Assembly: GCA_000091205.1 (NCBI GenBank)
Contig: AP006490.2
Strand: one strand, 5' to 3'
Source of the DNA: Cyanidioschyzon merolae
Lineage: Eukaryota
DNA: 64,000 bases
Both the position numbers and the translations under genes were made by a program. Under the pieces are notes generated by a model. That model was given only the letters and a program-made list of their open reading frames with translations. It did no database searches and was not told the origin of the DNA. Of the stretch, positions 1-64,000 are shown in pieces (positions within the stretch are counted from its first letter, which is position 1; every line of letters begins with the position of its first letter).

Positions 1-1184
1 ATGCCCCCAGAGGCTCCCTTCTCTCCTGTTTGCATGAACAAGGGTCTTGGAATCGGACTTGCAACATCGCAGCAGCGCCGTCTCAGTCGAAAGTGTATCG
101 TATATTCGCAGGCAAGGAAGCGTACACGGATCGAAATTGCTCGTCTTGTTTTCCAGCCGGGATTCCGCTTTCGTTGCCTAATTCACTTTTGACAGCGTTG
201 AGATCCACAATCCTCAATCGAATGGGAAAGCGCTCGCTTCCACGTGCAGCCGACTGAGAACTCGTCGAGCGGGTCGACCAGAGCAAGCCGGTGATCTTCG
301 GGTATGGCACCTCAGCCGGCATCGGACGACGGCATGGAAGCAAGGCTTCTGTGCCCGTCACCAGCATGTATCGATCGATGAATCATGCGTTTATGCGTCA
401 TAGGGCAACCACTGGAATCGGAGGCGGTGGCATCGATACATGGGAGTACCGAACCACAGTAACGTGTCACCACGACGAAGAGCACACTCAGGCCGTATAC
501 AACGTAGACGATGACAAAAATTGGATCATCGATCGCGAAAACCTTCTCTCTATCAAGTGCGTAGACAACAGCAGGAAGTCGCGAAATACCAACCTTTCAC
601 GCTGCTATCAAAACCCTTCGACTACTGACAACGGGGCTAGATGGACAGGAGTGACCGACGCACTGAAAGCCGGAGATAAGAGAGACAATAAGGAACGAGT
701 CGTAGAAAAAAGTCTGCGAAAGCTAGTCGTGATGACGATCGAAAGAGACCCAGATTTCAGAACGGTCGCTTGAGTTTGGTGACTGTGTAGACCCCCGTGC
801 CATGCGCTGCACGCAGGGGAAGGACGGCCCTGGACCGGCACCAGCGCGATCGGTGGAGCCAACCTGTGTCTGCAAAATCCCTAAAGGTTCAGTTTCAGTA
901 GCAACGGCGCGTCGCCAGCGGGCACCATGCCGTGCACGATGCCGTCGACCGCATCAGGCTTCTTCATAGAAACTGTAACTAACTGGAATAAAAGGACAGC
1001 TTGCGGCGGGCTCGTCGCCAGCCGCCGTCGCACTACGACGGTCTCTCCCTGACCCAGAAACGTCTCTGGACTTGCGCGTTACCGACTGGGTCGACGTCGA
1101 AACGAACTCGTTTCCGTTGCTAGTACTGACCTCCACATACGCGCATCGTAACGCATCGAACAACACACATACGTTCCGAAAAAA

Positions 1185-2537
1185 ATGGGTAAGGAAAAGA
1201 CGCACGTTTCCGTGGTGGTTATCGGTCACGTGGACTCGGGCAAGTCGACTACGACGGGTCACTTGATCTACAAGTGCGGCGGCATCGACAAGCGAACGAT
1301 CGAAAAGTTTGAGAAAGAGGCGAACGAAATGGGAAAAGGTTCGTTCAAGTACGCGTGGGTGCTGGATAAACTAAAGGCGGAACGGGAGCGAGGGATCACG
1401 ATCGATATCGCGCTGTGGAAGTTCGAGACGGACAAGTACTACTTCACGATCATCGACGCTCCTGGGCATCGTGACTTTATCAAGAACATGATCACGGGTA
1501 CGTCTCAGGCGGACCTTGCGATCTTGGTGGTTGCGTCTCCTCCTGGAGAGTTTGAGGCTGGTATCTCGTCGAACGGACAAACTCGTGAACACGCGCTGCT
1601 CGCGTACACGCTCGGTGTGAAGCAGATGATTGTGGCGGTGAACAAGATGGACGATAAGAACGTGAACTGGTCTCAGTCGCGTTATGATGAAATCACCAAA
1701 GAGTTGAACTTGTATTTGAAGAAGGTTGGCTACAACCCGGACAAGGTTCCCAAGGTACCAATCTCGGGCTGGACTGGCGACAACCTGTTCGAGCGAGTGC
1801 CATCGGACCATCCGCTTGCCAAGTGGTACAAGGGACCAGCCCTGCTGGAGGCGCTTGATGCCATCGAGCCTCCGAAGCGCCCCACCGAGAAGCCACTGCG
1901 TCTGCCCCTGCAGGATGTGTACAAGATCGGCGGTATTGGCACGGTGCCCGTCGGTCGGGTAGAGACGGGTATCCTGCGGCCAGGCATGGTGGTTACCTTC
2001 GCGCCCACTGGTCTGACGACTGAAGTCAAGTCAGTTGAAATGCATCACGAGTCACTCCCCGAGGCTGGGCCAGGTGACAACGTTGGCTTCAACGTCAAGA
2101 ACGTGAGTGTCAAGGAACTGAAGCGCGGCTTTGTATGCGGAGACAGCAAGAACGACCCACCCAAGGCCGCGGAGGACTTCAAGGCACAGGTCATCATTCT
2201 GAATCATCCGGGCGAGATCCGGGCCGGGTACGCGCCCGTTGTTGATTGCCATACTGCCCATATCGCCTGTCGGTTTGCGGAGCTCTTAGAGAAAATCGAT
2301 CGCCGCACCGGCAAGAAGATCGAAGAGAACCCTGAAAAGGTGAAAGCCGGCGATGCCTGCATGGTTCGAATGATTCCGTCCAAACCCATGTGTGTGGAAA
2401 CGTTTAGCGAGTATCCACCACTAGGGCGGTTTGCCGTTCGTGATATGCGCCAGACGGTGGCCGTAGGCGTCATCAAGGAGGTCAACAAGAAAGAGGCGGA
2501 AGGCAAAGTAACGAAAGCAGCAGCGAAGAAGGCATGA
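1185..2537 (+). CDS. EF1A: Translation elongation factor 1-alpha (intronless, 450 aa)
   Basis: ORF translation carries the canonical G1-G4 GTPase motifs ([18 protein letters not shown]) and full-length EF-1alpha collinearity to the C-terminal [10 protein letters not shown]; ATG start, TGA stop. Confidence 0.95.
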
Positions 2538-2942
2538 TCATGATACATAAAGGAATCTGAGAAGTGTATGCACAATGTGCCCATGTCCTCAGCACATGTA
2601 AGTAGTAGTAGTAGTAGTACGCCAGGAGAAATACGGAAATGTTCGCACCCTACTCCCGTTTCAGCTTACAACGGACCGAGTTCACGAACGGTGTCATACG
2701 CGCTAACGTCTGGGCATCCTGCTACGGGGCATCAACAGGGGCCTTTATTTGCTGTTTCTGCGTCGGCCCCGTGTCGTATTCCTCTCATCTCCTGCCTTTG
2801 AACGTGCTGGTCGCTCCGTTTTCTCCGGCTCTGTTGGGCACAGTCGAGGGCGGCTAATGGCAGCGTTCAGGTTCCGATATCGCCGCTTTCGGCTGTTGTC
2901 GACGCAGTTCACCTAGAGGCAGGCGTAGCGATCTACGCCTGG

Positions 2943-3503
2943 GTGCTCAGGTTCGCCATCTTTGTATACAGTCTAGGTGTGCTCTTCGCAACGGTAACAC
3001 TCGACACTAGTCAGATCATCCCATTTGTGTCCACTGCAACGCATCCGCCTCTATACGCCATCTGGTGGCGCTTGACGGCTTGCTTCGTCGCTCTGTACTT
3101 GCCCGTAAGGTATACAGAAGGCACCACTCGATATCCTGACGGTTTCCGCGCCCGATACGCTATGCCACGATCAAAGGTTTTCGCTGGGCGATGCATTCGG
3201 CGAGTCCGCAGTTGGCTGCACGCGCAAGAGCATGCTGTACCATTCGATGGCGGATTTGTGGAACTTGATTCTGTTGATGAGGAAGCAGGTACGGGAAGGA
3301 GTATCCGGGCTGGAGAACACGTCGAGACATTTCAATTCGTCTATGCTTCTTTTTTCGCCTCTGTGGCGCACGCTCTACTTGAAGCGATCGATGCAATGAC
3401 GCAAATCGAATTCCAGAACCCTTTTCCATGCAACCAGGAGAGTCGGGGGCCCTTCCGTCGACGTCCACAAAGAGAGATGCCTTTGTCTTTCCAACCGAAT
3501 TGA
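2943..3503 (+). CDS. Hypothetical protein (186 aa), no recognisable domain
   Basis: Isolated ORF in the 3-kb gap between EF1A and the E2 gene; only ORF length supports it. Confidence 0.15.
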   Translation: MLRFAIFVYSLGVLFATVTLDTSQIIPFVSTATHPPLYAIWWRLTACFVALYLPVRYTEGTTRYPDGFRARYAMPRSKVFAGRCIRRVRSWLHAQEHAVPFDGGFVELDSVDEEAGTGRSIRAGEHVETFQFVYASFFASVAHALLEAIDAMTQIEFQNPFPCNQESRGPFRRRPQREMPLSFQPN

Positions 3504-5439
3504 TTACTAGACATGACAAGTTCAGTGAGCACACATGACGAACTTGTGAACAGCTCGCCGAGGGACGGAGTCGAATCATTTTCGTCGTGAAAACCGGCGG
3601 CGCTGATGGCTGCCCCTATTCGTTGGCTTGAAAACTAGAGTCCGAAATCAAGATACATGCTTGATTCGAGCTTGCTGCACGTCACGAAAGGACAAGTACG
3701 GAGGATTGTACGTATGCATTGGATGGTGATATCTGGTATTTTGCGCACCCTTGATCAAGATCTTTGCGAATCATCTCGACTCCAATGACGTAACGGAGTC
3801 CAGCAGCAACTCGTCGAATGAATCACTCCGGGAAATCCACCAAGCATCTTAACAATGCCTATGAAACCGTAACCCCATGTTGCTGTCCAGCGACTATCGA
3901 GACTGTCCATCGAAACCAATCTCGGAATAAAACGTCGTGCGGGGACAGGGCGTGCGCTTCAGGTTTCCATTGTAAGCTGACACGTGTTCCGGCATTTGTA
4001 TCCGAAACCAGGCAGCAGGGCGTTGACGTGTACCAAGCACCTCAGTTGCAAACCCCGAACCTGTGCAGCTACTGCCCATGATGACCATGATCCCCGCACC
4101 CACTTAAATATTGCGTTCTGACTCTGGTATCTCGACGCCACTGGCGCGCTCGTCCAGGTCGAATGGCTATCAGGTCGCTACGGAACCACAAGTCGTTACC
4201 GCGCTTTGGTCATGCCTATATCAGGCCGCACGGAGATAACGCGGCATCTCCTCAGCCGACACCGCTCCAGCGCCCCCCGTCGCAGTGCATTTGTAAACGC
4301 TGGAGCACGGGTGTCTGCATACGCGTCGCGGTTACCCATTGATACCAACCGAGCGTGCACTACCGCGTAGAATATTCGGAATCGGAACGCCACATTTACA
4401 ACAAGTCCTTCACCACAAGCCGTACCGCAAGTATCTAGAATCTCTAATGAGCAAAAGGGTATCTGATTGGGCCCTAGGACGACTCAGGATGACGCTGGGT
4501 GTACGAACCTGCCTTGCAGAGAGCCGCACCTGCCTCCGTGGCATCGTTGTGCTGTGACTACTGCTCGTGCAGTGCGCGATCGCACCGAAGAGGCCCACAC
4601 GATAGCTGCAGCCTCCATATATCCACGTGCTTCTGTGCATATCTCCTTGCACAGTGCAGCGTCAATTTGCAGGTGTGCATAGCGAGCAATTAGCGGAGAG
4701 TGTCTGTGCAGTGCAGCACGCCAAACGACTTGCCAACGAGTGATCGAGCGCTTCACGATCGGGATAGAGTGTGTTGAGGTGTCGTGCGTTGCTCGCGATG
4801 GGTATCGTGCTTCATCGAGCTGCGCAACGCGCACTGGCATACACATCGCATGGTTTGGTATTGGGCAGCATGCGACACATCCCCTGCATACGTTTGGCGC
4901 TAGTTTCTTCTGCAATACACGTTCGCTGCATGGCGGATATGCTTCGCAAAGCGGTGGCGGCGTCCAAAGATCGTTTGCGGTGCCGTTCCACCGCCAGCTC
5001 CCTTGGCGAAACCTTCTGGCGCGTTTGACGATATCGCAGCCGAAACAGTATCCGCAGCAGTCACGGTGCTCGTATCGGTACTGTTGATGCCTCCAGATCA
5101 GCTGCAATGATGACACCAGGCCGATGCGCGACTGTGTTGACTGCGGCGGCACTGGAGCAGGTCAAGCGACAGCGGACGCGGGGAGCCTCACGGCGACGCG
5201 TGCTCGTCGTCATTGCCACACGCGAAGGTCCATGATTTCACTCGTTGCCGCTCAGCTTCACTGCAACAGACCTGCCCGCTACGCGCTGTCTCTCGGTCGA
5301 CTGAATGCTGGGACGAATTCCCGGGCCTCTGCGTTCACCGTACAGTCCATGTCGGGCTTTGCATGCCGCGCTGTCGCTGTGTACAGCGAGCTCGTGCATA
5401 TGAGCAGTGCGTTCGCACTGCGCGGATGTCGGGAAAGCA

Positions 5440-6171
5440 TCAGGAATTACCGTTGCCAACCAGGCGTCGTCCGCTGAAGCTGAACGCCTGAGCACCATCA
5501 TCCAGCGCATTGCGTTCCTCGTCGTCACTGTCACTCAGCGACTCGAGTTCACTTGCACTACCATTGGATGCCGCCCTGGTCGTATCGTGCGCCGAATCAG
5601 CGGCAGCGTTCGCAGTCGCACCCTTAGATGAAGAGGCCAGGGAGGATGTGCTCGGTTGGGCACTCCGGCTCTGCTGATGGCGACGCAGCGCCTGCGTTCT
5701 TGACGCCACTGGATAGTCCTCCTCGCGTGCATATCGATTCACGAATTCTCTCACTTTCTGTTGGAAACGCTGTGGCTCACGAAGATGCAGTGCCGCCGCT
5801 TCGCCGTTCAGAGGGTCCTGGCTGTTCGGATACGTGAGCAGCTGCGGTAGGAAAACCTCGAAAACGTTCAAAAGATCGAAGAGCGGCGACCAGGTCTGGT
5901 TAATCACATCCAAGCACACAGACCCACTCATCTGGTCGATGTTCGGATGATAGATAGCGTTCACGAAGCCGATACTTGGAGACTTGTATGGGTAGGCCTC
6001 GGGGAGCTCCACGTGTACCTTCCAGACACCGCCTTCGTAGGGCGTGTCCTTGGGACCCCGAAACTTCACGTAAAACTCCGCGTTGGAGTCCTCGTTCGCC
6101 ATTTCCACCTCGTAGTCCGCCATGACCAACTTCATTATGTCCATTTCGCGACGTCTTCCCGGAGACGACAT
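5440..6171 (-). CDS. UBE2H: Ubiquitin-conjugating enzyme E2, UBE2H-like, with Ser/acidic C-terminal tail
   Basis: UBC fold motifs: [38 protein letters not shown] plus active-site Cys in [13 protein letters not shown]. Start placed at the internal ATG ([11 protein letters not shown]), which matches the UBE2H N-terminus; the 28 upstream codons of the ORF are treated as 5' flank. Confidence 0.85.
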
Positions 6172-6251
6172 GCTCGTGACAACGCAGAAAGTACTGGGCT
6201 TTCGCAAGTCCGTGCGCACTGGCCAACCTTTTTTTAGTTCTCCAAGCAGTT

Positions 6252-8011
6252 TCACCTATGCACCCTGAAAATAAACGTCTTTCTAAGGAAAAACGCTGCC
6301 ACCGGCGGGCGCAATACAGTCTTGGCGAGAAACCCGCCCTGGACAAGACTTCTCCAACTGACGTGCAGACGCCTGCCAGCCTTTCTGGAACGGGCACCCA
6401 CTACTGCTTCCAATTCTTTCTCATATAGTTCCATTTTGAGAGGCTGTCCGACAAAATGCTCTCTTGTCTACGCTGAAGGTCTGTTCTCCATCACCGCACA
6501 TCGCCTTCAATGGATAGCGGTATTTACGTCCCGGTTCTCAAACTCCATACGTTTCTTGTTATTGATCGTACTTACTGATGCAAGTTGTCCACGAACTTTT
6601 GCCATCCTTTCCATTTGCTCTTCCGTTAGCTGTTCGTACTTTTTTATATCTTCAGGGCTCCGCTCGCACTTTTTCATCTCAACTCTCTGGCGTGTACAAC
6701 CCAGTTCGTGGTTTGTATACGATGCCCGGAACTCATCGATGGGTATCGTAACGAAACGCCTTGCGCACTCTCTGAATGTTCTTGTCGTTGGAGCTGGCCT
6801 AGTCCCTTTTTGGGTCTTCCAGCGCCCTGCTCGGTACACTACTAAAAGCCTCTGACTGTCCTCCTCCTTCAAGGCGCTCAACCCATTGAAAAAGTTTGCG
6901 AACGCCCGCTGCATCCCCCAGTACAATTTCATAATGAAAAGAGAACACCGGGGCTTTGTATATTCTTTCCACAGCGCCTCCCAATGGGCAACACGAACTT
7001 CCATGAATTTCCGAAAAGCTTCCTAGGCCGCTCCGCGGCTCGTCACCTCGCTCAAAGCTTCCAGGTGATCATTCATTCCTGCATTCTACGTCTCGATTTT
7101 CTTGCTTGCATTCATGATTCCCGATTCTCGATGGTATCTCGCTCTCGAGAATCTCAACAGACGCATGTCTTTCTGAGGCAAGTTACCGTCAATGCCATCT
7201 TCCGCACGCTTGGGTACTGCGATGGTTACGATATTCGTGTTCCCGGGGTCCGCGCCAACGACAAGGTCGTTATCCTGGGGATTATACATTTCAGGGCCCA
7301 CCTCCATCTTATCTTCATGCTTCGTCACGGGCGAAGCGCAAGGCGCGATGGGACGATCCACCTTCAACCTCCGATACTGTACACACATGGCTACTCCATC
7401 GGTTTCGATCATCCCAGCGAATACCTTTTATTTGCTCACTTTGGGACGTTTGAAATCGAAGATATTCTTCCAGTACGTCTCACGGTTTTCACCGGGGAAC
7501 TCTGTCTTCCTTACATCGAACTCCGGACAGATCTCCCTCATGATGCCTTGAAGGACTCTGGAGCCGATGGTCACACAGTGTGACTCGATGTTGTTCAACG
7601 GAACGACGTTAAATTGCTTCCCCATTAGGAAAGCCTTTCGTATCTCCGACGCTTCATTTTTCTCCTCACTCAGCTTCATCTATGCCTCGCGTTCCAGTCC
7701 TCGGTCCAGGAACACGAAATAGCGCAGGATGAGGCGATCGTATCTTTTCTTATCTTTTTTTTCATCTCTGATAACTTTTCTGTTCGGTTCGCCAGCCCCA
7801 GTACCGCACGATGCTCTTGTATAACCCAACGGATTACAGGAGCTTCATTCTTTCTCCTGCGTGATGTCTTCTTGTCGAAGAATTCGATCTCCTGTTCATT
7901 CTGGCAATCCTTCGTGATGCCATTGATAATCGCCCATATTCCTTTGCGAGCGATGCCCGGGTAGAGTGCATAGACGGAGCGTTTCATGAAGCGTTCGAGG
8001 TTCATCGTCAA
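6252..8011 (-). mobile_element. TnpB/Fanzor-like (IS200/IS605 OrfB-type RuvC nuclease) element, copy 1, near full length but degraded
   Basis: Collinear minus-strand ORF pieces 7676-8011, 7428-7679, 7086-7412, 6507-7004 and 6252-6434; the last four share one frame separated by in-frame stops, and the first is joined by a -1 shift at an ATGA overlap. Motifs: RuvC-I-like [16 protein letters not shown], TnpB zinc-finger lead-in VTIPIDEFRASYTNHELGC...KKC, and RuvC-III-like ENRDVNTAIH. A paralogous fragment lies at 10.7-11.3 kb. Confidence 0.7.
6252..8011 (-). pseudogene. Fanzor/TnpB-like nuclease ORF interrupted by at least 3 in-frame stops and 1 frameshift (about 570 codons total)
   Basis: A TAA sits between 7428-7679 and 7086-7412 with open frame on both sides. 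A TAG sits between 7086-7412 and 6507-7004. I could not construct a frame-preserving GT..AG intron across either gap. Confidence 0.55.
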
Positions 8012-8533
8012 ATGGTTCTTCAGGTCCGTATGGTACTTGATCGTCCCGTAGGTTTAAAGATCCGAATCACCCCTGTATCGTGTACCCTCAGGGCGGTACT
8101 CGGCGTGATTCTCGTGGAGGGCATGAACCCGCTCATTTCCCCTCCGCGTTTCCCCTGTGCCAAGCATCAGGCGACAAATCAAGGTCCTGTCGAAAACGCT
8201 TTCGAAATCTCGACTGGTTTGATGTCCGTCACTGCTGCTGTGCCAGGGAAACTTCGTGCGCCTGATCGCACGCTGGAATGTGTTGTCGACGGGGCGCACT
8301 TCGGTGCAATGGATGGAACGTTGCGGAGCGGAACGCTGACAACATCTCCGTTCGGGCGCACAGGAACGACGCGATGCTTGGCAATGACCGCTGTCTGTTT
8401 CGACTTATCGGTCTGCGTAAGCGGATGTAACCAAACGGCACCGAAAATGATACAGGAGCGAGCGCACGATCCGCTCGCGCCCTGCGGGGGTCCGTTGCTC
8501 CCCTGCGATGCCCTCTAGCGATGCCCGTTGTCT

Positions 8534-10609
8534 TTACGCTGCATTCCCCGATTCTCTTTTCGCGAAAAGCTCGTACTCAACCTCTAGACTATCGTTTGTG
8601 GGATAGTCGGCTACAACCCGCTCGTACAAGTAGAGCGCATTCTCGTTCGTGACACTCTCGTCGATGTAGGCGCGTGCCTCGCGCAGCAGACGTGCGCTAT
8701 CTCGAGACAGACCCCACAGATGCAGCCGAATACCATAGCTCCTATACTGACGGGCTAGGGAGTCTAGCGCCTCTAGCGCTGTCGCGTCCCAGATGCGGCT
8801 ACCAGAGAAGTCGATGATCACGTGCTCATGGCCTTCGGCACGATCCCGTGCTGGGTCGAACAGACGACTGAAGCGCTCCGCCGTGCCAAAGAACAGCGGA
8901 CCGTCAATCCGGTATCCCCGCCATCCGCGCGTTTGCTCGTCCTCCGAAATAAAGCTCTGGGCGGTAATGCGTCGCGACGCTTTATAGGCAAAGACCAGCG
9001 CCGAGAATACCACACCAAACAGGACCGCCAGGGCGACGTTGCGCGTTGCTACAGTCATCAGGGCAACGCTCACAATGGTCAGCGAATCAGCGAGAGGTAT
9101 GGCACGAAACAAGCGCAGCGATGCCCATTCGAATGAGCCCAGCGCCACCAGCACCATAAGGCTTGCAATGGCTGGGACGGGAATCCGAATCATCAGTCCG
9201 CTCGGATTTCTCGCCAACACGAGAAGACACAGCGCCGCAGTCAGTCCAGAGAGACGCCCGCGTCCCCCTGATTTCGTGTTCAGAAGCGACTGGCCCAGGA
9301 GGCCGCAGCCGCCCACGCCACCGAATAAGCCCGCGGCGATATTCCCTGCCCCAAGCGCTAGACACTCCCGACGCGTGCTACCCCGCGATTCCGTGACTTC
9401 GTCTACCAAAGTCATGGTTAAAAGAGATTCCAAAAGACCGATGAATGCGAGACCAAGCGCGGTGCTCAGAATGGCCATCCATGCCAGCGGTGTTGACGGC
9501 AGGGCTGCCCAGGATACGCCAATGGCCCCTGACTGTGCCAGCGTGTCGCGCAAAAAGTCGCCAAGCCGCCGCACAGGCGCTTGCGTCACCTCCGCATAAA
9601 TGGATGCCACGAGGATGCCCGCTAGTGGGCTTGGGAGCCAACGCAACAGCTCAGCGAGGCGGTGCTGCCACCGATGGGTACTATCGGGGCGCCGGCGCTC
9701 TAGTCGCTGAATGATCAAGGGCCATACATGGGCGACTCCAGCGGCGAGCGCTGCGACGATCAACGCTGCACGCAACATGTTACCCTGGAGCCAGGGTGCG
9801 CCCGGGCTCAGCCCGGTTCCCGCTGGAAGCTGAAACGCATAGACCTGACTTGTCGCCGTCAAGATGGCGATGCCGCTGATGAATCCCAGAAAGGTAGGGT
9901 ACGATATCAGCCGCACAAACTTTCCCAAACGATAGATCCCGAAGAAAAGCTGGAGTATACCGCTGAGCACCACGGCGGCAGCGACCGCTGCTGCGCCGTA
10001 CTGTTGATAGAGAGGCGCTTGCAGAATAATGAGCGCTGCAGATGTTCCCGAGATCATGCCAGGGCGTCCTCCCAGTGCGGCAGTTATCGCACACAGGAGA
10101 CCAGTCGAGACGATTCCAGCGAGCGGCGGCACGCCCGTGGCCAACGCGCAAGACGCCGCCGCAGGCAGCAGCGCCATCGCCACCGTAATGCCCGCCAGCA
10201 CTTCCTCTACCGTCGAGCGTAGCGGATAGCGCGCTGTGCGTTCGTCCAAAATCCGACGCTCTCCAACGAAATAGCGCCCGATATCCTCACGTGGTGCAAC
10301 GAGCGGGAAGAGCCCTCGCTCACCAGGCTTGGGACGGTGCCTCGCTTCGGCGTCGGGGGTACCCCCTGGCGCCGAACCTGTCCCCCGTACGCGAGCAAGT
10401 GCTCCGCAGCGCGTACGCCGCCTCGCGCGGAACCCAGGCACCACCAGCGAGTTGCACTGGCTCCGGTTCCGTACGACGAAACGTACGCCGCTACCGCTGA
10501 AGGTATTCGTTACTATGAAACCGCCTAAAGCATTCTCAACGCCCATGTTCCGACGAAAGTACCTTGCGTGTCCAGTGAACAGGCAGTGCACAACAAGGCG
10601 CTCGTGCAT
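8534..10609 (-). CDS. SulP-family sulfate/anion permease with C-terminal STAS domain
   Basis: Multi-helix membrane core (GIVSTGLLCAITAALGGRPGMISGTSAALIIL; FLGFISGIAILTATSQ) followed by a STAS-like tail (HVIIDFSGSRIWDATALEALDSLARQYRSYGIRLHLWGL). The ORF extends upstream to 10717 on a TTG-type call; start set at the internal ATG (MHERL...), and 10546 (MGVENALGG) is an alternative. Confidence 0.85.
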   Translation of the reverse strand: MHERLVVHCLFTGHARYFRRNMGVENALGGFIVTNTFSGSGVRFVVRNRSQCNSLVVPGFRARRRTRCGALARVRGTGSAPGGTPDAEARHRPKPGERGLFPLVAPREDIGRYFVGERRILDERTARYPLRSTVEEVLAGITVAMALLPAAASCALATGVPPLAGIVSTGLLCAITAALGGRPGMISGTSAALIILQAPLYQQYGAAAVAAAVVLSGILQLFFGIYRLGKFVRLISYPTFLGFISGIAILTATSQVYAFQLPAGTGLSPGAPWLQGNMLRAALIVAALAAGVAHVWPLIIQRLERRRPDSTHRWQHRLAELLRWLPSPLAGILVASIYAEVTQAPVRRLGDFLRDTLAQSGAIGVSWAALPSTPLAWMAILSTALGLAFIGLLESLLTMTLVDEVTESRGSTRRECLALGAGNIAAGLFGGVGGCGLLGQSLLNTKSGGRGRLSGLTAALCLLVLARNPSGLMIRIPVPAIASLMVLVALGSFEWASLRLFRAIPLADSLTIVSVALMTVATRNVALAVLFGVVFSALVFAYKASRRITAQSFISEDEQTRGWRGYRIDGPLFFGTAERFSRLFDPARDRAEGHEHVIIDFSGSRIWDATALEALDSLARQYRSYGIRLHLWGLSRDSARLLREARAYIDESVTNENALYLYERVVADYPTNDSLEVEYELFAKRESGNAA

Positions 10610-10674
10610 TGCCGATGCTTCCGACGCGAGCGCTGAGATCCGTACATGCAATCTCGGATGGCGGGCAGTTTGAT

Positions 10675-11330
10675 CTCCGCATGAATCTATAATGTGGGGA
10701 GTATCGGGCATTCGCAATTTTTTTTTCAGTGAGTTGAGTGCCTTGAAGGAGGATGAAAGTCAAAGGCTCGTAGTAGCGTACGAAGCAAGGCGCTGGACGA
10801 CCCAACAAGGGTGTACACCAGATCCCACGACGAGAACGTATACGGAGTGCGCAAGGCGTTTTGTTATAATACCGGTAGATGGATTTCGAGCATTGTATAC
10901 ACACCATGAACTGGGCTGTACACTTCAGAGGGTCGAGATGGAAAAGTGCCAGCGGGGACCTGAGGATATAAAAAAAGTACGGACCGCTGACAGAAGAGCA
11001 AATGGAAAGGATAGCGAAAGTTCGAGGATTGCTTGCGTTAGTAAGTACAATCAACGGCAAGAAACGTATGGAGTTTGTGAACCGAGACTTTAACGCCGCA
11101 ATCAATATAAGGAAATGTGCGGTGAGAGAGGAAAGACCTCTCGGGTCGACGAGAGAGAATTTTGGAGGAAAACCGCTCAAAGTTAAACTATATGAGAAAA
11201 AGTTTGAAGCAGTAGTAGGTGGCCGGTCCAAAAAGACGGGCAGGCTTCTGCACATCAGTCGGAGACATTTCTTCTAGGGCGGCCCGGTCGCCACTACTGT
11301 ACACCGCTGGCGTCGTTCGCCTCCTGAACA
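10675..11330 (+). mobile_element. TnpB/Fanzor-like element, copy 2: 3' fragment only, inverted relative to copy 1
   Basis: ORFs 10692-11093 and 11002-11277 align with the C-terminal ~190 aa of copy 1 (FFFSELSALKEDESQRLVVAYEARRW...ARRFVIIPVDGFRALYTHHELGC... / MEFVNRDFNAAINIRKCAV) at roughly 75% identity. DNA homology begins near 10675 and continues about 50 bp past the stop. The frameshift between the two ORFs is a +1 in an A7 run near 10968. Confidence 0.7.
10692..11277 (+). pseudogene. C-terminal fragment of Fanzor/TnpB-like nuclease (zinc-finger lead-in plus RuvC-III motif NRDFNAAINI), frameshifted
   Basis: Same evidence as the copy 2 element; the fragment lacks the RuvC-I region. Confidence 0.6.
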
Positions 11331-11375
11331 GCGTTCGGTGTCGGCGATGGCGATGGCGATGGCTTTCCAGGCTCC

Positions 11376-12950
11376 CTAAAACAATTTGTTGAACACCTGC
11401 AAACCTAATTCGATAGCGATGAGCGCTACAATTGCTCTTTCAACGCGATGGGTGGTAGAGGTCGCCAGTTCACTATTCAGCAGCGCTAAAGAATCCTGTA
11501 CAATATCCATGCGCTTATCCAAAAGTCGTGCTCGCTTCTGTAGATCAACAACCTGAACACTCTGATTATAAACAGTTTCACTGCTGGGGTACTCCCAGAA
11601 AATCTCCGGGGTATCCAGGATATCTGAGAGCAGTGCGACCGAGTATTTGGCGGTGAGAAGCTGACCGATGCGTCGACGAAGATCGTCTTGGGCCACTGTG
11701 CGGAAGCGCCCGTATTTCGCGAGCTCTTCCGGCAGGCGTCGCGTCTCTTCCACCAGTCGATCAATGCTCAGCTCAAATACGAGCAATTTAACGCTCTGTG
11801 CGAGCCCAAAAGAGATCGCGAGCATACTCAAAGCGTCCGCATAATCATGCAGAAAAATACGGTCGTTGCGGAACTGAGTCAGCGAGTTGGGTATGCGCTC
11901 TTGATTTCGAGACAGCGGCGCCTGCAGCGCTGGACGAAGCTTCGCACGACCAAGGGCAGACGGCATCGGCAGTGCATGCTCAGCGGTCGCCAATCGATTC
12001 GGGGAGGCTGGCGCTGCGCTCGCCGCAAGTGCGGCACCCCCAGAGGGCGAAGTTCCATCCGGTGCATCGCTTAGAGTGTCGGTGCTGGACTGTGCGCTGT
12101 CCATGAGGTATGAAAATTCAAACTCATGGTCGAACTCCTCGAAGGTGACATTGGAATTGTAGCCGGGTTGTATGTCGCATCGACGTGCCAAGCGCAGCAA
12201 CTCCCGCCGCGTCTCCTCGTCCACATCCCAGAACACTGCTGCGCCTGACTCGAAGAAAAACACATGACCATCGGCATGTGGCATTCGGACCTGCTCCTGA
12301 CGAGTCGCAGGCCGCACCCGACAATGCAGTACGTCCCGGGAAAGGGTACTCGCATCCACGGTGGTGACCAGTGGGACCGAGCGAAGCAGGTCGCGCAGTT
12401 CTTCCAAGCGATACCCCGAAGCGAGGCAGTAAGCAGCACATATGCGTACTGCCTCGCCAGACGACCCGGAACGGGCCTTTGTTTTCCGCTGTTTATGAAC
12501 CCGCAGTGTGCTAGGCGAGCTTGGCGGTGGAGGCGGCGGCGGCGGTGGTGCAGCGGGCGTCGAGATGCCACCAACATCGACAACACTCGCCGTCGCCAGC
12601 GCTGCAACCTGTAAAGCAGTGCCGTGCGACTGCATCGCTGCAGTGCACGGCGTGTCGGCAGGCACATGGACACGCAACCACCACTGCGTGTGTTTTCTAA
12701 GGTAACTGGACAGCGTCCGCTTCTGAAGCGAATCCGTCCATGTTCGCCGGAATCCATTGGACGGGTAACCTAGATCTGAAGAGAAGCGAGCTTGCAGCTG
12801 CAAGATCCAGTTAATTCCCCCCTGTCGTCTGCACGCTTCACCAGAGCTGGTGGTCGAACACGTTCCAGCCCAGCGCCCGAGCCGCTGGTGCCGCAGTATC
12901 GCGCAGCAGCGCCCCGCAGTTCGTACAGCGCCTATTAATGCAGAGTTCAT
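11376..12950 (-). CDS. RMND1: RMND1/Sif2-family protein (DUF155, mitochondrial translation/meiosis-associated)
   Basis: DUF155 signature HVFFFESGAAVFWDVDEETRRELLRLA, and the family-typical C-terminal amphipathic/TM segment (RVERAIVALIAIELGLQVFNKLF). Confidence 0.7.
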   Translation of the reverse strand: MNSALIGAVRTAGRCCAILRHQRLGRWAGTCSTTSSGEACRRQGGINWILQLQARFSSDLGYPSNGFRRTWTDSLQKRTLSSYLRKHTQWWLRVHVPADTPCTAAMQSHGTALQVAALATASVVDVGGISTPAAPPPPPPPPPSSPSTLRVHKQRKTKARSGSSGEAVRICAAYCLASGYRLEELRDLLRSVPLVTTVDASTLSRDVLHCRVRPATRQEQVRMPHADGHVFFFESGAAVFWDVDEETRRELLRLARRCDIQPGYNSNVTFEEFDHEFEFSYLMDSAQSSTDTLSDAPDGTSPSGGAALAASAAPASPNRLATAEHALPMPSALGRAKLRPALQAPLSRNQERIPNSLTQFRNDRIFLHDYADALSMLAISFGLAQSVKLLVFELSIDRLVEETRRLPEELAKYGRFRTVAQDDLRRRIGQLLTAKYSVALLSDILDTPEIFWEYPSSETVYNQSVQVVDLQKRARLLDKRMDIVQDSLALLNSELATSTTHRVERAIVALIAIELGLQVFNKLF

Positions 12951-14473
12951 GCTGCGCTGTTCCCATTCACGAAAACTAGAGCGAAAGCTTCACAGGTACC
13001 TTCGCTGGTCGGGAGCGTCCAGACCCGCACTCGCAAGCGGGCAGCACAGCAACTACCCAGGCGAAGGCCCTTCTGGGTACCGCTGTGGTATACGCGCGCG
13101 TACGCCGCGCACAGGCGACGCCTTCGTCGACAACCAGTATCACGACCTTCTTAGACGCCCTGGTTGCACGGCAGCTGTTTTTTTGGGCGCGGCTTCACGA
13201 CAAACTGCTTCGCTGTTTTACGGATTGAGTCTACTGCTAAACTTTGTTATAGCTGTACAGTGCTATCGTCGTTTTCGCTCCAGCTGTGTGTGTGTGTGTT
13301 TTTGGTGTTAGCGGTGTTGCATTCAGTGTAACGGTTTCGAGTGCACGAACACTATGGGGTATTCGAAAAAGTCTAGTCTCAACGGTTTCATCGACACGCC
13401 GACAGTCTAGCTGCTGGTAAGTATTTCCAATTGAAAGGGGCACCTGTGCGTTTTCATGGCTTTTGGCTCGAGAACGCTTAACCCGCCTTGACGACTGCAG
13501 TTTGTGTGCCATGTCTCTCAAAAAAGTTCAATGGAGGCACAGTCGACTGATACTTTTGTATTGCGTGGACGGTCAGGGACCCCGCGTACAAGGACGCTAC
13601 CGTAGCTACCGACACTGCCGTTTTCCAACATCGAAGCATGCGCTGGTTGTCTGATGTGCACAGGCAAGGGTGCAGTGCAAGCACAAAGTGGCGAGCGTTC
13701 TATTCGCGGATCTGTAGAGAGCTTTACAGAACCTGCAATGTATAAAGCGTTTTTTCACATCATTTTATTCGCATTCTAGCTTCCAGGGCGATTTCAGGGC
13801 GAGTACCTGCATCTGAACGTTCATGAGTCCATGAGAACGTTCTCGCATCCGACTACTGGATGCGAAGCATGCGATGCGCAGTCTCACCAGCGCCGGACTT
13901 CGACCAGTTTCAGGACGAAGATGTATACGAATCCAAGACTGGATGTTGCCGCAACGTGTTCCGCTTCCAAGTTCGCATGCGACTCGCAGTGACTGGCAAG
14001 CATCATGCGGCCGGTGACGGTCGGCAATCGTTCCTTGAGCGTGTGCATTTCCGGTGAATCCTCCAGCGCCATTCATGGCGATGTTCCGACTCGCATCATC
14101 CGCAAATTATAGGTTCTGAACCTAAATAAACATGCATCGATGCGGAATGAAGCGCGTGAGAACTGCAAGCATCCAACGTGACTGCCACACCTGCGTACCG
14201 ATACCTCTCTAGGCCCTCTATACTTGAATCAGGACATGCCTGGTTCCAAGATGTCGATGCTTCAACCAAACCCGTTGCTAAAACTCAGAAAACACACAAA
14301 ACAACGTCTCCCAAATGCTCGGCACGACATGACGACTTTCTGGACCATAAGCACCAATGTTAGGATGGACACGTTCAGTGCCCTGAGCTGCTCACGAGTA
14401 TTGCTGCCGGGATCAGAGCCGGCATCATCGCCGTCTAGGAACATGCGTCACCAAGCGCATTCTCAGTAGAGCT

Positions 14474-16948
14474 CTAATCCACGAGCGCATAGATATCACC
14501 GCGCTGCGTGCCGTAAACGATACCCTGCACAAGCTGGGGGTAATTCGCAGAATACATCGGCAGAAACAGGGCGCAGTTAATCCCATCCACTTCCTCGAAA
14601 GATCTCCAGTCAAGAGCAGTCGAGGCATCTCCGGGTGCAATGCCAGCATGTGGCCTCGCTGCCGGGATCGATCGGAGGCAGTGCATGGACCCCGTGCGCA
14701 GGTCCGCTTCAAACAAGTCCAAAATAGGTCTCATTTCAGCTGCTTCCAGCGTTTCCGAGTGTGTCATACTCTCCCGATAACTGTAACCCGCTAGAAAATA
14801 GATTCGATCCCTGTCGGGCGATACCTTCCCGAACCCAGTATTCGGGGATGGTACAAACCGTAGATTCGTCAACGCCCTCGTATGACATGCATCCAGGGGC
14901 ATACGAGCCCGTTCTCGAAGCTCAACTGAAGAAACCGCACCATCGATACTGGTTAAAAAACACGAATCAAGGACAGGAGATTTTCGCGCTTGTCCCGATA
15001 CCGCAGAAACAGGTAGGATCTCATAGATAACGATGTGCGCGACAAAGGTTGAGGCACCACCACTGGGAACACGTTCCTGGGCAGCACGTACCCAAACGTT
15101 CCGCGACTCCAAGCCTGCTGGGGCATGTGCGGTATCAGGTACTGGGGAGCGCACTGCGCTTCGAGGTACGCCGGCTCCATGCGAGCGAGGCGCGCTGCGC
15201 TCGGTGCCACTGTGGAGGCTGCTCGCGTGGCTATCGCTCGGACAGTGGGGCGGTGGTCGGCGTAGCTGTGACTGCAGGATGCAGACGAGCAGATACCGAC
15301 CATCCGTGGATACGCTGATACCCGCCTCGTTGTATGCGACGACCTGAGGTATTTTGCCGATCAAGACTCCAGGGCACAATGTATTGCACACGGGCGTGCT
15401 GCGGCTTCTCTGGAAGCCGTAGCCGCTGCCACCAACGTCACCATTACTACTACTGTTGGGAGCGCTGTCGATATATCTCAGCGGCTCTTCTCTCAGCTGG
15501 TACAGCTGAATATCAAGGGTGAATGGAGCGGCCGCCACACGGAAAAGTTCCGCTTCCTGTTCCGTGGAGAGCACCGGTGAACGCGTCCCAACAAGCAGGA
15601 TGGAGGCCCCTGCGAGTGCATTCACCAAATGAATTGGTACGCCTAGGTAATAGCAGGCAGAGCGCTGCTGCGAGTCCTCTACCAGGGTTTCGTCGGTGGA
15701 TTCAGCGGGATGCCGCTCAGGCCGCCCCGCAGTTACTCGCTGCATGTCCATAGGGTGCTGCGCGCTGAGGTCAGCTTCATCTGCGTTTTCGTTCGAACGT
15801 GCATTCTGAATCTGCCGGCTAGCGTGGCGTGCTCGCCGAGTTCCCACGATCCCTGCCACTGAACTGGACCCAACGGCTTGCCGTTGTCGCTCTCGGTCCG
15901 GAGGCCAGGGAAAGCGTGAAGCGCTCCCCAGGGAAGTCTGGAAGCTTGCAGCGTCACCAGCGAGCGCCCCTGAACGACCAGCGCCGATCGTATCGAAAGA
16001 TGCAGCGGTGTCGAGCGTGCTCGCTGTGGCAACGCTCGAGGCGCGCGTATCTCCCCGAGTCACTCGATCCTCCAGAGCAGTGCGCGTATGGATATGAGCT
16101 TCACGACCCGCACTGTAAGTCGACGCTCCCACGAGCACTCTGTTCGTATTGGTCGTTTGCCCAGCAGCTGCAGACCGACGCCCTCGATCTCCGTACAAAG
16201 CATGACGCGGAGAGGGCTCTCGTGTGGCCGCAGTACCCGCTCCAATCATCGGTCTTGTCATCGTTCGAAGAAGTGTTCGCGACCAGAGCGTCCGCCGCCA
16301 TTGCCAGAAAAAGAGCGACCGTCGCGCAGCAATGATGACGACTTCCCCAGACGGATCAAAAACCACACAACTGATGCTGGATGGTCCATATTCCGGGAAG
16401 AAGGCAAAGTTCTCCGGGTGCTGTTCACTTACAGTGTATCGCGCTACACATTGATCACGATACCAGACGTAACAGTGACCTCCGAGGCAACCGCTCACCA
16501 TGAGGTCGGAGTCACGCGGGTGAAAATGCACACTCCACGGAGTACGCGGATGACCGTACAATTCAGCGCTTAATTCGAGTGAGAACGAGCAGCCAGTATC
16601 CTGGCACAGTTCACGTACTTGCGAGGATTCCGGGCGCGCATTCTCCGTTTCTCCTCGACGTATTCGATAGGTCCGCACTACATGGTCACCATGCGTCGAT
16701 GCGAGCCTGGTTCCATCGGCAGAAAGACTCAGCGCGATGGTGCTACGAACGTGCTCAGCTCCGTGGCGGTTCGTCGCGATTCGAATGCGGCGCTGTAATC
16801 GCTTTTGCAAGAGAAAGCGCTCCCAGTTCAGCGCGTGTTCCCGGGTATCAGGAGCAGCTTTTGATGGAGGTGTGAGGTGCAGCTCATTGCAGACCCTCTT
16901 TGCGGGTCGGAATTCCACTTCTCGGTGTTCTGTCCAGGTCGTCAACAT
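14474..16948 (-). CDS. WD40-repeat protein (824 aa) with long low-complexity middle region; family uncertain (AMBRA1/DCAF-like?)
   Basis: WD-like units (LSLSADGTRLASTHGDHVVRTYRI; HFHPRDSDLMVSGCLGGHCYVWY; VVFDPSGEVVIIAARRSLFFWQW) at the N-terminus and a beta-propeller-like C-terminus; long single ORF. Confidence 0.5.
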   Translation of the reverse strand: MLTTWTEHREVEFRPAKRVCNELHLTPPSKAAPDTREHALNWERFLLQKRLQRRIRIATNRHGAEHVRSTIALSLSADGTRLASTHGDHVVRTYRIRRGETENARPESSQVRELCQDTGCSFSLELSAELYGHPRTPWSVHFHPRDSDLMVSGCLGGHCYVWYRDQCVARYTVSEQHPENFAFFPEYGPSSISCVVFDPSGEVVIIAARRSLFFWQWRRTLWSRTLLRTMTRPMIGAGTAATREPSPRHALYGDRGRRSAAAGQTTNTNRVLVGASTYSAGREAHIHTRTALEDRVTRGDTRASSVATASTLDTAASFDTIGAGRSGALAGDAASFQTSLGSASRFPWPPDRERQRQAVGSSSVAGIVGTRRARHASRQIQNARSNENADEADLSAQHPMDMQRVTAGRPERHPAESTDETLVEDSQQRSACYYLGVPIHLVNALAGASILLVGTRSPVLSTEQEAELFRVAAAPFTLDIQLYQLREEPLRYIDSAPNSSSNGDVGGSGYGFQRSRSTPVCNTLCPGVLIGKIPQVVAYNEAGISVSTDGRYLLVCILQSQLRRPPPHCPSDSHASSLHSGTERSAPRSHGAGVPRSAVRSPVPDTAHAPAGLESRNVWVRAAQERVPSGGASTFVAHIVIYEILPVSAVSGQARKSPVLDSCFLTSIDGAVSSVELRERARMPLDACHTRALTNLRFVPSPNTGFGKVSPDRDRIYFLAGYSYRESMTHSETLEAAEMRPILDLFEADLRTGSMHCLRSIPAARPHAGIAPGDASTALDWRSFEEVDGINCALFLPMYSANYPQLVQGIVYGTQRGDIYALVD

Positions 16949-18036
16949 GTCGCAGGTGCGCGTACGTCAGAACTAGAATGTGCGCACCAGGCTGCGCGTA
17001 AACTGCAACCCACTAGTTCCCCAGTATGACCTGTTATCGCAGAATATAGAGAGCGCAGCGCTACACAAGGAGCTTCTAGCCTTTACGTCCCGGTCGACGG
17101 CGAGCAACGCGTCGTACGTGGCTTCTGCACCGAGGCCAGAACGAGTCCCCAAATGGAAAGACTGGGCGCTTTGGAAAAAGGTGCTTGGCTTAAGATTCCC
17201 AGTAAACTGTAGAACGCAGCAGACAAGTTCGAATCAGTATACACACAGTTGGAAACAGCAGCGTTGCTAGAATCGCGCCGCTGGAACACCAGCAGCCGCG
17301 AATGCCACTAGCGCCACCACCAGCTATACCCACTCTGGCCAGGAAGCCACGCGATGGACACCACTCCCCGAGCAGGTACACCTACCAGCACGAACTTGAA
17401 GCGTCCCGTGGTGCCTATTGAAAACGACTGATCTCCGGGACGCCCACCAGCAAGTCGCTGTACGATGTTTATCGCAGACGTGTTTTAGAGCGCAGGGTCG
17501 CACCGGGATCACCCGCTTCGCTTCACCGGGAGGCTCGAAGCGTACCTCTCACCACGAGAAGGCCATCGTAGCCGACTGTGCGTTAAATCTATATCGAGTT
17601 CGTGTCTGCTACTACTACTACTGCTGCTGCTACTGCTCCAGTTGCGGCGAGCCCCGCACACCCTAGATAAATGCTATCCCCGTTGACGCAGCGGGTGCTT
17701 GCCAGGGCTGCGCACCAGCGATACGGCGCTTTCGGCCACAAGTTCGGCGTTGCATTGGTGCGTTACTGCAGCTCAACTACTTGAACACGAACCTGAGGTG
17801 TTTGGGCGCCGACGTGCTTGTCGTACGACGCGTCAAGGCCTTGATATTCTTGGGAACTTGAGGGCTGTTTGAGAGCAAGAGCGTCTTTCCGGAAGCGTGC
17901 CTTGGGAAACGAACGCTGCACCCTGCTGCGATTGCAGTTGAAAAAAAGGTGAGTGCGTCGGCACGTATCGGAGTTTTAACGCATCCCTGGCGGTATTCAT
18001 TAGATCTCGGAAGAAGCGCTATTCTTTTGGGCAGTC

Positions 18037-18828
18037 ATGGCGCACCAGACAGCGGAAGTTCTTCGTCGCGTGCCGACAGAGGAACTCCTCAAGGAACTGG
18101 AACGAAGGGAGGCAACACGAGGAACCAACAAGCAGCAGCAGCAGCGACTTGTGCTGATTGGACCTCCTGGAAGCGGCAAGGGGACGCAAGCCTCTTTCTT
18201 GAGGGAGCGACTCTGCTTATGTCAGTTGGCAACCGGTGACCTTTTGCGGAATGCTGTTGCTCAAGGCACAGAGCTCGGAAAGGAAGCGAAGAAAGTTATG
18301 GAGGCAGGTGGCCTCGTAAGCGATCAAATCGTGCTGGGACTGGTTCGTGAGAACCTCCGCAGACCAGAGTGTAAGAACGGTTTCATCCTAGATGGATTTC
18401 CGAGAACACTGGAGCAGGCTCGGAAGCTGGATGAACTGCTTGCCACTGACGGTATCGGACCCTTGAGCGCTGTGCTGAACTTCGCCGTTCCAGATGAACT
18501 GCTGAAGCGTCGGATTCTTGGGCGATGGGTCCATCCGGCGAGTGGACGGACGTATCATGAAGAGTTTCACCCGCCAAAGGTGCCCATGCGAGACGATGAA
18601 ACTGGTGAACCGCTGGTGCAACGCTCTGACGATCAGCCGGATGTGCTCGTGAAGAGACTAGCGGCCTTCCACGCCAGCACGAAACCGGTGCTCGATTACT
18701 ACGAAAAACGAGGTATTCTGCATCAGATCGATGCGAGCAAAAGTATACCGCAAGTACGCCAGCAGCTTAGTGAAGTCCTGAGCGTTGATCTATCCGATAA
18801 CACGGAACGCGCAGAGGCCAATGGCTGA
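18037..18828 (+). CDS. AK: Adenylate kinase, long-LID (AK2-like) type
   Basis: P-loop LIGPPGSGKGTQ, NMP-binding GDLLR, FILDGFPRT, and a long LID insert (GRWVHPASGRTYHEEFHPPKVPMRDDETGEPLVQRSDDQ). Confidence 0.9.
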   Translation: MAHQTAEVLRRVPTEELLKELERREATRGTNKQQQQRLVLIGPPGSGKGTQASFLRERLCLCQLATGDLLRNAVAQGTELGKEAKKVMEAGGLVSDQIVLGLVRENLRRPECKNGFILDGFPRTLEQARKLDELLATDGIGPLSAVLNFAVPDELLKRRILGRWVHPASGRTYHEEFHPPKVPMRDDETGEPLVQRSDDQPDVLVKRLAAFHASTKPVLDYYEKRGILHQIDASKSIPQVRQQLSEVLSVDLSDNTERAEANG

Positions 18829-19212
18829 GCGCCTGAATGGCGCAATGCCGAGCTGCACGATGTTGCACTGACTAGGATAGGTCGAGAAACTCATAAAGCG
18901 TACCCAAAGCGTACCAACCGAAAGGAGTAATGTCAAGCTGCATGACGTTGTGCGAATGAGAATGTATCGGGACATGCATCAAAAGCGCTGAATTGGCCGC
19001 AACGACATTGAAAGTTCCACGGCCTGAGGGAAGCTCACGAAAACTCAACCCAATGCATGCATGCTAATAGCAACGTGCTTTCAGTCTGAACAAGTTTGCG
19101 AAGCTGCTCGTATCGTTGGCTGATTTATGCATCATCTGCATTCACTCTTGTAGCGTGAACGACCAAGCGAAGCACACAGGATGCTGCACACCAATCCAAT
19201 GCGAATCGTTTA

Positions 19213-19368
19213 ACCGATCGTTTATGCTCAGCATCAATGTTCATTTTATGGGCGTATACATTCCAAGCGTACGGGATGTGTCTCCGTGGATACCGATCGT
19301 TTATGCTCAGCATCAATGTCAATTTGATGGGCATATACATTCCCAGCAAAAGGGGTGTGTTTCCGTGG
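19213..19368. repeat. Tandem duplication, ~79 bp x2
   Basis: accgatcgtttatgctcagcatcaatgt...tccgtgga occurs twice head-to-tail. Confidence 0.6.
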
Positions 19369-19879
19369 ACTCGACTATCTAAGGTAATGTTGGTATCAAA
19401 GCGCAGATGATTCCTCTCCCCACCAAAGAAAGACCTGTGCACGTGCATGCGTTCCCGGAACCGCATCGATAGCATCACTGCACACCAGGGGATCCTATCG
19501 GCGCCACGGAACCGGCATTATCCCGCTGGTGCCAATACTCGCCAAGAAGAAAACCCATCCTCATAGAGCGCTCCACCTATAATCGATCCGACTTTGTCGC
19601 GATGGACCAGGATGCTCTCGTCTCATGGGCGTTCCCTACTGGTAGTCGAATGCGAATCGACTTGGTCATGCTCAGCCACAGAGCTCCAGTGATTAACGTG
19701 ATGCCACTAATGTGTGTGTATGCCAATCAGCCTCGCCTGCAAACGCGCAACTGGAGCGCTTCGAATCCCTGGTGCGATGCCACCAGAGTGAGCATACGCA
19801 ATTGCATGCACAACTCTTGGACTCCGTCCTTCCAGCAAAGCGCCAGCTTCCTCCTATCGTGTCGTACTGGCGGTGAATT

Positions 19880-21487
19880 TCAGGGTAGAGCCTCACACCA
19901 AGCAATGCCTCGATATGAGACGATACCCTGCTCGATATCTTCGACGCAGGCTAGAGTCGCACGCTTTTTCGTGGCAACGCCTAAACGACCTGCGCTAATG
20001 ATATCTCGCGGGCGTAGTATGTCGTTTTTGTTGAGGACGATCACGCAGAGACCCGCATGAAAAAGACATGGATCATGCGCATATGCTAGAAAATCCGCAC
20101 CAAACTTGTGTCCGCTGGTTAGGTAGAATCCTCGGCGCCAAAGATCGCGGAAAACGAGGAAACGAGGTGAGCGCGTGATGCTGCGCCAGAATTCATGCCC
20201 GTAAACATTGGTATGATCAAGCAATACCGTTTCCGCCGTGTCTGCATTGAGGACTTCAAAAGGCGCCCTCTCGGTATGGATTCGAATTCGATACGGTCGT
20301 ACGCGCTTTGAATCCGCTGCGCTCTGAAGCGTCGCCTCTCCCTGGGGTTTGGATGAACGCGCATGTTGTACTGCACTCGCTGGAACTGTTTCCCAGTCGC
20401 GTGACTCAGAGCGATAGCGCTGACTCAAAACGCTGGATGTGAGCACGTACGCAGTACTCTGCCAACAAGCTCTCGAGGCGAGCCAAACCCGCCGAAAGAC
20501 TCCGAGCAGAGATTCCATGTGGACGTGCGAGAGCAAGCGCGCAGCTGTTCGAATGGGATCCACGTTTTGCAAGAAGCGTGGTCGCTTTCTCGGAGGTGAA
20601 GGCTGGCCAGCATCTTCACACAGCGGCACGTCTTGAGCAGTTGCGGAGCCCTCGCATAACTCGTCGGCCGCCTGGTAATGTCCATGGACGATGCATTCAC
20701 CGGAATGAGGCCGCTTTCTTGCTGCTGTTTGGCCGAAGCGTTTACGCTCGCGTGCGATTCTCCACTCTTCGGCAGCCATGAACTGTAGCCTTCTCTGTTC
20801 TGCAAGCTTCGCTTCGGCGGCCAATTGCTCTAGCCGACTCGTCTCCCGTTCGCTTTCAAACGCCTGACGCAGCTCAGGCGTACAGCCGCGATACCGCGTC
20901 CAGGGAGCCTCCTCGAGGGTAATAAAGCCCTCGGTCAATCCGAGTGCCACCTCAACTACATCCAGCGCCAGAGGTAAACCGAGAAACTGGTTTTGTCCGA
21001 CGTGATTCGCTGCACAGCCGACCAATTCGCCGATAATTCGGTGAACAGAGCGCAGCTGCTCGGCTTCGCGAATGGACCAGACGAAGAACGCCCCAGGCCC
21101 ACTAGAGACGACGCGAACGCTTTGAGAACTTGTTCGTATTCTAGTATCTGCCTCAGAAGTTTCCAAACTCTGGACACTTGGATACATCACACGCTCCGTA
21201 AGCAAGCTCCCAGCACCCTTCGCACTGTAGAGGTCAAGCACGGCGTCCTGGTGCTTTGCCTCGAGATCCACGCGATCACGATCTTTATTCAAGTGCCGAG
21301 TAGATACCCTAATATATCCCAAAACACGCAGTGTTTGCGCACGATAGAGCTTAGGCCTGTTCCAAGCCGTCGTAATAGCTCCACCCACAAGCACAGACCA
21401 AAGCTCTGGATATAGACGCGCTGGTCTGCGTCTTGACGGATGGGTTGCACCCCGCCGCACTGGGACGCTAGCACTCGACGACATCAA
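19880..21487 (-). CDS. SEN: tRNA-splicing endonuclease subunit (Sen2/Sen34-type catalytic domain) with long N-terminal extension
   Basis: C-terminal catalytic-domain pattern YLTSGHKFGADFLAYAHDPCLFHAGLCVIV matches the tRNA-intron endonuclease G-KFG-DFL-Y-DP...H signature. The N-terminal ~350 aa have no recognisable domain. Confidence 0.65.
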   Translation of the reverse strand: MMSSSASVPVRRGATHPSRRRPARLYPELWSVLVGGAITTAWNRPKLYRAQTLRVLGYIRVSTRHLNKDRDRVDLEAKHQDAVLDLYSAKGAGSLLTERVMYPSVQSLETSEADTRIRTSSQSVRVVSSGPGAFFVWSIREAEQLRSVHRIIGELVGCAANHVGQNQFLGLPLALDVVEVALGLTEGFITLEEAPWTRYRGCTPELRQAFESERETSRLEQLAAEAKLAEQRRLQFMAAEEWRIARERKRFGQTAARKRPHSGECIVHGHYQAADELCEGSATAQDVPLCEDAGQPSPPRKRPRFLQNVDPIRTAARLLSHVHMESLLGVFRRVWLASRACWQSTAYVLTSSVLSQRYRSESRDWETVPASAVQHARSSKPQGEATLQSAADSKRVRPYRIRIHTERAPFEVLNADTAETVLLDHTNVYGHEFWRSITRSPRFLVFRDLWRRGFYLTSGHKFGADFLAYAHDPCLFHAGLCVIVLNKNDILRPRDIISAGRLGVATKKRATLACVEDIEQGIVSYRGIAWCEALP

Positions 21488-22617
21488 TCAGCTGGCATCT
21501 ATTTCCTGTCTGAGGACGCCCCTCGGGGTCGTTCTTTACGTCGTTTGTGTCGCTTGAAACGGTATGGAGGCATTCCCAAATGAAAACAGACAGGTTCCAG
21601 CCCGTTCGCTCATCCATGGAGCGGCATCGCTACATAGTAGCGACTCAGTGCGAGGAGCAGTCGGGCCTCCTGAGATTGACTCCGAATCCGCAACCGGTCT
21701 CTGGCGGGACAGAGCGGCATCCTCAGCAGCGGAGACGTCTGTGGAGGCATTGCTGGCAGCTCAGAACGCACTCGCAATGCGCGAGCTTAGCATCCGCAGG
21801 ACCTACATCGCTGGATTGACCTATCGTATATCCCATTAAGCATTCGTGTGCTGGAGGTCGTAGACCGTGCAAGCGTCCATAAGTAAAATGTTGCTGAGGC
21901 CCCGCAGACGGATAGAGATTCCTTTTTGCAGCAAAGTCTATTCAAAGTTATGCAGCCGGTGCCATAGCAGGGTCCAATGGTTTCTGCTCCGAGTGCAAAA
22001 GGAAGTCAGGCATTGGGAGAATTCTGGATTCATGCATCGACCGTCGACCAAATCAAGGCTGGCGAAGGCATGCACTAGACCCGTGTCAGATTAGAAGGAA
22101 ACACTGGGCTAGTAGCTCGGTTCTCGGCTTGAGATTTTTCTAGATTGTTTAGATTGCACGTCTCGAGGTTCGAACGGCAGCTAGAGGGCCTAACGGATTC
22201 ATACGTAGTTTCAGGATTCTCGCTTGTCTTTTCAGAGTGGCTCTATCGATGTTTGGCGGCTCGCATCCGTTCCATGAGAGGAATCAGGATGATTCGCGAC
22301 GCCACTGAACATGGGTTCCTAAATTAACAGATATCTTTATCGAGTCCTTTGGTGCAGGTCTGCAGTCTTCTCTTTTTCCTCCCTGTAGCATGTTCAAATC
22401 ACACATTCATCATGTCCTCGATCTTTATGTTTTTGAAGGTAACTCGTGGGCACTGATGTTCGCGCCTCTGGATTGGCGATGAGAAATGCTGGACGTCGTC
22501 CCGTGACGACTTGTTCACAAGCTCATACAGAAGGCGTACTGAACTTGTCACGTCGAATGATTCATGCCCTTCTAAAGACAAATTATGTTCCCTTTTGTGG
22601 CCTGCGACGAATGGTAT

Positions 22618-22748
22618 TCCAGAGCAACCGCATGATACGTGACACTGGATACGCTACCAGAGGCACCCGTGTCCTCTGAAAGGAATCCAGAGCAACAGCA
22701 CGATACCTGACACCGGATGCGCTACCAGAGGCACCCGTGTCCTCTGTT
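22618..22748. repeat. Tandem duplication, ~67 bp x2
   Basis: tccagagcaac.gcatgatac.tgacac.ggatacgctaccagaggcacccgtgtcctctg repeated head-to-tail. Confidence 0.6.
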
Positions 22749-23518
22749 ACCGTGGAAAAGGGTCCTGGACCCCGACTTGCATCAACGTCGCAATTACTCC
22801 CAGTGGGGAGTGCACCAACGCTTTGGGCGAAGGGAGCGTAAAAGGGTCGAAATCGCTCGAATTGCTTTCTAGCCTGAGTTTCCCTCCTGGTGCTTGTTTC
22901 ATCATGGACAACATCGGGTTCCACGAATCCTCTGTCGAATGGAACATCCTGCGACTGCGCCTTCAGCGGACTGAGAACTCACCTGGTGAACAGCGCAGAA
23001 AACGTCACTGCTGGTATTATAGGGTATCGGGCTCGGCAGCCGAATAGATGCAGCGAGCGGAGCCTTCTTTTCCCGTCAGGGCATGTACAGGACGATGACG
23101 CAAGTGTTCACGCCCCAGAGGGCAGCGCTCGGAGGAAGGTTCGTGGTGGGCATATGGGAACACCTGATAAGAGCAACTAGTCACCACTACGACGGGTGCA
23201 TCTAGATTGCATACAAAAAGGATGAACAGGACAACCGCAGATCGCAGCAATCGCCCGTATATGAAATGCATCGACAACAACCGGAATCGGCGAAATCGGA
23301 ACTTGATCGCTGCGATCAACATCCATCGACTGCTTGCAACGGAACCGGAAGAGGCAGGAGAGACCAGCATGTTCGAAGTCGCGACATAAGCGAGAGGAAA
23401 AGGAAGCAGTTCCAGAAACTGTCTACCAAGGCTCGTGTTCATGATAGTGGAAGAGAATCCCACCGTAGAAAGTACTTGCGTATGATCCAGCTGGACCCGT
23501 TCTATTTTGGTGTTATGT

Positions 23519-23668
23519 GAGCATTGAGCTCACCAGCCTATGAATTAATAGGCGTTCACAGCGGATCATGAGCGTTGAGCTCGGCAGCCTGTGAATTGAT
23601 TGGCATTCACAGCGGATCATGAGCGTTGAGCTCGGCAGCCTATCGATGGATTGGCGAATAGCGCTTCA
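23519..23668. repeat. Tandem repeat, ~51 bp x3, overlapping the first ATG of the downstream membrane-protein ORF
   Basis: gagcRttgagctcRSCagcctRtSRatKRattRgcRWWYAcagcggatcat repeated three times; the ATG at 23619 is part of the repeat unit. Confidence 0.6.
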
Positions 23669-25568
23669 ATTGGCGCATTCGACGCTGCACACATTGCGTC
23701 CGTTGATCCCCAGTGAGGCGATAGCAGGTAAACCTGCGGTGTCTTGTCTCAAGCGCCCGTTGAAAAACTCTCGGTGTCTCCGCTTGTCGTGCAAAAAGCA
23801 CGTGTTCTCTAACACCGTTTTTTACAGTCACATGTACTCATGCTCGAAGCTGTTGCGCTTCTTGCTCGTAGTGATCGCTACCGGACTCAGTCCCGGCGGT
23901 ATGGCGCTAGCGAAAGACGTGTGCCCGTACTGTGCAGACCTCGGCCGAGCTTGTCAGGTTCAGAGCCAGCGCTGTGTGCCGTGCACCAGCTCTGCGAACT
24001 GCTCCTCGCTCCAGAGCTGTAACATCAACACGGGCTACTGCGATCCAAAGTCGCTCTTTCATCCCTTCGTATGGAACGATGGGATCATGGTGCCGCTTAT
24101 GTTCATTTCATCCGCAGTTCACAACGCTGCTGGTACTGGAGGCGGTACCAGTTACATCGCTTTGTTTGTGCTTGTTCTTGGCTTTCGAGTTGCAACCGCT
24201 AGCGCCAACTCCCACGCTTTCATCTTTGCTGGCATGATCGCGAATGTGCTGGTGAACCTGTGGGCACGCCATCCTTTCCGTGATATGCCTCGGATCGACT
24301 GGAACCTGGTTGCAACATCAGTGCCGCTCTTCTTGGCAGGCTCCAGTATCGGCGTATTTTTGAATCAGTTGTTCCCAAATTATTTTTTGTCACTTCTCCT
24401 GGCTTTCTTGATGCTGCTTCTCACGATGCTCGTCGTCTGGCTTGGTGTTCGTCTGACCTGGCGCGAGATGAAGCGACATCCTCTGGAGTCGAACAGAGAT
24501 CCATGCCCAGGCGATGTCCTCGCTGAACAGGACTCCCTGACTTGCGGACCAGAAACCTCGAAGGCACACACTAAGACCGCCATCGCCACAGACCTGAGCA
24601 TGGAAGACAAAACATTGCTGGAGCGCTCGAGAACGTCGACAACCGGTTCATTGGAGGCGTCGTCATGGACAGCTTCCACCGCGAAATCCATGGAAGCGTC
24701 GACTGCAGTTGCATCGCCAGGAGAATCTACACCGATCCCGCGCCTCGAGGGCGGAACCCTGCCAGGTATATGGCTACCGCGATGGCTGGACCCGCTGTTA
24801 CATTCGCGGACGCTCGACGAGATGATGCAATTTGAACGACCCTGGTTTCAATGGCGATATTGGTTGTTTCTCGCCTCATGCTGGAGCGTTCTTTTTGTTG
24901 CGCGATATCTTTCGGGATCTCGTGAAGCACGATCGCCCGTGGGCATGCCCCTTTGTGGCGTTGTTTTCTGGGTTGTTTTCGCTCTACAGGAGGCGTTTCT
25001 TGTAATAGCGGCCTTGGTTATGTGCCTACGGAACATTCGTCTGCGCCGACTAAGGGAATTACTTGGTTTTCCGAGGTATGTCGACGCGAACGACATGGGA
25101 GATTTCCCGCTCCACAGCGGATTTCTCGTCCCGTATATGAGTTTCACTTTTTTGGCTGGCATCCTCGATACGTGGATCGGAGTCAGCGGGAGTGCGCTGC
25201 TCGTTCCCTATCTCTACGTCCTGGGGCGCGTTGAACCTTTCACAGTGCAGAGCTCTGTTTCGGCGGTCATTTTCGTGACGTCATCTGCGGGTGCAGTTCA
25301 GTTCCTTGTCTACGGCAAGCTGATCATCAGCTACGCACTGTTCTATGGCCTCTGGTCACTGTTAGGATCACTGTTCGGTGTAGTTCTGGTTTACTACATT
25401 GCCCTAAGGTATCGAATGAAAGCCATCTTTCTGCTTGCACTAGCGGCTGCATGTGCATTTAGTTTCGGTACATTGGTCTACGTAGGTATTCGGAATGTTG
25501 TGCATGTAGCAGCTGCCGATGCGGGCTGGGTCTTTAACAGCATATGCTCGGCTGCCAGCAGGGCGTGA
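23619..25568 (+). CDS. Multi-pass membrane protein, TauE/SafE (DUF81) anion-exporter-like, with Cys-rich N-terminal ectodomain
   Basis: Two TauE-like half repeats (HNAAGTGGGTSYIALFVLVLGFRVATASANSHAFIFAG and SGSALLVPYLYVLGRVEPFTVQSSVSAVIFVTSSAGA) plus multiple hydrophobic helices. A signal-peptide-like MYSCSKLLRFLLVVIATGLSPGGMA at 23832 is a plausible true start. Confidence 0.5.
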   Translation: MSVELGSLSMDWRIALQLAHSTLHTLRPLIPSEAIAGKPAVSCLKRPLKNSRCLRLSCKKHVFSNTVFYSHMYSCSKLLRFLLVVIATGLSPGGMALAKDVCPYCADLGRACQVQSQRCVPCTSSANCSSLQSCNINTGYCDPKSLFHPFVWNDGIMVPLMFISSAVHNAAGTGGGTSYIALFVLVLGFRVATASANSHAFIFAGMIANVLVNLWARHPFRDMPRIDWNLVATSVPLFLAGSSIGVFLNQLFPNYFLSLLLAFLMLLLTMLVVWLGVRLTWREMKRHPLESNRDPCPGDVLAEQDSLTCGPETSKAHTKTAIATDLSMEDKTLLERSRTSTTGSLEASSWTASTAKSMEASTAVASPGESTPIPRLEGGTLPGIWLPRWLDPLLHSRTLDEMMQFERPWFQWRYWLFLASCWSVLFVARYLSGSREARSPVGMPLCGVVFWVVFALQEAFLVIAALVMCLRNIRLRRLRELLGFPRYVDANDMGDFPLHSGFLVPYMSFTFLAGILDTWIGVSGSALLVPYLYVLGRVEPFTVQSSVSAVIFVTSSAGAVQFLVYGKLIISYALFYGLWSLLGSLFGVVLVYYIALRYRMKAIFLLALAAACAFSFGTLVYVGIRNVVHVAAADAGWVFNSICSAASRA

Positions 25569-26026
25569 ATGAAGGACGCACCCAACGCGCTGAAGCGTCG
25601 GTGCGCCTGGAAGCCCATGCGTAGAGTTCCGGTTTCTTCTACCGTGAAGTGACGCTCCTTGTACGTGAAAACGATCAAGAGGGTGCCCTCAGGCGTTGAT
25701 AGAGCCACACATGAGCATGGCTGATTCCATGGAAGCCCGAGATTCGCCATGATTAGGGTATCGAAGAGAAGTTCACTGCAGGGATCTACGCCGCTCCGAA
25801 GTCGCCGTTGCGCATCGTAAAGCCAGCCGCAGCATCCGATCAATCGATGTGTTTCATGGGGTACGGACGACTTGTGGCGAGTCTGGCGCACCTGCGGCTC
25901 GCCAGGGTCCGGTAAGGAATATCGACCGAGCGGCGAACTTTCAGTGCAGTGACGTGACGACGCAAGTACTGTGGGAATCTCTCGCTTTCGTTGCGCAGCG
26001 TGACCTTGCTTTCGCACACGCTGCAT
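25478..26026 (-). CDS. Hypothetical small protein (perhaps only the C-terminal ~90 aa from MANLGLPW is real)
   Basis: ORF only; no domain recognised. It overlaps the 3' end of the TauE-like CDS by about 90 bp. Confidence 0.2.
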   Translation of the reverse strand: MQRVRKQGHAAQRKREIPTVLASSRHCTESSPLGRYSLPDPGEPQVRQTRHKSSVPHETHRLIGCCGWLYDAQRRLRSGVDPCSELLFDTLIMANLGLPWNQPCSCVALSTPEGTLLIVFTYKERHFTVEETGTLRMGFQAHRRFSALGASFIHALLAAEHMLLKTQPASAAATCTTFRIPT

Positions 26027-27593
26027 GGCGCAAATGCTTGTAATGTGAAGTCATGGTAGACAGGTACCTGACGCGTACAACAGCACTGTAGCATTCTGAA
26101 TAGAACCTTTAAACTGTGTAGCAAACATTGGCCATTGGCAAAAAAATCCAACTGCCTGAACTGCCACTCGGTTGTTTAGCAGAGCCTGTGCGTCAAAGCA
26201 GCACCCATTGCAATCGTGCGAGTGCAAACCGCAGCGGCCGCGCACAAGGTATGCGACGAAAGTTTGTTTTCTCTGGACCGTCACGAAAAGCGGTTGTGGA
26301 CGCTCTCACAGATACCAGACTCCAGTATCTCATTGAAAGGTACTCACAGCTTCCGCGCACGTCTCATTTAAGAAGAACCGCTTCTGTTAGTTCAGCATCA
26401 TGGGAGCGCCTCTTTTATTCCTCAAGAGTTCGAGCACCATCGCGCTATTCTCGCGTTCTCCATGACCTGGTCTCCCGTCACCTGGTTTCCCGATGTTCGG
26501 CGTGACGGTACCTGTGGGGCTCTCTTTGCAGTGCAGTTGTGGGTACAGAGCCAACTTGCTCTTGCCTCATATCAAATCGATGAGTCTGTTGAGGTTCTCG
26601 AAGACGCGCTTCCATCGCCTGTAATCAGTGACAAGACCGCAGTTCCGCCACTGACGCTTTGCAGTTGTGCCAGCTACTCGCCACTGTGCCCGTCCGGATT
26701 GTAGGATGGACTGGTGCAGCAAACCTGTAGCTAATGTTTCTGTCGCGGTCGCTGCTCGGAGGTACAACCGATATGGTGTACCCGTGCGGTGCCTTTCTCG
26801 AAACACTAGTGCAACGGCGCTCTGGACTCGTAGACACTTTCTTGTACAGAATGCCAGCTCGCCGAACCTAGACCAGTGCCCCTGGACGCATGACTTGGAC
26901 CGGGAATCAGGGCGGAATCCACCATTCCTTTCAAAACGTTTCCACACACTGAACAAGCTTCAACCGTGTTTTCCCGTCCAGCACGCACACGAGATCCGTT
27001 CAAAAGCCATTCGCATACCAACTCGACTGTCAACGTTTGCTGCGTTTCTGGGTGAAGCACAACTGCCGTCAGCGCTGCGCAGTCTGCTCGAGATCAGAAG
27101 AGCGCGCCTCCGGGCCTCGTGCCGCTCCCGTTGCCTGCACTGGAGCGCCCCAGACGCGAGCGTTGCTGCATCCCGGCAATCATAGACACCGATCAGAGAA
27201 CTTCGCACTCTTCTCGTAGTTTTCGATGGGATCGAAGCGATACACGCAATCGAGGTCCCAGAAGAGATCCAGTTGTCTGTGAATCGATCGTGCGCATCGC
27301 AGCGATCGTTACTTCAAACGGCAACACAAAACGCTATCAGCCAGCATGGGCATCAACGCGATCGTGTGAAAATCACGTCACGTTGGCGAACGTGCGGTGG
27401 CGGCGCTGGTATGCGATGACGATCGAATCACAGCGCTGCCTGCTGCTGCGCTGGTACCCGTGCGGTGAAGCGCTGCCACAGGCGCAGCGGATAGACCAGG
27501 TGTGGTCTCGTCTGTACTCCACCAGCTTCGGTATTGTCACCTGCACCTCACGAATACAGGAAAGCGGAGTGTGCGCGCTTTGAAGCTCTGATA

Positions 27594-30584
27594 ATGGAGG
27601 CGGGTATAGGTTCGGAGCGGGCTGCTTACGTAGCGGGTACGGGGCGCGCGGAAACGGCAGTTGAAACGGTGCACGGACCGCCTCTAGTTCCCGAGCACGC
27701 TGACGTTCGTGACCCACACGGGCTTCGTGACTTGCGGCCAAGCACCCGGGGTCTGCGTTCTGCTCAGTTTCGAGCGCTTCTCATCAAAACGTACCATTAT
27801 CAGCGTCGCCAATGGTGCGACTCTGTCTGCATCTTTCTCATGCCCTTCGTTTTCCTACTTGCGGCGTTTATTCTCGGGAAGATCGTGAACTCCTCTATCA
27901 CACACAAACAAGTAACTGCTGCAGAGCAGAATCCGCGAGGCGGATTCGCACCGACTTTCTTTGACCCTAACCTCTGCGCCGAATACGGCTCCTTGGGTTG
28001 CGAGCTTGGGCCTTTTCTGCCCGCAATCGACATTGCAGTCGGCGGGGTTTCCGTGGACGTCCCACTGGTGTTCCCGTACGCGGGGCCAGCGAGCTCTGCG
28101 ACCAACCTCGGCCGCGTGAACTATGCTATTTGCAATCCCCTGTTTTCGACTTCTGCTTGCGAAGCGCTTGCTGCAGCCGGACCGTCTGTCCGAGAGGGAC
28201 TCTTCGGGAACTTTACGCTGCTCCCCTTTCTGTACAACGGCTCAGATATCTACAACGTCAACGATCTGTTGCTCAAGGTGTTTAGTAACGATACGTCCAA
28301 CAAGCGCTACCAAGCCCTGGTCAATTCCTCAAAGGCATCGCCCTCGTATCTGAACAACATCTATGGACTGAGTGTGGAGAGCTTTGGCGATGGATCCAGT
28401 GGCCGGGAGGCGCTTCTCCGCCAGCTGTACAATGTCTTCTACACCAGCGATCGTTACGCATTTCCGCAGTATTTCGGTGCTTACGTAATCTCCGATACGA
28501 GCTCGTTCCCGAATATCTCTGCGACCGTCTACTACAACAATACCAATCTGAATCTACCGTATCAGTCGCTTCCGTTGACAGTGCCTGCCAATGAGTTTTG
28601 CTATCCAGACGGCAACTGCCAGCTTATCGCGGGAGTCAGTCACCTGTACGACGTTGTCGCCAAGGCGAACGGCAAACTCGGAGTCGAGAATTTGCTGCGT
28701 ATTGTGCCCAAGGTCAAGGGTATTCAGTCCAATTTCAATTTTGTACAACTCGTGACCGCAGTGCTGATTGGCATTCTCCTGCATTTCATGATACCCTCAA
28801 TCCTACGGAATCTGGTGATGGAGCGTGAGAGCGGCATCCGCCAAAACATGCTCATCATGGGCTTGCGACTCCCGACCTACTACGTGGTGACGTACCTCGG
28901 TTTTCTGTTGATGTACCTTTTGGTCATGATCAGCACGGTCATCTTCGGCTTAGCATTCCGTATTCCTTTCTTTACGCTGAATACACCGCTTCTGTACTTT
29001 GCAACGTTCCTGCTCTGGGGACTAGCGATGATATCCTTCTGCATGTTCTTGGCGCCGTTTTTCTGGGAACCGTCCACTGCGCTGATCCTGGGCTGGACCT
29101 ATGTCGTCGTCATCAACTTTATTGGCGGCCAGTATATAGGGAACCTATTTACTTACGGAGCGTCGTCGGCGACGTTCTTGGCCACATTCCTGCTGCCGTC
29201 GTTCAGTTTCTTCTATTCAGTCTACTACGCCGGTGGCGTCAACGTTGCCGGTGTTGGCATCCATGTCAGATCCGATAACACCACCGTTCCAGGGGTCAAT
29301 CTGGGCATGTGTGCTGGAAATTCACTCATTTGCTACTCATATTTATACCTGGCTGTTGAGGCAATCGTTCTGCTGCTCATTGGTCTCTACTTGGACCAGG
29401 TTATCCCGCATCGGTTCCAGGTTCGAAAGCATCCGTTGTTCTTCCTCGGTTTCAAGCGCCGCGTAGCGTCAAAAGTTGTCATCGATGAAGAGAAGGCGAA
29501 CACGCTCACATCCAAGGCGGCTATCGACAGTAGCGTGCAGGCCGAGGAAGAGGCTGCTGCTGCAGCGCTTGCCGTTCCGTACGATGAGAATGCACCGAGC
29601 GTCTGCATTCATAGGCTTTCAGTCGCTTATCCCGGCAGGCCACCGTTCCACGCGGTTCGGGGCCTCTCGCTTGCATTGCGACGCGATGAGACTTTCGCAA
29701 TTATCGGCCAGAACGGTAGTGGCAAATCCACGACCATGAATTGCCTTACCGGCCTGCTTGATATCACGTCGGGCGATGTGCGTATCCTTGGTCTCGAGGT
29801 CCCAGGCGATCTCAATGAAATCCAACTACAAATGGGTGTGTGTCCGCAGTTTGACGTGCTTTGGAGTGATCTCACCGGAGAGGAGCACCTCTACTTCTAC
29901 GCCAGGCTGAAAAATGTCCCGCGGGCAAAAATCCGCTACGCTGTCCAGGACGCTCTGGAAAGCGTGCGGCTGGATGCGCCCCATGTACGGCACCGTTTGG
30001 CGCGAAAGTACTCCGGTGGGATGCGTCGACGACTCTCTGTGGCGATTGCCTTGATCGGGGGCAGCAAGCTGGTCATTCTCGATGAACCATCCACGGGTCT
30101 TGACCCCCAGTCGCGGTACGATTTGTGGGCCTGTATTCAGCAGCACCGTGCCGGGCGGACGATTCTGCTGACAACCCACTCGATGGAGGAGACGGAACGT
30201 CTCGCCGACCGTGTTGGCATCATGTGTATGGGTCAGATGCGAGCCATTGGAAGGCCGAATGAATTGCGTTTGCGTCTGGGCCAGGGCTATCGACTGGTAC
30301 TGCAGACAACACTCTCGCGAGCAGTGGTTGCACACGAACGCATTCTGGAAAAACTGAGTAGCAGGGCGGTTTTAGAAGCAACTGTTGGTGGTCAGTTCGT
30401 GTACATGCTTCCACGGGAAGACTTGCAGCTCTCGCAGGTGTTTGATGTGATGAACGCCATGCAGCTATCAGGCATCGTTACGGACTGGAGTGTTTCACAG
30501 GCCACCCTGGAGGATGTTTTTCTGCGTGTAACCCGCGAGGCAGAGCGCGAAGCCGAAGAGCATCGTGACAAGTGGGGCCTCTGA
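27594..30584 (+). CDS. ABCA: ABC transporter, ABCA-type half transporter (TMD-NBD)
   Basis: ABCA-like N-terminal TM helix plus large extracytoplasmic loop, six TM helices, then an NBD with Walker A GQNGSGKST, signature YSGGMRRRLSVAIAL, Walker B LVILDEPSTGLD and H-loop TTHSMEE. Start moved from the TTG at 27534 to the internal ATG (MEAGIG). Confidence 0.85.
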   Translation: MEAGIGSERAAYVAGTGRAETAVETVHGPPLVPEHADVRDPHGLRDLRPSTRGLRSAQFRALLIKTYHYQRRQWCDSVCIFLMPFVFLLAAFILGKIVNSSITHKQVTAAEQNPRGGFAPTFFDPNLCAEYGSLGCELGPFLPAIDIAVGGVSVDVPLVFPYAGPASSATNLGRVNYAICNPLFSTSACEALAAAGPSVREGLFGNFTLLPFLYNGSDIYNVNDLLLKVFSNDTSNKRYQALVNSSKASPSYLNNIYGLSVESFGDGSSGREALLRQLYNVFYTSDRYAFPQYFGAYVISDTSSFPNISATVYYNNTNLNLPYQSLPLTVPANEFCYPDGNCQLIAGVSHLYDVVAKANGKLGVENLLRIVPKVKGIQSNFNFVQLVTAVLIGILLHFMIPSILRNLVMERESGIRQNMLIMGLRLPTYYVVTYLGFLLMYLLVMISTVIFGLAFRIPFFTLNTPLLYFATFLLWGLAMISFCMFLAPFFWEPSTALILGWTYVVVINFIGGQYIGNLFTYGASSATFLATFLLPSFSFFYSVYYAGGVNVAGVGIHVRSDNTTVPGVNLGMCAGNSLICYSYLYLAVEAIVLLLIGLYLDQVIPHRFQVRKHPLFFLGFKRRVASKVVIDEEKANTLTSKAAIDSSVQAEEEAAAAALAVPYDENAPSVCIHRLSVAYPGRPPFHAVRGLSLALRRDETFAIIGQNGSGKSTTMNCLTGLLDITSGDVRILGLEVPGDLNEIQLQMGVCPQFDVLWSDLTGEEHLYFYARLKNVPRAKIRYAVQDALESVRLDAPHVRHRLARKYSGGMRRRLSVAIALIGGSKLVILDEPSTGLDPQSRYDLWACIQQHRAGRTILLTTHSMEETERLADRVGIMCMGQMRAIGRPNELRLRLGQGYRLVLQTTLSRAVVAHERILEKLSSRAVLEATVGGQFVYMLPREDLQLSQVFDVMNAMQLSGIVTDWSVSQATLEDVFLRVTREAEREAEEHRDKWGL

Positions 30585-31535
30585 GCGCCTCTGTTTTTTT
30601 CCGCTTGGTCGAAGCTGCAGCGCATATCTCGAGTGACGTACCTGGTCTGCGTCAGATCGATGCTGTTTGCACTGGGACACGGGAGGAATGCACCGCGCTT
30701 CCCCGCGGATCCGTGGACGCTACAAATCATAACGCTTTCGGTGCGCTAGCTGCTACTGAAGCTATTCCGCCATCGCGCCACAGAGAAAGCGCCTCAGCAT
30801 CTGTTCAAAGGCATGGTGATGGATGCAAGACTCAGCCGCCGTATCCTGCACCGAATGCAGACGCAACGTCGCCTCATGACAAAGAAGCTGACACCAGCCA
30901 AGTCGCACGTCGGGGCGGGAACTCCAAATGCCTGTCTGTGTGTGTTTATTTTTACCGAAACGCGTACGATGAACATTGTTGAGCGTTTGCGTTTACGCTC
31001 ACCAGTATGCGCTTGTGTGAACGTCTCTGTTTGTATTTGTGTTTGCACATATCCCGCGCACTTGCCTAGAATTGTAACCATGTTCGTTCGTAAAACTGTG
31101 CAGCGTCCACACGATTCAGTCTGGATACCCGTTTGCCCAAATTACGACCTGGATCCCGTTTCCAGGAACATCTCACTTGTTGTTCAGTGGTTTCGTTCAG
31201 TTACGCTCGCATTCAGCGAGATCCCCTAGTCGTGCATGATGTGTACGGGTGTCAAGTTCAAGTGAGCGTGCTCTCAACATCGCCAGTTCTCCGGCAGCTG
31301 GCGCGTCCCAGAAGCCCTCCACCAAGCATGGAATTTGAGGTCAGGTACACGCTGGAGCGCTCTCCGGGTGCTGATCACATCCTCGCTTGAATTTATAGCA
31401 GTACCCTCAGTACAGTTCAAATCTTGATCAGCAGCATATGTTGGGAGCGGTTCTGTTCCATTCGGGGCGATCGATGTACTTTCTACTGCGCGACGGGCGC
31501 TTCGAACTAGGGCGCCAAGCGTATAACCCGCGACT

Positions 31536-32555
31536 CTAAAACGGACTCAAAGAGCGGAGCGTTCGCCTCCATTCTCTACCACTCGGAAGGCACTTGGCTT
31601 CGTATTCGGGTAAGACCTCAGGTAGCCATCGAATGATCGCAGCAACGCGATCCTCATCAGCTGGATGGGTGGAGAGATAGCTCGGCGGTGAGCGATGTCC
31701 GCGCATAAGCTTTTCACGCAGCGCTTTCATCCTTTCGAACATGGGCGCCATCGCTTGTGGATCGAAACATGCTGCAGCCATCAGATGCAAGCCGATATAA
31801 TCCGCTTCACTCTCCATGCGTCGACTGAACGGCAAGGTCAGTAGCAACTGCATCAGCAAGTTCGTCAGGAGACGCGTATCGATGAACTGATTGATCACAA
31901 TCTGCAGTAGCAGGAGGATTTTGGCAAAGGCCAGCTTCTCCGCGCCGTGTCGTGCGACTGCATGGGCAATCTCATGCGCTAAAACTGCTGCAACCGAGTT
32001 TTCATCGACGAGGATCGGCAAAATGCCGGTGAAGACCGCGACTTTGCCACCCGGTAGACAGAACGCGTTCGGTTCGGGTGAATCGATGACGACAAATTCC
32101 CACTGATAGTGAACGCCTGGTGGACTGATCGCCTCCGCTGAAGCCGCGATTCGTTTCCCTATTCGTTCTACGTATCTACTCGTGGCAGAAGTTGCCGGCA
32201 AAATACGTCCATGGTATTGCGTCAGCACCATTTGGAAATTTGCCTTGCCGATGGCGGCCTCCTGGTCAGCAGATATATCGATCATGCGTCGCCGTTGGGT
32301 CAGCGGTGCCCGATCGATATGCACCACATAATAGACAACCCCACCAGCAAAGGTCACACCAATGAAGAGCCACTGTCTGGATGAGGGCGAGCCCCATGGA
32401 GAGGTTTCCTGCGACTGACGGCGACTGAAATAGACCTTAGTAGGCGGCCGCGGTGGTGACGGAGGAAATATTCCGAACCTGTGCTGCGCACTGCCAGTTC
32501 GCAAGTGTCGAATCGCCTGCCAGGCGCTCCGCAGCAGGTGCATGACGACGCGCAC
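31536..32555 (-). CDS. OMA1: M48-family zinc metalloprotease, OMA1-like
   Basis: NAFCLPGGKVAVFTGIL, HExxH in VLAHEIAHAVARHGAEK, ESEADYIGLHLMAAACFDP and STHPADEDR match the OMA1/M48 active-site blocks. Confidence 0.85.
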   Translation of the reverse strand: MRVVMHLLRSAWQAIRHLRTGSAQHRFGIFPPSPPRPPTKVYFSRRQSQETSPWGSPSSRQWLFIGVTFAGGVVYYVVHIDRAPLTQRRRMIDISADQEAAIGKANFQMVLTQYHGRILPATSATSRYVERIGKRIAASAEAISPPGVHYQWEFVVIDSPEPNAFCLPGGKVAVFTGILPILVDENSVAAVLAHEIAHAVARHGAEKLAFAKILLLLQIVINQFIDTRLLTNLLMQLLLTLPFSRRMESEADYIGLHLMAAACFDPQAMAPMFERMKALREKLMRGHRSPPSYLSTHPADEDRVAAIIRWLPEVLPEYEAKCLPSGREWRRTLRSLSPF

Positions 32556-33000
32556 CGCACTCTGCTACCGACAGTCGGCAGCGCGTAACGTCCGCTGGCG
32601 ACAGTGTGCAGACACGATGCCGACCTTGTTCACCACGACCGTGACAGGCACTATGCACTTTAGTGTCTGCTGAGGCTATCACACCACGTCGAGACAGGGA
32701 CGCGGCGAGCAGAAGCGTACAGCGCTGCGACGAGAGCGCTCCGGCAACGCCTACGAGCTGGCGGCGAGTGTCCGAGCGTCACTGTGCTTGCTGCTCGCCA
32801 CCGCTGGATCGCGCCTGTATCTATGACCGATCAGACTTTTACGGGAGTGCACGTCACCGGAGAGTTGAATACATGGAAAGCATTTTCGTTGTGCGTAATA
32901 TATGCATAAGGGGTTCGCTGCGCCCCTCAACTACGCGTGAAGCAGGGCGCGAAGTGCGGCGAGGCTGGCACGCCGACGTGCTATCGTGTCCGTATCGGGG

Positions 33001-33238
33001 GCAATCGAGGCAAGCTCGGCACCCGGAGGATCGTGCGAATAAATCATGACTCGCAAATGATAGATATGGAGATACATCTTTATTCATGAATGTATGACGC
33101 GCTGAAGCGCTCTCTAAGGAATCGCAATGACGCTACGTTACCATGGTGCATTTACACAGGCGTTGCGAAAGACATTGTTGCAGGCAATCGAGGCAAGCTC
33201 GGCACCCGGAGGATCATGCGAATGAATCATGATTCCGT
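33001..33238. repeat. Pair of 54-bp direct repeats (33001-33053 and 33185-33238) separated by ~130 bp
   Basis: gcaatcgaggcaagctcggcacccggaggatcRtgcgaatRaatcatga occurs twice. Confidence 0.55.
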
Positions 33239-34219
33239 AAAGCAAGTCTGTATGGTGGCAATGTTGGTGGCCCAGTGCCTTGTTGAACATGAAGCTCTAG
33301 TGCGGCTGTATGGTTGTTTCCCTAGATGACGAGAGCAATCCTGCGTTTGGGAATTGCTAGGTAGATTCAGTGATCCTGCAGCATGGAAATGCGCATATGC
33401 CTCCGTACCTACGTAGTCGACGACGAATGGATCAGTGGCGTGCATCGTCGACGGTCTTTGTGCTGCTCTTCCGCTCGGTCGTCATGATCTGCAGTAATGC
33501 GCGCATTTCTTTGCAGTATCAAGAAGGTTGATGCTCCTGTAGTGGGCAGTGTTGGCGCATCCGTGCGCGTCCGGTTCGACTCGACGATGAAGAACCAATA
33601 TGAAACCGGCGACAGTGCGTCCAGTGGATCAAATAGCGGCAGAGGCAATGCAGGGATCCGAGCGCCTTCGGAATCTCCATGCGAGGACGCGCGCTTTCAT
33701 ACTGCCACAAATCGATGCATCCAGAGGACTTTGAACGATCCTGCAGATTCATAGGCTTCCATGAACAAAAATCTAGACAAGAGATCCGTCCGCAAAACAC
33801 AGTGATGTTTGAGGGTTAAGGAGGCACCCGTACAGTCCGACCTCGCCTGCACACTTTGCACCGCTGCGACAGGGTCGGCTCACGATAGAACCAGAACAAT
33901 AACCAGTAGATCCGAGCGAAAGTATCGGTAATGGACCTTGAAAGCAGATTGAAGTATAATAGACGCTTTCCCTAATGCGAATATTTATCGAAAGAACCGG
34001 AATCCCTGGACAATGGAAACTTTGCGTCAACCTGGCTAGTGGACACGTGTCCCCGTGGGCGAGCGCCTGTGCGTCAAGACGAATTCCTGAATGCACTGGG
34101 ACACGCCGCCACGCAGTCCGCGTCAGCAGCGCTGCTGTTTGTCGGGGTTGCTCACACGTCTTTGCGTGCTACCTTGCGCAGTGAAGATAGCAATTCGCTA
34201 CCCGTAGCGGTGCTGGGGT

Positions 34220-34867
34220 TTGGGACTAGTCTCCATGGAGACTACGTCGGACCATTTTGCGGCGGTGAACCGACGACGTCTCCGGCCGCAGAACTACAAG
34301 TGCCCACAGTGCCCGCAGGCGTTCACGTCGAAACAGCACCGTACGGTTCACGTGCGTGTCATCCACGAGAAACGTCGTGACTACGGCTGCGGGACCTGCG
34401 GTCAAACATTTTCTCGAAAAAGCGCACAGGTGAGTCATATTCGGTACGTTCACGAAGGCCGTCGTGACCACGAGTGCCCGATTTGCAAAGTACGCTTCGG
34501 GCGCCGGAACGGCCTCAACAAACACGTTGTCGCTGTTCACTGGAAACGACGAACTTTCAGATGTGACTGTGGTGCAGCCTTTACCCGAAAAGATTGTCTC
34601 CTACGGCATCAGCGGGGTGTCCACGAGGGTCAGAGCCGACCGGGGCAATCAAGCGTGCAGTCGCCCTCGTACGGGAGCGGCTTAGCGCACGGCTCCGCCG
34701 CCCTAGTGCGGACCCCGGTGCCCTCGAAAACGACCACGTCAAACGCTTCTCCCCGCTCGCCTCTATCGAAGCCGATGGCGAGCTCGGGTGCGAGCGGCGC
34801 TCCGAGTTCATCCGGTGCGTTTACGCAATCATACGCCGACAGGAATAGCCCTTTAGCTGGAACTTGA
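34220..34867 (+). CDS. C2H2 zinc-finger protein (4-5 fingers) with Ser/Ala-rich tail
   Basis: Repeated C-x2-C...H-x3-5-H units: YKCPQCPQAFTSKQHRTVHVRVIH, YGCGTCGQTFSRKSAQVSHIRYVH, HECPICKVRFGRRNGLNKHVVAVH, FRCDCGAAFTRKDCLLRHQRGVH. Confidence 0.85.
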   Translation: MGLVSMETTSDHFAAVNRRRLRPQNYKCPQCPQAFTSKQHRTVHVRVIHEKRRDYGCGTCGQTFSRKSAQVSHIRYVHEGRRDHECPICKVRFGRRNGLNKHVVAVHWKRRTFRCDCGAAFTRKDCLLRHQRGVHEGQSRPGQSSVQSPSYGSGLAHGSAALVRTPVPSKTTTSNASPRSPLSKPMASSGASGAPSSSGAFTQSYADRNSPLAGT

Positions 34868-35968
34868 CGCGCTCTCTGTATAAAGTCGCTGACGCTGAGC
34901 CTTGGTGCTCGCGCCCCGGCCGCCGACCATCGCCGGCACTCCATTTTTCACCAAGTAGCTTCCAAGGAACTCGAGTGGTAAACGCAAGGGAGAGCACCAA
35001 ACACTCCTGGCAAGCGGAACACATCATTCATGCTCACGCAATACGCCTTGTGCTGCAGTTGCGCTTGCACACGTCATTACGGGATGCAAGTCGCAGCGAA
35101 GATTGCTGTGTCTCGTCGCACACCAGCCTGCTACGTATGCCGTACGTCGGTGCTAGCGATTGTGGTGTCGGTGGATGAGGCGCTCTCGAATTCTGTCCGA
35201 GAGCGTCCGCTCCGGGGCCCGGACAGCTGCGAATGCTCCACTCGTGCGACACGGTCTAGCGCAAACGATCTGTCGTACGCACTTGCGAGGCGACATCGCT
35301 CTGGAAAGATGCTGCCTGAGAGACGCTTCCGAGACTCTCGTGGAACAAGACCGGGTAGCAGTCATGCCGGCTTCGCTGATGCGCCTTCATCGATTCAATC
35401 GAGTGCGTACTGGAATAGGCCGCAGTAGTAGGATTCGATAGCGTCGATATTACTGCTCGAGCAAATAGCATTCTATTCCTCCGGCATTTACCTGGATAGG
35501 TGCATGGAGCGAAATGCAGAGCGAAGCATTGGTTTTGCGTACCCAATGACCCTCGGTTCTCGTCGTCGGTATGCACAAAACGCTCTGCACAAGATCAAAT
35601 TCGAGGTCGCTGGACCTCTGTGGCTTCTATCATTACACTACGATGCGTCCGGATGCCAACGGCAGCATGATCTCGGCTGTATGCCCACATTCGCGCATGA
35701 CACCCCCTCGCACAGCGTCAAAGCACTGCGTCATTCGCGTGCGATGGACACCTCAGTGGCGCTCGTGCCAACCAATGGTGAAGCCGCCGCTCACGGCTCG
35801 CTCGTGCGTACGCCCCGCTCAGGCATACGCCCCCGGGGCATACCGTGATGCGACACCGCCGCCAGCGCCAAACCTCGGCTACGCAGCGCATATGCTGGCT
35901 CTCTTCGAAGGCGGCCTTCAAAGCTCGACATCATCGCTTGCAGCACGCAAGGGTACCATGCCGGGCGG

Positions 35969-36991
35969 CTACCGAACCTGTACTGGGGCTCTTTCCTGTT
36001 TTTTCTCGGGGCTGCTCTCAAAACTGATGTGATCATGCTTTTCCATGGCATTCGCGTTGATCGTTGAAGCTTTTCTCGAAGCAATTTGCAGTTTCAAAAT
36101 TGAATAATAGGTCACGCCAGCCAGTGCAATAAGAATGCCGAGCAAATTCATCATCTCCAAAGGCCGCCCAAAGAACAGAAAATCGGTCAGGATAATTGCG
36201 CTCGTCTTGGCGATGCCGAGCACACAATACGTCACCGATGAGGTATAACCAATGACCATGAAAACCGAAACATTCACGCACAGTGCCGCGATCCCGGAAT
36301 ACGAAAGGAGGCGCACATTCTCCGCGGTGTAGGCATAGTCGATGACTCGCCTGCCGGGCTCTTTGCTGAACAAGTCCGCGACAAGAACAAACGGTATCAA
36401 CATGGCGGCTACCATTGGGGCGACGTAAAGCTGTAATTGCAGCGGATTTGCATCAAGTTCCTTCTGCAAGCGCCCGGTCCAGACCGCGTAGCACGCACAG
36501 GCGACGACGCTGATGAGCGCGAAGCATGTTCCCAGAGCATTGAGGTTGAAGTCGGTTGCGAACGCCACCACCATGCCCGCCACCATGATCAATAATGAAC
36601 GAACCAGCGACGTATCGAAGGATTGATTATAGAAATAAAATTCTATAAACAAAACGACCGGAGTGGACAGATGTTTCATTAGCTGATAAAAAGCCACGGA
36701 GTTATGCTGTAGCGACAGGTTACTAAACACGACGAACGATATATTTCCCAGTGCGAGTCTTGCGCACTTGCGCCAGTCCAAGTGTTTCGCTTGAAAGACG
36801 CGCACTTGCAAGAGAAGCGCCAGGCCCAGTGCTGTCACGAAATAGTGCCAGAACGTCAGGCTTGTTGCAAAGTGAAACGCCGCACGAAATACTTGCTTGT
36901 TCGCTGCGACGATGCCCACGGACGACAAAAAATTGAACGCCATGGCGGCGATACTGCGGGACGCCCCCCAGTGAGACGCTTTCGGTAGCAT
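35969..36991 (-). CDS. Nucleotide-sugar / triose-phosphate transporter family protein (SLC35, TPT/DMT superfamily)
   Basis: About 10 TM helices with the two-half DMT architecture. Sequence is TPT-like (FWHYFVTALGLALL; NLSLQHNSVAFYQLMKHLSTPVVLFIEF; GILIALAGVTYYS). Confidence 0.75.
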   Translation of the reverse strand: MLPKASHWGASRSIAAMAFNFLSSVGIVAANKQVFRAAFHFATSLTFWHYFVTALGLALLLQVRVFQAKHLDWRKCARLALGNISFVVFSNLSLQHNSVAFYQLMKHLSTPVVLFIEFYFYNQSFDTSLVRSLLIMVAGMVVAFATDFNLNALGTCFALISVVACACYAVWTGRLQKELDANPLQLQLYVAPMVAAMLIPFVLVADLFSKEPGRRVIDYAYTAENVRLLSYSGIAALCVNVSVFMVIGYTSSVTYCVLGIAKTSAIILTDFLFFGRPLEMMNLLGILIALAGVTYYSILKLQIASRKASTINANAMEKHDHISFESSPEKKQERAPVQVR

Positions 36992-39079
36992 CTCCCAAAT
37001 CGTGTGAAATCAATCCGATACAGATATTATTCGTGTGGAGCGTTCGCGAGCGCGCGCCCCCTCTGAAACCACCAGCCGCTCTCGGGTATCGTCAGCGGGC
37101 TCTACGACGAGCACCCGAACCCTCTCAACAACTGAAGTAACACGTAGAACCAGTGCCTCTATCTTAAAAACACATTCAAAGTTGACGCTACGTTCTGCAG
37201 GAAGAGATCTGCGTTCTCGAGTTGAACAGTACGGATACCGCGTATGCTCCAGAAACGCGTACCGTGCTGCGTGTGCTGTTGCCGGGAACACGCACGCACG
37301 TTGGCGCGCACGCAGCGTCGAATGCACGCATACCAACAACAGATGGCGGCGGTGGCGGGTCCCGGCAACCGCGCATCATCCAAACTGGGACACTCTCCGC
37401 ATTTGTTGCTACAAAAGTGTCGGATTCGAGTAGAACACCGAATGGATCCTAGTGCTCATGCACTGAGATTGTTGCGAACCTGTTTATAGGCGTGCAGTCT
37501 CGATTCTCGACGTGCAGCGAGAAGGGCTTACGCATTCATGGGTCGTTTTCGGATGCTCGGGTGAGTCGACGCTGTGGCTCATTCGACGCTCTATTGGTGC
37601 AATTCTTGAGTCTAACGAGTATTGTTATCAAGAGGGATCATAAATTTCTAGAAGACGAGATCGTAAAATAACCGATTTCCTTAAAAAGCCCCATGCATAC
37701 AAGTCTCGGTGATTCTTCTTTTCTTACGAATTTTCCGCTCAAATCACACATGCTTCAAGTTTCCGGTGCTTCTGTTCCAGGGCAACACCGGGGTGCAGCA
37801 ATGCGCGCTTCTGGATTGGAGCGTGAAACGAGTCTACGTCATTTTTGGAAGACTTGTTCGCAAGATTACGCTGAGCGTTCACTGAAGTCGTCGCGCGAAA
37901 TCATCGATTCCGTTCGAAAGACAAATCCTGCTTTCTTTGTGCGTGTCGCCAGGACGTCATTCCACAGCAGCATAATATTTCACACAGGATATGCAACCAT
38001 AGGCTCGCTGTCACCTCTGTTTATGTGAAAAGAGGGTCTTGGCTGCGATTCGGACACGGGTCATCGCAGCGATCATCGCCAGTCGAGCGCGCGTCACGGG
38101 GTTGCACGCAGTGAGCCAGAAGCGGATCGGAATTTCTTGACCTGTTGCCGAACCTTGATTTTCCCTCAGGTACTTGTTCCATCATCGTGGACAACGTCGC
38201 GTCCCAAACATTCGATATCGAATTAGACAGCGTGCGCTTGCGTGTCCAGCGGATAGAGACCCCGCAGATGGGATCCCCTGCAAAACGCCCGTGGTCAAGG
38301 GGTACTGCATCGGTGCTAGCCTTCGTTGGCAATCAAGGGCATGTAACGAGCGACAGAGCAATCGTTCACGCGCATCGTGGCGGGCCTCGGAGCAGGAGTC
38401 GGTGTAGTAGCAGATATGGTGAACACACGGGAACAGCTTACCCCAATCACGTGTCGCCGCTGCACAAAGCGCAAGCAGGCTGTCAATGAAAAAGATAAAT
38501 CCCGCGACATCGCTACGTCGATGAGCCAGACCGCGTTCCAGAATGGATGACGAGTCATTCGGCCTCGAGGCAATTCATAACGATCGCCCTGGCGTCCAGC
38601 AGACAGCTCGTGCCATCGAATGAAGCTTACAACCAAAGTATGCGCGTAAACCTGGGCTCCGTTCAGGTTCTTCGACCAGCAACGACTCCCCGGTATCTGC
38701 TTCAGAACCACGGTCCAGTGTCGCTTCCGAGAACTGGCCTCGACGCAGCGCCAGTCCATCCGACAATGCTCAAGAAACACTGGCGGATAGTTGCGTGCGG
38801 TCCAGCGCGCTGTGCCCAGCAGCCGGGCAGCACCAAGACGCTCGCGAACCGAAAGCTGCTCCGCGCTTCCTTCACTTGCCGCTGTAGAGGAAAAGGTCGC
38901 ACATTTCCCAACAGTATAGAGTTTACGGTTCCTTCCAGGTACAGAGGTACGCTATGATCGCGGGGTTTACATACGGTGGACCGAAGCAGCCGCGTGCACC
39001 AGCGTTCCCATATTCATCAGGTCTGCCGTCGGTGCACGAGGTCACCGAGCCCACCACACGAACCAGCGCATGCTCTGCC

Positions 39080-39708
39080 TCACTTGCGATTCACGGGAAT
39101 ACGCGCCCGCAGCTTTTCTCTTTGCTCGCGAGTATCCTCCGGAAGCGGCTGCAGGTACGGAGGCAGTCCAGGGAACTTGGGCACGTTGCCAGTGTCCAGA
39201 ATAGAGCGGCGCGCTAGCGTTGAGCCCGGACGATTTTCTGCCTTGGGCGCCGCCGCAGTAGCCACAGGCTGTTGCTCTTGCTGCTGGGTCGCTCCAGTAC
39301 GCGCTTCCGCAAAGGAACGCGCCTGTGCTGTCCGCTGACGCTGCTCCTCTTCCTCCTCCTGCTTCGTCTTCGCGCGCTTGGGCACTACCTTTGGACGACC
39401 GATTGCAGCCATCGGGGCGCGGATAGGAGGTTTCGCCGCCTCTGGGACATCGTCGTCGTCGTCCTCCTCCCTCCGCTCCGGAACATCTTTAAAAGGAGAC
39501 TTGACAACACCCTTCTTGACCAACTCACTGGTCGGCGCTGTTTGCGTCACTGGCGGCTTGTAACCCGGTTCACCGGGCTGAGGTTCCGCCTGCAGCTGGG
39601 AAACCAACGCTCGCCGCGCCGTCGCAGCCCGTGTACGCCGGCTGCAGCGCGACTGAACCGCACCAGAGCGCGTTCCGATAAAACCTGAGCTGATAACAAA
39701 CGCCATCG
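39080..39708 (-). CDS. Low-complexity Pro/Glu/Gln-rich hypothetical protein
   Basis: ORF with an acidic block (EEDDDDDV), polyE/Q, and C-terminal RSILDTGNVPKFPGLPPYLQPLPED. No domain recognised; the upstream part of the listed ORF runs into the satellite array. Confidence 0.3.
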
Positions 39709-39899
39709 CACCAGCAGACTGTATCCGAAGCAACGCACAGTACCAAACGCGTTCTTCTATGACAGGTAACGCGCACGCGACAAAAGTGTTGGCGTCTGCG
39801 TTGAACGCAGCTCGATGCCATCGCGCTGCGGTTTGCGCAGGCGGTTTCCCGCTGCGCCTCAGCGGTGCGCTGTGATCTCCGGGGTCGCCACGAGACGCC

Positions 39900-40750
39900 C
39901 GTCGACGCTGCGCCAGCAAACGGCGCGCTGCTGTGCGCCGAGGAACGCGCTGTCCCGTATCTGGGGGGCAGAGGTGCGCACAATCGGAAGTTATGTACAA
40001 TATATAGCATAGTTATATATTTATGTCGCAGGCCAGCACACGGCGCGCTGCTGTGCGTCGAGGAACGCGCTGTCCCGTACCTGGAGGCAGAGGTGCGCAC
40101 AATAAAAAGTTATGTACAATATATTGCATAGTTATATATTTATGTCGCAGGCCAGCACACGGTGCGATGTTGTGCGTCAACGCGCTGTCCCGTACCTGGG
40201 GGCAGAGGTGCGCACAATCGGAAGTTATGTACAATATATAGCATAGTTATCTATTTATGTCGCAGGCCAGCACACGGCGCGCTGCTGTGCGCCGAGGAAC
40301 GCGCTGTCCCGTATCTGGGGGGCAGAGGTGCGCACAATCGGAAGTTATGTACAATATATAGCATAGTTATATATTTATGTCGCAGGCCAGCACACGGCGC
40401 GCTGCTGTGCGTCGAGGAACGCGCTGTCCCGTACCTGGAGGCAGAGGTGCGCACAATAAAAAGTTATGTACAATATATTGCATAGTTATATATTTATGTC
40501 GCAGGCCAGCACACGGTGCGATGTTGTGCGTCAACGCGCTGTCCCGTACCTGGGGGCAGAGGTGCGCACAATAAAAAGTTATGTACAATATATTGCATAG
40601 TTATATATTTATGTCGCAGGCCAGCACACGGCGCGCTGCTGTGCGTCGAGGAACGCGCTGTCCCGCACCTGGGGGGCAGAGGTACGCACAATAAAAAGTT
40701 ATGTACAATATATTGTATAGTTATCTATTTATGTCGCAGGCCAGCATGTA
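39900..40750. repeat. Satellite array: ~118-bp monomer x7, organised as a ~355-bp three-monomer higher-order repeat x2 plus one monomer
   Basis: Monomers begin atgtcgcaggccagca at about 40023, 40142, 40258, 40378, 40497, 40611 and 40731. Three monomer subtypes A, B and C recur in the order A-B-C-A-B-C-B. Repeat-derived ORFs recur at a 354-bp offset (40013-40234 versus 40367-40588). Confidence 0.85.
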
Positions 40751-42941
40751 CGGGTGGCATGCATCCATCGTGGTGCCATGATGTGCACTGCGCGATGAAA
40801 CCTGTCTATCCGCGAGGGCGAATGGACTTTCTCGTGAGCGCGTCAACGGTGCAAGAACCCGGACATAGCGTGCTCTTCTTATGGTGCAGGGTCGTTGCAG
40901 CTGACATCCTGCTTACCGATGTAAGGCATTCGCGCATACGCATACGACGATATTGAGGCGACCAGCAGGATTGTTCTCAGAAACGAACACCGCGTCTCCA
41001 TGGTTTGCAGAGCTGCACTCTCCATGACTCGCAAGCGCATGATCGACAGATCCCGAACGCTGTTCTCAATGAAGAACAATCAGTTGCAGCGACGGGATGC
41101 TGGTCGCGCTCTCATTGCGTTGTACGCTTCCCGTGAAGCGACATTTCGCCCCGATACCGTAGAAGAAGAATTCGTCGGCGATGCAAGCCAACGGCCCCGA
41201 CGAGCACCGTAAGCTTACCAGGTCGTATCAATCCGGAATCACCAGCGCCAGCCAATGCCTGACCCCCGTGTCGCATGCGGACTCGTATGCAGCCCAGTGC
41301 GTTCGTGGCAAATCGTCCCCGAGGGTTGAGGCTGCGTCAACGCAGCGCTCCATGTGCATTCGGGGATCTACTGTATTGGCGGCTTCTCCGGAGCATACCC
41401 AGCGCCTCGGAATAGGTGCCGAGCGGCCGCGAGCCCAGTCACCAGGCGATCTCGCGGATGGAGAACGCAGCAAACTGGTGACCCCGGGGGTATGCGACAT
41501 CGAAAAAGCTCTGCTCCTGGTTGTCGATTCAGACCAGCGTTTGCTCCAAGAGCGCCGCATCGCGTCGAGCTTTTGTCCCCCAGCGCGTAGCTTCCGTTGA
41601 CATGTCGTCGAGACGCACGCTAGCGCCACTTGTCCGCGACGTGCTTCGCGTTTACGGCGTTTCCGCTGTGCTTCGTACTGGCATGTGTTCCCGCGGACTC
41701 ATGCTGCGCTGCTTGCAGCAATTCGCACGTCCATGCATACACGAACGTGCAGAACGCGCTGGAACCAAACAAACAAAAACAACGGTTTACATGCTCCAAC
41801 GAACAGGCTCAGGCTCCGACAGCCCGGATGCATACAAACTGTGTGTCTCTCGCAACGCTCGCCCCGGTCGCCGCTGGGCGCTATGCCTCCGGTACGGCGC
41901 TTTGCGAAGTATCACTCGAGTCGTATGCCTTCTCGTCTGGTCGCTGCGCTAAACCCGAACTGTTCAGTCAAAGAGAGCATGACGCCGGGTCCGGTAAAAC
42001 TCGTAGCGGCCTCTAGCGTACTGTCACGCAACTAGCAACATATCGCTTTTCCCGATCAGCTATATCGCAAACATGCTGCGCAGCTCAGCAGTACTCCAAA
42101 CGTGCTTGGACTGTCTCGTGACTGCTACGTGGGGCGTGTGTGAAGGCACCCTCGAGCGACTAGCGTCAGGCATCGCTTTCTCCCTCTACAAAAGATACAT
42201 ACGCATGCAAACACATATCCATACGCAACCCAGACCCTCAGACAGTACGAATACACTGGATGAGAGAAGAACGCCCATCGCAACAGGCGCTGCTTTCGGT
42301 TCCTCCCGAAGAGCGCAGCCTACGCTGCTGCGTAGCGCTTTGCAGGTATGGTTGCATCATAGGGTCCCGCGTCCAGGTCCTCCACCTCTAAAACTCCACA
42401 TCGATTCCATTGAACTTTACGCGTAGTTTCCTCGGTACGACGAGAGCAGCTTCTAGCCACCGCAGAGTCGAGATCAGCCTGTCAGAGGTGTATAGGAAAC
42501 GAGCCTCAGCATGGGAACCTCAGCTGAGAGTGAGCAAACAATTGGTTTGGTTGTCATCATTTCTCGAAACCGCCTGCTGGCAAGCGTGCCACTCCAGTCG
42601 CAACTACCAGGTACCTGGCTTGTCTCGACGCAGCGGGCGCACCCGGCACCCGCTGCGTCGAAAGCACCCGTACCTTGGCAAACACCGCGTCCGCCGGTGC
42701 GACATCGTCCGGTCAAACCGTCCAACGAACACATGAACCAGTTTTGAGACTAGTGGCAGTAGCCTGCTAGCCTTTGGTCAACTTCGTTGCAGCGGGCCTT
42801 TGCCAGCGTTGCCCCACGAACGACACGTGCCCGCAAACACCTCAGACCTTGTTCCGCTTCGCAGCAGTGCCAAGTGCACAGCGGGGGCGTTCCCTGCGTA
42901 GACACCGTCCGCGGAACTCCGCTTTGTAGGCGTGTCGCGCT

Positions 42942-44621
42942 ATGGAGCCCTGGTACGCCTCCAGGGGGTCGTCACAGGTCTTTCACCGGCTCCTGGTGCC
43001 CTGGCGAGACGAACACGAATGGCTGGAGGTTTGCACCGACCTGGTAAACAGCCCGGCGACGGCGATCGCCTCTACGACCTGGCAACAGGTCCATGTCTGG
43101 AGAGCAAGGATGGCACTGCCACCAGCAATAGCGGTGCTCGTGGACGCAACTGGAAGCATGGAGCAGCTGCTCCAGACGTGTGCTGCTGTCGCAGTCGAAC
43201 CGGGTCCACCGCAGTGCTCTCGGTCGCAAGCGCTCCAGACACAGCGCCTCGCAGCAGCACTGGCCTTGTCGCGGGCAGTGAGTGTGCTTACCGACCGCGT
43301 ACAACAGCGACACAAGTATGCCCAGTCCGTGGGCAACCTTGCAAAGACGCTGGGAATCCCGGCATTGTTGGTGGAGGTTCGACACGCAACCGTTCACCAA
43401 ACGTTGCCGTCGGTGGCCGCTCTTGTCGAAGCGTACTCTGCCTGGACAGACTTTGTCCGAACACGTTATATTGAAACACGAAAGCGATCGATCGCTTCTT
43501 TCGAGAGCAACCTCCGAGCGCTGGCTCGGATGTGGTACTCGACGAGACCCGTACCGCACCACGGCGAGCAGGGTCCAATGCAGCAAGTCGCAGCGCCTCT
43601 GCTGCAGGCACCCGGTACCGCGGATACCGACTCGACAGCTGCTGCCTTTGCAGAAGCGCTCTTGCATCCCTCTGCATACGTAGAGGTGCGCTGGTTCGCG
43701 GCACTAGTCGCTCAGCACATGCTAGAGTACGCGCGTGAGACCAGTGCATCGGACAACGCGTTACCTTCTCGCGAGCGCCTCGAAGCATGGTTCCGGTATC
43801 TCTGTCCCTTGCATGAAACCTGGCCGCACTTTCTGCCGAGTCTCGTTTGTGCACTGGTAATGGCGCTGAGGACAACCGCCGTGGAAACGGAAACTGCCAC
43901 AACAGACGCAACCGGGATTTCAGGGGCAACACATTCGCCAGCAACTCCACACGCAACAGTGGTGAGCGCTTCCGTGTGGAGACCAAGCGCTGCGGTGCTC
44001 CTCGTGGGACTTTTGGAGACACTGCGAGCGCGTCTTTCACAGGCGACCTCGCTGGAACCCTGGGTCATCGATCACGACTGCCACTGGCTCGAGTGGCTTC
44101 TCCATACCCAATTTGCACAAGAAAACGATGTATTACGCCTGTACTGCGAGAGGTGGATCCAACAGAGCCGGGTCGGGAAACGTAGACAAGCACCGCGGGA
44201 ACGAACAAGTCGCACCCTGAAGAAAACGCCCGCCCTGTGGCATCAGACGAAGCGCTGGCGTTGGCGTTGGTGCTGGTGGTGGCAACACAGCCTTCGATAT
44301 CGAGCGGCTGTGAGCTGGAAAACGGGCCCTTCGCCGCGTTGGGAGCCCCAGTTCGGGCCCTTGTATGGTGCCTGGCGTCGCTGTGTGAGTTGGCCAACGT
44401 GCCCGCTGGGTACGCTTCCCGTCGGTTACGACGCTGCAGCGGTTCAGCGTGGAACCTCGCTGGGGATGTGCTCCGCGGATCCCGCTACCAACACCGTGTT
44501 CACTGCGAAGGAGAACGAGCTCGCCCAGCGTCTTGTCCAGCGGACGCTCTACCTGCTCGATGAATACGACCAAGTCGAGCACCAAGCAGGAATGAGCGCT
44601 TGCGCGGATGCGTCCACGTAG
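42942..44621 (+). CDS. LAS1: LAS1-like pre-rRNA processing endonuclease (HEPN nuclease)
   Basis: The N-terminal Las1 domain shows VPWRDEHEWLEV, HVWRARMALPPAIAVLVDAT and LGIPALLVEVRHATVHQTLPS, with an R-x4-H HEPN motif. Confidence 0.65.
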   Translation: MEPWYASRGSSQVFHRLLVPWRDEHEWLEVCTDLVNSPATAIASTTWQQVHVWRARMALPPAIAVLVDATGSMEQLLQTCAAVAVEPGPPQCSRSQALQTQRLAAALALSRAVSVLTDRVQQRHKYAQSVGNLAKTLGIPALLVEVRHATVHQTLPSVAALVEAYSAWTDFVRTRYIETRKRSIASFESNLRALARMWYSTRPVPHHGEQGPMQQVAAPLLQAPGTADTDSTAAAFAEALLHPSAYVEVRWFAALVAQHMLEYARETSASDNALPSRERLEAWFRYLCPLHETWPHFLPSLVCALVMALRTTAVETETATTDATGISGATHSPATPHATVVSASVWRPSAAVLLVGLLETLRARLSQATSLEPWVIDHDCHWLEWLLHTQFAQENDVLRLYCERWIQQSRVGKRRQAPRERTSRTLKKTPALWHQTKRWRWRWCWWWQHSLRYRAAVSWKTGPSPRWEPQFGPLYGAWRRCVSWPTCPLGTLPVGYDAAAVQRGTSLGMCSADPATNTVFTAKENELAQRLVQRTLYLLDEYDQVEHQAGMSACADAST

Positions 44622-45049
44622 ACCAGCGCCAAGCGCCCAACACGTGTGCCACGAACAGCTTCTTGGCACCACACAGACTTTGGCACCTACTCGGAGATGC
44701 TAGGGGCGCGCCTCTGACCCTGTACAGTGGCGTTTTCGACGAAATGCAACACGTTCCCTTGGCGATGATGGACTTCTTCTCAGCGAGCGCACCGATAATG
44801 ATGCTGGCGTTCTCTCTGCTCCACAGGACGACGCTGGGCGGCGGGCGATACGCTGCAGGTCTCGCTGCATCCCGGAACGCACCCTCTATGCCTCGATCAC
44901 ACTGCGTACCTGTCTCTATACATACCGATCATGCAGCATTCCGTGCTTCAAATGCCTTTGCACGCCCCAGTGACTCGCAGAGGCGTTCTCGATATCACAG
45001 CGTATCACTGCTCCCGAGCCTCCAGCTGCATCTCGATGCGTCCACCGCT

Positions 45050-48000
45050 TTAAAAAATATCGGGGCATTGCGACCAGTCGTAGCGCTGCCTCGCTGACCA
45101 GTAGCGCCCGTTGAAGCTCCACTCGATATCTCCGGACTGGGGGTCGCGCTCCGGCTCAAACCAGAGGGGTTTCCAGGGTTTGCCGGCTTGTTCCCGCGCT
45201 TTCCGGGCGGCGCGTTGTTTTTCCTCGAGTCTCAGTTTCTCTGCGGTTGCTTTGGAGTAGTCCGCGTTCTCCAGGAACCGCTGATCCGGTCGAAACCGAG
45301 AGTCCGTAGGCGGCAACACCACTCGAAGTTCCTCGGTCAACTCGTTCAGTGCAATGGCGAACTGCGTCATATGAAAGGGTCCAGAGGCACCCGGCGGTGG
45401 CTCCACCGGTCTTGTCCAAACGGTTTCCGCACGAAGCACCCGCGGTTGATCCCCGAGCGGCTCCTGCAGAAACTCCACCCGGAGCGCCGACAACCAGGAA
45501 CCCGCGAGCCGCAGAGGACACTCGCGTCCGTCTGCGTCGAAAACTCGACCAGACACCGAACCGTATGTGTCGCGTGATCCCCAAAAGGCTCCAGTCTTGG
45601 TGAGTTTCACCACACACCGGTAACCGTTACGATGGTTCACAAGCACCATTTCCCCGTAATTATCGATCCACATCTTCCCCACGAGAATGTTATGGACACA
45701 AGTAGTCGCTTTCCGATATGTGATGTGATCGTCAAACTCCGGAATATGTACATGGCACTTGCCATACGGGAACACCTCAATACTCTTACCCCAGAACTTG
45801 TTGCGCACCTCACAGGTAGTGTGGTAGACCCAGCGCTTGTCACGACCGACGGCATACGAGGCACTTACCGGCGGATGATGGCTCACTTGTTCACAGAGGA
45901 CGCGAATGGAGGAGGGTTCCGGCGTCACGAATTCGAAGGTCTCCCCCAGGAGCGGGTTAAAGGGTTTTCCGGTGCGACCCAAAGTAGAAGCGTAGTGCGA
46001 CACCGCAAACGCTGCCACCAGGAGCAGACGCAGTGCAGGGTCCACGGTTGCCGCAGCGCGATCCAGGAGCGCTGCACCCTCGACATCCTCGACTAATCGT
46101 TGTAAGAAGGAAATGGGCTCATTAAACACCACAGGTATGGAGATACGGGAGAGATCCTTTCCGACAGCGTCTTTGAGAATGCTCCATAACGAAGGTTTCG
46201 GTGGCGTCTCGCTATCTGAAATAGGAAGGCGCCGACGCGGCTCACGAGGTATCGTCACGAAGGTTTCGTTTTGGGGCACTACTACAGCGGACGCACAGCT
46301 GCTCGAGGTCTCGGTAACAGCCGATGACGTCGACGACTGGAGCTGGTTATCGGCGCTCGCTGGCGGCTGCGTCAACAGGTTTGCTTCGCACAAGTTCGGC
46401 GAACGACGACGGGCCTCCGTGCTCGCCCGTCGGAGACGTTCCAGCACACGCCAAGTGCGCTCGGCTAGTGACTCACTCGATGTCGGTACCCAAGAGGGGC
46501 GTATCGCCGACGAGCCTGGTGTGAGGCTCGTCGCCGATATGCCGGCTTCGACTCCGGTCGCTTCTGTGGCGGTTGCTGTGGACGGGCTCGACCATGGCGT
46601 CGACACGACACTACCAGAGCCAGCATCGAAGAACTCATCGGTATCGCCTGTGCCATCATCCGTATCCGCGACAGAAGCGACGTGTTGACTAGGTGAACGT
46701 GACCGGTCGTTGGTTTCCCATTCAGGAGACGCTTGCGAGAACCATTCGATGCGTTCTAGTTCCCGTAGAAGAGCATCTAGTTGGCGTTGGAGTGCTGCGC
46801 CCTCGGCTTCTGCTCTAAGAGCTCGCGCCCTCTCCGCCACAAGGCGATGTCGCCAGAGAGCCCCGTCTGACTGCAGCACATGAATACACCATGTGAGCAG
46901 CTCAAGAAGCGCGCTCAGCACAGCAACCACATCGTGCGTACCACCGGCTGACTCCGTGGACGGCTCTTCATTCCAGAGGCCTTTCACGAGAACGTGCAAC
47001 AAGTCCGGAGGCGATAACTGGGTTACCGCCTCCCGTACATGCCCTTGAAATCGCACCAGCTCGGCAAGCAGCTCCTCACGAGCCTGACGAGCTTGCAGCG
47101 TTGCCTCGTCTTCCTCACCGAACTCTCGTTCCAGGCGTGCATCCTCGTCTTCTTCATCGTCATCCTCGTCGGTGGCTGTGCGATCGGCTTCAAGTTCCCC
47201 GCGACTACCCGGAGCACTTTCCCGTGAAGCTGCGACAACGACACCGGGAGTTGGACTTCGCTTGCTGGGTTGCCCGTTAGCACCCGGCTCGGACCTGCTG
47301 CTGTGGTGCGCATGTTCACTCGGTGGATGATCTCCGGCCGAGGGGTTCGCGTCTCCGGGGGTATCTCCAACTGCCTTCAGTCGTCGTGCGGCCGCTCTTC
47401 TCGCCAGGCGTTCAAAGTAGCTCTTCGAACGCAGTAATGCATCGAGCCACTGTTGACACAGGTCATTCGATTCGGCCCGCAGATGGTAGATCTGAGTCCC
47501 CGTGTCAATGATCAAACGCGATAACTCCGTATCGTGGCGAGTGATCACTGCCAGCTGCAAATTAATTCGCCCTTTGCACGCTCGTTCAACCTCTGGTGAT
47601 TCAGGAGCATTCCATGAACCGAAAAGTCGACGCGGTGACAGCAGCGATGCCACACCCGGAGCGTTCGGGTTCCCGGAAGCTGCCGCGTTCGACGTAGCGC
47701 TAAGAGCGTGGGCCTCGTCTGCGGCTCCTGCGTGAGCCGTGCGTTCGACGTAGTAGCTGAGCACACCGTTCTCGAGGACGAAGAGTCGACGTTGCCATCC
47801 CTTGAGGTAGTTGGTCCACTTGTAGAGGTGACCTTCCATTCGCGGAACACCACGAAACGGCAGGCGATCGGTTTTCGTGGACTTTAGCCTTCTGCTCGCC
47901 GGCTTGTACTCGTCTTTATCCGCTGCTGGAAGCAGTGACTGGGGCACAGCGTGTTCGGTTACAAGTGTCGTTTCCGTTGGTTCAATGGATGCTTCCTGGG

Positions 48001-48328
48001 CAGTGCTGGGTTGCACTGCAGTCCCTGGATCCGTTTCGCTCGCAACTTCAGCCCCAGGCACGCTGCACGTTTCTCTTTTTGCCTTTTCGTCATCCATTTT
48101 TGGACTTTTTCTACTAGCGCCACATTCAGCGTCTGGTGCACCGCCACTAGTCACAAAGAGACCCTTGTTGTCGTCGACGGCGTTGGACGCGGGCGCCGGC
48201 ACCAGCGTCGACTGCGCTGCTCGGTGCACTGGAGTCAGCTGCGCTAGGTTTTCCTTCGTCAACGTTCTTTCGCGAGCATTCGCATCTAGAGCGTGTTGTT
48301 CCTGTCCTAGAAAAGGGTCCCGTTCCAT
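45050..48328 (-). CDS. OSBP: Oxysterol-binding protein (OSBP/ORP) with PH domain
   Basis: PH-like [30 protein letters not shown], and an ORD with the diagnostic [11 protein letters not shown] fingerprint. Start moved from the TTG call at 48385 to the internal ATG (MERDPF). Confidence 0.85.
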
Positions 48329-50568
48329 AGTGCCCAGCCGGGGTCCACGCTGCGACCCAGGTCCAGCTGCGTCGCTCCCGTCCAAGGGCGTTGTGCGTCG
48401 AAACGGCGGCGTTTCTAGGGACAGGCCCGCTGGCGCTTTCCCGTACGCTCGCTAGAGGCTTGCTTCTGGGGTGTGTTCCGCCCGCAGCTGGGTATCATGA
48501 AATGCTTTTTCGCCGTTTATAGCAGATGTGTTCAAAGTTCGTTCATTTGGAGAAAAAATATGAGAGAAAGGTATGATGATGATTGTGGGGGGATTCTTAT
48601 GGACCGTCATCGCCATGTACCTGGAAAAAAATCGGAAAAATCCTCTTCTCGCCGAGCATCGAGCGAAGAAGAGCAAGTGACGAGGTCGCAGACCGGACAC
48701 AGGCGAGAAAAGGTGTTTTTCCCGACTGGACAACGTCGAGAGTGTCGTGATACAGCGGGCATGAGTTCGAGAGATCCTCGCTAAGATGCGCTCAACCAGA
48801 GGCAGAGCACGCCTACGTTTTTTATGGCGAGCAGGCTTACATCCCACAAGCTTCAAGTTTTCCATCTTTTTCTTTCAAGGCAAAGCGCCGCGGTGTAGCA
48901 ATTGGTGCGGCTGGATCGACGCGGAAACGTTTGCCGCATTGACCCTAGACGACATGCATTCAAGCTTTGGGACCAAGTTCACTGAACCTGTCGTGCCAGC
49001 GTATCGATTATGTTCGAAAGCCAAGCAGTCCCGGCTTTCTGGGTATCGGTGAAAAGATATTCCATACCGGCATGCTTCCGCTCGTATGCTATGCTTCCAG
49101 AGGCTCCCGCTTCCTCTGCCCTCTCAGGAATGGACCTCAGGCTCGGACTGCGGTCATCAGAGCGAGCGCTTCCAGTGGAAAGCGTTTCATCGCTTTGCAC
49201 GAAGGGCGCATAGACGGATCGATACTGCCAGAGTCCGTCTTGAAGCTGGAGTCTAATTCCAGTCCACTTTTCGTCATGGATAAGATCGCATTCCAGAAAT
49301 TCTCCAATGAATGGAACAGCACGCGCTTGCGTGTGTTGTGGAGGGAGCACTCGCCAAGGAGATCGTCAAAAAAGAAGCCCGCGTTTGCAGGGCATCCGGC
49401 ACACGACACGAAGCAGGGCATCGGGCGGAGCCCTGTGTGTACTCGTCAAAAGAACGTACCGAGCGGTGAAGAAATCGTTCGCGCGCCCCCGGGCGCTGCG
49501 CCGAAGAGAGCGTACGCTGGACGGACGGCAACATCTTACCACGATCAAGAGGCAATGCTCGAAAGGGCGCACGAAACCCTTATTCAATGAAGATGAAGAT
49601 GGCAAGCGAAGCATAGATCGCACCCACCGGCTCTGCGTCAGATACGTGGGCAGCAACTAGAAGCCGCGGAATCGATAGGTAAACGCTGCCATCGACACGC
49701 TTGGACTGCGAAAAACGGAGCCGAAGCGTGAGCCCGGCGTCAGTAAATCCCGGAGATAAGAGATAGAGAGGAATAGCGAGCTGTCGCCTTGAAAGTACGC
49801 AGAGGCTAGTTCCAACGACAACGGAACCCGACCCGAACTTTATCGCACACGCACGAGGAGTCTATGTGAATGCGGTCCGTTTCATTCCAACAAGAGCGTC
49901 CTTGTCGCTGCGTTGCAACAGGCAAAGCGCATTGATACCGTCGACGCAGTGCGGTGCAATTTCTCTCAGGTATCACGAGCTAAATCCTTAAACAAAGCGC
50001 ATATCTCGTCGTCCGGGTTCTGAATCTCAAGTACCCATATCCGAAGATTGAAGATCAAAGCATGATTCGAGCTTGGTCAGCTTAAAGCGGCTGCGAGACA
50101 CCAGCATGCTACGCGGTCGGAAGCGCGCTACCAAAGCTCCCAGCACGCTCTGCGCACTACTGAAACACCCTCCGTGCCTTGCTCGCATTTCTGGCGGAGC
50201 AGGCGCCTGTCCAAACCAAGTTTCTCGGTGTGTCACATGCTGCTGCTGCTGCTGCTCACAGCGTTGTAGACGTGCTCGAACACAGGACGCAGCAGACGAA
50301 CCTCGCATGCCGTGGGCACAAGACGACATGCATAGTATGCTTGACGTACATGTTGTATATAATAGTACAGATATATATTACTTATTATATTAAATGAATT
50401 TAATGCACATAAAGGACACCACGCAGGCAGCAGCTGCCCCTGCGGCTATCGCGGCTACCGAACGCACCACTTCAGACCGTGCTTGGGGCTTGTACTCAGG
50501 AAATTGCCCTGAGTACCCGCCAACGATCCGTCGCTTGTCCGGGGCCAGGACCAGACTGAACGGTGCTC

Positions 50569-53472
50569 ATGGACGTTGGTGTGGAATCGGCTGCGGTACG
50601 TCGCTCGGTGCGAACAAGGAAACGCTCGCTCCGAGCTGAGGAGGCCGCACTCGACGAGGAGCTCCTCCTGGAGCACTTGGACGACGATATTGAAGACATT
50701 TTACGCTACGGTCACGATGAAGATGAAACCGAAAACGATCTAGACTATGAGGCCGAATTCGTTACCGATGAAGCCGACGGCAAGGCCGTGCAACGTCGAA
50801 GCCGTGGGAAAAGACGCCCCAGCGACGCCGACACCGACCGCTCGGCTGTTCGAGACGCTGCAGCTGAGCGACGAGCGGCAGTCCTGCAGGCTGAGAGCGA
50901 TGCCGCGAAAACCTGCTTTCGAGTTCCCACGGACTTGGCGGAGATCGCAGCACTCGAGCAGGCGCAGCTGGCAACCGGCCTTGGCGTTGACTACGCTCGT
51001 GCCTTGCACCTGAAACCGGACCATGTTCAGCGCCCCATTTGGGTGCTACCGAACGGACGAATCTTCCTGGAGGCCTTCTCACCACTCTACAGACAGGCGA
51101 GTGACTTTCTCGTTGCCGTTGCGGAGCCATATTCCAGGCCAGAGTGGATTCACGAATACCTCCTGACGCCGTACTCATTGTACGCGGCGGTGTCGGTTGG
51201 CCTCGAAACCGAGGCCATCCAAACCGTTCTAGAGCGCCTGAGCAAGACTGAACTACCGCTTTCCGTTGTCAAACTGATTGACAAGTGCACGCGCACATAC
51301 GGCAAAGCGAAACTCGTGCTTCACCACAATCGCTACTATGTACAGTCACCGTATCCCGAGGTACTGCGCTTCCTGCTCCAGGATGAGCAAATTGCTAGGG
51401 CACGCGTTCAGCCGGCAGAGGGTGCGGAAGAGTTTGGTCGGATACGTTCAGAGGCGCTTGCTGCTCAAGCCGACGTGCTTCCATGGCAGAACAAACCGCA
51501 GCATAAGGAGCACGAAGCGGAGAAAACAATGGCTCGCGAGCAGCTCATTGAACAACTCGAGCGGCAGCTCGAGGATGACACCGCCAACACCAACTCCAAC
51601 ACCAGCATGAGCACCACCAGCACCGACGATGAAGCGGATCTGCGGTTACCGCAACGACCAACCGGGACCACTGGCAAGCACGCCACTAGCGGAGGACGAG
51701 CCGGGCCCAAGTTTTTATTATCATCATCATCATCGCAGGCACCGCCACGAGACGATGAGGAAAGAGCGTTGGCAGCGGCTCGTGAGCTGGGCCTCGACGC
51801 AACCATGTTTGCGGAACAGACGCGCTTTCGAGACCTGCTCTCCTTCGAAGTTCATCCCATGGAGGTAGATCAAGTGAAACGACGCTGTCTGGAGCTGGAC
51901 TACCCGTTGCTAGAAGAGTACGACTTTCGGAACGATACCGTGAACCCATCCATTGTGATCGATCTGAAACCGCAGACTCGTATCCGCCCGTATCAGGAAA
52001 AGTCACTGGCGAAGATGTTCGGGAACGGACGTGCGCGCTCAGGTGTCATTGTGCTGCCCTGTGGAGCCGGCAAGACGCTCGTTGGAGTAACCGCCTGCTG
52101 CACAATCAAGAAGACGTGTCTGATTCTGTGTACCTCGGCGGTATCGGTGGAGCAGTGGCGACACCAGCTGCTTCTCTGGAGTACCATCGATGAACAACGC
52201 ATCACCCGTTTTACAGCAGAGCAGCGACCAAATGTGCTTGGTGATATTACCATCACCACATACACCATGGTAGCGTTCGGCGGTCGTCGCTCGTCCGAGT
52301 CCGAGCGGCTTCTACAGCAAATCCGTGAACGCGAGTGGGGCCTCATGATCCTCGATGAAGTGCATGTAGTACCGGCGAACATGTTTCGCAAAGTGCTCGG
52401 TATCGTGAAAGCGCATTCGAAACTGGGTCTCACCGCGACGCTGGTACGAGAGGATCTCCTCATTACCGATATCAACTTTCTGATCGGGCCGAAGCTCTAC
52501 GAGGCCAACTGGTTGGATCTGCAACGTCAGGGCTACCTGGCAACTGTGCAGTGCGCGGAGGTCTGGTGTCCGATGACGGCAGAGTTCTACCGCGAGTACC
52601 TGCAACGAGGTTCAGCCAAACGTCGTCTTCTGTACGCCATGAACCCTACCAAGTACCGTACGTGTGAGTTTTTGATGAAGTTCCACGAAGCGCGAGGCGA
52701 CAAAGTCATCATCTTCTCAGACAATATATTCGCGCTGCGATACTACGCGACGCTCCTGCGTCGACCTTTCATCTACGGACCGACTTCACAGACGGAACGA
52801 ATGCGCATTTTGACGCAGTTCCAGCGGAATCCTGTCTGCAACACCATCATGTTAAGCAAAGTTGGCGACACTTCGATTGACTTGCCGGAAGCGAACGTCA
52901 TCATTCAGATCAGTGGACAGTACGGCTCACGTCGCCAGGAGGCACAGCGACTGGGTCGTATTCTGCGTCCCAAGCCGCGACCCGATCAGAACTTTAACGC
53001 ATTCTACTACTCATTGGTGAGTACCGACACCAGCGAGGTGTACTTTGCCGCCAAACGACAGCAGTTCCTAATCGATCAGGGCTATGCCTTCAAGGTCATT
53101 GCGCATATTCCCGAAATGGAGACCAGTCCGAGCACCGGCATGCCCGACAAGGAGAGCGAATTGAATGCATTGGCGGCAGTTTTGGCTGCAGAGGATGCCG
53201 AAGGTGCCGATACCTCCCTGGCCGATGAGCTGCAACGTCGTCGGCTAGCGCAACTGGCCAACGCCCCGGTACCGAAAGCTCGTCGCGTTGTTCACACCAG
53301 CACCCAGAGCTTGACGGGTGCCGGCAACCTGCTCTACGGAGAGTTTACGCACGACGATGCGGTGCCAGCGGCAAGCGTGCCGCCCATGCTTGAACGGCGC
53401 GTTGTTCAGCATCCTCTATTTCGAAGACGTCGTCGACAACAGGCAGCTGCAACGAAACGTGCAAACGACTGA
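50569..53472 (+). CDS. XPB: TFIIH/NER helicase XPB (ERCC3/SSL2)
   Basis: Helicase motif I LPCGAGKT, motif II DEVH, RED-like region, and XPB-specific blocks (IRPYQEKSL; LGLTATLVRED; TSQTERMRILTQF). Start moved from the GTG call to the ATG at 50569. Confidence 0.9.
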   Translation: MDVGVESAAVRRSVRTRKRSLRAEEAALDEELLLEHLDDDIEDILRYGHDEDETENDLDYEAEFVTDEADGKAVQRRSRGKRRPSDADTDRSAVRDAAAERRAAVLQAESDAAKTCFRVPTDLAEIAALEQAQLATGLGVDYARALHLKPDHVQRPIWVLPNGRIFLEAFSPLYRQASDFLVAVAEPYSRPEWIHEYLLTPYSLYAAVSVGLETEAIQTVLERLSKTELPLSVVKLIDKCTRTYGKAKLVLHHNRYYVQSPYPEVLRFLLQDEQIARARVQPAEGAEEFGRIRSEALAAQADVLPWQNKPQHKEHEAEKTMAREQLIEQLERQLEDDTANTNSNTSMSTTSTDDEADLRLPQRPTGTTGKHATSGGRAGPKFLLSSSSSQAPPRDDEERALAAARELGLDATMFAEQTRFRDLLSFEVHPMEVDQVKRRCLELDYPLLEEYDFRNDTVNPSIVIDLKPQTRIRPYQEKSLAKMFGNGRARSGVIVLPCGAGKTLVGVTACCTIKKTCLILCTSAVSVEQWRHQLLLWSTIDEQRITRFTAEQRPNVLGDITITTYTMVAFGGRRSSESERLLQQIREREWGLMILDEVHVVPANMFRKVLGIVKAHSKLGLTATLVREDLLITDINFLIGPKLYEANWLDLQRQGYLATVQCAEVWCPMTAEFYREYLQRGSAKRRLLYAMNPTKYRTCEFLMKFHEARGDKVIIFSDNIFALRYYATLLRRPFIYGPTSQTERMRILTQFQRNPVCNTIMLSKVGDTSIDLPEANVIIQISGQYGSRRQEAQRLGRILRPKPRPDQNFNAFYYSLVSTDTSEVYFAAKRQQFLIDQGYAFKVIAHIPEMETSPSTGMPDKESELNALAAVLAAEDAEGADTSLADELQRRRLAQLANAPVPKARRVVHTSTQSLTGAGNLLYGEFTHDDAVPAASVPPMLERRVVQHPLFRRRRRQQAAATKRAND

Positions 53473-53919
53473 GGCACCGCAACCTGCGTTTGCACCGGTC
53501 GTCTGCACCTAGTCAGCAAGCTCTCCTGAATTGCACGGCTTGTCGGGCGCGACTCGGGCCTCTCACATGTTCGCTCTGCGATAGGAGACGCAGGCGCGCG
53601 GACATAAGCACTGGTGCATGTAAAAACCTCCGGCGATACACAATGCGCTTCTACCCCAGTATGGATGCTACGCGCTGCACCATGAGAGTGCTTCGTTTGG
53701 GATGCTCCTTCGCTGTGAGCAATCACTTGCCTGGTCGGTGCCACCGCTGCCATTGTATACGGATGCAGGGAGCAGTCGCTGGCGATGAACGCAGGTAAAA
53801 GAGCCCGCAAAACATCGCCGTTTATCGGATTCCTCAGCAGGTAAAACATTGTCGCCGAGCAGACGCCACGTCGAAGCGAGCAGGACATTTGCCCTGGTCG
53901 ACGTGATCGGCTGAGGTCT

Positions 53920-54185
53920 GCAGCATCCGCCGTGCTATGCACACACACACACACAAACACACAACGAATGTACAACACGAACGGCAGCGCTGATGCGAAT
54001 GTGCAGTATCCGCCGTGCTATGCACACACACACACACACACACACGAACAGACAACGAATGTACAGCACGAACGGCAGCGCTGATGCGCATGTGCAGTAT
54101 CCGCCGTGCTATGCACACACACACACACACAAACACACACGAACAGACAACGAATGTACAACACGAACGGCAGCGCTGATGCGCA
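53920..54185. repeat. CA-microsatellite-containing ~85-bp tandem repeat x3, between the convergent XPB and SMC5 stops
   Basis: atccgccgtgctatgcacacacacac...gaatgtacaRcacgaacggcagcgctgatgcgMatgtgcagt repeated three times; the VCVCVC-type ORFs on the minus strand are repeat artefacts. Confidence 0.8.
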
Positions 54186-54225
54186 TGACTTGACGTCTCC
54201 TGCAGAGCCGGTCGAAGCGACACCA

Positions 54226-57200
54226 CTACGCTGACGTGGACTCGGAGCTATCACCATCGGCCTGCAACCGCATATGCGGACCGTTCCATACACAATGCAT
54301 CACCAGCTGCTGGTTATACTTCAAATCCAGCAGCAACTTGGGAGAAACGAGCAGCGTCTGCGGAAACTGAGACGAGGCGTCGTCCGAGACTTGTGCCTCT
54401 TCCATCATCATCTGGATGATCGCCCGTTCATTGTGAGGGTCCATCCCTTGGTTGATTTCATCGATCACGCGTATCGGAGGACGTGCATGACGCTGCATGG
54501 CCAACAAGAACAGCATGGTGGCGACCATTTTCTCCCCGCCCGAATGATGCTGTGCGGAGAGCGTTCGAAGCGGTTCATTCGCCCGAAACTGGACCTGAAT
54601 CCGCAACGCGAGGCGCCGAAGCTCCTCGTCCTCAAGCAGGTCCACTTGTCCCGCACAGTGCAGTTGCTGCAAAAGCCGGCTGAAAGCAAGCGATATGGAA
54701 CGAACCAGGGTACGGAGATCACGTAGCCATCGCTGGGATTCCTGGTGGAGCTCACGAAGCGCAGTGGCATGCTGCGCACGTTCTCGTTCTAGTTGCTGGC
54801 GAAGCGCTTCGATCTGTTGCTGCCGTCGCTCATACACCTGGACGACTTCCGCTGAAACGCTGGTGAGGGCATCGGCCCGAGCCTGTGCCCGAGCGATGCG
54901 TTCATCGAGCTCCTCGACGCTGGTCGGGAACTGCCACGCACGGAGCTGCTGTTGCAGCGCTGCTGTAAGCGGTGCGACGGCTTCGGCCTCCTGGCGTTTC
55001 TGGCGCATCCTGCTTTTGGCTTCATCGACGCGCTGACGTGCATCGTCACGTTGTTGTAGGAGGGTCTGCATTTCCAGTGCAGCTGTGGCAAGTGAACGCT
55101 CTCCTGCGCTCAGCAGCCGTTGCTTATCGAGCATGAGCCAGGTTCGCTCAACGAGGGCAGCGATGGCGGCCTGATGCTGTGCAAGTTGCTCGGCACCAGC
55201 AATGACCAGTTGCGCATAATGGTGCGCTGCTTCCGAGGCAGCTCGCTGCCACCGTTTTCGTTTCTCGTCGTCCTTTGCTGTGTTCTGCAAGTCGCGCGCA
55301 ATTGTCTCCATGAGTGAGCGCTGCATGGTCAGTCGTTGTTGCGCGTGGCGGAGTTGTTTCCGATCCTCGAGCAGGGAGGCGAGCTCCTGCTGTAGACTTC
55401 GCTCCTGAATGCGTAGCGCTTTCTCTTGCTCGGCTAGAGCGGCGGCTTGGGCTCGCCAATGTGCCCGCTGGGCATCTAATTGTGCGAGTTGGTCGTCCAG
55501 CTGCGCCACTTGTCGTTCATCAGGCATCGCGTAGAGGCCAGCTCGTCGCCGTTGGAGCGCCTCTACCCGAATCGAAACTGATTCCGCGTTGTAGCGCGAT
55601 AGACGACTCCGGTAGCCGTTCTGCGGCGTGAAGACCGCATACACGCGATGCTTGAGCGCGAGCTCGCGAACATGTCGACCAGCCTCGGCATCAGCGACTG
55701 CAATCAAATGAATTGGTACAGCGTCGGCGAGTGCTTTTTTCAAGTTTTCCGGTGCTTCGAAACAATCGCTGAGAAAGGCACGTACGCCAAGGGGCTCCAC
55801 GCTCGCCACCGGGGCCGGTGGAGCTAACGAAACATCGGGACGCACCAACGCTATCGTATTGACGCGCCAGTGGTTTCGCTGGGACTCTTGAAACACGATT
55901 CGTTCATCCTCGGGATGCTCGAAAACGAACACCACTTCCAGCCAGCCCCCTAGTACCGTTTCCAGCACATCGCTATAGAAAGCGTCGCTGGTGCGAACTT
56001 CCAGCGGCAACGGACCCCAGACTTGACCTCGAAAGCGTCCAGCTTCTCGTTGTGCAGTTATAAACTGGTAACACTCGATAACTTGACTGTGCGGATTCCG
56101 ACGCTGTATCAGCGCGAGTCTCTGCTGCCGAATGTTACGCAGGCGATCGCGTTGGTTCTGAAGCTCTTGGAACTGACTTTGCAACGGAGCCAGATGCTGC
56201 TGTTCCAGGTTGCGCATTGCATCACTTACCGAGAGCAAGCGTTCGGCGATTTGCTGTCGCTCCCGTCGCTTTTCTTCGATGCGCTTCTCGAGTTCCGCTT
56301 CTGTCCCAGTACGTTGCATGAGCGCTGCAAGCTCCGTTTCCAACCGCTCGACCTTGTGCTGGCATCCTTCATAGTTGCGCTTGCGCTCGGCAAGGTCCTG
56401 GGCAAGGCGTGCGAGCGCATCATTGGCCTCATCGAAACGCGCTAGCGCCTCGTTCATATCGGCCTGCTGTTGCCGAGCTGCAACCGATAGGTCACTCAGA
56501 ACTTGTTTCTGGGCATCACGCTCGTGTTGCAGTTGCAGCCACTCCTGCTGCATGGCCCGCAGAGGCGCACAGAGACGCTCCCAGTCTGCACATTTGGCCC
56601 GGTACACACGATCTACGGTTTTGAACGCGTCCCTTGCCGCAATTGCCTCTTGTCGGCAGATCTCATAGATGCAGTACGGTCGGTAGAGGCGCATCTGTTC
56701 GATCTCTTGCAGAAGCGCCTGTCGCTCCTCGTAAAAGCGAAGCTGTGCCTCGAGCGCCTCATTTTGGCGAATCCAGTCTGCAAGTCGAGCTTCATGCGCG
56801 GCAAGACGACTAGCCCAGGCTGCACCATTCGCTTGCTGCTCAGCAAGCGCCTCGAATGCCTCGAGCGCTGCACTGCCGAACACTGCTCGAATCGTTTGCC
56901 GCAAAAGCTCCGTGGGTGTGCACTCGACCAGCTCCGGCACGCGCTCCTGTGGCAGAAACGTGCAGATATTGTCTAGCTGGATATCGTAGTGCGCACAGAG
57001 CTCCTCAATGGTGCGTTTCGAGACCGACTCCCCGTCGAGGGTGAATCCGCCACGACCATCGCGACTAAAGGAGCGTGATATGCGCCGTCGCGTGCCACTG
57101 GCATCCGGGTCGAAGAGTTCTACGTCAATGCGCGCTCGTTCGCAGCCGTGCTTGATGTAGGAGCTGAGCACTGGTGCTCTCGACAAGAGCTCCAGCTTGC

Positions 57201-58494
57201 CTCCAAGTCCGATGCATATTCCTGCTACAATCGAAGACTTGCCGCTGCCATTGGGGCCCACCACGAGATTTAGGGTCCTCCCAGGCCTAATCTCCATTTC
57301 ATCGAACGCGAGAAAATGGTGCAGTCGGAGACGCAGGAGTTGACCTCGACGCCAGCCCGCTGTCTCTTGCCCGGAGTGACACGATTCGGTCACTGTTGCA
57401 GCAGGGTCCAGTTGAATATGGCGCTTATCGCGATGTAGTCGCGGCCGCATTGCTGTCGTCGCCGTCGCGGCATCCGCGGGGCCAGGTTGCGATAGCGCAG
57501 CGCTTCCATGTAGAGCACTGCCTGCTGCTCTGGATGGACCACTGGATGTGACCAATCCAGTGGCAACACGTAGCGCAGGAGCTGGCGATACCTTCCCTGC
57601 TGTGTCCGCGACCTGATCCGGGCCAGTCAGAGTCTCTGCAGTAGAGCAGCGTCCGAGAGCCGCGGGCAGCGCGCTCGCCTCGCTGTGCGCTTTCTCGTCA
57701 TGAACGTCGCTCTCATCGTCGCTGCTTGAGGCAGCAGTAAGCGCTCGTTGGCTCTCGGGCCCGGTGAACGTGTTCAGTGCGGGCGGTAACGTGCGTGTGC
57801 TGGCCGTTCGGGAGCACTGGGGTATCGACTCCGGTGAAAGTCGCTTCGAGGGCGACTCGCTGCTGTCGCGCTGTGCGCGCGAAGCTACCCGCACTACTGC
57901 TGCTTCTGCTGTTGCAGCGGCGGGAACAGTAGATCTACCGTATGTGCTCGATGCGCCCCTGAAAAATTGTTCAAGCTCTTCTTCGGGCACTTGTGCACGT
58001 GTCGATGACTTTGCCGCATTACCTCGCTTCCGAACGTTAAGACGTGTCTCGCGTGTTCGTGGTGATACCTGTGCTTCCGCCTGGGAGCATTCCGCGCCTG
58101 TTGCGACTTGCGTTTTCGATGTATGCTCTGCCGTCGAGCGCCCGCTTCGAGCGGTACCGTGCTTGTGGCCTTCTTGTATCGTTTCAGGGGCGGCGGATGT
58201 GGGTCGCTGCTTGCGTTTCGCAGTAGCTTGCCTGTCCGAGTCCGCCGCGGACGTCAGGTCGGCACGACTGCCGTAGTAAACATCTACCCTCTTATGGGCC
58301 GCATGCCTTTCAGGTTCTTTTCGGATGTGCGTTCGCTTTCGGGACGGTGAGGTCGCCACAAGAGCGGGCTCGTGATCGCTCTCCGAATCACTGCAGAAGG
58401 CAAAGGGATCATCGCTTGCCGCAGTGGGTGACTCAGCGTCGATGCCCCGTCGGAGGCTGCTTTCTCGCCTCTTTTGTTGCTTTACCCGAGGCAT
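54226..58494 (-). CDS. SMC5: SMC5 (structural maintenance of chromosomes 5); true start uncertain
   Basis: N-terminal head LVVGPNGSGKSSIVAGICIGLGG, long coiled coils, and C-terminal head HSGGEKMVATMLFLLAMQ...RVIDEINQGMDPHNER (SMC5-type). The ORF is open for 1452 codons from a GTG call. The Walker A sits about 440 codons in, so either a ~350-aa Ser/Ala-rich N-terminal extension from the ATG at 58494 is real, or translation starts near 57450 (MRPRLH). Confidence 0.85.
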   Translation of the reverse strand: MPRVKQQKRRESSLRRGIDAESPTAASDDPFAFCSDSESDHEPALVATSPSRKRTHIRKEPERHAAHKRVDVYYGSRADLTSAADSDRQATAKRKQRPTSAAPETIQEGHKHGTARSGRSTAEHTSKTQVATGAECSQAEAQVSPRTRETRLNVRKRGNAAKSSTRAQVPEEELEQFFRGASSTYGRSTVPAAATAEAAVVRVASRAQRDSSESPSKRLSPESIPQCSRTASTRTLPPALNTFTGPESQRALTAASSSDDESDVHDEKAHSEASALPAALGRCSTAETLTGPDQVADTAGKVSPAPALRVATGLVTSSGPSRAAGSALHGSAALSQPGPADAATATTAMRPRLHRDKRHIQLDPAATVTESCHSGQETAGWRRGQLLRLRLHHFLAFDEMEIRPGRTLNLVVGPNGSGKSSIVAGICIGLGGKLELLSRAPVLSSYIKHGCERARIDVELFDPDASGTRRRISRSFSRDGRGGFTLDGESVSKRTIEELCAHYDIQLDNICTFLPQERVPELVECTPTELLRQTIRAVFGSAALEAFEALAEQQANGAAWASRLAAHEARLADWIRQNEALEAQLRFYEERQALLQEIEQMRLYRPYCIYEICRQEAIAARDAFKTVDRVYRAKCADWERLCAPLRAMQQEWLQLQHERDAQKQVLSDLSVAARQQQADMNEALARFDEANDALARLAQDLAERKRNYEGCQHKVERLETELAALMQRTGTEAELEKRIEEKRRERQQIAERLLSVSDAMRNLEQQHLAPLQSQFQELQNQRDRLRNIRQQRLALIQRRNPHSQVIECYQFITAQREAGRFRGQVWGPLPLEVRTSDAFYSDVLETVLGGWLEVVFVFEHPEDERIVFQESQRNHWRVNTIALVRPDVSLAPPAPVASVEPLGVRAFLSDCFEAPENLKKALADAVPIHLIAVADAEAGRHVRELALKHRVYAVFTPQNGYRSRLSRYNAESVSIRVEALQRRRAGLYAMPDERQVAQLDDQLAQLDAQRAHWRAQAAALAEQEKALRIQERSLQQELASLLEDRKQLRHAQQRLTMQRSLMETIARDLQNTAKDDEKRKRWQRAASEAAHHYAQLVIAGAEQLAQHQAAIAALVERTWLMLDKQRLLSAGERSLATAALEMQTLLQQRDDARQRVDEAKSRMRQKRQEAEAVAPLTAALQQQLRAWQFPTSVEELDERIARAQARADALTSVSAEVVQVYERRQQQIEALRQQLERERAQHATALRELHQESQRWLRDLRTLVRSISLAFSRLLQQLHCAGQVDLLEDEELRRLALRIQVQFRANEPLRTLSAQHHSGGEKMVATMLFLLAMQRHARPPIRVIDEINQGMDPHNERAIIQMMMEEAQVSDDASSQFPQTLLVSPKLLLDLKYNQQLVMHCVWNGPHMRLQADGDSSESTSA

Positions 58495-60514
58495 AGAGCA
58501 GCTCTCGACGGAACTGGAATTTCGTGCAACCCTGCTTGGAACCAAGGGGCAAGACGTAGAAGCGTGCCAACGACGCTGCTGCACTGTCAGGCACGAGGTC
58601 GCGCCAGCTCCCCAGGCACCGCAAGCGTGACGCTGTGTGCCCGAACCTTGCGATCAGCACCCTCGTAAGCTATTCAGCGGCTGCAGTACCTGAAGTTCCT
58701 CTTTCTGGAGCGTTCCGTAAACACTCACTGATGATCAACCGCTTCGTTGGAGTAAGTTCCGCAGCAAAACGCGCCAAAACGGTGTGAACGTTTTGCGCGC
58801 CGCTTTTGGCGCGTTCTACGACACCTGCTGAAAAGTGCGCTGTGCTGTGCTGTGCAGCGCTGCATACGCATAGAGAAACTCAAAGAGCAGTGAGGTTTTG
58901 AATACCTCGATCAGCGTGCTTTTTGTTCTTATTGGTTCGTATGTCAGGTATTGAACGAATGGGGAGCACCCAGTCGATAGGGAAAATGTCAAGGAAAGCA
59001 CTTGTGCTGTCACAGTTAACGAACGAGACGTGTCTTTGTTCGACCTGTCAGTTATTCAACGATCTGCGGGGAGAGGAACCATCCTTCTCGTTGTCCTTGT
59101 TCTAGAAATCGTACACCCAAAATGGAACCCTTCAAACTCTATTCCTATGAGTTCGCTCTTGCCAATTAATTCCATTCTATACGTTCTTTAAGACCTAGTA
59201 CAAAACTAGTCACAGGATGCCGAGGTTCCGTACTGCTGCTTCGAAAGGTGATGGGTAGACGTGAACGCTCGAAGCAACCGGTATAATTGTATTGGAGACC
59301 GTGCCATATTGAATGACAAACTATTGGCTTCGTCCTGAAATACGAACGCTTCGAATATGGAAGAAAGATGCTCATCTACCTCGATGAGACTTCATTCGGG
59401 GCAAATGGTACACCCTAAGACGGGTACTCAGAGAGCGACAAAGCGCTGTCTGTCAAGGACGTATAAGCGAGCGCTCGGATAATATCAGCTCCTGAGGCGA
59501 TACTGTTATGGCATCGCGTGCCGGTCACGGAACGGGCAGGCTGGTTCTGCCCCAACTCCATTTTCGAAGCACTCTTCGTGGCTTCTCCTACCCAGCTTCT
59601 TCACCCTCGATCATTCACGAATCCGCTTCTCATCACTCAAAAGCGGTCACGGAGTTTGCAGTTGCGACTCTCGTTGAGCTGCTATTCGTCCGAGCAAGTC
59701 CTTTCTAGTACAATGCAGTCCAAGGTGTCTTCTCTGTCGTCAAAAGACATTTTTGAGCTCACAGTCCAATGGACGAGTCGTTCGTGCCCCTGGCACCATT
59801 CTGTACCGAAACCGGCCCTGGACTGCTCGGGTGCTCCTCTGTTCGTGCGCATGCTCGAGTAGAAAGACGCGCTGCGGTCTGTAGGTATGCTCGTGACGGA
59901 GGAGTCACGAAAATGTACCCAGGGATTCGGGAATAGACACAGAGATGGGGTGAGCTTCAGTCGTACCGTCCACAAAGAGCGTCTGAATCGCGAAGCGAAA
60001 AGGCTGTCGTGTCTGGCCACGATAGTCATATCGTCCCGCTTTTTCGAAGAGAATGCGATGAAACCAACGGGCTTCGAAGAGAAAGTTCCTTCCCAAGACA
60101 GGACCAGGAGATACCGGAAGAAAAGCATTTGTTCCAGAAATATACGTCAGAAAACGTTCTTCAAAGCCCTGCTGCTAAAACACATCGACGGAGAGAATCT
60201 TCCCATAGATGAGATGCAGGCTGCCACTTAAGGATCGCATAGGATCCTACTTTTGAAAGGCAAACCTTGCTTCGCTCGCCTAGCCGCACCTCGTTCTCCA
60301 ACTGTTCGTAGGAACTCTGGACACGGGGCTGCCAACTAACCACATCTCTCCGGGATTTCTCGATCAAACTCTCGAATGAAAACACACCTGATGCTCGGTA
60401 CAGAGGGCTACCATATGGCCTGATCGAAGGATGAACGATGCCCAGCAACGCCTCCCAGAATACCTTGACACTTCGCTGCTGCACACCTGCGGCCAGAATG
60501 GCCATAGCGCAGAT

Positions 60515-60975
60515 GCCATAAAGTATGATACCATCCTCAAAACCCATATACGGGGCAAACATTGTCGCCATAAAGTATGATACCATCCTCAGAACCCATA
60601 TACGGGGCAAACATTGTCGCCATAAAGTATGATACCATCCTCAGAACCCATATACGGGGCAAACATTGTCGCCATAAAGTATGATACCATCCTCAAAACC
60701 CATATACGGGGCAAACATTGTCGCCATAAAGTATGATACCATCCTCAAAACCCATATACGGGGCAAACATTGTCGCCATAAAGTATGATACCATCCTCAG
60801 AACCCATATACGGGACAAACATTGTCGCCATAAAGTATGATACCATCCTCAGAACCCATATACGGGGCAAACATTGTCGCCATAAAGTATGATACCATCC
60901 TCAAAACCCATATACGGGGCAAACATTGTCGCCATAAAGTCTGATACCATCCTCAGAACCCATATACGAGACAAT
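60515..60975. repeat. 52-bp satellite x9
   Basis: gccataaagtatgataccatcctcaRaacccatatacggggcaaacattgtc repeated at an exact 52-bp period from 60515 to 60931, with two alternating variants (caaaac and cagaac). The minus-strand MPRIWVLRMVSYFMA ORFs are repeat artefacts. Confidence 0.85.
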
Positions 60976-63119
60976 GTTGAACGCCTCGTGATGCGTTCCA
61001 CGTGCTCGTTGTATGCTCAGGCTACCGGCGTAGAGAAAGGGAGCGCTGATGGGAGGAGTTCTGTCTCGTGTCGATAGAAGCAGTTGACGAGCTGGCTGTG
61101 GAGCAGGCATCGAGATGGTAGCGAACCTGGAAGAGATGCCGTCGCAGCGACAGCGACCGTTACTTCAGATCCTCCAAGCTCATGGTGTTAGGTGCCGGCC
61201 TCGGAGCTACGCAAGTCGTATCCCGAGGACGGTTCAAATGCGACTACTGCCCTGCACCTTGCGCTATATCGTGCTCCCGAACAGAGCCGCTCAATACAAA
61301 TCAGAGTTTCTCCCCGCACAGAAGCGCCCTCATATCCTCTGGCGTATATTCGATATGGTTTCCATACGTAGGATTGAGAATCATTATATCACTGTAAACA
61401 GTTTTGTGGTGTATGGGTGCCTCATTGCCCTGCGACTGATCTCAACGATTAGGTGCGTAGTATTGCCACAATGTCGCGAAAAGGATTGGCGGAGCTCGCT
61501 TACGGTACCGCGTTCATATGGGGAAAATCCAAATAAAATCTCAGACACAACGGTGACCGACGGAATATCAGTTCGCACGCACTTGGTTGCACATAGGCCA
61601 AAGTGGACCAACGAGACTCATTTTGAACTGTGCAACGTAGACGAAGAGCAAGACTCGGCGTTGCGCGAGGATCCTGGGTAGAACGGCGTCCTGGTCGTCG
61701 CCGTGCCTCTCTTTTTAATCCAGACTACACAGCCCAATACCCGACGGCAAACCAGTTGGAGATGCTCGGCTTTTCCAGACCTATGTATCAAGAGCGTCGA
61801 GCATGATTGACACCAGCAGGTATCACAAGAGAGGGAATCACGGCATCGTGACCCTGTTATACGCTCTGAGCACCGTATCGTACTGAAGTGTATACTTAGT
61901 ACACTCGATCCAGAGAGAACGAGAGCATCTATGTGGCACGTGCGGACGCACCTCGGCAGACGTGTTTGAAACCGCTCTGGGATCGCCAACGATTCGTTTG
62001 TACAAAGGCCAGAAGTCCGCTTTGTCAGCTTGTTCAATGCCTTGAGAAAGGAAATGCGCGATAAAACTCGTCATTCGGATGTAGTCTACCGCGCTGGACG
62101 TGTGGGCATGCGCACGAGTAGCACGCCATTCCCCTCTGACGAGAGCGTATAACGAGTGCAGGAATCGATACTGTGCGATTACCCCTGATGCCTTCGAGAC
62201 GACATACAACCATTACGAGCACAAACACAGGACGAAACAGGTCGAGCACAAGATCGTGAAACGGTTATGGGTGCATGACCTGGTGTACTGGAAGCTGACC
62301 GAACCTCAGATATTTGAGCAATCGAAGGTGAGAGGCTCGCTGTGGAGCGATTCCACCTGCAACAGAACGTGCAAGCACTTGCTGTTGCGCGACTTGATCG
62401 CTTCGCTCAAAATCAGGAAATATCTCAAGTCCTTCCACAATTTCTCCCGGCTTTTTGTCGAGCAAGCTTTCGATAAAATCACTGAATACTCGGCATGCGC
62501 TTGGTGCTCAAGTGCTGCACGCTTCCGGTGAAAATAAAACAGGTGGCCAGGAGAATCAACAATGGATTCCCCCCTGGAGCAAGGCATTAATTGGGTACAT
62601 TCAACGAGCCAGAAAAGCTGGAGCGCTGTTCATGTATCCGTCGGGGACGATTCTCGTGGGCACTGTTGAACCGTCCTGGTAACCTCCAAGTCTACCATAC
62701 GAGTTCAAGAAACATGATCAGGATCATTCCATTCCATCCACACGTTCAACATCGACAAGCTAGCTTGGGATGTTCAGTTTACAATCTAGAAGAGCGTAAA
62801 CTATCCTGGATATAAAACTAGAACCTGACAACACCACACAAACAATGCTTTATGGAGTGCGCTTTTGCCAGATCTTGTCGCTTTGGAAGACTAGTCGCCG
62901 ATGTCCATTTCCGTTCGCAGCGCGTCAAGCAAAGAGCAGCAGACGTTTTCGGTACGGCGTTACGGAACGTTTCTTTGCTGGTCAGCTGGGCGGCAGACAT
63001 CAATCACCCTGTGACTGCAAATAGGCAGAGTTGCAGCGGGGAAGCACACGCGCTTCCACCTACAGGAGACCACAGACGGGACTCCCCTGAGGCTGTACGA
63101 GCCTTTGTACGAGTTCCGC

Positions 63120-64000
63120 ATGCAATCGGACGATGCAACGGAGCTCGGAAAGCACGCCTCTCACCAAGATCGAGAAACGCACTCGCCTGAGGATTCAGCT
63201 ACAAAAGCGCGTGCTCTGGGTACAGCAGCCGACCCGCTTGAGCGCTACAGGGCCCTGCTTAGCGACTCGCGAAGCTCGAGTTCCCGTCCGCCAGAGCTGC
63301 CTCTATTGCAGGAGCTCTATGGCGACGTTCACGCTGCCCTGGTAGACGTATGTTGTACGTTTCTAGACCGACTCGCCCGACTGCTCCAGGACGAGGCAGC
63401 TACGAGTGCGGCGCTCGGCACTGGCGAGGCGCTGCTACAGCACAACATAGCTTTACTCACCTCCGTTCGAGAGGCTCGCGCTGTGCTCCTGGATCCGGCA
63501 CAGGGCAGCCTCTGGTTTCCTTTGCGAAAAGCCTATGCGTACAGGTCTCGCCTTGCAGAGGCCGAAAAATGCTATCAGATAGCTGTGCAGGCGGAACGTA
63601 TCGCGAGACACCTCGCAACCCAAGACGTTGTCCACGACTTGACCTCTTTTGGCCGCACCCTCGCGTCATTACACGAGTCATTGGAGGAACTGCGACGCTT
63701 TCCGAGCCTCAAGGCGGCCACAGAAGAACTGTTTTCGCTCGAGGAGCGTTCCTGGTCACAGTTTCAGCAGGCCTGGCGAAAACAGCTGGCACGCTGGCTA
63801 GCCGAAATGCAACACCTGCCGAGCACAAACTTAGAAGAAACGGCTGTGAAATCCTATAACTGGCCTGGCATCGAAGTGTTCTTCCTTCGATGTCAGAGAC
63901 AGGCGGACTTTGTTGAGATTGTAGCCCGCCTTACCGCCGAAAGCATCGAGCAGCGGTTGCGAACAAACGCTGCCGTTGCACGAGTGGAAGAAGCGCTCAC
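63120..64000 (+). CDS. Hypothetical protein, 5' partial CDS running off the window end (at least 293 aa, helical/Leu-rich)
   Basis: A frame open from the stop at about 63012 to 64000 with the first ATG near 63120 (MQSDDATELGK...AVARVEEAL). It is absent from the ORF track, presumably because it lacks a stop inside the window. No domain recognised. Confidence 0.35.
   Translation, partial: MQSDDATELGKHASHQDRETHSPEDSATKARALGTAADPLERYRALLSDSRSSSSRPPELPLLQELYGDVHAALVDVCCTFLDRLARLLQDEAATSAALGTGEALLQHNIALLTSVREARAVLLDPAQGSLWFPLRKAYAYRSRLAEAEKCYQIAVQAERIARHLATQDVVHDLTSFGRTLASLHESLEELRRFPSLKAATEELFSLEERSWSQFQQAWRKQLARWLAEMQHLPSTNLEETAVKSYNWPGIEVFFLRCQRQADFVEIVARLTAESIEQRLRTNAAVARVEEAL

Follow-up and report, generated by a model that had tools for sequence, protein, structure and literature searches.

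The window, by which we mean the whole 64-kb stretch of DNA that was analyzed, consists of intron-poor eukaryotic DNA with a G+C content of 55%. The part of interest contains three genes on the minus strand: a UBE2H-type E2 gene (5443-6171, with its ATG at 6171-6169), a SulP/STAS transporter gene (8537-10717) and an RMND1/DUF155 gene (11379-12950). The UBE2H-type E2 protein is 80% identical to its counterpart in Cyanidiococcus yangmingshanensis and is also near a Cyanidium caldarium protein, which places the host among the cyanidialean red algae. The transporter gene has a nuclease copy on either side.

Copy 1 is a 5'-truncated Fanzor1 (CMe-1A-like) pseudogene body at 8232-6339 on the minus strand, which we delimited by six-frame translation, tblastn and a homolog search, the latter two giving matches down to E 1e-220. 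Its homology to full elements covers 8232-6260. Six-frame translation revealed five in-frame stops, at 7430, 7088, 7025, 6509 and 6470, and there is one frame change near 7680. Copy 2 (plus strand, 10674-11277) retains only about 600 bp from the 3' part of the same Fanzor1 gene and has a frameshift within an A-run at 10970-10976. Over 621 aligned positions, 6932-6315 of copy 1 (minus) and 10681-11301 of copy 2 (plus) are 78% identical.

Both copies are decayed pseudogene relics: copy 1 is riddled with stops and chimeric, and the hairpins described below are damaged in both. Neither is likely to be active except in trans, through use by an intact Fanzor encoded elsewhere in the genome, and a working guide RNA at either locus is unlikely because both are pseudogenes. 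We attempted to find an empty insertion site through exact look-ups of the UBE2H and RMND1 proteins, which returned no records. Positions 6260-8232 and 10674-11350 of the window are best annotated as transposon relics and not as host regulatory sequence.

Identity of the nuclease

The earlier note had taken the nuclease to be of the Fanzor/TnpB type, and this holds: it is a Fanzor1-type protein. The family protein carries GADPGNTNI, a GxDPG-like motif with the RuvC-I aspartate, and NRDFNAAINI, which contains the RuvC-III ‘RD’ near the C-terminus; Bao and Jurka give the motif series as D...[TS][TS]xx-ZnF...RD. The RuvC-III motif reads NRDVNTAIH in copy 1 and NRDFNAAINI in copy 2, and both motifs are likewise present in homologs P0001-P0026, P0076, P0078 and P0353. 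Of the C4 zinc finger (OrfB_Zn_ribbon / Cas12f1-like TNB) expected between RuvC-II and RuvC-III, the family shows HHxxxC...C only. Matches to Pfam PF07282 fell below the cut-off, at E 0.0046 (17.5 bits) for the distant homolog P0078 and E 0.23 for P0001; the copy 1 translation had no Pfam match, and a sequence-profile search of the PDB gave none. We further analyzed an AF2 model of the intact homolog P0353, which is of low confidence (pLDDT 54). The only PDB folds matched by this model at E < 0.01 were those of GtFz1 from Guillardia theta (9cer_P; E 8.8e-5, probability 0.98) and SpuFz1 from Spizellomyces (9cey_P; E 1.9e-3, probability 0.99), with low TM-scores of 0.19-0.28. A distant intact homolog adjoins a DDE_3 (Tc1/mariner) transposase gene, and other Fanzor1 elements have been reported beside Tc1/mariner transposase genes.

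A tail of about 75 nt follows the nuclease stop position in both copies

The copy 2 protein ends, as the earlier note had it, at 11277: its TAG (11275-11277) occupies the stop position of the family, where copy 1 has CAG (6341-6339). Both sequence strings quoted in that note are present in the window, and in each copy a tail of about 75 nt lies 3' of this position. We built a tail profile from 34 further members of the family; the two window copies and their ortholog were excluded. This independent profile recovered the copy 2 tail at 11275-11350 on the plus strand (nhmmer, E = 8.5e-17) and the copy 1 tail at 6340-6262 on the minus strand (E = 1e-10), and matched nowhere else in the 64-kb window. 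Alignment of the two tails to each other gave z = 5.1, with none of 2000 shuffles reaching the observed score. Profile and shuffles bear out the proposal of a conserved tail beyond the nuclease stop, but the 40-50 bp first given for its shared length was too short. BLAST similarity between the copies breaks early because their second hairpins are of different variants and, in copy 1, 7 nt (TTGCGCC) are inserted into that hairpin's 5' arm.

Combining nhmmer, megablast and RNA folding, we place the copy 1 tail, a right end and candidate omega-RNA scaffold with hairpin variant B, at 6338-6260 on the minus strand. In megablast its similarity to other copies stops at 6260-6265, and the flank beyond is similar to no other copy. 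The interval of 6200-6330 originally assigned to this tail is therefore right in part, positions 6200-6259 being unrelated flank. The UBE2H ATG follows about 89 bp after the end of the tail, within the 80-130 bp that had been estimated. The copy 2 tail, a right end and candidate omega-RNA scaffold with hairpin variant A and a degenerate apex, lies at 11278-11350 on the plus strand as defined by nhmmer and RNA folding. Homology thus extends past the stop codon, and the breakpoint test that the earlier note had set does not refute its proposal. By position, the would-be guide of copy 1 is the 3' flank AUAGGUGAAACUGCUUGGAG (6259-6240, minus), in the 5' flank of UBE2H; that of copy 2 (11351-11370, plus) overlaps a (GGCGAT)n microsatellite at 11343-11363.

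The tail and the right end of the element

A search with the reconstructed protein gave hundreds of relatives, every one from JGI or ENA metagenomes. We found 439 encoding places in hot-spring metagenomes and fetched 80 loci. Homology from element to element extends over about 3.2 kb and ends 60-90 nt past the stop of the ORF. The copies are about 80% identical to one another and nearly all are broken, while the copy at L015 retains a 772-codon frame. No terminal inverted repeats (TIRs) were seen in the family elements. The 5' part is a mosaic in which a single junction point serves at least three alternative modules, and the left flank has a weak motif, YTGAT, found in about 12 of 19 left ends at a variable distance. 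In cyanidialean red algae, this TIR-less element of about 3.2 kb exists as hundreds of copies in a decayed state.

In pairwise comparisons the final 260 nt of the ORF have an identity of 0.79-0.82 (first, second and third codon positions: 0.82, 0.85 and 0.72), and the tail from +3 to +62 one of 0.72-0.73; identity drops to 0.35 between +62 and +76 and to 0.25 beyond. Information content, computed from 50 distinct loci, similarly falls to background after +62 to +76 and is about zero beyond +76. The zone from +62 to +80 is variable in length yet specific to sublineages: the 3' ends ...GTTGWTGGTG and ...GTTTGTTTYCAGGGG, the second of which is that of copy 1, are each common to 5-6 independent loci, and such ends put the end of the element at about +72 to +80. 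In addition, in 34 of 37 copies the 5' arm of the hairpin finds a better partner in the native +60 to +80 segment than in random genomic DNA (p = 5e-9). Taken together, the drop in identity, the ends shared within sublineages and the pairing of the arms place the right end about 72-80 nt past the stop codon. The tail is family-wide and ends the element, and it is almost certainly the right end of a CMe-1A-type Fanzor1 element. The distinction drawn by the earlier note between an element end and neutral flank is upheld, since the tail is found beside the gene end in about 50 distinct loci.

The same figures do not sustain the inference of constraint that the earlier note drew from the survival of the tail in both diverged copies. 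At 72-73%, the conservation of the tail equals that of third codon positions (72%), and its retention is therefore explained by descent inside a decaying element. Because the copies are dead, most of their divergence reflects neutral decay and says little about selection. Among 82 loci, a search for ORF-less ‘ghost’ elements with the tail yielded just two extreme 5'-truncated remnants, and the window contained none. The many 5'-truncated copies and solo tails of the family include copy 2 and loci L038 and L073.

The tail is predicted to fold on the sense strand into two stem-loops

In the consensus, stem-loop 1 is UAG-GGCGGG-UUU-CUCGCC-A-CUA, which includes the stop codon, and is followed by a short linker and then by stem-loop 2, a long G·U-rich hairpin of the form ACACCGCYGGCG...apex...CGUUGKUGGUGU. 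The apex of stem-loop 2 occurs in two variants, A (UUCGA-CUU-UCGAA) and B (UUUUUC-UUUU-GAAAGA); copy 2 belongs to A and copy 1 to B. RNA folding of copy 1 (minus strand) puts stem-loop 1, GGCGGG UUU CUCGCC, at 6324-6338 and the inner hairpin of stem-loop 2, GCGUUUUUCC UUAG GAAAGACGUU, at 6274-6297, with outer pairs between 6313-6307 and 6265-6259. In copy 2 (plus strand), stem-loop 1 with the stop codon is at 11275-11296 and stem-loop 2 at 11302-11349.

At the consensus level the fold is strand-specific. The sense strand of consensus A folds at -33.8 kcal/mol (z = -4.0; antisense z = -1.9) and that of consensus B at -40.8 kcal/mol (z = -6.2; antisense z = -2.0), and none of 200 shuffles was as stable as either sense fold. 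The copy 1 tail folds at -31.9 kcal/mol (sense z = -2.86, antisense z = -0.67). For the copy 2 tail, whose apex is degraded, the value is -31.2 kcal/mol and the sense fold is no better than shuffles (z = -1.18; antisense z = -0.32). The sense strand was the more stable one in 34 of 37 independent copies; a control segment of the ORF also had a sense-strand bias, of smaller size (33 of 43 copies). In the second hairpin, G·U pairs number 133 and A·C mismatches 10; the G·U pairs make up about one fifth of its helix pairs. The substitution spectrum is nearly strand-symmetric (C>T 0.078, G>A 0.063), so mutation bias does not explain this asymmetry and the folded strand is the sense strand.

We further analyzed the pairing itself. 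In the inner hairpin, 87% of the cells are paired in variant A and 90% in variant B (15 copies), compared to 25-63% with a slid partner. Between the variants, three pair-preserving double changes can be read from the sequences. RNAalifold predicted zero pairs from a 37-copy MAFFT alignment, in which hairpin variants A and B are out of register. Stem-loop 1 exhibited no covariation, its cells being paired in 76.4% of cases compared to 76.3% in shuffles; its pairs are conserved family-wide. Within a variant, the arms of the second hairpin fitted their cognate partners no better than non-cognate ones (p ~0.9); the overall result of this test (p = 0.006) comes from the A/B switch, which is possibly a single event. 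The comparison of structure and covariance with Fanzor omega RNAs that the earlier note had called for gave a mixed outcome: the layout of two stem-loops matches, but covariation is limited to the A/B switch. The tail had no match in Rfam. A long-range pairing between CAGUAGU in the ORF (about -75) and ACUACUG in the tail (+17) was considered and dropped, as variant copies were uncompensated. The tails of the distant intact homologs at L083 and L084 have no sequence similarity to the tail of the family of copies 1 and 2; being dissimilar and single copies, they were unusable for covariation.

The tail as a candidate omega-RNA scaffold

The tail runs from the stop codon to the end of inter-element similarity, and a variable flank specific to each locus follows. 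The earlier note had read it as an omega-RNA scaffold. Position, size and the sense-strand fold into two stem-loops agree with that reading, whose support comes by analogy with known systems, and we consider it reasonably likely that the tail is the omega-RNA scaffold gene of the CMe-1A-type family. Transcription of the tail, its binding by the protein and the use of a guide are inferred from SpuFz1, GtFz1, PpFz1 and TnpB. On that model, the nuclease mRNA of an active source element would be transcribed through the stop codon into the flank, and its sense strand would fold into stem-loop 1, with the stop codon, and the long G·U-rich stem-loop 2. The Fanzor protein would bind this folded scaffold, and the next 15-20 nt of flanking DNA would serve as the guide for cleavage of copies of the site that are free of the element. 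Guided cleavage of such empty sites could then lead to the element being retained or copied by homologous repair.

A bolder extension, to which we give little credence, is that CMe-1A might be a eukaryotic ‘TnpB-only’ element whose right-end hairpin is both omega-RNA scaffold and element end. Truncated copies and solo tails would then arise where homology-directed copying, begun at the 3' end after RNA-guided cleavage, stopped before it was complete. If this were true, the orphan tails could still supply guide RNAs in trans to the few intact nucleases, much as ‘ghost’ loci do in Spizellomyces, and host flanks such as the region upstream of UBE2H could be targeted.

The two main alternatives are a hairpin that functions as DNA only and a plain 3' UTR, neither of which strictly excludes a role for the RNA. 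The first proposes that the tail acts as a terminal hairpin or recognition sequence for a transposase, with no guide-RNA role, and we regard it as unlikely. [quoted passage not shown] There is a weak resemblance, in direct orientation, between the left-end consensus and the variant B hairpin, but the similarity of left and right is marginal, as 83 of 2000 shuffles scored as well (p ~0.04). An apparent left-end match to the hairpin in L032, L038 and L073 proved to be unrelated sequence. Covariation is absent within the variants, and one palindrome could replace another without selection on an RNA. The strand asymmetry argues the other way: the antisense strand does not fold, and, as DNA, a hairpin containing the G·T pairs that this G·U content implies would be weak. 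Furthermore, neither a transposase gene nor a second ORF was seen in full-length copies of the element. Single-stranded DNA hairpin ends are known from IS200/IS605 and Helitron2, which have subterminal hairpins at both ends and Y1/HUH or Rep-helicase transposases. A DNA end is also compatible with the omega-RNA reading, since the right-end hairpin of IS200/IS605 is part of the omega RNA as well.

The second alternative, which we consider quite improbable, is that the tail is the ordinary 3' UTR of the Fanzor mRNA, with signals for transcript end, stability or translation termination and no guide function. A 3' UTR would account for a tail that starts at the stop codon, for the presence of that codon within stem-loop 1, for the U/G-rich stretch after the hairpin and for a sense-specific fold, which any mRNA element might have. 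Against it, the size and two-stem-loop layout match those of experimentally defined Fz1 omega RNAs (PMC10432273, PMC11423790), and the T-runs inside hairpin variant B speak against a simple terminator. The conserved block also stops exactly where inter-element similarity stops, so the transcript of such a 3' UTR would finish in unrelated host DNA.

We also evaluated the possibility that the tail is a coding C-terminus, with an ancestral ORF that was longer, as in copy 1, and the TAG of copy 2 as a nonsense mutation. Copy 1, L001/L002 (P0004, P0006) and a few others have CAG or CAA at the stop position and read through into the tail, with varying end points; P0022 and L015 are likewise read-through cases. 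This reading is very hard to reconcile with the rest of the family. About 42 of 59 copies have TAG, TAA or TGA at the position, which indicates that the tail is non-coding in the family and that the open continuation in copy 1 is secondary. At least 10 predicted proteins end exactly there, the read-through tails differ in end point and frame, some tail indels have lengths that are not multiples of three, and the identity of the tail is at the level of third codon positions. The coding extension was dropped on account of the family-wide stops, the protein ends and that level of identity. That the similarity of the two tails is due to chance, or to neutral flank duplicated along with the gene, has next to no probability, with nothing but the first comparison of two copies in its favor. 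It is refuted by the independent profile matches and by about 50 distinct loci in which the tail adjoins the gene end although the sequence further downstream is unrelated.

Comparison with known systems

The family in the window matches the CMe-1A Fanzor1 family of Cyanidioschyzon merolae, as judged from its published description. CMe-1A has been described as having about 150 copies of about 3 kb, about 80% identical to the consensus, with no TIRs, no determinable TSDs and a 5' segment of 635 bp in common with TE-N2_CMe; no 3' tail or RNA was described (PMC3627910, Bao and Jurka 2013). The two are alike in their size of about 3 kb, in their many copies of about 80% identity, in having no TIRs or TSDs and in their cyanidialean host. 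They also have in common a 5' module that occurs in another element, and a state in which most copies are degraded and intact ORFs are rare. Apart from that transposon description from 2013, the literature that we searched contained nothing on Fanzor RNA in Cyanidiophyceae, and described the family only as a transposon of unknown class.

For the candidate omega-RNA scaffold, the closest comparison is with the RNAs of other Fz1 proteins. For SpuFz1, the 80 nt that separate the Fz1 stop from the right-end repeat yield an RNA of 88-90 nt, which comprises a 75-nt scaffold and a variable guide of 14-15 nt (PMC10432273, Saito et al. 2023). A 7-bp SL1 is common to the solved Fz1 omega RNAs; those of SpuFz1 and PpFz1 continue with one SL2, after which the guide begins (PMC11423790, Xu et al. 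2024). The tail, also of about 75 nt, is similarly situated at the right end 3' of the stop codon, and consists of two stem-loops followed by variable flank in the place of the guide, a likeness of layout. The first stem is short in both, with 6 bp plus 3 in the tail and 7 bp in the solved Fz1 RNAs, whereas stem-loop 2 of the tail is much longer than that of the Fz1 omega RNAs and is G·U-rich. The elements also differ, as the host element of SpuFz1 is of the Tc1/mariner type with 30-nt inverted repeats and TA duplications (PMC10432273), and the family in the window is without inverted repeats.

The family also bears comparison with the IS200/IS605 elements in its right-end hairpin, in having no TIRs or TSDs and in the position of the candidate guide RNA, all of which it shares with ISDra2-type TnpB. 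In such elements, for example ISDra2, the 3' end of the nuclease gene, at the element's right end, encodes the omega RNA of TnpB. The TnpB scaffold overlaps the ORF, whereas the tail of the family starts at the stop codon; the family furthermore differs from IS200/IS605 in its eukaryotic host and Fanzor1-type protein, and no TnpA-like gene was seen in it. With its defined boundaries, the tail of about 75 nt is a concrete candidate for the omega-RNA scaffold of a cyanidialean Fanzor1 family, and Cyanidioschyzon is a genetically tractable model. In this family, a TIR-less Fanzor1 element keeps the layout of the mariner-borne SpuFz1, in which the stop codon is followed by two stem-loops and a would-be guide.

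Copy 1 and its surroundings

Between window positions 5443 and 16948, four long ORFs, all on the minus strand and separated by short spacers, lie in succession: the host genes UBE2H, SulP and RMND1, and an 824-codon ORF at 14474-16948. The spacers of this run house both Fanzor relics, the 5'-truncated Fanzor1 pseudogene (copy 1, 6339-8232, minus strand) and the 3' fragment of the same gene (copy 2, 10674-11277, plus strand). The metagenome contig L044, which is orthologous to the window, shows 99-100% identity to it across 7075-12625 but only ~80% across 6275-7075, and the synteny between the two breaks off at 6275. The drop in identity at 7075, together with the end of synteny at 6275, indicates that the 3' third of copy 1 was derived from a different Fanzor copy, through either ectopic recombination or inter-element gene conversion, with a rearrangement breakpoint within the copy 1 element.

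We located five in-frame stops in copy 1 (7430, 7088, 7025, 6509 and 6470, minus strand) and a single frame change across ~1.9 kb, an imbalance indicating that substitutions, rather than indels, dominated its decay. At copy 2, a (GGCGAT)n microsatellite (11343-11363) lies exactly at the right-end boundary, and its counterpart in L044 carries one substitution.

Related copies and divergent homologs

Family members have mosaic 5' ends: at least three unrelated upstream modules meet the common Fanzor part at one same point (L007-L070, locus positions ~3740-3960), and one module is an inverted copy of a left end like that of TE-N2, an element with which CMe-1A shares its 5' part. Truncation at the 5' end is frequent among family copies, the extreme being solo tails (L038, 3030-3125; L073, 1234-1348). 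A 75-79-bp unit encoding an acidic 25-residue module occurs only once in the window (7251-7329) and two to five times in tandem in other copies (proteins P0001, P0004 and P0006; L001, 4540-4618; L002, 4426-4651).

A third Fanzor-like pseudogene (~61224-62420, plus strand) is fragmented and far more divergent (34-36% amino-acid identity), and is without the tail of the copy 1/copy 2 family. In locus L084 (412-3541), a DDE_3 (Tc1/mariner-type) transposase gene is followed immediately downstream by the gene for P0076, a distant homolog that is intact (662 aa, 33% identity) and whose stop codon is contained in a perfect 14-nt palindrome, CCGGTCTAGACCGG.

Follow-up and report, generated by a model that had tools for sequence, protein, structure and literature searches.

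Relics of a Fanzor1-carrying transposable element flank an inverted SulP transporter gene in Cyanidioschyzon merolae

Fanzors are now established as RNA-guided nucleases, and the genome of Cyanidioschyzon merolae is very compact and poor in transposable elements. Fanzor1 was reported from this species in the 2013 paper that gave Fanzor its name (Bao & Jurka 2013, Mob DNA 4:12; PMC3627910). Its passages on C. merolae describe a family, CMe-1A, with about 150 copies that are about 80% identical to their consensus; the elements are about 3 kb long and lack TIRs, and their TSDs could not be determined (PMC3627910). The same source gives the four cysteine (C4) ligands of the Fanzor zinc finger as strictly conserved. 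In SpuFz1, the metal-binding residues are D383, E541, and D606 (PMC10432273), and an alternative or “rearranged” position of the catalytic glutamate has been described for Fanzors (PMC10530073).

We analysed a 64-kb stretch of nuclear DNA from C. merolae 10D (the window); four of its encoded proteins match GenBank entries of this strain exactly, on a chromosome of 739,753 bp. With a probability of about 0.93, the relic that we call copy 1 (Table 1) is a dead, 5'-truncated copy of a Fanzor1-carrying transposable element family of C. merolae, most probably CMe-1A. From 52 full-length members of the family we built a profile HMM, which matched the conceptual translation of copy 1 in two parts, with i-Evalues of 3.5e-99 (7778–6441) and 1.9e-22 (8215–7769). 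At the nucleotide level (blastn), copy 1 is 78–82% identical to a full copy from a metagenome, where it is equivalent to positions 9565–11632 of locus L004 and the full element is about 3.3 kb long. At the protein level (tblastn), it is 59–71% identical to its homologues over the HSPs. Overall, we found 79 homologues, with identities of up to 77%, and 1084 representative clusters at E ≤ 1e-3. An earlier, sequence-only reading had put this gene on the minus strand at 6252–8011; the place was right, but the limits were not, as the blastn alignment reaches about 8232 (8215 for the HMM) and the other end lies near 6274.

Table 1. Positions of the Fanzor1 relics, their motifs, and associated features in the window
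Feature	Position	Strand	Basis
Copy 1: 5'-truncated CMe-1-type Fanzor1 pseudogene (element relic)	6274..8232	-	blastn, family HMM, tblastn
3'-terminal hairpin of copy 1, CGTTTTTC-CTTA-GAAAGACG, then TT	6276..6295	-	family consensus feature
RuvC-III, NRDVNTAIH (6536-6510); D = D473 = SpuFz1 D606; in-frame TGA (6509-6507) directly after	6507..6536	-	
IDEFRASYT with alternative catalytic Glu (family-invariant E404 = SpuFz1 E541)	6714..6740	-	
Strand of the canonical TnpB RuvC-II Glu; here Tyr/Arg/Ala/Gly, the “rearranged” Fanzor configuration	6819..6848	-	PMC10530073
RuvC-I motif; Asp = family-invariant D232 = SpuFz1 D383	7215..7262	-	alignment; PMC10432273
A8 run with frameshift (+2, equivalent to -1) joining two reading frames	7755..7762	-	
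SulP transporter gene (670 aa), between copy 1 and copy 2	8534..10546	-	
Copy 2: 3'-most ~0.65 kb of the same element, in the orientation opposite to copy 1	10678..11335	+	blastn, tblastn, family HMM
Short microsatellite tail of hexamers behind copy 2, CGGTGTC(GGCGAT)3GGC	11336..11364	+	
Copy 3: older, much more diverged Fanzor1 relic; three pieces, family HMM positions 53-587	60227..62426	+	
Tandem array (52 bp x 8.7) interrupting copy 3	60515-60968		

All of the motifs that the sequence-only reading had given for copy 1 lie at the expected places on the minus strand, and the match of copy 1 to the family HMM is far beyond chance. Among the 52 family members, the first two residues of the catalytic triad are invariant and D473 is nearly so; all three align with the metal-binding residues of SpuFz1, and their codons are retained in copy 1. 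The canonical RuvC-II position is occupied by Gly or Ala in the family, and the alternative Glu is found 33 residues downstream. Within the IDEFRASYT motif of copy 1, the [TS][TS] lead-in has mutated from TS to AS. The zinc-ribbon/TNB segment is also present and reads NHELGC...C; across the C. merolae clade, the ligands have changed from CxxC...CxxC to HH...C...C (two His and two Cys).

When compared with 177,635 PDB sequences, the family profile found three Fanzor1 proteins, namely PpFz1 (9cf0, 5.6e-18), SpuFz1 (8gkh, 9.2e-12), and GtFz1 (9cer, 1.3e-4), and nothing else at E ≤ 1, including no TnpB. A search of the PDB with the single sequence of a distant homologue (P0079) returned nothing relevant, so the family profile was needed for these matches. 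To compare folds, we used an AF2 model (pLDDT 78, pTM 0.74) of a homologue that is 65% identical (P0004) rather than the broken copy 1 itself. With this model, the first seven Foldseek matches were Fanzor1 structures (E from 5.6e-12 to 1.5e-7, TM 0.41–0.51), and Cas12 and TnpB occupied ranks 8–26. The RuvC fold that the sequence-only reading anticipated is thus predicted for the homologue. The TnpB models of Pfam that it had named, OrfB_IS605 and OrfB_Zn_ribbon, detected neither copy 1 nor its close homologues: six ORF pieces from the window had no Pfam match at E ≤ 1, and the close homologues gave noise or sub-threshold matches to PF07282, with no TnpB model reaching its threshold. Across the family, PF07282 (Cas12f1-like TNB) matched 9 of the 52 members weakly (best 5.6e-5). 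Overall, the PDB profile matches, the modelled fold of the homologue, and the D/E/D codons bear out the view that a TnpB/Fanzor-type RuvC nuclease gene sits in this eukaryotic chromosome; specifically, the element is a Fanzor1 and not a prokaryotic TnpB.

Copy 1 is incapable of Fanzor1 function, given its 5' loss, seven in-frame stops, and one frameshift. The stops are TAA at 8056–8054, TAG at 7682–7680, TAA at 7430–7428, TAG at 7088–7086, TAG at 7025–7023, TGA at 6509–6507, and TAG at 6470–6468, and each of them corresponds to a sense codon in the aligned homologues (Y, E, K/Q, W, F, I, and S). The frame had been described earlier as broken by one TAA, one TAG, and a -1 shift. All three lesions are present, but the number of in-frame stops is seven rather than two; together with the missing N-terminus, they agree with the earlier view of a decaying relic rather than an active enzyme. 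Copy 1 begins at about residue 95 of the longest homologue, so at least about 95 N-terminal codons are gone. Relative to the full element, it lacks the 5' ~1.2 kb, including a 5' module and ~570 bp at the start of the coding body. As judged from the numbering of GenBank proteins, no gene is annotated between E2 and SulP.

Three to four Fanzor1 copies lie within the window. Copy 2 had been taken for a better-preserved paralogue at 11.0–11.3 kb; it does encode NRDFNAAINI (11080–11109, plus strand) and ends in the terminal hairpin (11314–11333), but it is a 0.65-kb 3' fragment, about 78% identical to copy 1 and inverted. Its hexamer tail has two units in a metagenome strain that is 99.3% identical. 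Each of these two copies is about 86% identical to the family consensus, and the median pairwise identity among 64 family copies is 82%. There are also 75 related loci in metagenomes, including those of strains that are 99% identical to the window. These identities and the ~3.3-kb full element agree with the figures given for CMe-1A in the C. merolae passages of the 2013 paper, and the family of copy 1 has most probably been described there already (PMC3627910). We base this assignment on species, protein type, copy structure, divergence, and length, and on the fact that the family has a 5' module and lacks TIRs.

The ends of the element differ from each other. The 3' ~250 nt are conserved in the family and close with the consensus hairpin. 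Family copies almost always retain an intact 3' end, but they differ at the 5' end. The coding body has a sharp 5' start and occurs behind several different 5' partners. The copies in the window have no TIRs, and we looked in vain for a TSD and for the precise point at which the full element starts, in line with the C. merolae passages of Bao & Jurka 2013 (PMC3627910). A 1.27-kb repeat (“X”) lies beside the element body in L005. An ORF in it resembled the C-terminal zinc-knuckle of LINE ORF2; it had no Pfam match, and we dropped this label. As for a structured RNA at the 3' end, RNAalifold found no pairs and no consensus structure in 60 copies. A two-hairpin structure that we specified by hand was 80% paired, as compared to about 40% when it was slid, and its covariation was not above that of shuffles; we therefore do not propose that an RNA structure is under selection here. 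In the whole window, no Rfam family reached its gathering threshold, and ARAGORN found no tRNA.

By analogy with characterised Fanzor1 and TnpB proteins, an intact element would encode a Fanzor1 protein of about 650–750 aa. This would be an RNA-guided DNA endonuclease that belongs to the TnpB/Cas12 lineage and has a single RuvC domain, with a putative “rearranged” D...E...D active site formed by the D of DPG, the E of DEF, and the D of NRD. Its guide would be an omega-RNA that is transcribed at the 3' end of the element, and with this bound it may cut matching DNA beside a short motif. In a near-identical environmental strain, one locus (L005/L008) has an ORF that is uninterrupted across the whole conserved region.

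Copies 1 and 2 lie at the two junctions of a derived inversion of a single gene, SulP. The genes EF1a (plus strand), E2, DUF155, and WD40 (all minus) have the same order and orientation in the window, in Cyanidiococcus (L081), in a metagenomic relative (L082), and in Cyanidium (L083). SulP is on the minus strand in the window, whereas it is on the plus strand in all three of the others. A scan of Cyanidiococcus and the metagenomic relative with the Fanzor HMM gave no match at this locus. The 3' ends of both relics point outward to the non-inverted flanks, and their truncated 5' ends point toward the inverted SulP segment. Intergenic DNA is too diverged between species (even between L081 and L082) to map the breakpoints to the base. 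The metagenome contigs that are nearly identical to the window are interrupted at the repeats and so give no independent confirmation of the orientation. Copies 1 and 2 are 78.5% identical to each other, as compared to a median of 80% to other copies, and they are not nearest neighbours. This argues against sister copies from a single event and for independent insertions. Ectopic homologous recombination between two copies that had inserted independently and in opposite orientations most likely inverted SulP.

Could the nuclease gene instead be a prokaryotic TnpB of the IS200/IS605 or IS607 type, which arrived by horizontal transfer or as bacterial contamination? Its remote homology to TnpB and Cas12 at Foldseek ranks 8–26 and the weak PF07282 matches are compatible with this, as is the neighbouring SulP gene, whose closest outgroups are bacterial-like. 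We consider such an origin very improbable: the PDB matches of the profile are solely to eukaryotic Fanzor1 proteins, the canonical RuvC-II Glu is missing, the flanking genes are nuclear genes of C. merolae with conserved synteny in other Cyanidiales, and the ~75 related loci are on eukaryotic-type contigs. Also, a non-systematic inspection noticed no TnpA-like ORF beside the copies. It is hardly credible, either, that copy 1 is a functional host gene whose stops are spliced out or bypassed by recoding, even though its pieces follow one another in the right order and the D/E/D codons are kept. The stops are not intronic, as the blocks around them can be aligned to homologues at every codon; the frameshift falls within a homopolymer run; copy 1 has lost ~95 N-terminal codons along with the 5' part of the element; and GenBank numbering appears to leave no gene there. 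Furthermore, C. merolae has few introns (about 27 genome-wide).

A different proposal is that the relics persist because they now serve as promoter or terminator DNA for E2, SulP, or DUF155. The gaps are short: copy 1 ends about 102 nt upstream of the start codon of E2 (at 6171), SulP starts about 131 nt from copy 2, and 12 nt lie between the tail of copy 2 and the DUF155 stop codon. The distance from E2 to SulP is 0.8–1.8 kb in relatives. However, the relics have diverged just as fast as the other copies have, with no hint of constraint, and we think that a regulatory role is quite unlikely. The element could also have made the inversion itself, through an insertion-coupled or replicative event or through misrepair of double-strand breaks made by Fanzor. 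This fits the intact 3' end (hairpin and tail) of each relic at the non-inverted flank, the truncated 5' end at the inverted segment, and the same contrast between ends throughout the family; furthermore, several related loci (L008, L044, L055, L057, and L063) also have pairs that lie head to head and face outward. It is nevertheless unlikely, as ordinary recombination at inverted repeats accounts for this geometry too, and copies 1 and 2 are no closer to each other than they are to unrelated copies. Given this and their different truncation points, they are not a recent duplicate pair. The derived sites that they have in common exceed expectation only mildly (23 versus 12). A more general form of this idea is that the C. 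merolae element has a polar, 3'-anchored mobilisation, and that its insertion or cleavage directly generated the SulP inversion and possibly the head-to-head pairs. The terminal hairpin with its variable hexamer tail, the intact 3' ends, the variable 5' truncation, the lack of TIRs, and the several 5' partners of the coding body point this way, but we regard the proposal as doubtful. If true, both the type of carrier and the mode of rearrangement would be ones that have not been described for Fanzor elements. Ectopic homologous recombination between copies 1 and 2 is the most likely cause of the SulP inversion.

The identity of copy 1, an inert pseudogene, leaves current knowledge unchanged. 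What is new is modest: two inverted Fanzor1 relics bound a single-gene inversion of SulP, which gives a clean case of a one-gene inversion between Fanzor-element relics that is polarised by three outgroup genomes. The ends of the family (the sharp 5' start of the coding body, the 3' hairpin, and the microsatellite tail) are described here for the first time and may be of use in classifying the element. For tests of activity, the copy with the uninterrupted ORF (L005/L008) would be suitable.

Among known systems, prokaryotic TnpB (ISDra2, 8h1j) and Cas12f are the more distant. They have in common with the C. merolae family the RuvC fold and, in general terms, the WED/REC/RuvC/TNB layout (E of 6.4e-3 and weaker); relative to TnpB, the family has a replaced canonical RuvC-II Glu, no above-threshold match to the Pfam OrfB models, and a eukaryotic genomic context. 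SpuFz1 (8gkh), PpFz1 (9cf0), and GtFz1 (9cer) are closer, with an aligned catalytic D/E/D and a Glu that is rearranged in the same way. They are the best structural matches of the P0004 model, yet they are just 12–16% identical to it; their zinc-finger cysteines are not conserved in the C. merolae family, and inverted repeats, which are 30 nt long in the SpuFz1 element (PMC10432273), are absent from this family. The closest system is CMe-1A. In their C. merolae passages, Bao & Jurka 2013 (PMC3627910) mention neither a terminal hairpin nor a hexamer tail nor the SulP inversion. Like CMe-1A as described there, loci related to copy 1 have a separate 5' module of ~620–635 bp; copy 1 itself has lost this module and ~570 bp at the start of the coding body. 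The two agree in other respects: they are from the same species, encode a Fanzor1-type protein, are multi-copy with about 80% identity, have no TIRs or recognisable TSDs, and are about 3 kb long.

The minus strand at 6.2–8.2 kb is a collinear, protein-like coding sequence (copy 1), and every motif that the sequence-only reading had quoted from it is present on that strand (see the table of features). That reading took it for a relic of a TnpB/Fanzor-type RuvC nuclease. A Pfam search with the ORF pieces gave no match. At the protein level, 79 homologues (at most 77% identity) turned up in hot-spring-type metagenome contigs, and an exhaustive search yielded 1084 representative clusters, of which many are full-length (600–700 amino acids). 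In a 52-member profile with the motifs DPG, DEF, and NRD, D232 and E404 are invariant and D473 is nearly so (numbered as in P0004, a 65%-identical homologue). Against all PDB sequences, this profile had just three matches, all Fanzor1: PpFz1 from Parasitella (E = 5.6e-18), SpuFz1 from Spizellomyces (9.2e-12), and GtFz1 from Guillardia (1.3e-4).

In these alignments, the three acidic residues of the family align with D383, E541, and D606 of SpuFz1 (counted from the MBP-fusion chain numbering), which coordinate two Mg2+ ions (PMC10432273). The strand that holds the RuvC-II glutamate in TnpB reads VVAYGAG here, and the conserved glutamate lies 33 residues downstream; this displacement is the same “rearranged catalytic site” that has been described for Fanzors (PMC10530073). 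An AlphaFold2 model of P0004, rather than of copy 1 itself (pLDDT 78, pTM 0.74), matched seven Fanzor1 entries best among PDB structures (E from 5.6e-12 to 1.5e-7, TM 0.41–0.51), followed by Cas12o, Cas12b, Cas12i, TnpB, and Cas12f. The family HMM matched the translation of copy 1 at 3.5e-99 and 1.9e-22. The profile, residue, model, and HMM results therefore support the first interpretation and sharpen it to Fanzor1. We also observed that a unit of about 25 amino acids ending in the RuvC-I strand (..QKVQDNDLVVDA.KHEE.K.A..), immediately before the true DPG motif, is repeated two to five times in tandem in several related copies (L004 at ~10450–10700, L005 at ~11100–11400, P0001, P0004, and P0007); it is disordered in the model, and the window copy has one unit only.

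Copy 1 had been placed at 6252–8011. There is homology across that interval, but by alignment and HMM its limits are ~8232 upstream and ~6274 downstream, just past a terminal hairpin. This corresponds to positions 9565–11632 of a full copy in a related metagenome locus (L004, ~8340–11665), so copy 1 is missing the 5' module as well as ~570 bp, with ~95 or more codons, from the start of the coding body. The frame had been described as broken by one TAA, one TAG, and a shift. The damage is real and the frameshift lies in an A8 run, but we mapped seven stops rather than two, all seven at codons that are sense in homologues. Because of the seven stops and the frameshift, copy 1 cannot make a nuclease.

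Features of copies 1 and 2 and of the neighboring genes
Feature	Position	Strand	Element
RuvC-I-like motif (16 residues)	7262-7215	-	copy 1
IDEFRASYT	6740-6714	-	copy 1
NRDVNTAIH	6536-6510	-	copy 1
In-frame stop TAA	8056-8054	-	copy 1
In-frame stop TAG	7682-7680	-	copy 1
In-frame stop TAA	7430-7428	-	copy 1
In-frame stop TAG	7088-7086	-	copy 1
In-frame stop TAG	7025-7023	-	copy 1
In-frame stop TGA	6509-6507	-	copy 1
In-frame stop TAG	6470-6468	-	copy 1
Frameshift in A8 run	7762-7755	-	copy 1
NRDFNAAINI	11080-11109	+	copy 2
E2 gene	5440-6171	-	
SulP gene	8534-10546	-	
DUF155 protein gene	11376-12950	-	

The paralogue noticed at 11.0–11.3 kb (copy 2, 10678–11335, plus strand) does read NRDFNAAINI, but it comprises no more than the final 0.65 kb of the element, 78% identical to copy 1 and opposite in orientation. 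Elsewhere in the window, a far more diverged third Fanzor1 relic (60227–62426, plus strand; family HMM positions 53–587) has the motifs REDPG*, DAFETTYNHYEH, and RDLIASLKIRKYL and is split by a tandem array at 60515–60968 (a 52-bp unit x 8.7, 98% identity). A weak Fanzor-like fragment upstream of EF-1alpha (270–509, plus strand; HMM positions 484–551, i-Evalue 6e-4), whose translation includes ..VIFGYGTSA..SVPVTSMY..WEYRTTVTC.., may represent a fourth relic of great age.

The 3' end of the element is sharp and nearly always intact across copies, whereas the 5' ends vary. The 3' consensus is ...CACCGCTGGCGT-CGTTCGA-CTT-TCGAACG-GCGTT, with a 10-bp hairpin (one T:G pair) that forms on the sense strand only. 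The hairpin of copy 1 (6276–6295, minus strand) is compensated, CGTTTTTC-CTTA-GAAAGACG; a search for RNA structure at the 3' end gave no covariation support. Past the hairpin and TT, each copy has its own short tail, a microsatellite of degenerate hexamers (such as GGTGTC, GGCGAT, and GGTATC) that varies across the metagenome loci (L004–L080). The hairpin and tail of copy 2 lie at 11314–11364 (plus strand), with (GGCGAT)3 versus (GGCGAT)2 in a 99.3%-identical metagenome strain (L085). The coding body has a sharp start at ..CGCGCTCGATA.. and is joined on its upstream side to at least four different partners, among them a ~620-bp module, a repeat of 1.27 kb (“X”) that can face either way, and unrelated DNA. 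Repeat X adjoins the 5' start of the body in L005 (8401–9671), L008 (1–2951, arranged as <-Fz, X, Fz->), L036, L050, L052, and L053; the left end of X is similar to the 5' terminus of that ~620-bp module, and its ORF had no Pfam match. No target site duplications (TSDs) could be defined. The anatomy of the element ends is new but only partly resolved.

Four of the window's long ORFs encode exactly the C. merolae 10D proteins BAM79877 (EF-1alpha), BAM79881, BAM79884, and BAM79891 in GenBank, from a 739,753-bp chromosome. A G+C content of ~55% and long ORFs, free of introns, on both strands are consistent with that genome. By protein numbering, exactly three genes (E2, SulP, and the DUF155 protein) lie between EF-1alpha and BAM79881, which suggests that the flagged interval has no annotated gene. 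The EF-1alpha–E2 spacer (2538–5439) is 2.9 kb, as compared to 0.8 kb in Cyanidium and 1.5–1.9 kb in the other two relatives compared below. Another tandem array (39912–40746; a 120-bp unit x 7.1, higher-order period 354 bp, 96% identity) overlaps an ORF (39080–40000, minus strand) at its start. SulP has Cyanidiales homologues at 55–83% identity; its nearest matches beyond these are bacterial SulP transporters of ~521 amino acids (Alteromonas and relatives, 38–41% identity), and no other eukaryote was among the 120 best matches. SulP may have been acquired from bacteria by horizontal transfer.

With the SulP protein as query, orthologous loci were retrieved from Cyanidiococcus yangmingshanensis, a metagenomic relative, and Cyanidium caldarium. 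All three have EF1a(+), E2(-), SulP(+), DUF155(-), and WD40(-); the window matches them except that SulP is on the minus strand, and blastn confirms that the SulP segment alone is reversed. If Cyanidium is the outgroup, which we assumed from its lower SulP identity (55% versus 79–83%), then the inversion arose in the lineage of C. merolae. Scanning the first two of these loci with the Fanzor HMM gave no match. In the window, relics occupy both junctions. The left one runs from the E2 start through 102 nt, copy 1 (3' end to truncated 5' end), and 301 nt to the SulP stop; the right one runs from the SulP start through 131 nt, copy 2 (truncated 5' end to 3' end and tail), and 12 nt to the DUF155 stop.

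Misassembly of this segment is unlikely because the inverted arms are only 78% identical, and the orientation of SulP rests on the finished 10D assembly because near-identical metagenome contigs stop at the repeats. Since copies 1 and 2 are not sister copies, the simplest explanation is that the two were inserted independently, in opposite orientations, and that recombination between them inverted SulP. Alternatively, an element-driven event may have done so: head-to-head, outward-facing pairs of copies recur in five metagenome loci (L008, L044, L055, L057, and L063). In several loci (L044, L055, L057, and L063), truncated head-to-head copies directly abut.

Judged by homology with SpuFz1, GtFz1, and ApmFz, an intact element would encode an omega-RNA-guided, TAM-dependent double-stranded DNA endonuclease, with the guide RNA probably supplied from the element's 3' end (PMC10432273, PMC10530073). 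Among ~80 loci, only L005/L008 has an ORF that stays open through the entire conserved region (HMM positions 4–600), and its first in-frame ATG lies downstream of a basic N-terminal stretch.

Overall, the flagged region is a decayed copy of a Fanzor1 transposon, nothing unusual in this genome and previously reported; what is added here, the SulP inversion and an account of how the element ends, is modest. Rhodophytes are among the Fanzor hosts of Jiang et al. 2023 (PMC10530073). In its entries for C. merolae, the paper that defined Fanzor (Bao & Jurka 2013, PMC3627910) lists one Fanzor1 family, CMe-1A, with ~150 copies (each matching a consensus of ~3 kb at ~80% identity), without TIRs, with TSDs undeterminable, and with its 5' 635 bp being a separate element, TE-N2_CMe. 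Compared pairwise, 64 distinct copies had a median identity of 82%, and each window copy matches their consensus at ~86% identity. Because some metagenome contigs are 99.3–99.4% identical to the window, the 75 fetched loci may largely be the C. merolae family itself. The full copy in L004 spans ~3.3 kb, and its ~620-bp 5' module is more diverged. As compared to the published description, the window family agrees with CMe-1A in copy divergence, length, and 5' module.

Follow-up and report, generated by a model that had tools for sequence, protein, structure and literature searches.

Two dead Fanzor1 transposon relics bracket an inverted sulfate permease gene that recurs on a second chromosome of Cyanidioschyzon merolae

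In the 64-kb window of Cyanidioschyzon merolae 10D DNA (the whole stretch that was analysed), the sulfate permease gene SulP lies on its own between two inverted, inactivated relics of the Fanzor1-carrying transposon CMe-1A. The gene is inverted relative to related red algae, and the same relic-bounded cassette recurs on a second chromosome with different neighbours. The SulP inversion, the second-chromosome cassette with its empty site in two outgroup lineages and the uneven divergence of the two cassettes are new observations here; the transposon family was already known, and the history of the locus adds one more case to a familiar type. The home position is referred to below as locus A and the second one as locus B. 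The features of locus A are as follows.

6276..11333, no strand assigned: cassette copy 2-SulP-copy 1, 5.06 kb, both ends being outward-facing CMe-1A 3' termini.
8534..10546, minus strand: SulP sulfate permease, Pfam Sulfate_transp and STAS, 670 codons plus stop.
6276..8232, minus strand: copy 1, 5'-truncated dead CMe-1A, consensus positions 1215-3169 (BLASTN, 85.3% over 1961 bp).
10674..11333, plus strand: copy 2, 5'-truncated dead CMe-1A 3' fragment, consensus positions 2507-3169 (BLASTN, 84.3% over 642 bp).
6315..6932, minus strand: inverted-repeat arm in copy 1, pairing with 10681-11301 (BLASTN HSP).
10681..11301, plus strand: inverted-repeat arm in copy 2, pairing with 6315-6932 (BLASTN HSP).
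10970..10976, plus strand: A7 run with the +1 frameshift of copy 2 (consensus alignment; same ORF break in metagenome contig L003).
7444..7653, minus strand: 210-bp patch of copy 1 private to this genome, with 27 differences from three metagenome versions (diagnostic sites).

CMe-1A was described by Bao & Jurka (2013, Mob DNA 4:12, PMC3627910) as a C. merolae transposon with about 150 copies in each genome. Its 3169-bp consensus carries a single ORF for the 734-aa CMe-1 protein, its copies are about 80% identical to that consensus, and it lacks terminal inverted repeats, a recognisable target-site duplication and a known transposase (PMC3627910). Against this consensus, taken from supplementary file 2 of the same paper, the window copies are 84-85% identical and share the ORF and the 3' terminus with the published family, but differ from it in being 5'-truncated pseudogenes. 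Copies on either side of a host gene, an inverted gene or a cassette on two chromosomes are not mentioned in the published account.

The inverted arrangement proposed in the initial annotation was recovered as a single inverted BLASTN HSP pairing 6315-6932 with 11301-10681 (621 bp, 78.1% identity, 2 gaps, E about 1e-143), with the SulP ORF between the arms. The similarity is not due to low-complexity sequence. A BLASTN search with 6101-8200 found no DNA-level copy in the 64-kb window other than the copy 2 arm. Alignment to the consensus changed several of the original measurements. Copy 1 runs from 8232 to 6276 and is longer than the span of 6252-8011 first given on the minus strand; it contains Fanzor1 codons of about 104-734 followed by a 59-bp 3' tail, is also supported by TBLASTN with relatives, and carries a weak hint of homology as far as about 8347 (E = 0.003). 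For copy 2, containing codons of about 535-734, the plus strand was retained and the approximate span of 10675-11330 was refined to 10674-11333. The distance between the copies is 2441 bp instead of about 2.7 kb. The alignment of each copy extends through the final base of the CMe-1A consensus (...GAAAGGCG), beyond which the flanks diverge. The 3' termini are thus kept in both and point outward, that of copy 1 at 6276 facing the UBC gene and that of copy 2 at 11333 facing the RMND1 gene. Elsewhere in the window there is one more Fanzor relic, the third, along with two small fragments of CMe-1A.

Neither copy can make protein, because the gene start is missing and stops and frameshifts are present in both. 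In copy 1, seven in-frame stops (8056, 7682, 7430, 7088, 7025, 6509 and 6470) accompany a 1-bp deletion near 8197 and an insertion of 2 bp near 7762. In copy 2, a stop lies at 10690 and an insertion of 2 bp at 10718, in addition to the +1 insertion in the A7 run. The disabling lesions had been called independent, which the alignment confirms, the sole common lesion being an in-frame 3-bp deletion. The A7 frameshift had been reported with the reservation that it might be a sequencing error; the frameshift is real and the reservation can be dropped, because independent metagenome contigs carry it, the same 133-aa ORF being found in contig L003.

The two copies had also been taken for products of an old duplication, with about 75% protein identity. 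The measured value is 67% (133 of 198 codons in the consensus frame), and the notion of an old duplication presumes that the copies are duplicates of each other. They begin at different truncation points, and they carry 72 and 70 private differences from the consensus compared with 23 common to both. The identity matrix of CMe-1A copies is star-like and does not bring copies 1 and 2 nearer to each other than either is to unrelated copies. Because the lesions are independent and the divergence is star-like, copies 1 and 2 are separate CMe-1A family members and not local duplicates. A local inverted duplication, in which one Fanzor element beside SulP was duplicated inversely (for example by replicative intramolecular transposition) and then diverged, has the attraction that a duplicative inversion gives inverted copies and an inverted gene in one step, and the 23 shared differences and the shared 3-bp deletion would fit a short common history. 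However, the proportion of shared differences is similar between copies at different loci, the copies are mutually 77-78% identical when copy 2 reaches about 80% with unrelated copies, the truncation points lie at consensus positions 1215 and 2507, and no disabling lesion is in common. We therefore consider this origin very unlikely.

Fanzor1 proteins are TnpB-like RuvC nucleases of eukaryotes that are guided by an omega RNA. The label "Fanzor-like" given to the copies at the outset was right, both through their match to CMe-1A and through the protein family, which belongs to Fanzor1 as judged by a profile search and a search with a predicted fold. A 60-member family profile matched three distinct sequences in the PDB, all of them Fanzor1 (Parasitella, E = 6e-21; Spizellomyces, 2.4e-13; Guillardia, 5.4e-9). 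A narrow 9-sequence profile found no Fanzor in the PDB, and Pfam scans of the fragments, the stitched copy 1 protein and close and distant relatives gave nothing significant, all being negative or sub-threshold. The precomputed family label, PF26935, reads only "DUF8286". The AlphaFold model of a relative, P0071 (44% identical to CMe-1), had a pLDDT of 86.8, and the top seven Foldseek matches of this model in the PDB were Fanzor1, with TM-scores of 0.53-0.71; a model from a shallow alignment of 16 close sequences reached a pLDDT of 39 and was unusable.

The RuvC motifs DPGxxN, DEFRTS and NRDxNAAxNI are legible in the CMe-1A consensus, where the D-E-D triad is intact, and also in copy 1, where they appear as DPGNTNI, IDEFRAS and NRDVNTA in an interrupted ORF. 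The C4 zinc finger between RuvC-II and RuvC-III is incomplete: CMe-1 reads HHELGC-x10-C, with two cysteines only, and the first CxxC is absent from the consensus of the whole clade, CMe-1 included. This zinc finger is part of the Fanzor1 motif of Bao and Jurka, the same authors who filed CMe-1 as Fanzor1 (PMC3627910). As read from the sequence, the missing CxxC weakens a claim of canonical activity and not one of homology. The CMe-1 family thus resembles the solved Fanzor1 nucleases (Spizellomyces SpuFz, 8GKH/9CEU; Parasitella PpFz, 9CF0; Guillardia GtFz, 9CER; PMC11423790) in profile, predicted fold and RuvC motifs, whereas its clade lacks the first zinc-finger CxxC and the window copies are untranslatable. 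Rfam gave no match in 5000-12500, no omega RNA was identified, and folding of the CMe-1A 3' ends gave no consistent or significant hairpin across copies. A subterminal hairpin in the consensus 3' end (GCCGCCA...TGGCGGC) was considered and discarded, being neither conserved nor significant across copies.

The initial annotation had suggested a comparison with orthologous loci and had noted the inverted copies as a substrate for inversion or ectopic recombination of the SulP locus. This prediction was borne out. In Cyanidiococcus (L016), in Cyanidium (L020) and in one metagenome lineage (L015) the genes run EF1a(+) UBC(-) SulP(+) DUF155(-), and the window has SulP on the minus strand in an otherwise identical gene order. 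The related algae thus have SulP in the opposite orientation and without the element; no CMe-1A was found in L015 and L016. From this comparison, the order EF1a-UBC-SulP-DUF155 without the element is the ancestral locus. Since this element-free ancestral locus has SulP flipped, the cassette represents a derived single-gene inversion. The protein of the window gene was matched to 10D annotation BAM79879 by exact cluster look-up, and SulP was compared with its paralogue BAM79957 and with L003; the window RMND1 protein gave no contig by exact look-up. BAM79879 begins 55 codons further upstream, at 10711, and its annotated N-terminus probably runs into transposon sequence.

Further support comes from a cassette at locus B, from empty outgroup sites and from signatures of gene conversion. 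On the 810-kb chromosome of 10D, BAM79956 (thiamine triphosphatase, ThTPase), BAM79957 (SulP) and BAM79958 (RCC1) are consecutive, and contig L003 reads ThTPase / copy 2'-SulP-copy 1' / RCC1, with the same truncation points as the window copies. Locus B in 10D is therefore defined by accession order together with L003 as a metagenome proxy, and not by 10D DNA; the flanking proteins of L003 are identical to those of 10D, and its SulP differs from BAM79957 at 3 residues. The flanks beyond both termini are unrelated between loci A and B, and the duplicated segment ends at the CMe-1A 3' termini on both sides at both loci. In Cyanidiococcus (L017) and in a second lineage (L018/L019), the ThTPase and RCC1 genes are adjacent without SulP, separated by an intergenic spacer of 0.8-1.1 kb, and no CMe-1A was found in L017 or L018. 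These contigs represent the empty site for the locus B cassette. Contigs L002 and L005 show reciprocal A x B configurations, with the cassette placed between RMND1 and RCC1 and between UBC and ThTPase; these are either translocations or assembly chimeras.

These borders bear on whether the elements had any part in the rearrangement. It could be argued that unrelated insertions accumulated in tolerated intergenic spacers and that the inversion and the second SulP arose by element-independent mechanisms. About 3-6 close copy pairs are expected by chance in the genome, and the same 64-kb window holds the third relic and the two small fragments, as such a coincidence would allow. However, chance would not predict that the duplicated segment stops at CMe-1A 3' termini on both sides at both loci, nor that the elements, the inversion and the second copy are jointly absent from the outgroups. 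We regard coincidence as very unlikely.

The identity between the two cassettes is not uniform. Loci A and B are about 99% identical over the inner 3.7 kb, followed by a patchy zone in which shared and private differences form a mosaic, and about 80% identical in the outer transposon parts. Copy 1 over its outermost 0.8-1.3 kb and copy 2 over its final 14 bp differ between the loci as much as unrelated members of the family do. The contrast of about 99% inside with about 80% outside implies ectopic gene conversion. Judging by its diagnostic sites, the patch at 7444-7653 within copy 1 has probably been converted from another CMe-1A copy. Two interpretations were rejected. Metagenome alignments seemed to break exactly at the element termini, but segment-wise identity shows that in their outer part different copies of the family are aligned with each other. 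An exchange of the outer parts through one reciprocal crossover between the arms is contradicted by the outer part of copy 1 at locus A, which is only 77% identical to copy 2' of locus B, and by the transition, which lies outside the region common to both arms.

The same profile is relevant to an explanation by recombination only. CMe-1A fragments would already have been resident at locus B, a double-strand break there would have been followed by gap repair or ectopic conversion from locus A with the homologous locus A fragments as anchors, and SulP and the inner transposon parts would have been copied into locus B with no transposition. This fits the outer copy 1 and the final 14 bp of copy 2, which differ between the loci like unrelated members, and the mosaic transition zone, a pattern to be expected when diverged repeats are used for repair; diverged copies do show short patches of conversion. 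However, it requires two independent tail-outward 3' fragments in one spacer of 0.8-1.1 kb, when about 150 copies in 16.5 Mb should give few close pairs genome-wide. Moreover, both truncation points lie inside the 99% zone, and therefore the resident copies at locus B would need to have been completely overwritten. We consider recombination alone possible but rather unlikely.

The explanation that we favour, with some confidence, is that a composite unit with the relics as its ends was copied to locus B, that SulP was flipped through inverted homology and that conversion followed later. The relics, and not the nuclease, would be responsible. Their outward 3' ends would have formed the ends of the unit, copied to locus B while the CMe-1A family was active, either in trans via a putative transposition machinery of the family or via breaks at element ends. 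The inverted homology of the arms would permit the flip of SulP, and the two cassettes would later have been homogenised by ectopic gene conversion. The present state is passive, with gene duplicates lying inside dead repeats that still serve as recombination substrates. A composite-transposon reading of the SulP locus, as in the initial annotation, is plausible: two element copies flank the cargo, the unit recurs with unrelated flanks and the site is empty in relatives. On the other side, divergence along the unit is not uniform, and no target-site duplication was found at the cassette borders of either locus, where both copies are without 5' ends. The non-uniform divergence means that composite transposition needs a second process, gene conversion, and mobilisation via two 3' ends is without a demonstrated mechanism because CMe-1A has neither a known transposase nor known inverted termini. 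In its outer parts, copy 1 is no more alike between the two loci than random family members are, and these parts could equally be independent insertions. The movement of the cassette could reflect composite mobilisation or recombination between resident copies.

A more far-reaching reading, which we consider unlikely, is that DNA can be moved in cis by no more than two outward CMe-1A 3' ends. A transposase-less, Fanzor-only element would then spread from its 3' end, possibly by a Fanzor/omega-RNA-guided break followed by homology-directed copying, and a pair of such ends would have taken a host gene to a second chromosome and inverted it at its original site. If true, this would be the first case of a composite Fanzor element with a gene as cargo, and it would offer a handle on how transposase-less Fanzor1 elements spread.

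In bacterial composite transposons of the Tn10/Tn5 type, two IS copies flank the cargo. The SulP cassette is similar in its inverted element pair, its cargo gene and its second locus with other flanks, but it has no target-site duplication, no intact transposase and none known, its ends are the two 3' ends of an asymmetric element, and its divergence is uneven. Alternative (reversed-ends) transposition of maize Ac/Ds produces composite insertions and inversions, and transposon-mediated ectopic recombination is found with yeast Ty and in Drosophila; these systems have defined DDE transposases and target-site duplications. The cassette shares with them host segments that are bounded by element termini and duplicated or inverted, and differs from them in having no target-site duplication and no known transposase.

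The genome of C. merolae is among the most reduced and repeat-poor of free-living eukaryotes, and each gene duplication is therefore conspicuous. The near-identical SulP paralogues BAM79879 and BAM79957 will confound knock-out, expression and mapping experiments. The SulP case can be reconstructed almost base by base, from the ancestral order through the inversion and the insertion into an empty site to ongoing homogenisation, and the cassette serves as a test case for CMe-1A movement because CMe-1A has no known transposase. As a transposon-associated gene rearrangement it is tidy rather than revolutionary, and it shows the influence of dead Fanzor1 elements on the order and copy number of genes in C. 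merolae.

BLASTN returned a single inverted repeat of 621 bp that pairs 6315-6932 with 11301-10681 at 78.1% identity with two gaps, confirming that inverted Fanzor-like copies lie on either side of the sulfate permease (SulP) gene, as the initial annotation had claimed. Aligned to the published CMe-1A consensus, copy 1 runs from 8232 to 6276 (consensus 1215-3169, 85.3% identity) and copy 2 from 10674 to 11333 (consensus 2507-3169, 84.3% identity). Both are 5′-truncated and both reach the final base of the consensus, beyond which the flanks are unrelated. The extent first proposed for copy 1 was too short by about 220 bp; a weak and unconvincing protein match possibly carries its homology up to ~8347. 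The minus strand of 8232-6276 is mostly a single reading frame interrupted by in-frame stops, and its translation carries the RuvC-type motifs DPGNTNI, IDEFRAS and NRDVNTA, while the plus strand of 10674-11333 encodes the C-terminal third of the copy-1 protein. CMe-1A is a Fanzor1 family of C. merolae (Bao & Jurka 2013, PMC3627910) whose roughly 150 copies match a ~3-kb consensus at about 80% identity; it is without terminal inverted repeats and has no known target-site duplication or transposase. Its 5′ 635 bp also occur as a separate element, TE-N2_CMe, and the supplement provides a 3169-bp consensus and a 734-aa CMe-1 protein (PMC3627910).

The protein family of the two copies was not recognized by Pfam, and a narrow family profile had no PDB match. 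An exhaustive HMM search collected 2119 representative relatives at E ≤ 1e-3, 60 of which formed a broad profile; in the PDB this matched only three distinct sequences, each of them a Fanzor1 (Parasitella, 6e-21; Spizellomyces, 2.4e-13; Guillardia, 5.4e-9), with alignments spanning all three RuvC motifs. The AlphaFold model of a relative, P0071, built on the 60-sequence alignment, was confident (pLDDT 86.8), and Foldseek against the PDB ranked seven Fanzor1 structures first (E 5e-18 to 9e-16), with Cas12f and other Cas12 proteins well behind. With all profile matches and the best predicted-fold matches to Fanzor1, the label "Fanzor-like" was right, the published family being CMe-1A. Fanzor1 proteins are omega-RNA-guided DNA endonucleases (PMC11423790). 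Unlike the Fanzor motif of 2013, which includes a C4 zinc finger between RuvC-II and RuvC-III, this finger is degenerate in CMe-1 and its whole clade: the 2119 representatives (E ≤ 1e-3) lack the first CxxC, and CMe-1 retains only two cysteines (consensus residues ~600-680). In a protein collection, a stitched copy-1 query matched 80 relatives, nearly all from JGI metagenomes, at 51-77% identity, as well as two intact ~699-aa proteins at 35-36%. A metagenome contig of 161 kb (L001) contains, at 8342-11647, an almost complete CMe-1A copy (consensus 6-3152) in whose ORF ~80 bp of the acidic linker are tandemly duplicated; similar linker expansion is present in several metagenome proteins (P0001, P0005).

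Every disabling lesion is private to one copy: copy 1 carries seven stops plus two frameshifts, and copy 2 a single stop plus two frameshifts, among them a +1 in the A7 run at 10970-10976. This bears out the initial view that each copy was disabled independently. The only lesion common to both is an in-frame 3-bp deletion. As both ORFs are wrecked, the nuclease itself has no present role. The accompanying proposal of a duplication did not hold, since private differences, truncations, lesions and the identity matrix indicate that the copies are not duplicates of each other. Over 657 alignable columns, 72 differences from consensus are private to copy 1, 70 to copy 2 and 23 are shared; the truncation points are unlike; and across the 3′ 660 bp the copies are 0.77 identical to each other and 0.79-0.81 identical to unrelated copies. 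Chance alone should produce a few close pairs when ~150 copies are spread over 16.5 Mb.

Six long ORFs of the window match annotated C. merolae 10D proteins exactly (739,753-bp chromosome).

Genes and further Fanzor1 remnants in the window
1185-2537, EF-1alpha (BAM79877), exact match to 10D protein
5440-6255, ubiquitin-conjugating enzyme (UBC), cassette neighbor
Between the two repeats, BAM79879, probable sulfate permease (Pfam Sulfate_transp and STAS)
11376-12950, minus strand, DUF155/RMND1 protein (BAM79880), exact match to 10D protein
14474-16948, BAM79881, exact match to 10D protein
33875-34029, minus strand, small CMe-1A 5′ fragment (consensus 4-157, 74%), from the portion also found as TE-N2_CMe
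48500-48575, plus strand, small CMe-1A 5′-part fragment (consensus 834-908, 79%)
60236-62504, plus strand, third Fanzor1 relic, of another subfamily and much older (25-40% amino acid identity in pieces)

The third relic is riddled with stops, is closest to the intact metagenome protein P0071 and coincides with a G+C dip at 60-61 kb. The cassette formed by copy 2, SulP and copy 1 takes up nearly all of the intergenic space (6144-6276; 11333-11376): its copy-1 end lies 132 bp upstream of where UBC translation starts, and 43 bp separate the RMND1 stop from the copy-2 end, downstream of it. Promoters for UBC and SulP must accordingly be located within or beside transposon sequence. Some 10 bp beyond the copy-2 terminus, at 11343-11365, is a (GATGGC)x3.5 microsatellite.

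When metagenome contigs were scanned with SulP, two loci carrying identical SulP segments emerged. One contig (L003) harbors the copy 2-SulP-copy 1 unit, with truncation points as in the window, between thiamine-triphosphatase-like (ThTPase) and RCC1-like genes. Exact look-up identified its flanking proteins as BAM79956 and BAM79958 of 10D, encoded on the chromosome of 810,151 bp; the protein between them, BAM79957 (670 aa), is another "probable sulfate permease". Because of this correspondence, the 10D genome is judged to hold the cassette twice.

Arrangement of the two cassettes
Locus A (window): RMND1, cassette, UBC
Locus B: ThTPase, cassette, RCC1

The SulP proteins of the two 10D loci differ at 5 of 670 residues, and L003, used as a proxy for locus B, has the two locus-B-type residues. 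BAM79879 is annotated with 725 aa, its start lying inside copy 2 and antisense to it (10547-10711, minus). The extra 55 N-terminal residues are probably an annotation over-extension, because the paralogue BAM79957 and all metagenome SulP versions have 670 aa and L003 has an in-frame TAA within the equivalent stretch.

In Cyanidiococcus yangmingshanensis (L016), Cyanidium caldarium (L020) and a related metagenome lineage (L015), the gene order is EF1a(+) UBC(-) SulP(+) DUF155(-) WD40(-); the window has the identical order but SulP(-). In L015 and L016, similarity to CMe-1A was absent up to 10 kb from SulP at both the DNA and the protein level. On the basis of this outgroup order and the lack of CMe-1A nearby, locus A is the ancestral home of SulP, and comparative gene order indicates that SulP is inverted in the C. 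merolae lineage, where two relics now bracket it. The thiamine-triphosphatase gene directly neighbors the RCC1 gene in Cyanidiococcus (L017) and in a further lineage (L018/L019); the two are 0.8-1.1 kb apart with no SulP between them, and neither L017 nor L018 yielded any CMe-1A. The cassette insertion at locus B is thus derived.

Identity between locus A and L003 is uneven along the cassette, being ~99% from window ~11322 (14 bp inside the copy-2 terminus) down to about 7650, patchy at 88-97% over 7650-7000, and 78-85% between 7000 and the end of copy 1 at 6276. Correspondingly, nearly all differences from consensus are common to both loci over consensus 1215-1800, shared and private differences are mixed over 1800-2400, and over 2400-3169 the loci differ like unrelated copies (75 private to A, 51 private to B, 33 shared). 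A 210-bp patch (7444-7653) has a sequence particular to 10D when set against three metagenome versions and is difficult to account for without conversion from another copy. No target-site duplication is present, and the flanks outside both termini are unrelated between the loci. The flank outside the copy-2 terminus at locus A (11334-11346, TTCGGTGTCGGCG) resembles that outside the copy-1 terminus at locus B (L003 7475-7487, TGCGGTGTGCGCA), with 9 of the first 12 bases matching; this likeness could reflect target preference or chance.

The identity and death of the relics, the inversion, second copy, empty sites and uneven identity profile are all observed. As for how the cassette travelled, we favor a reading in which it would have been mobilized through its pair of outward-pointing 3′ ends during the family's active period, with gene conversion homogenizing the interior afterwards. 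The alternative requires two independent tail-out insertions within one 1-kb locus-B spacer and subsequent gap repair from locus A; the distances of the identity matrix, being star-like, fit both readings alike. The identity pattern is not what a single crossover between the two arms would produce. Most contigs with EF1a and UBC (L006-L014) end inside copy 1, as assemblers break at a two-copy repeat. Two contigs join the loci, L002 (1-19534) as RMND1, cassette, RCC1 and L005 (14850-21353) as UBC, cassette, ThTPase; these correspond to the two reciprocal products of an A x B crossover and could represent a real translocation in wild strains or assembly chimeras.

The earlier suggestion of recombination and a composite unit is thus supported in outline by an inverted, copied and homogenized cassette. 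Knowledge of the element family itself dates from 2013; what the analysis usefully adds is the history of the locus, in which a transposon-bounded SulP cassette was inverted, copied to a second chromosome and homogenized.
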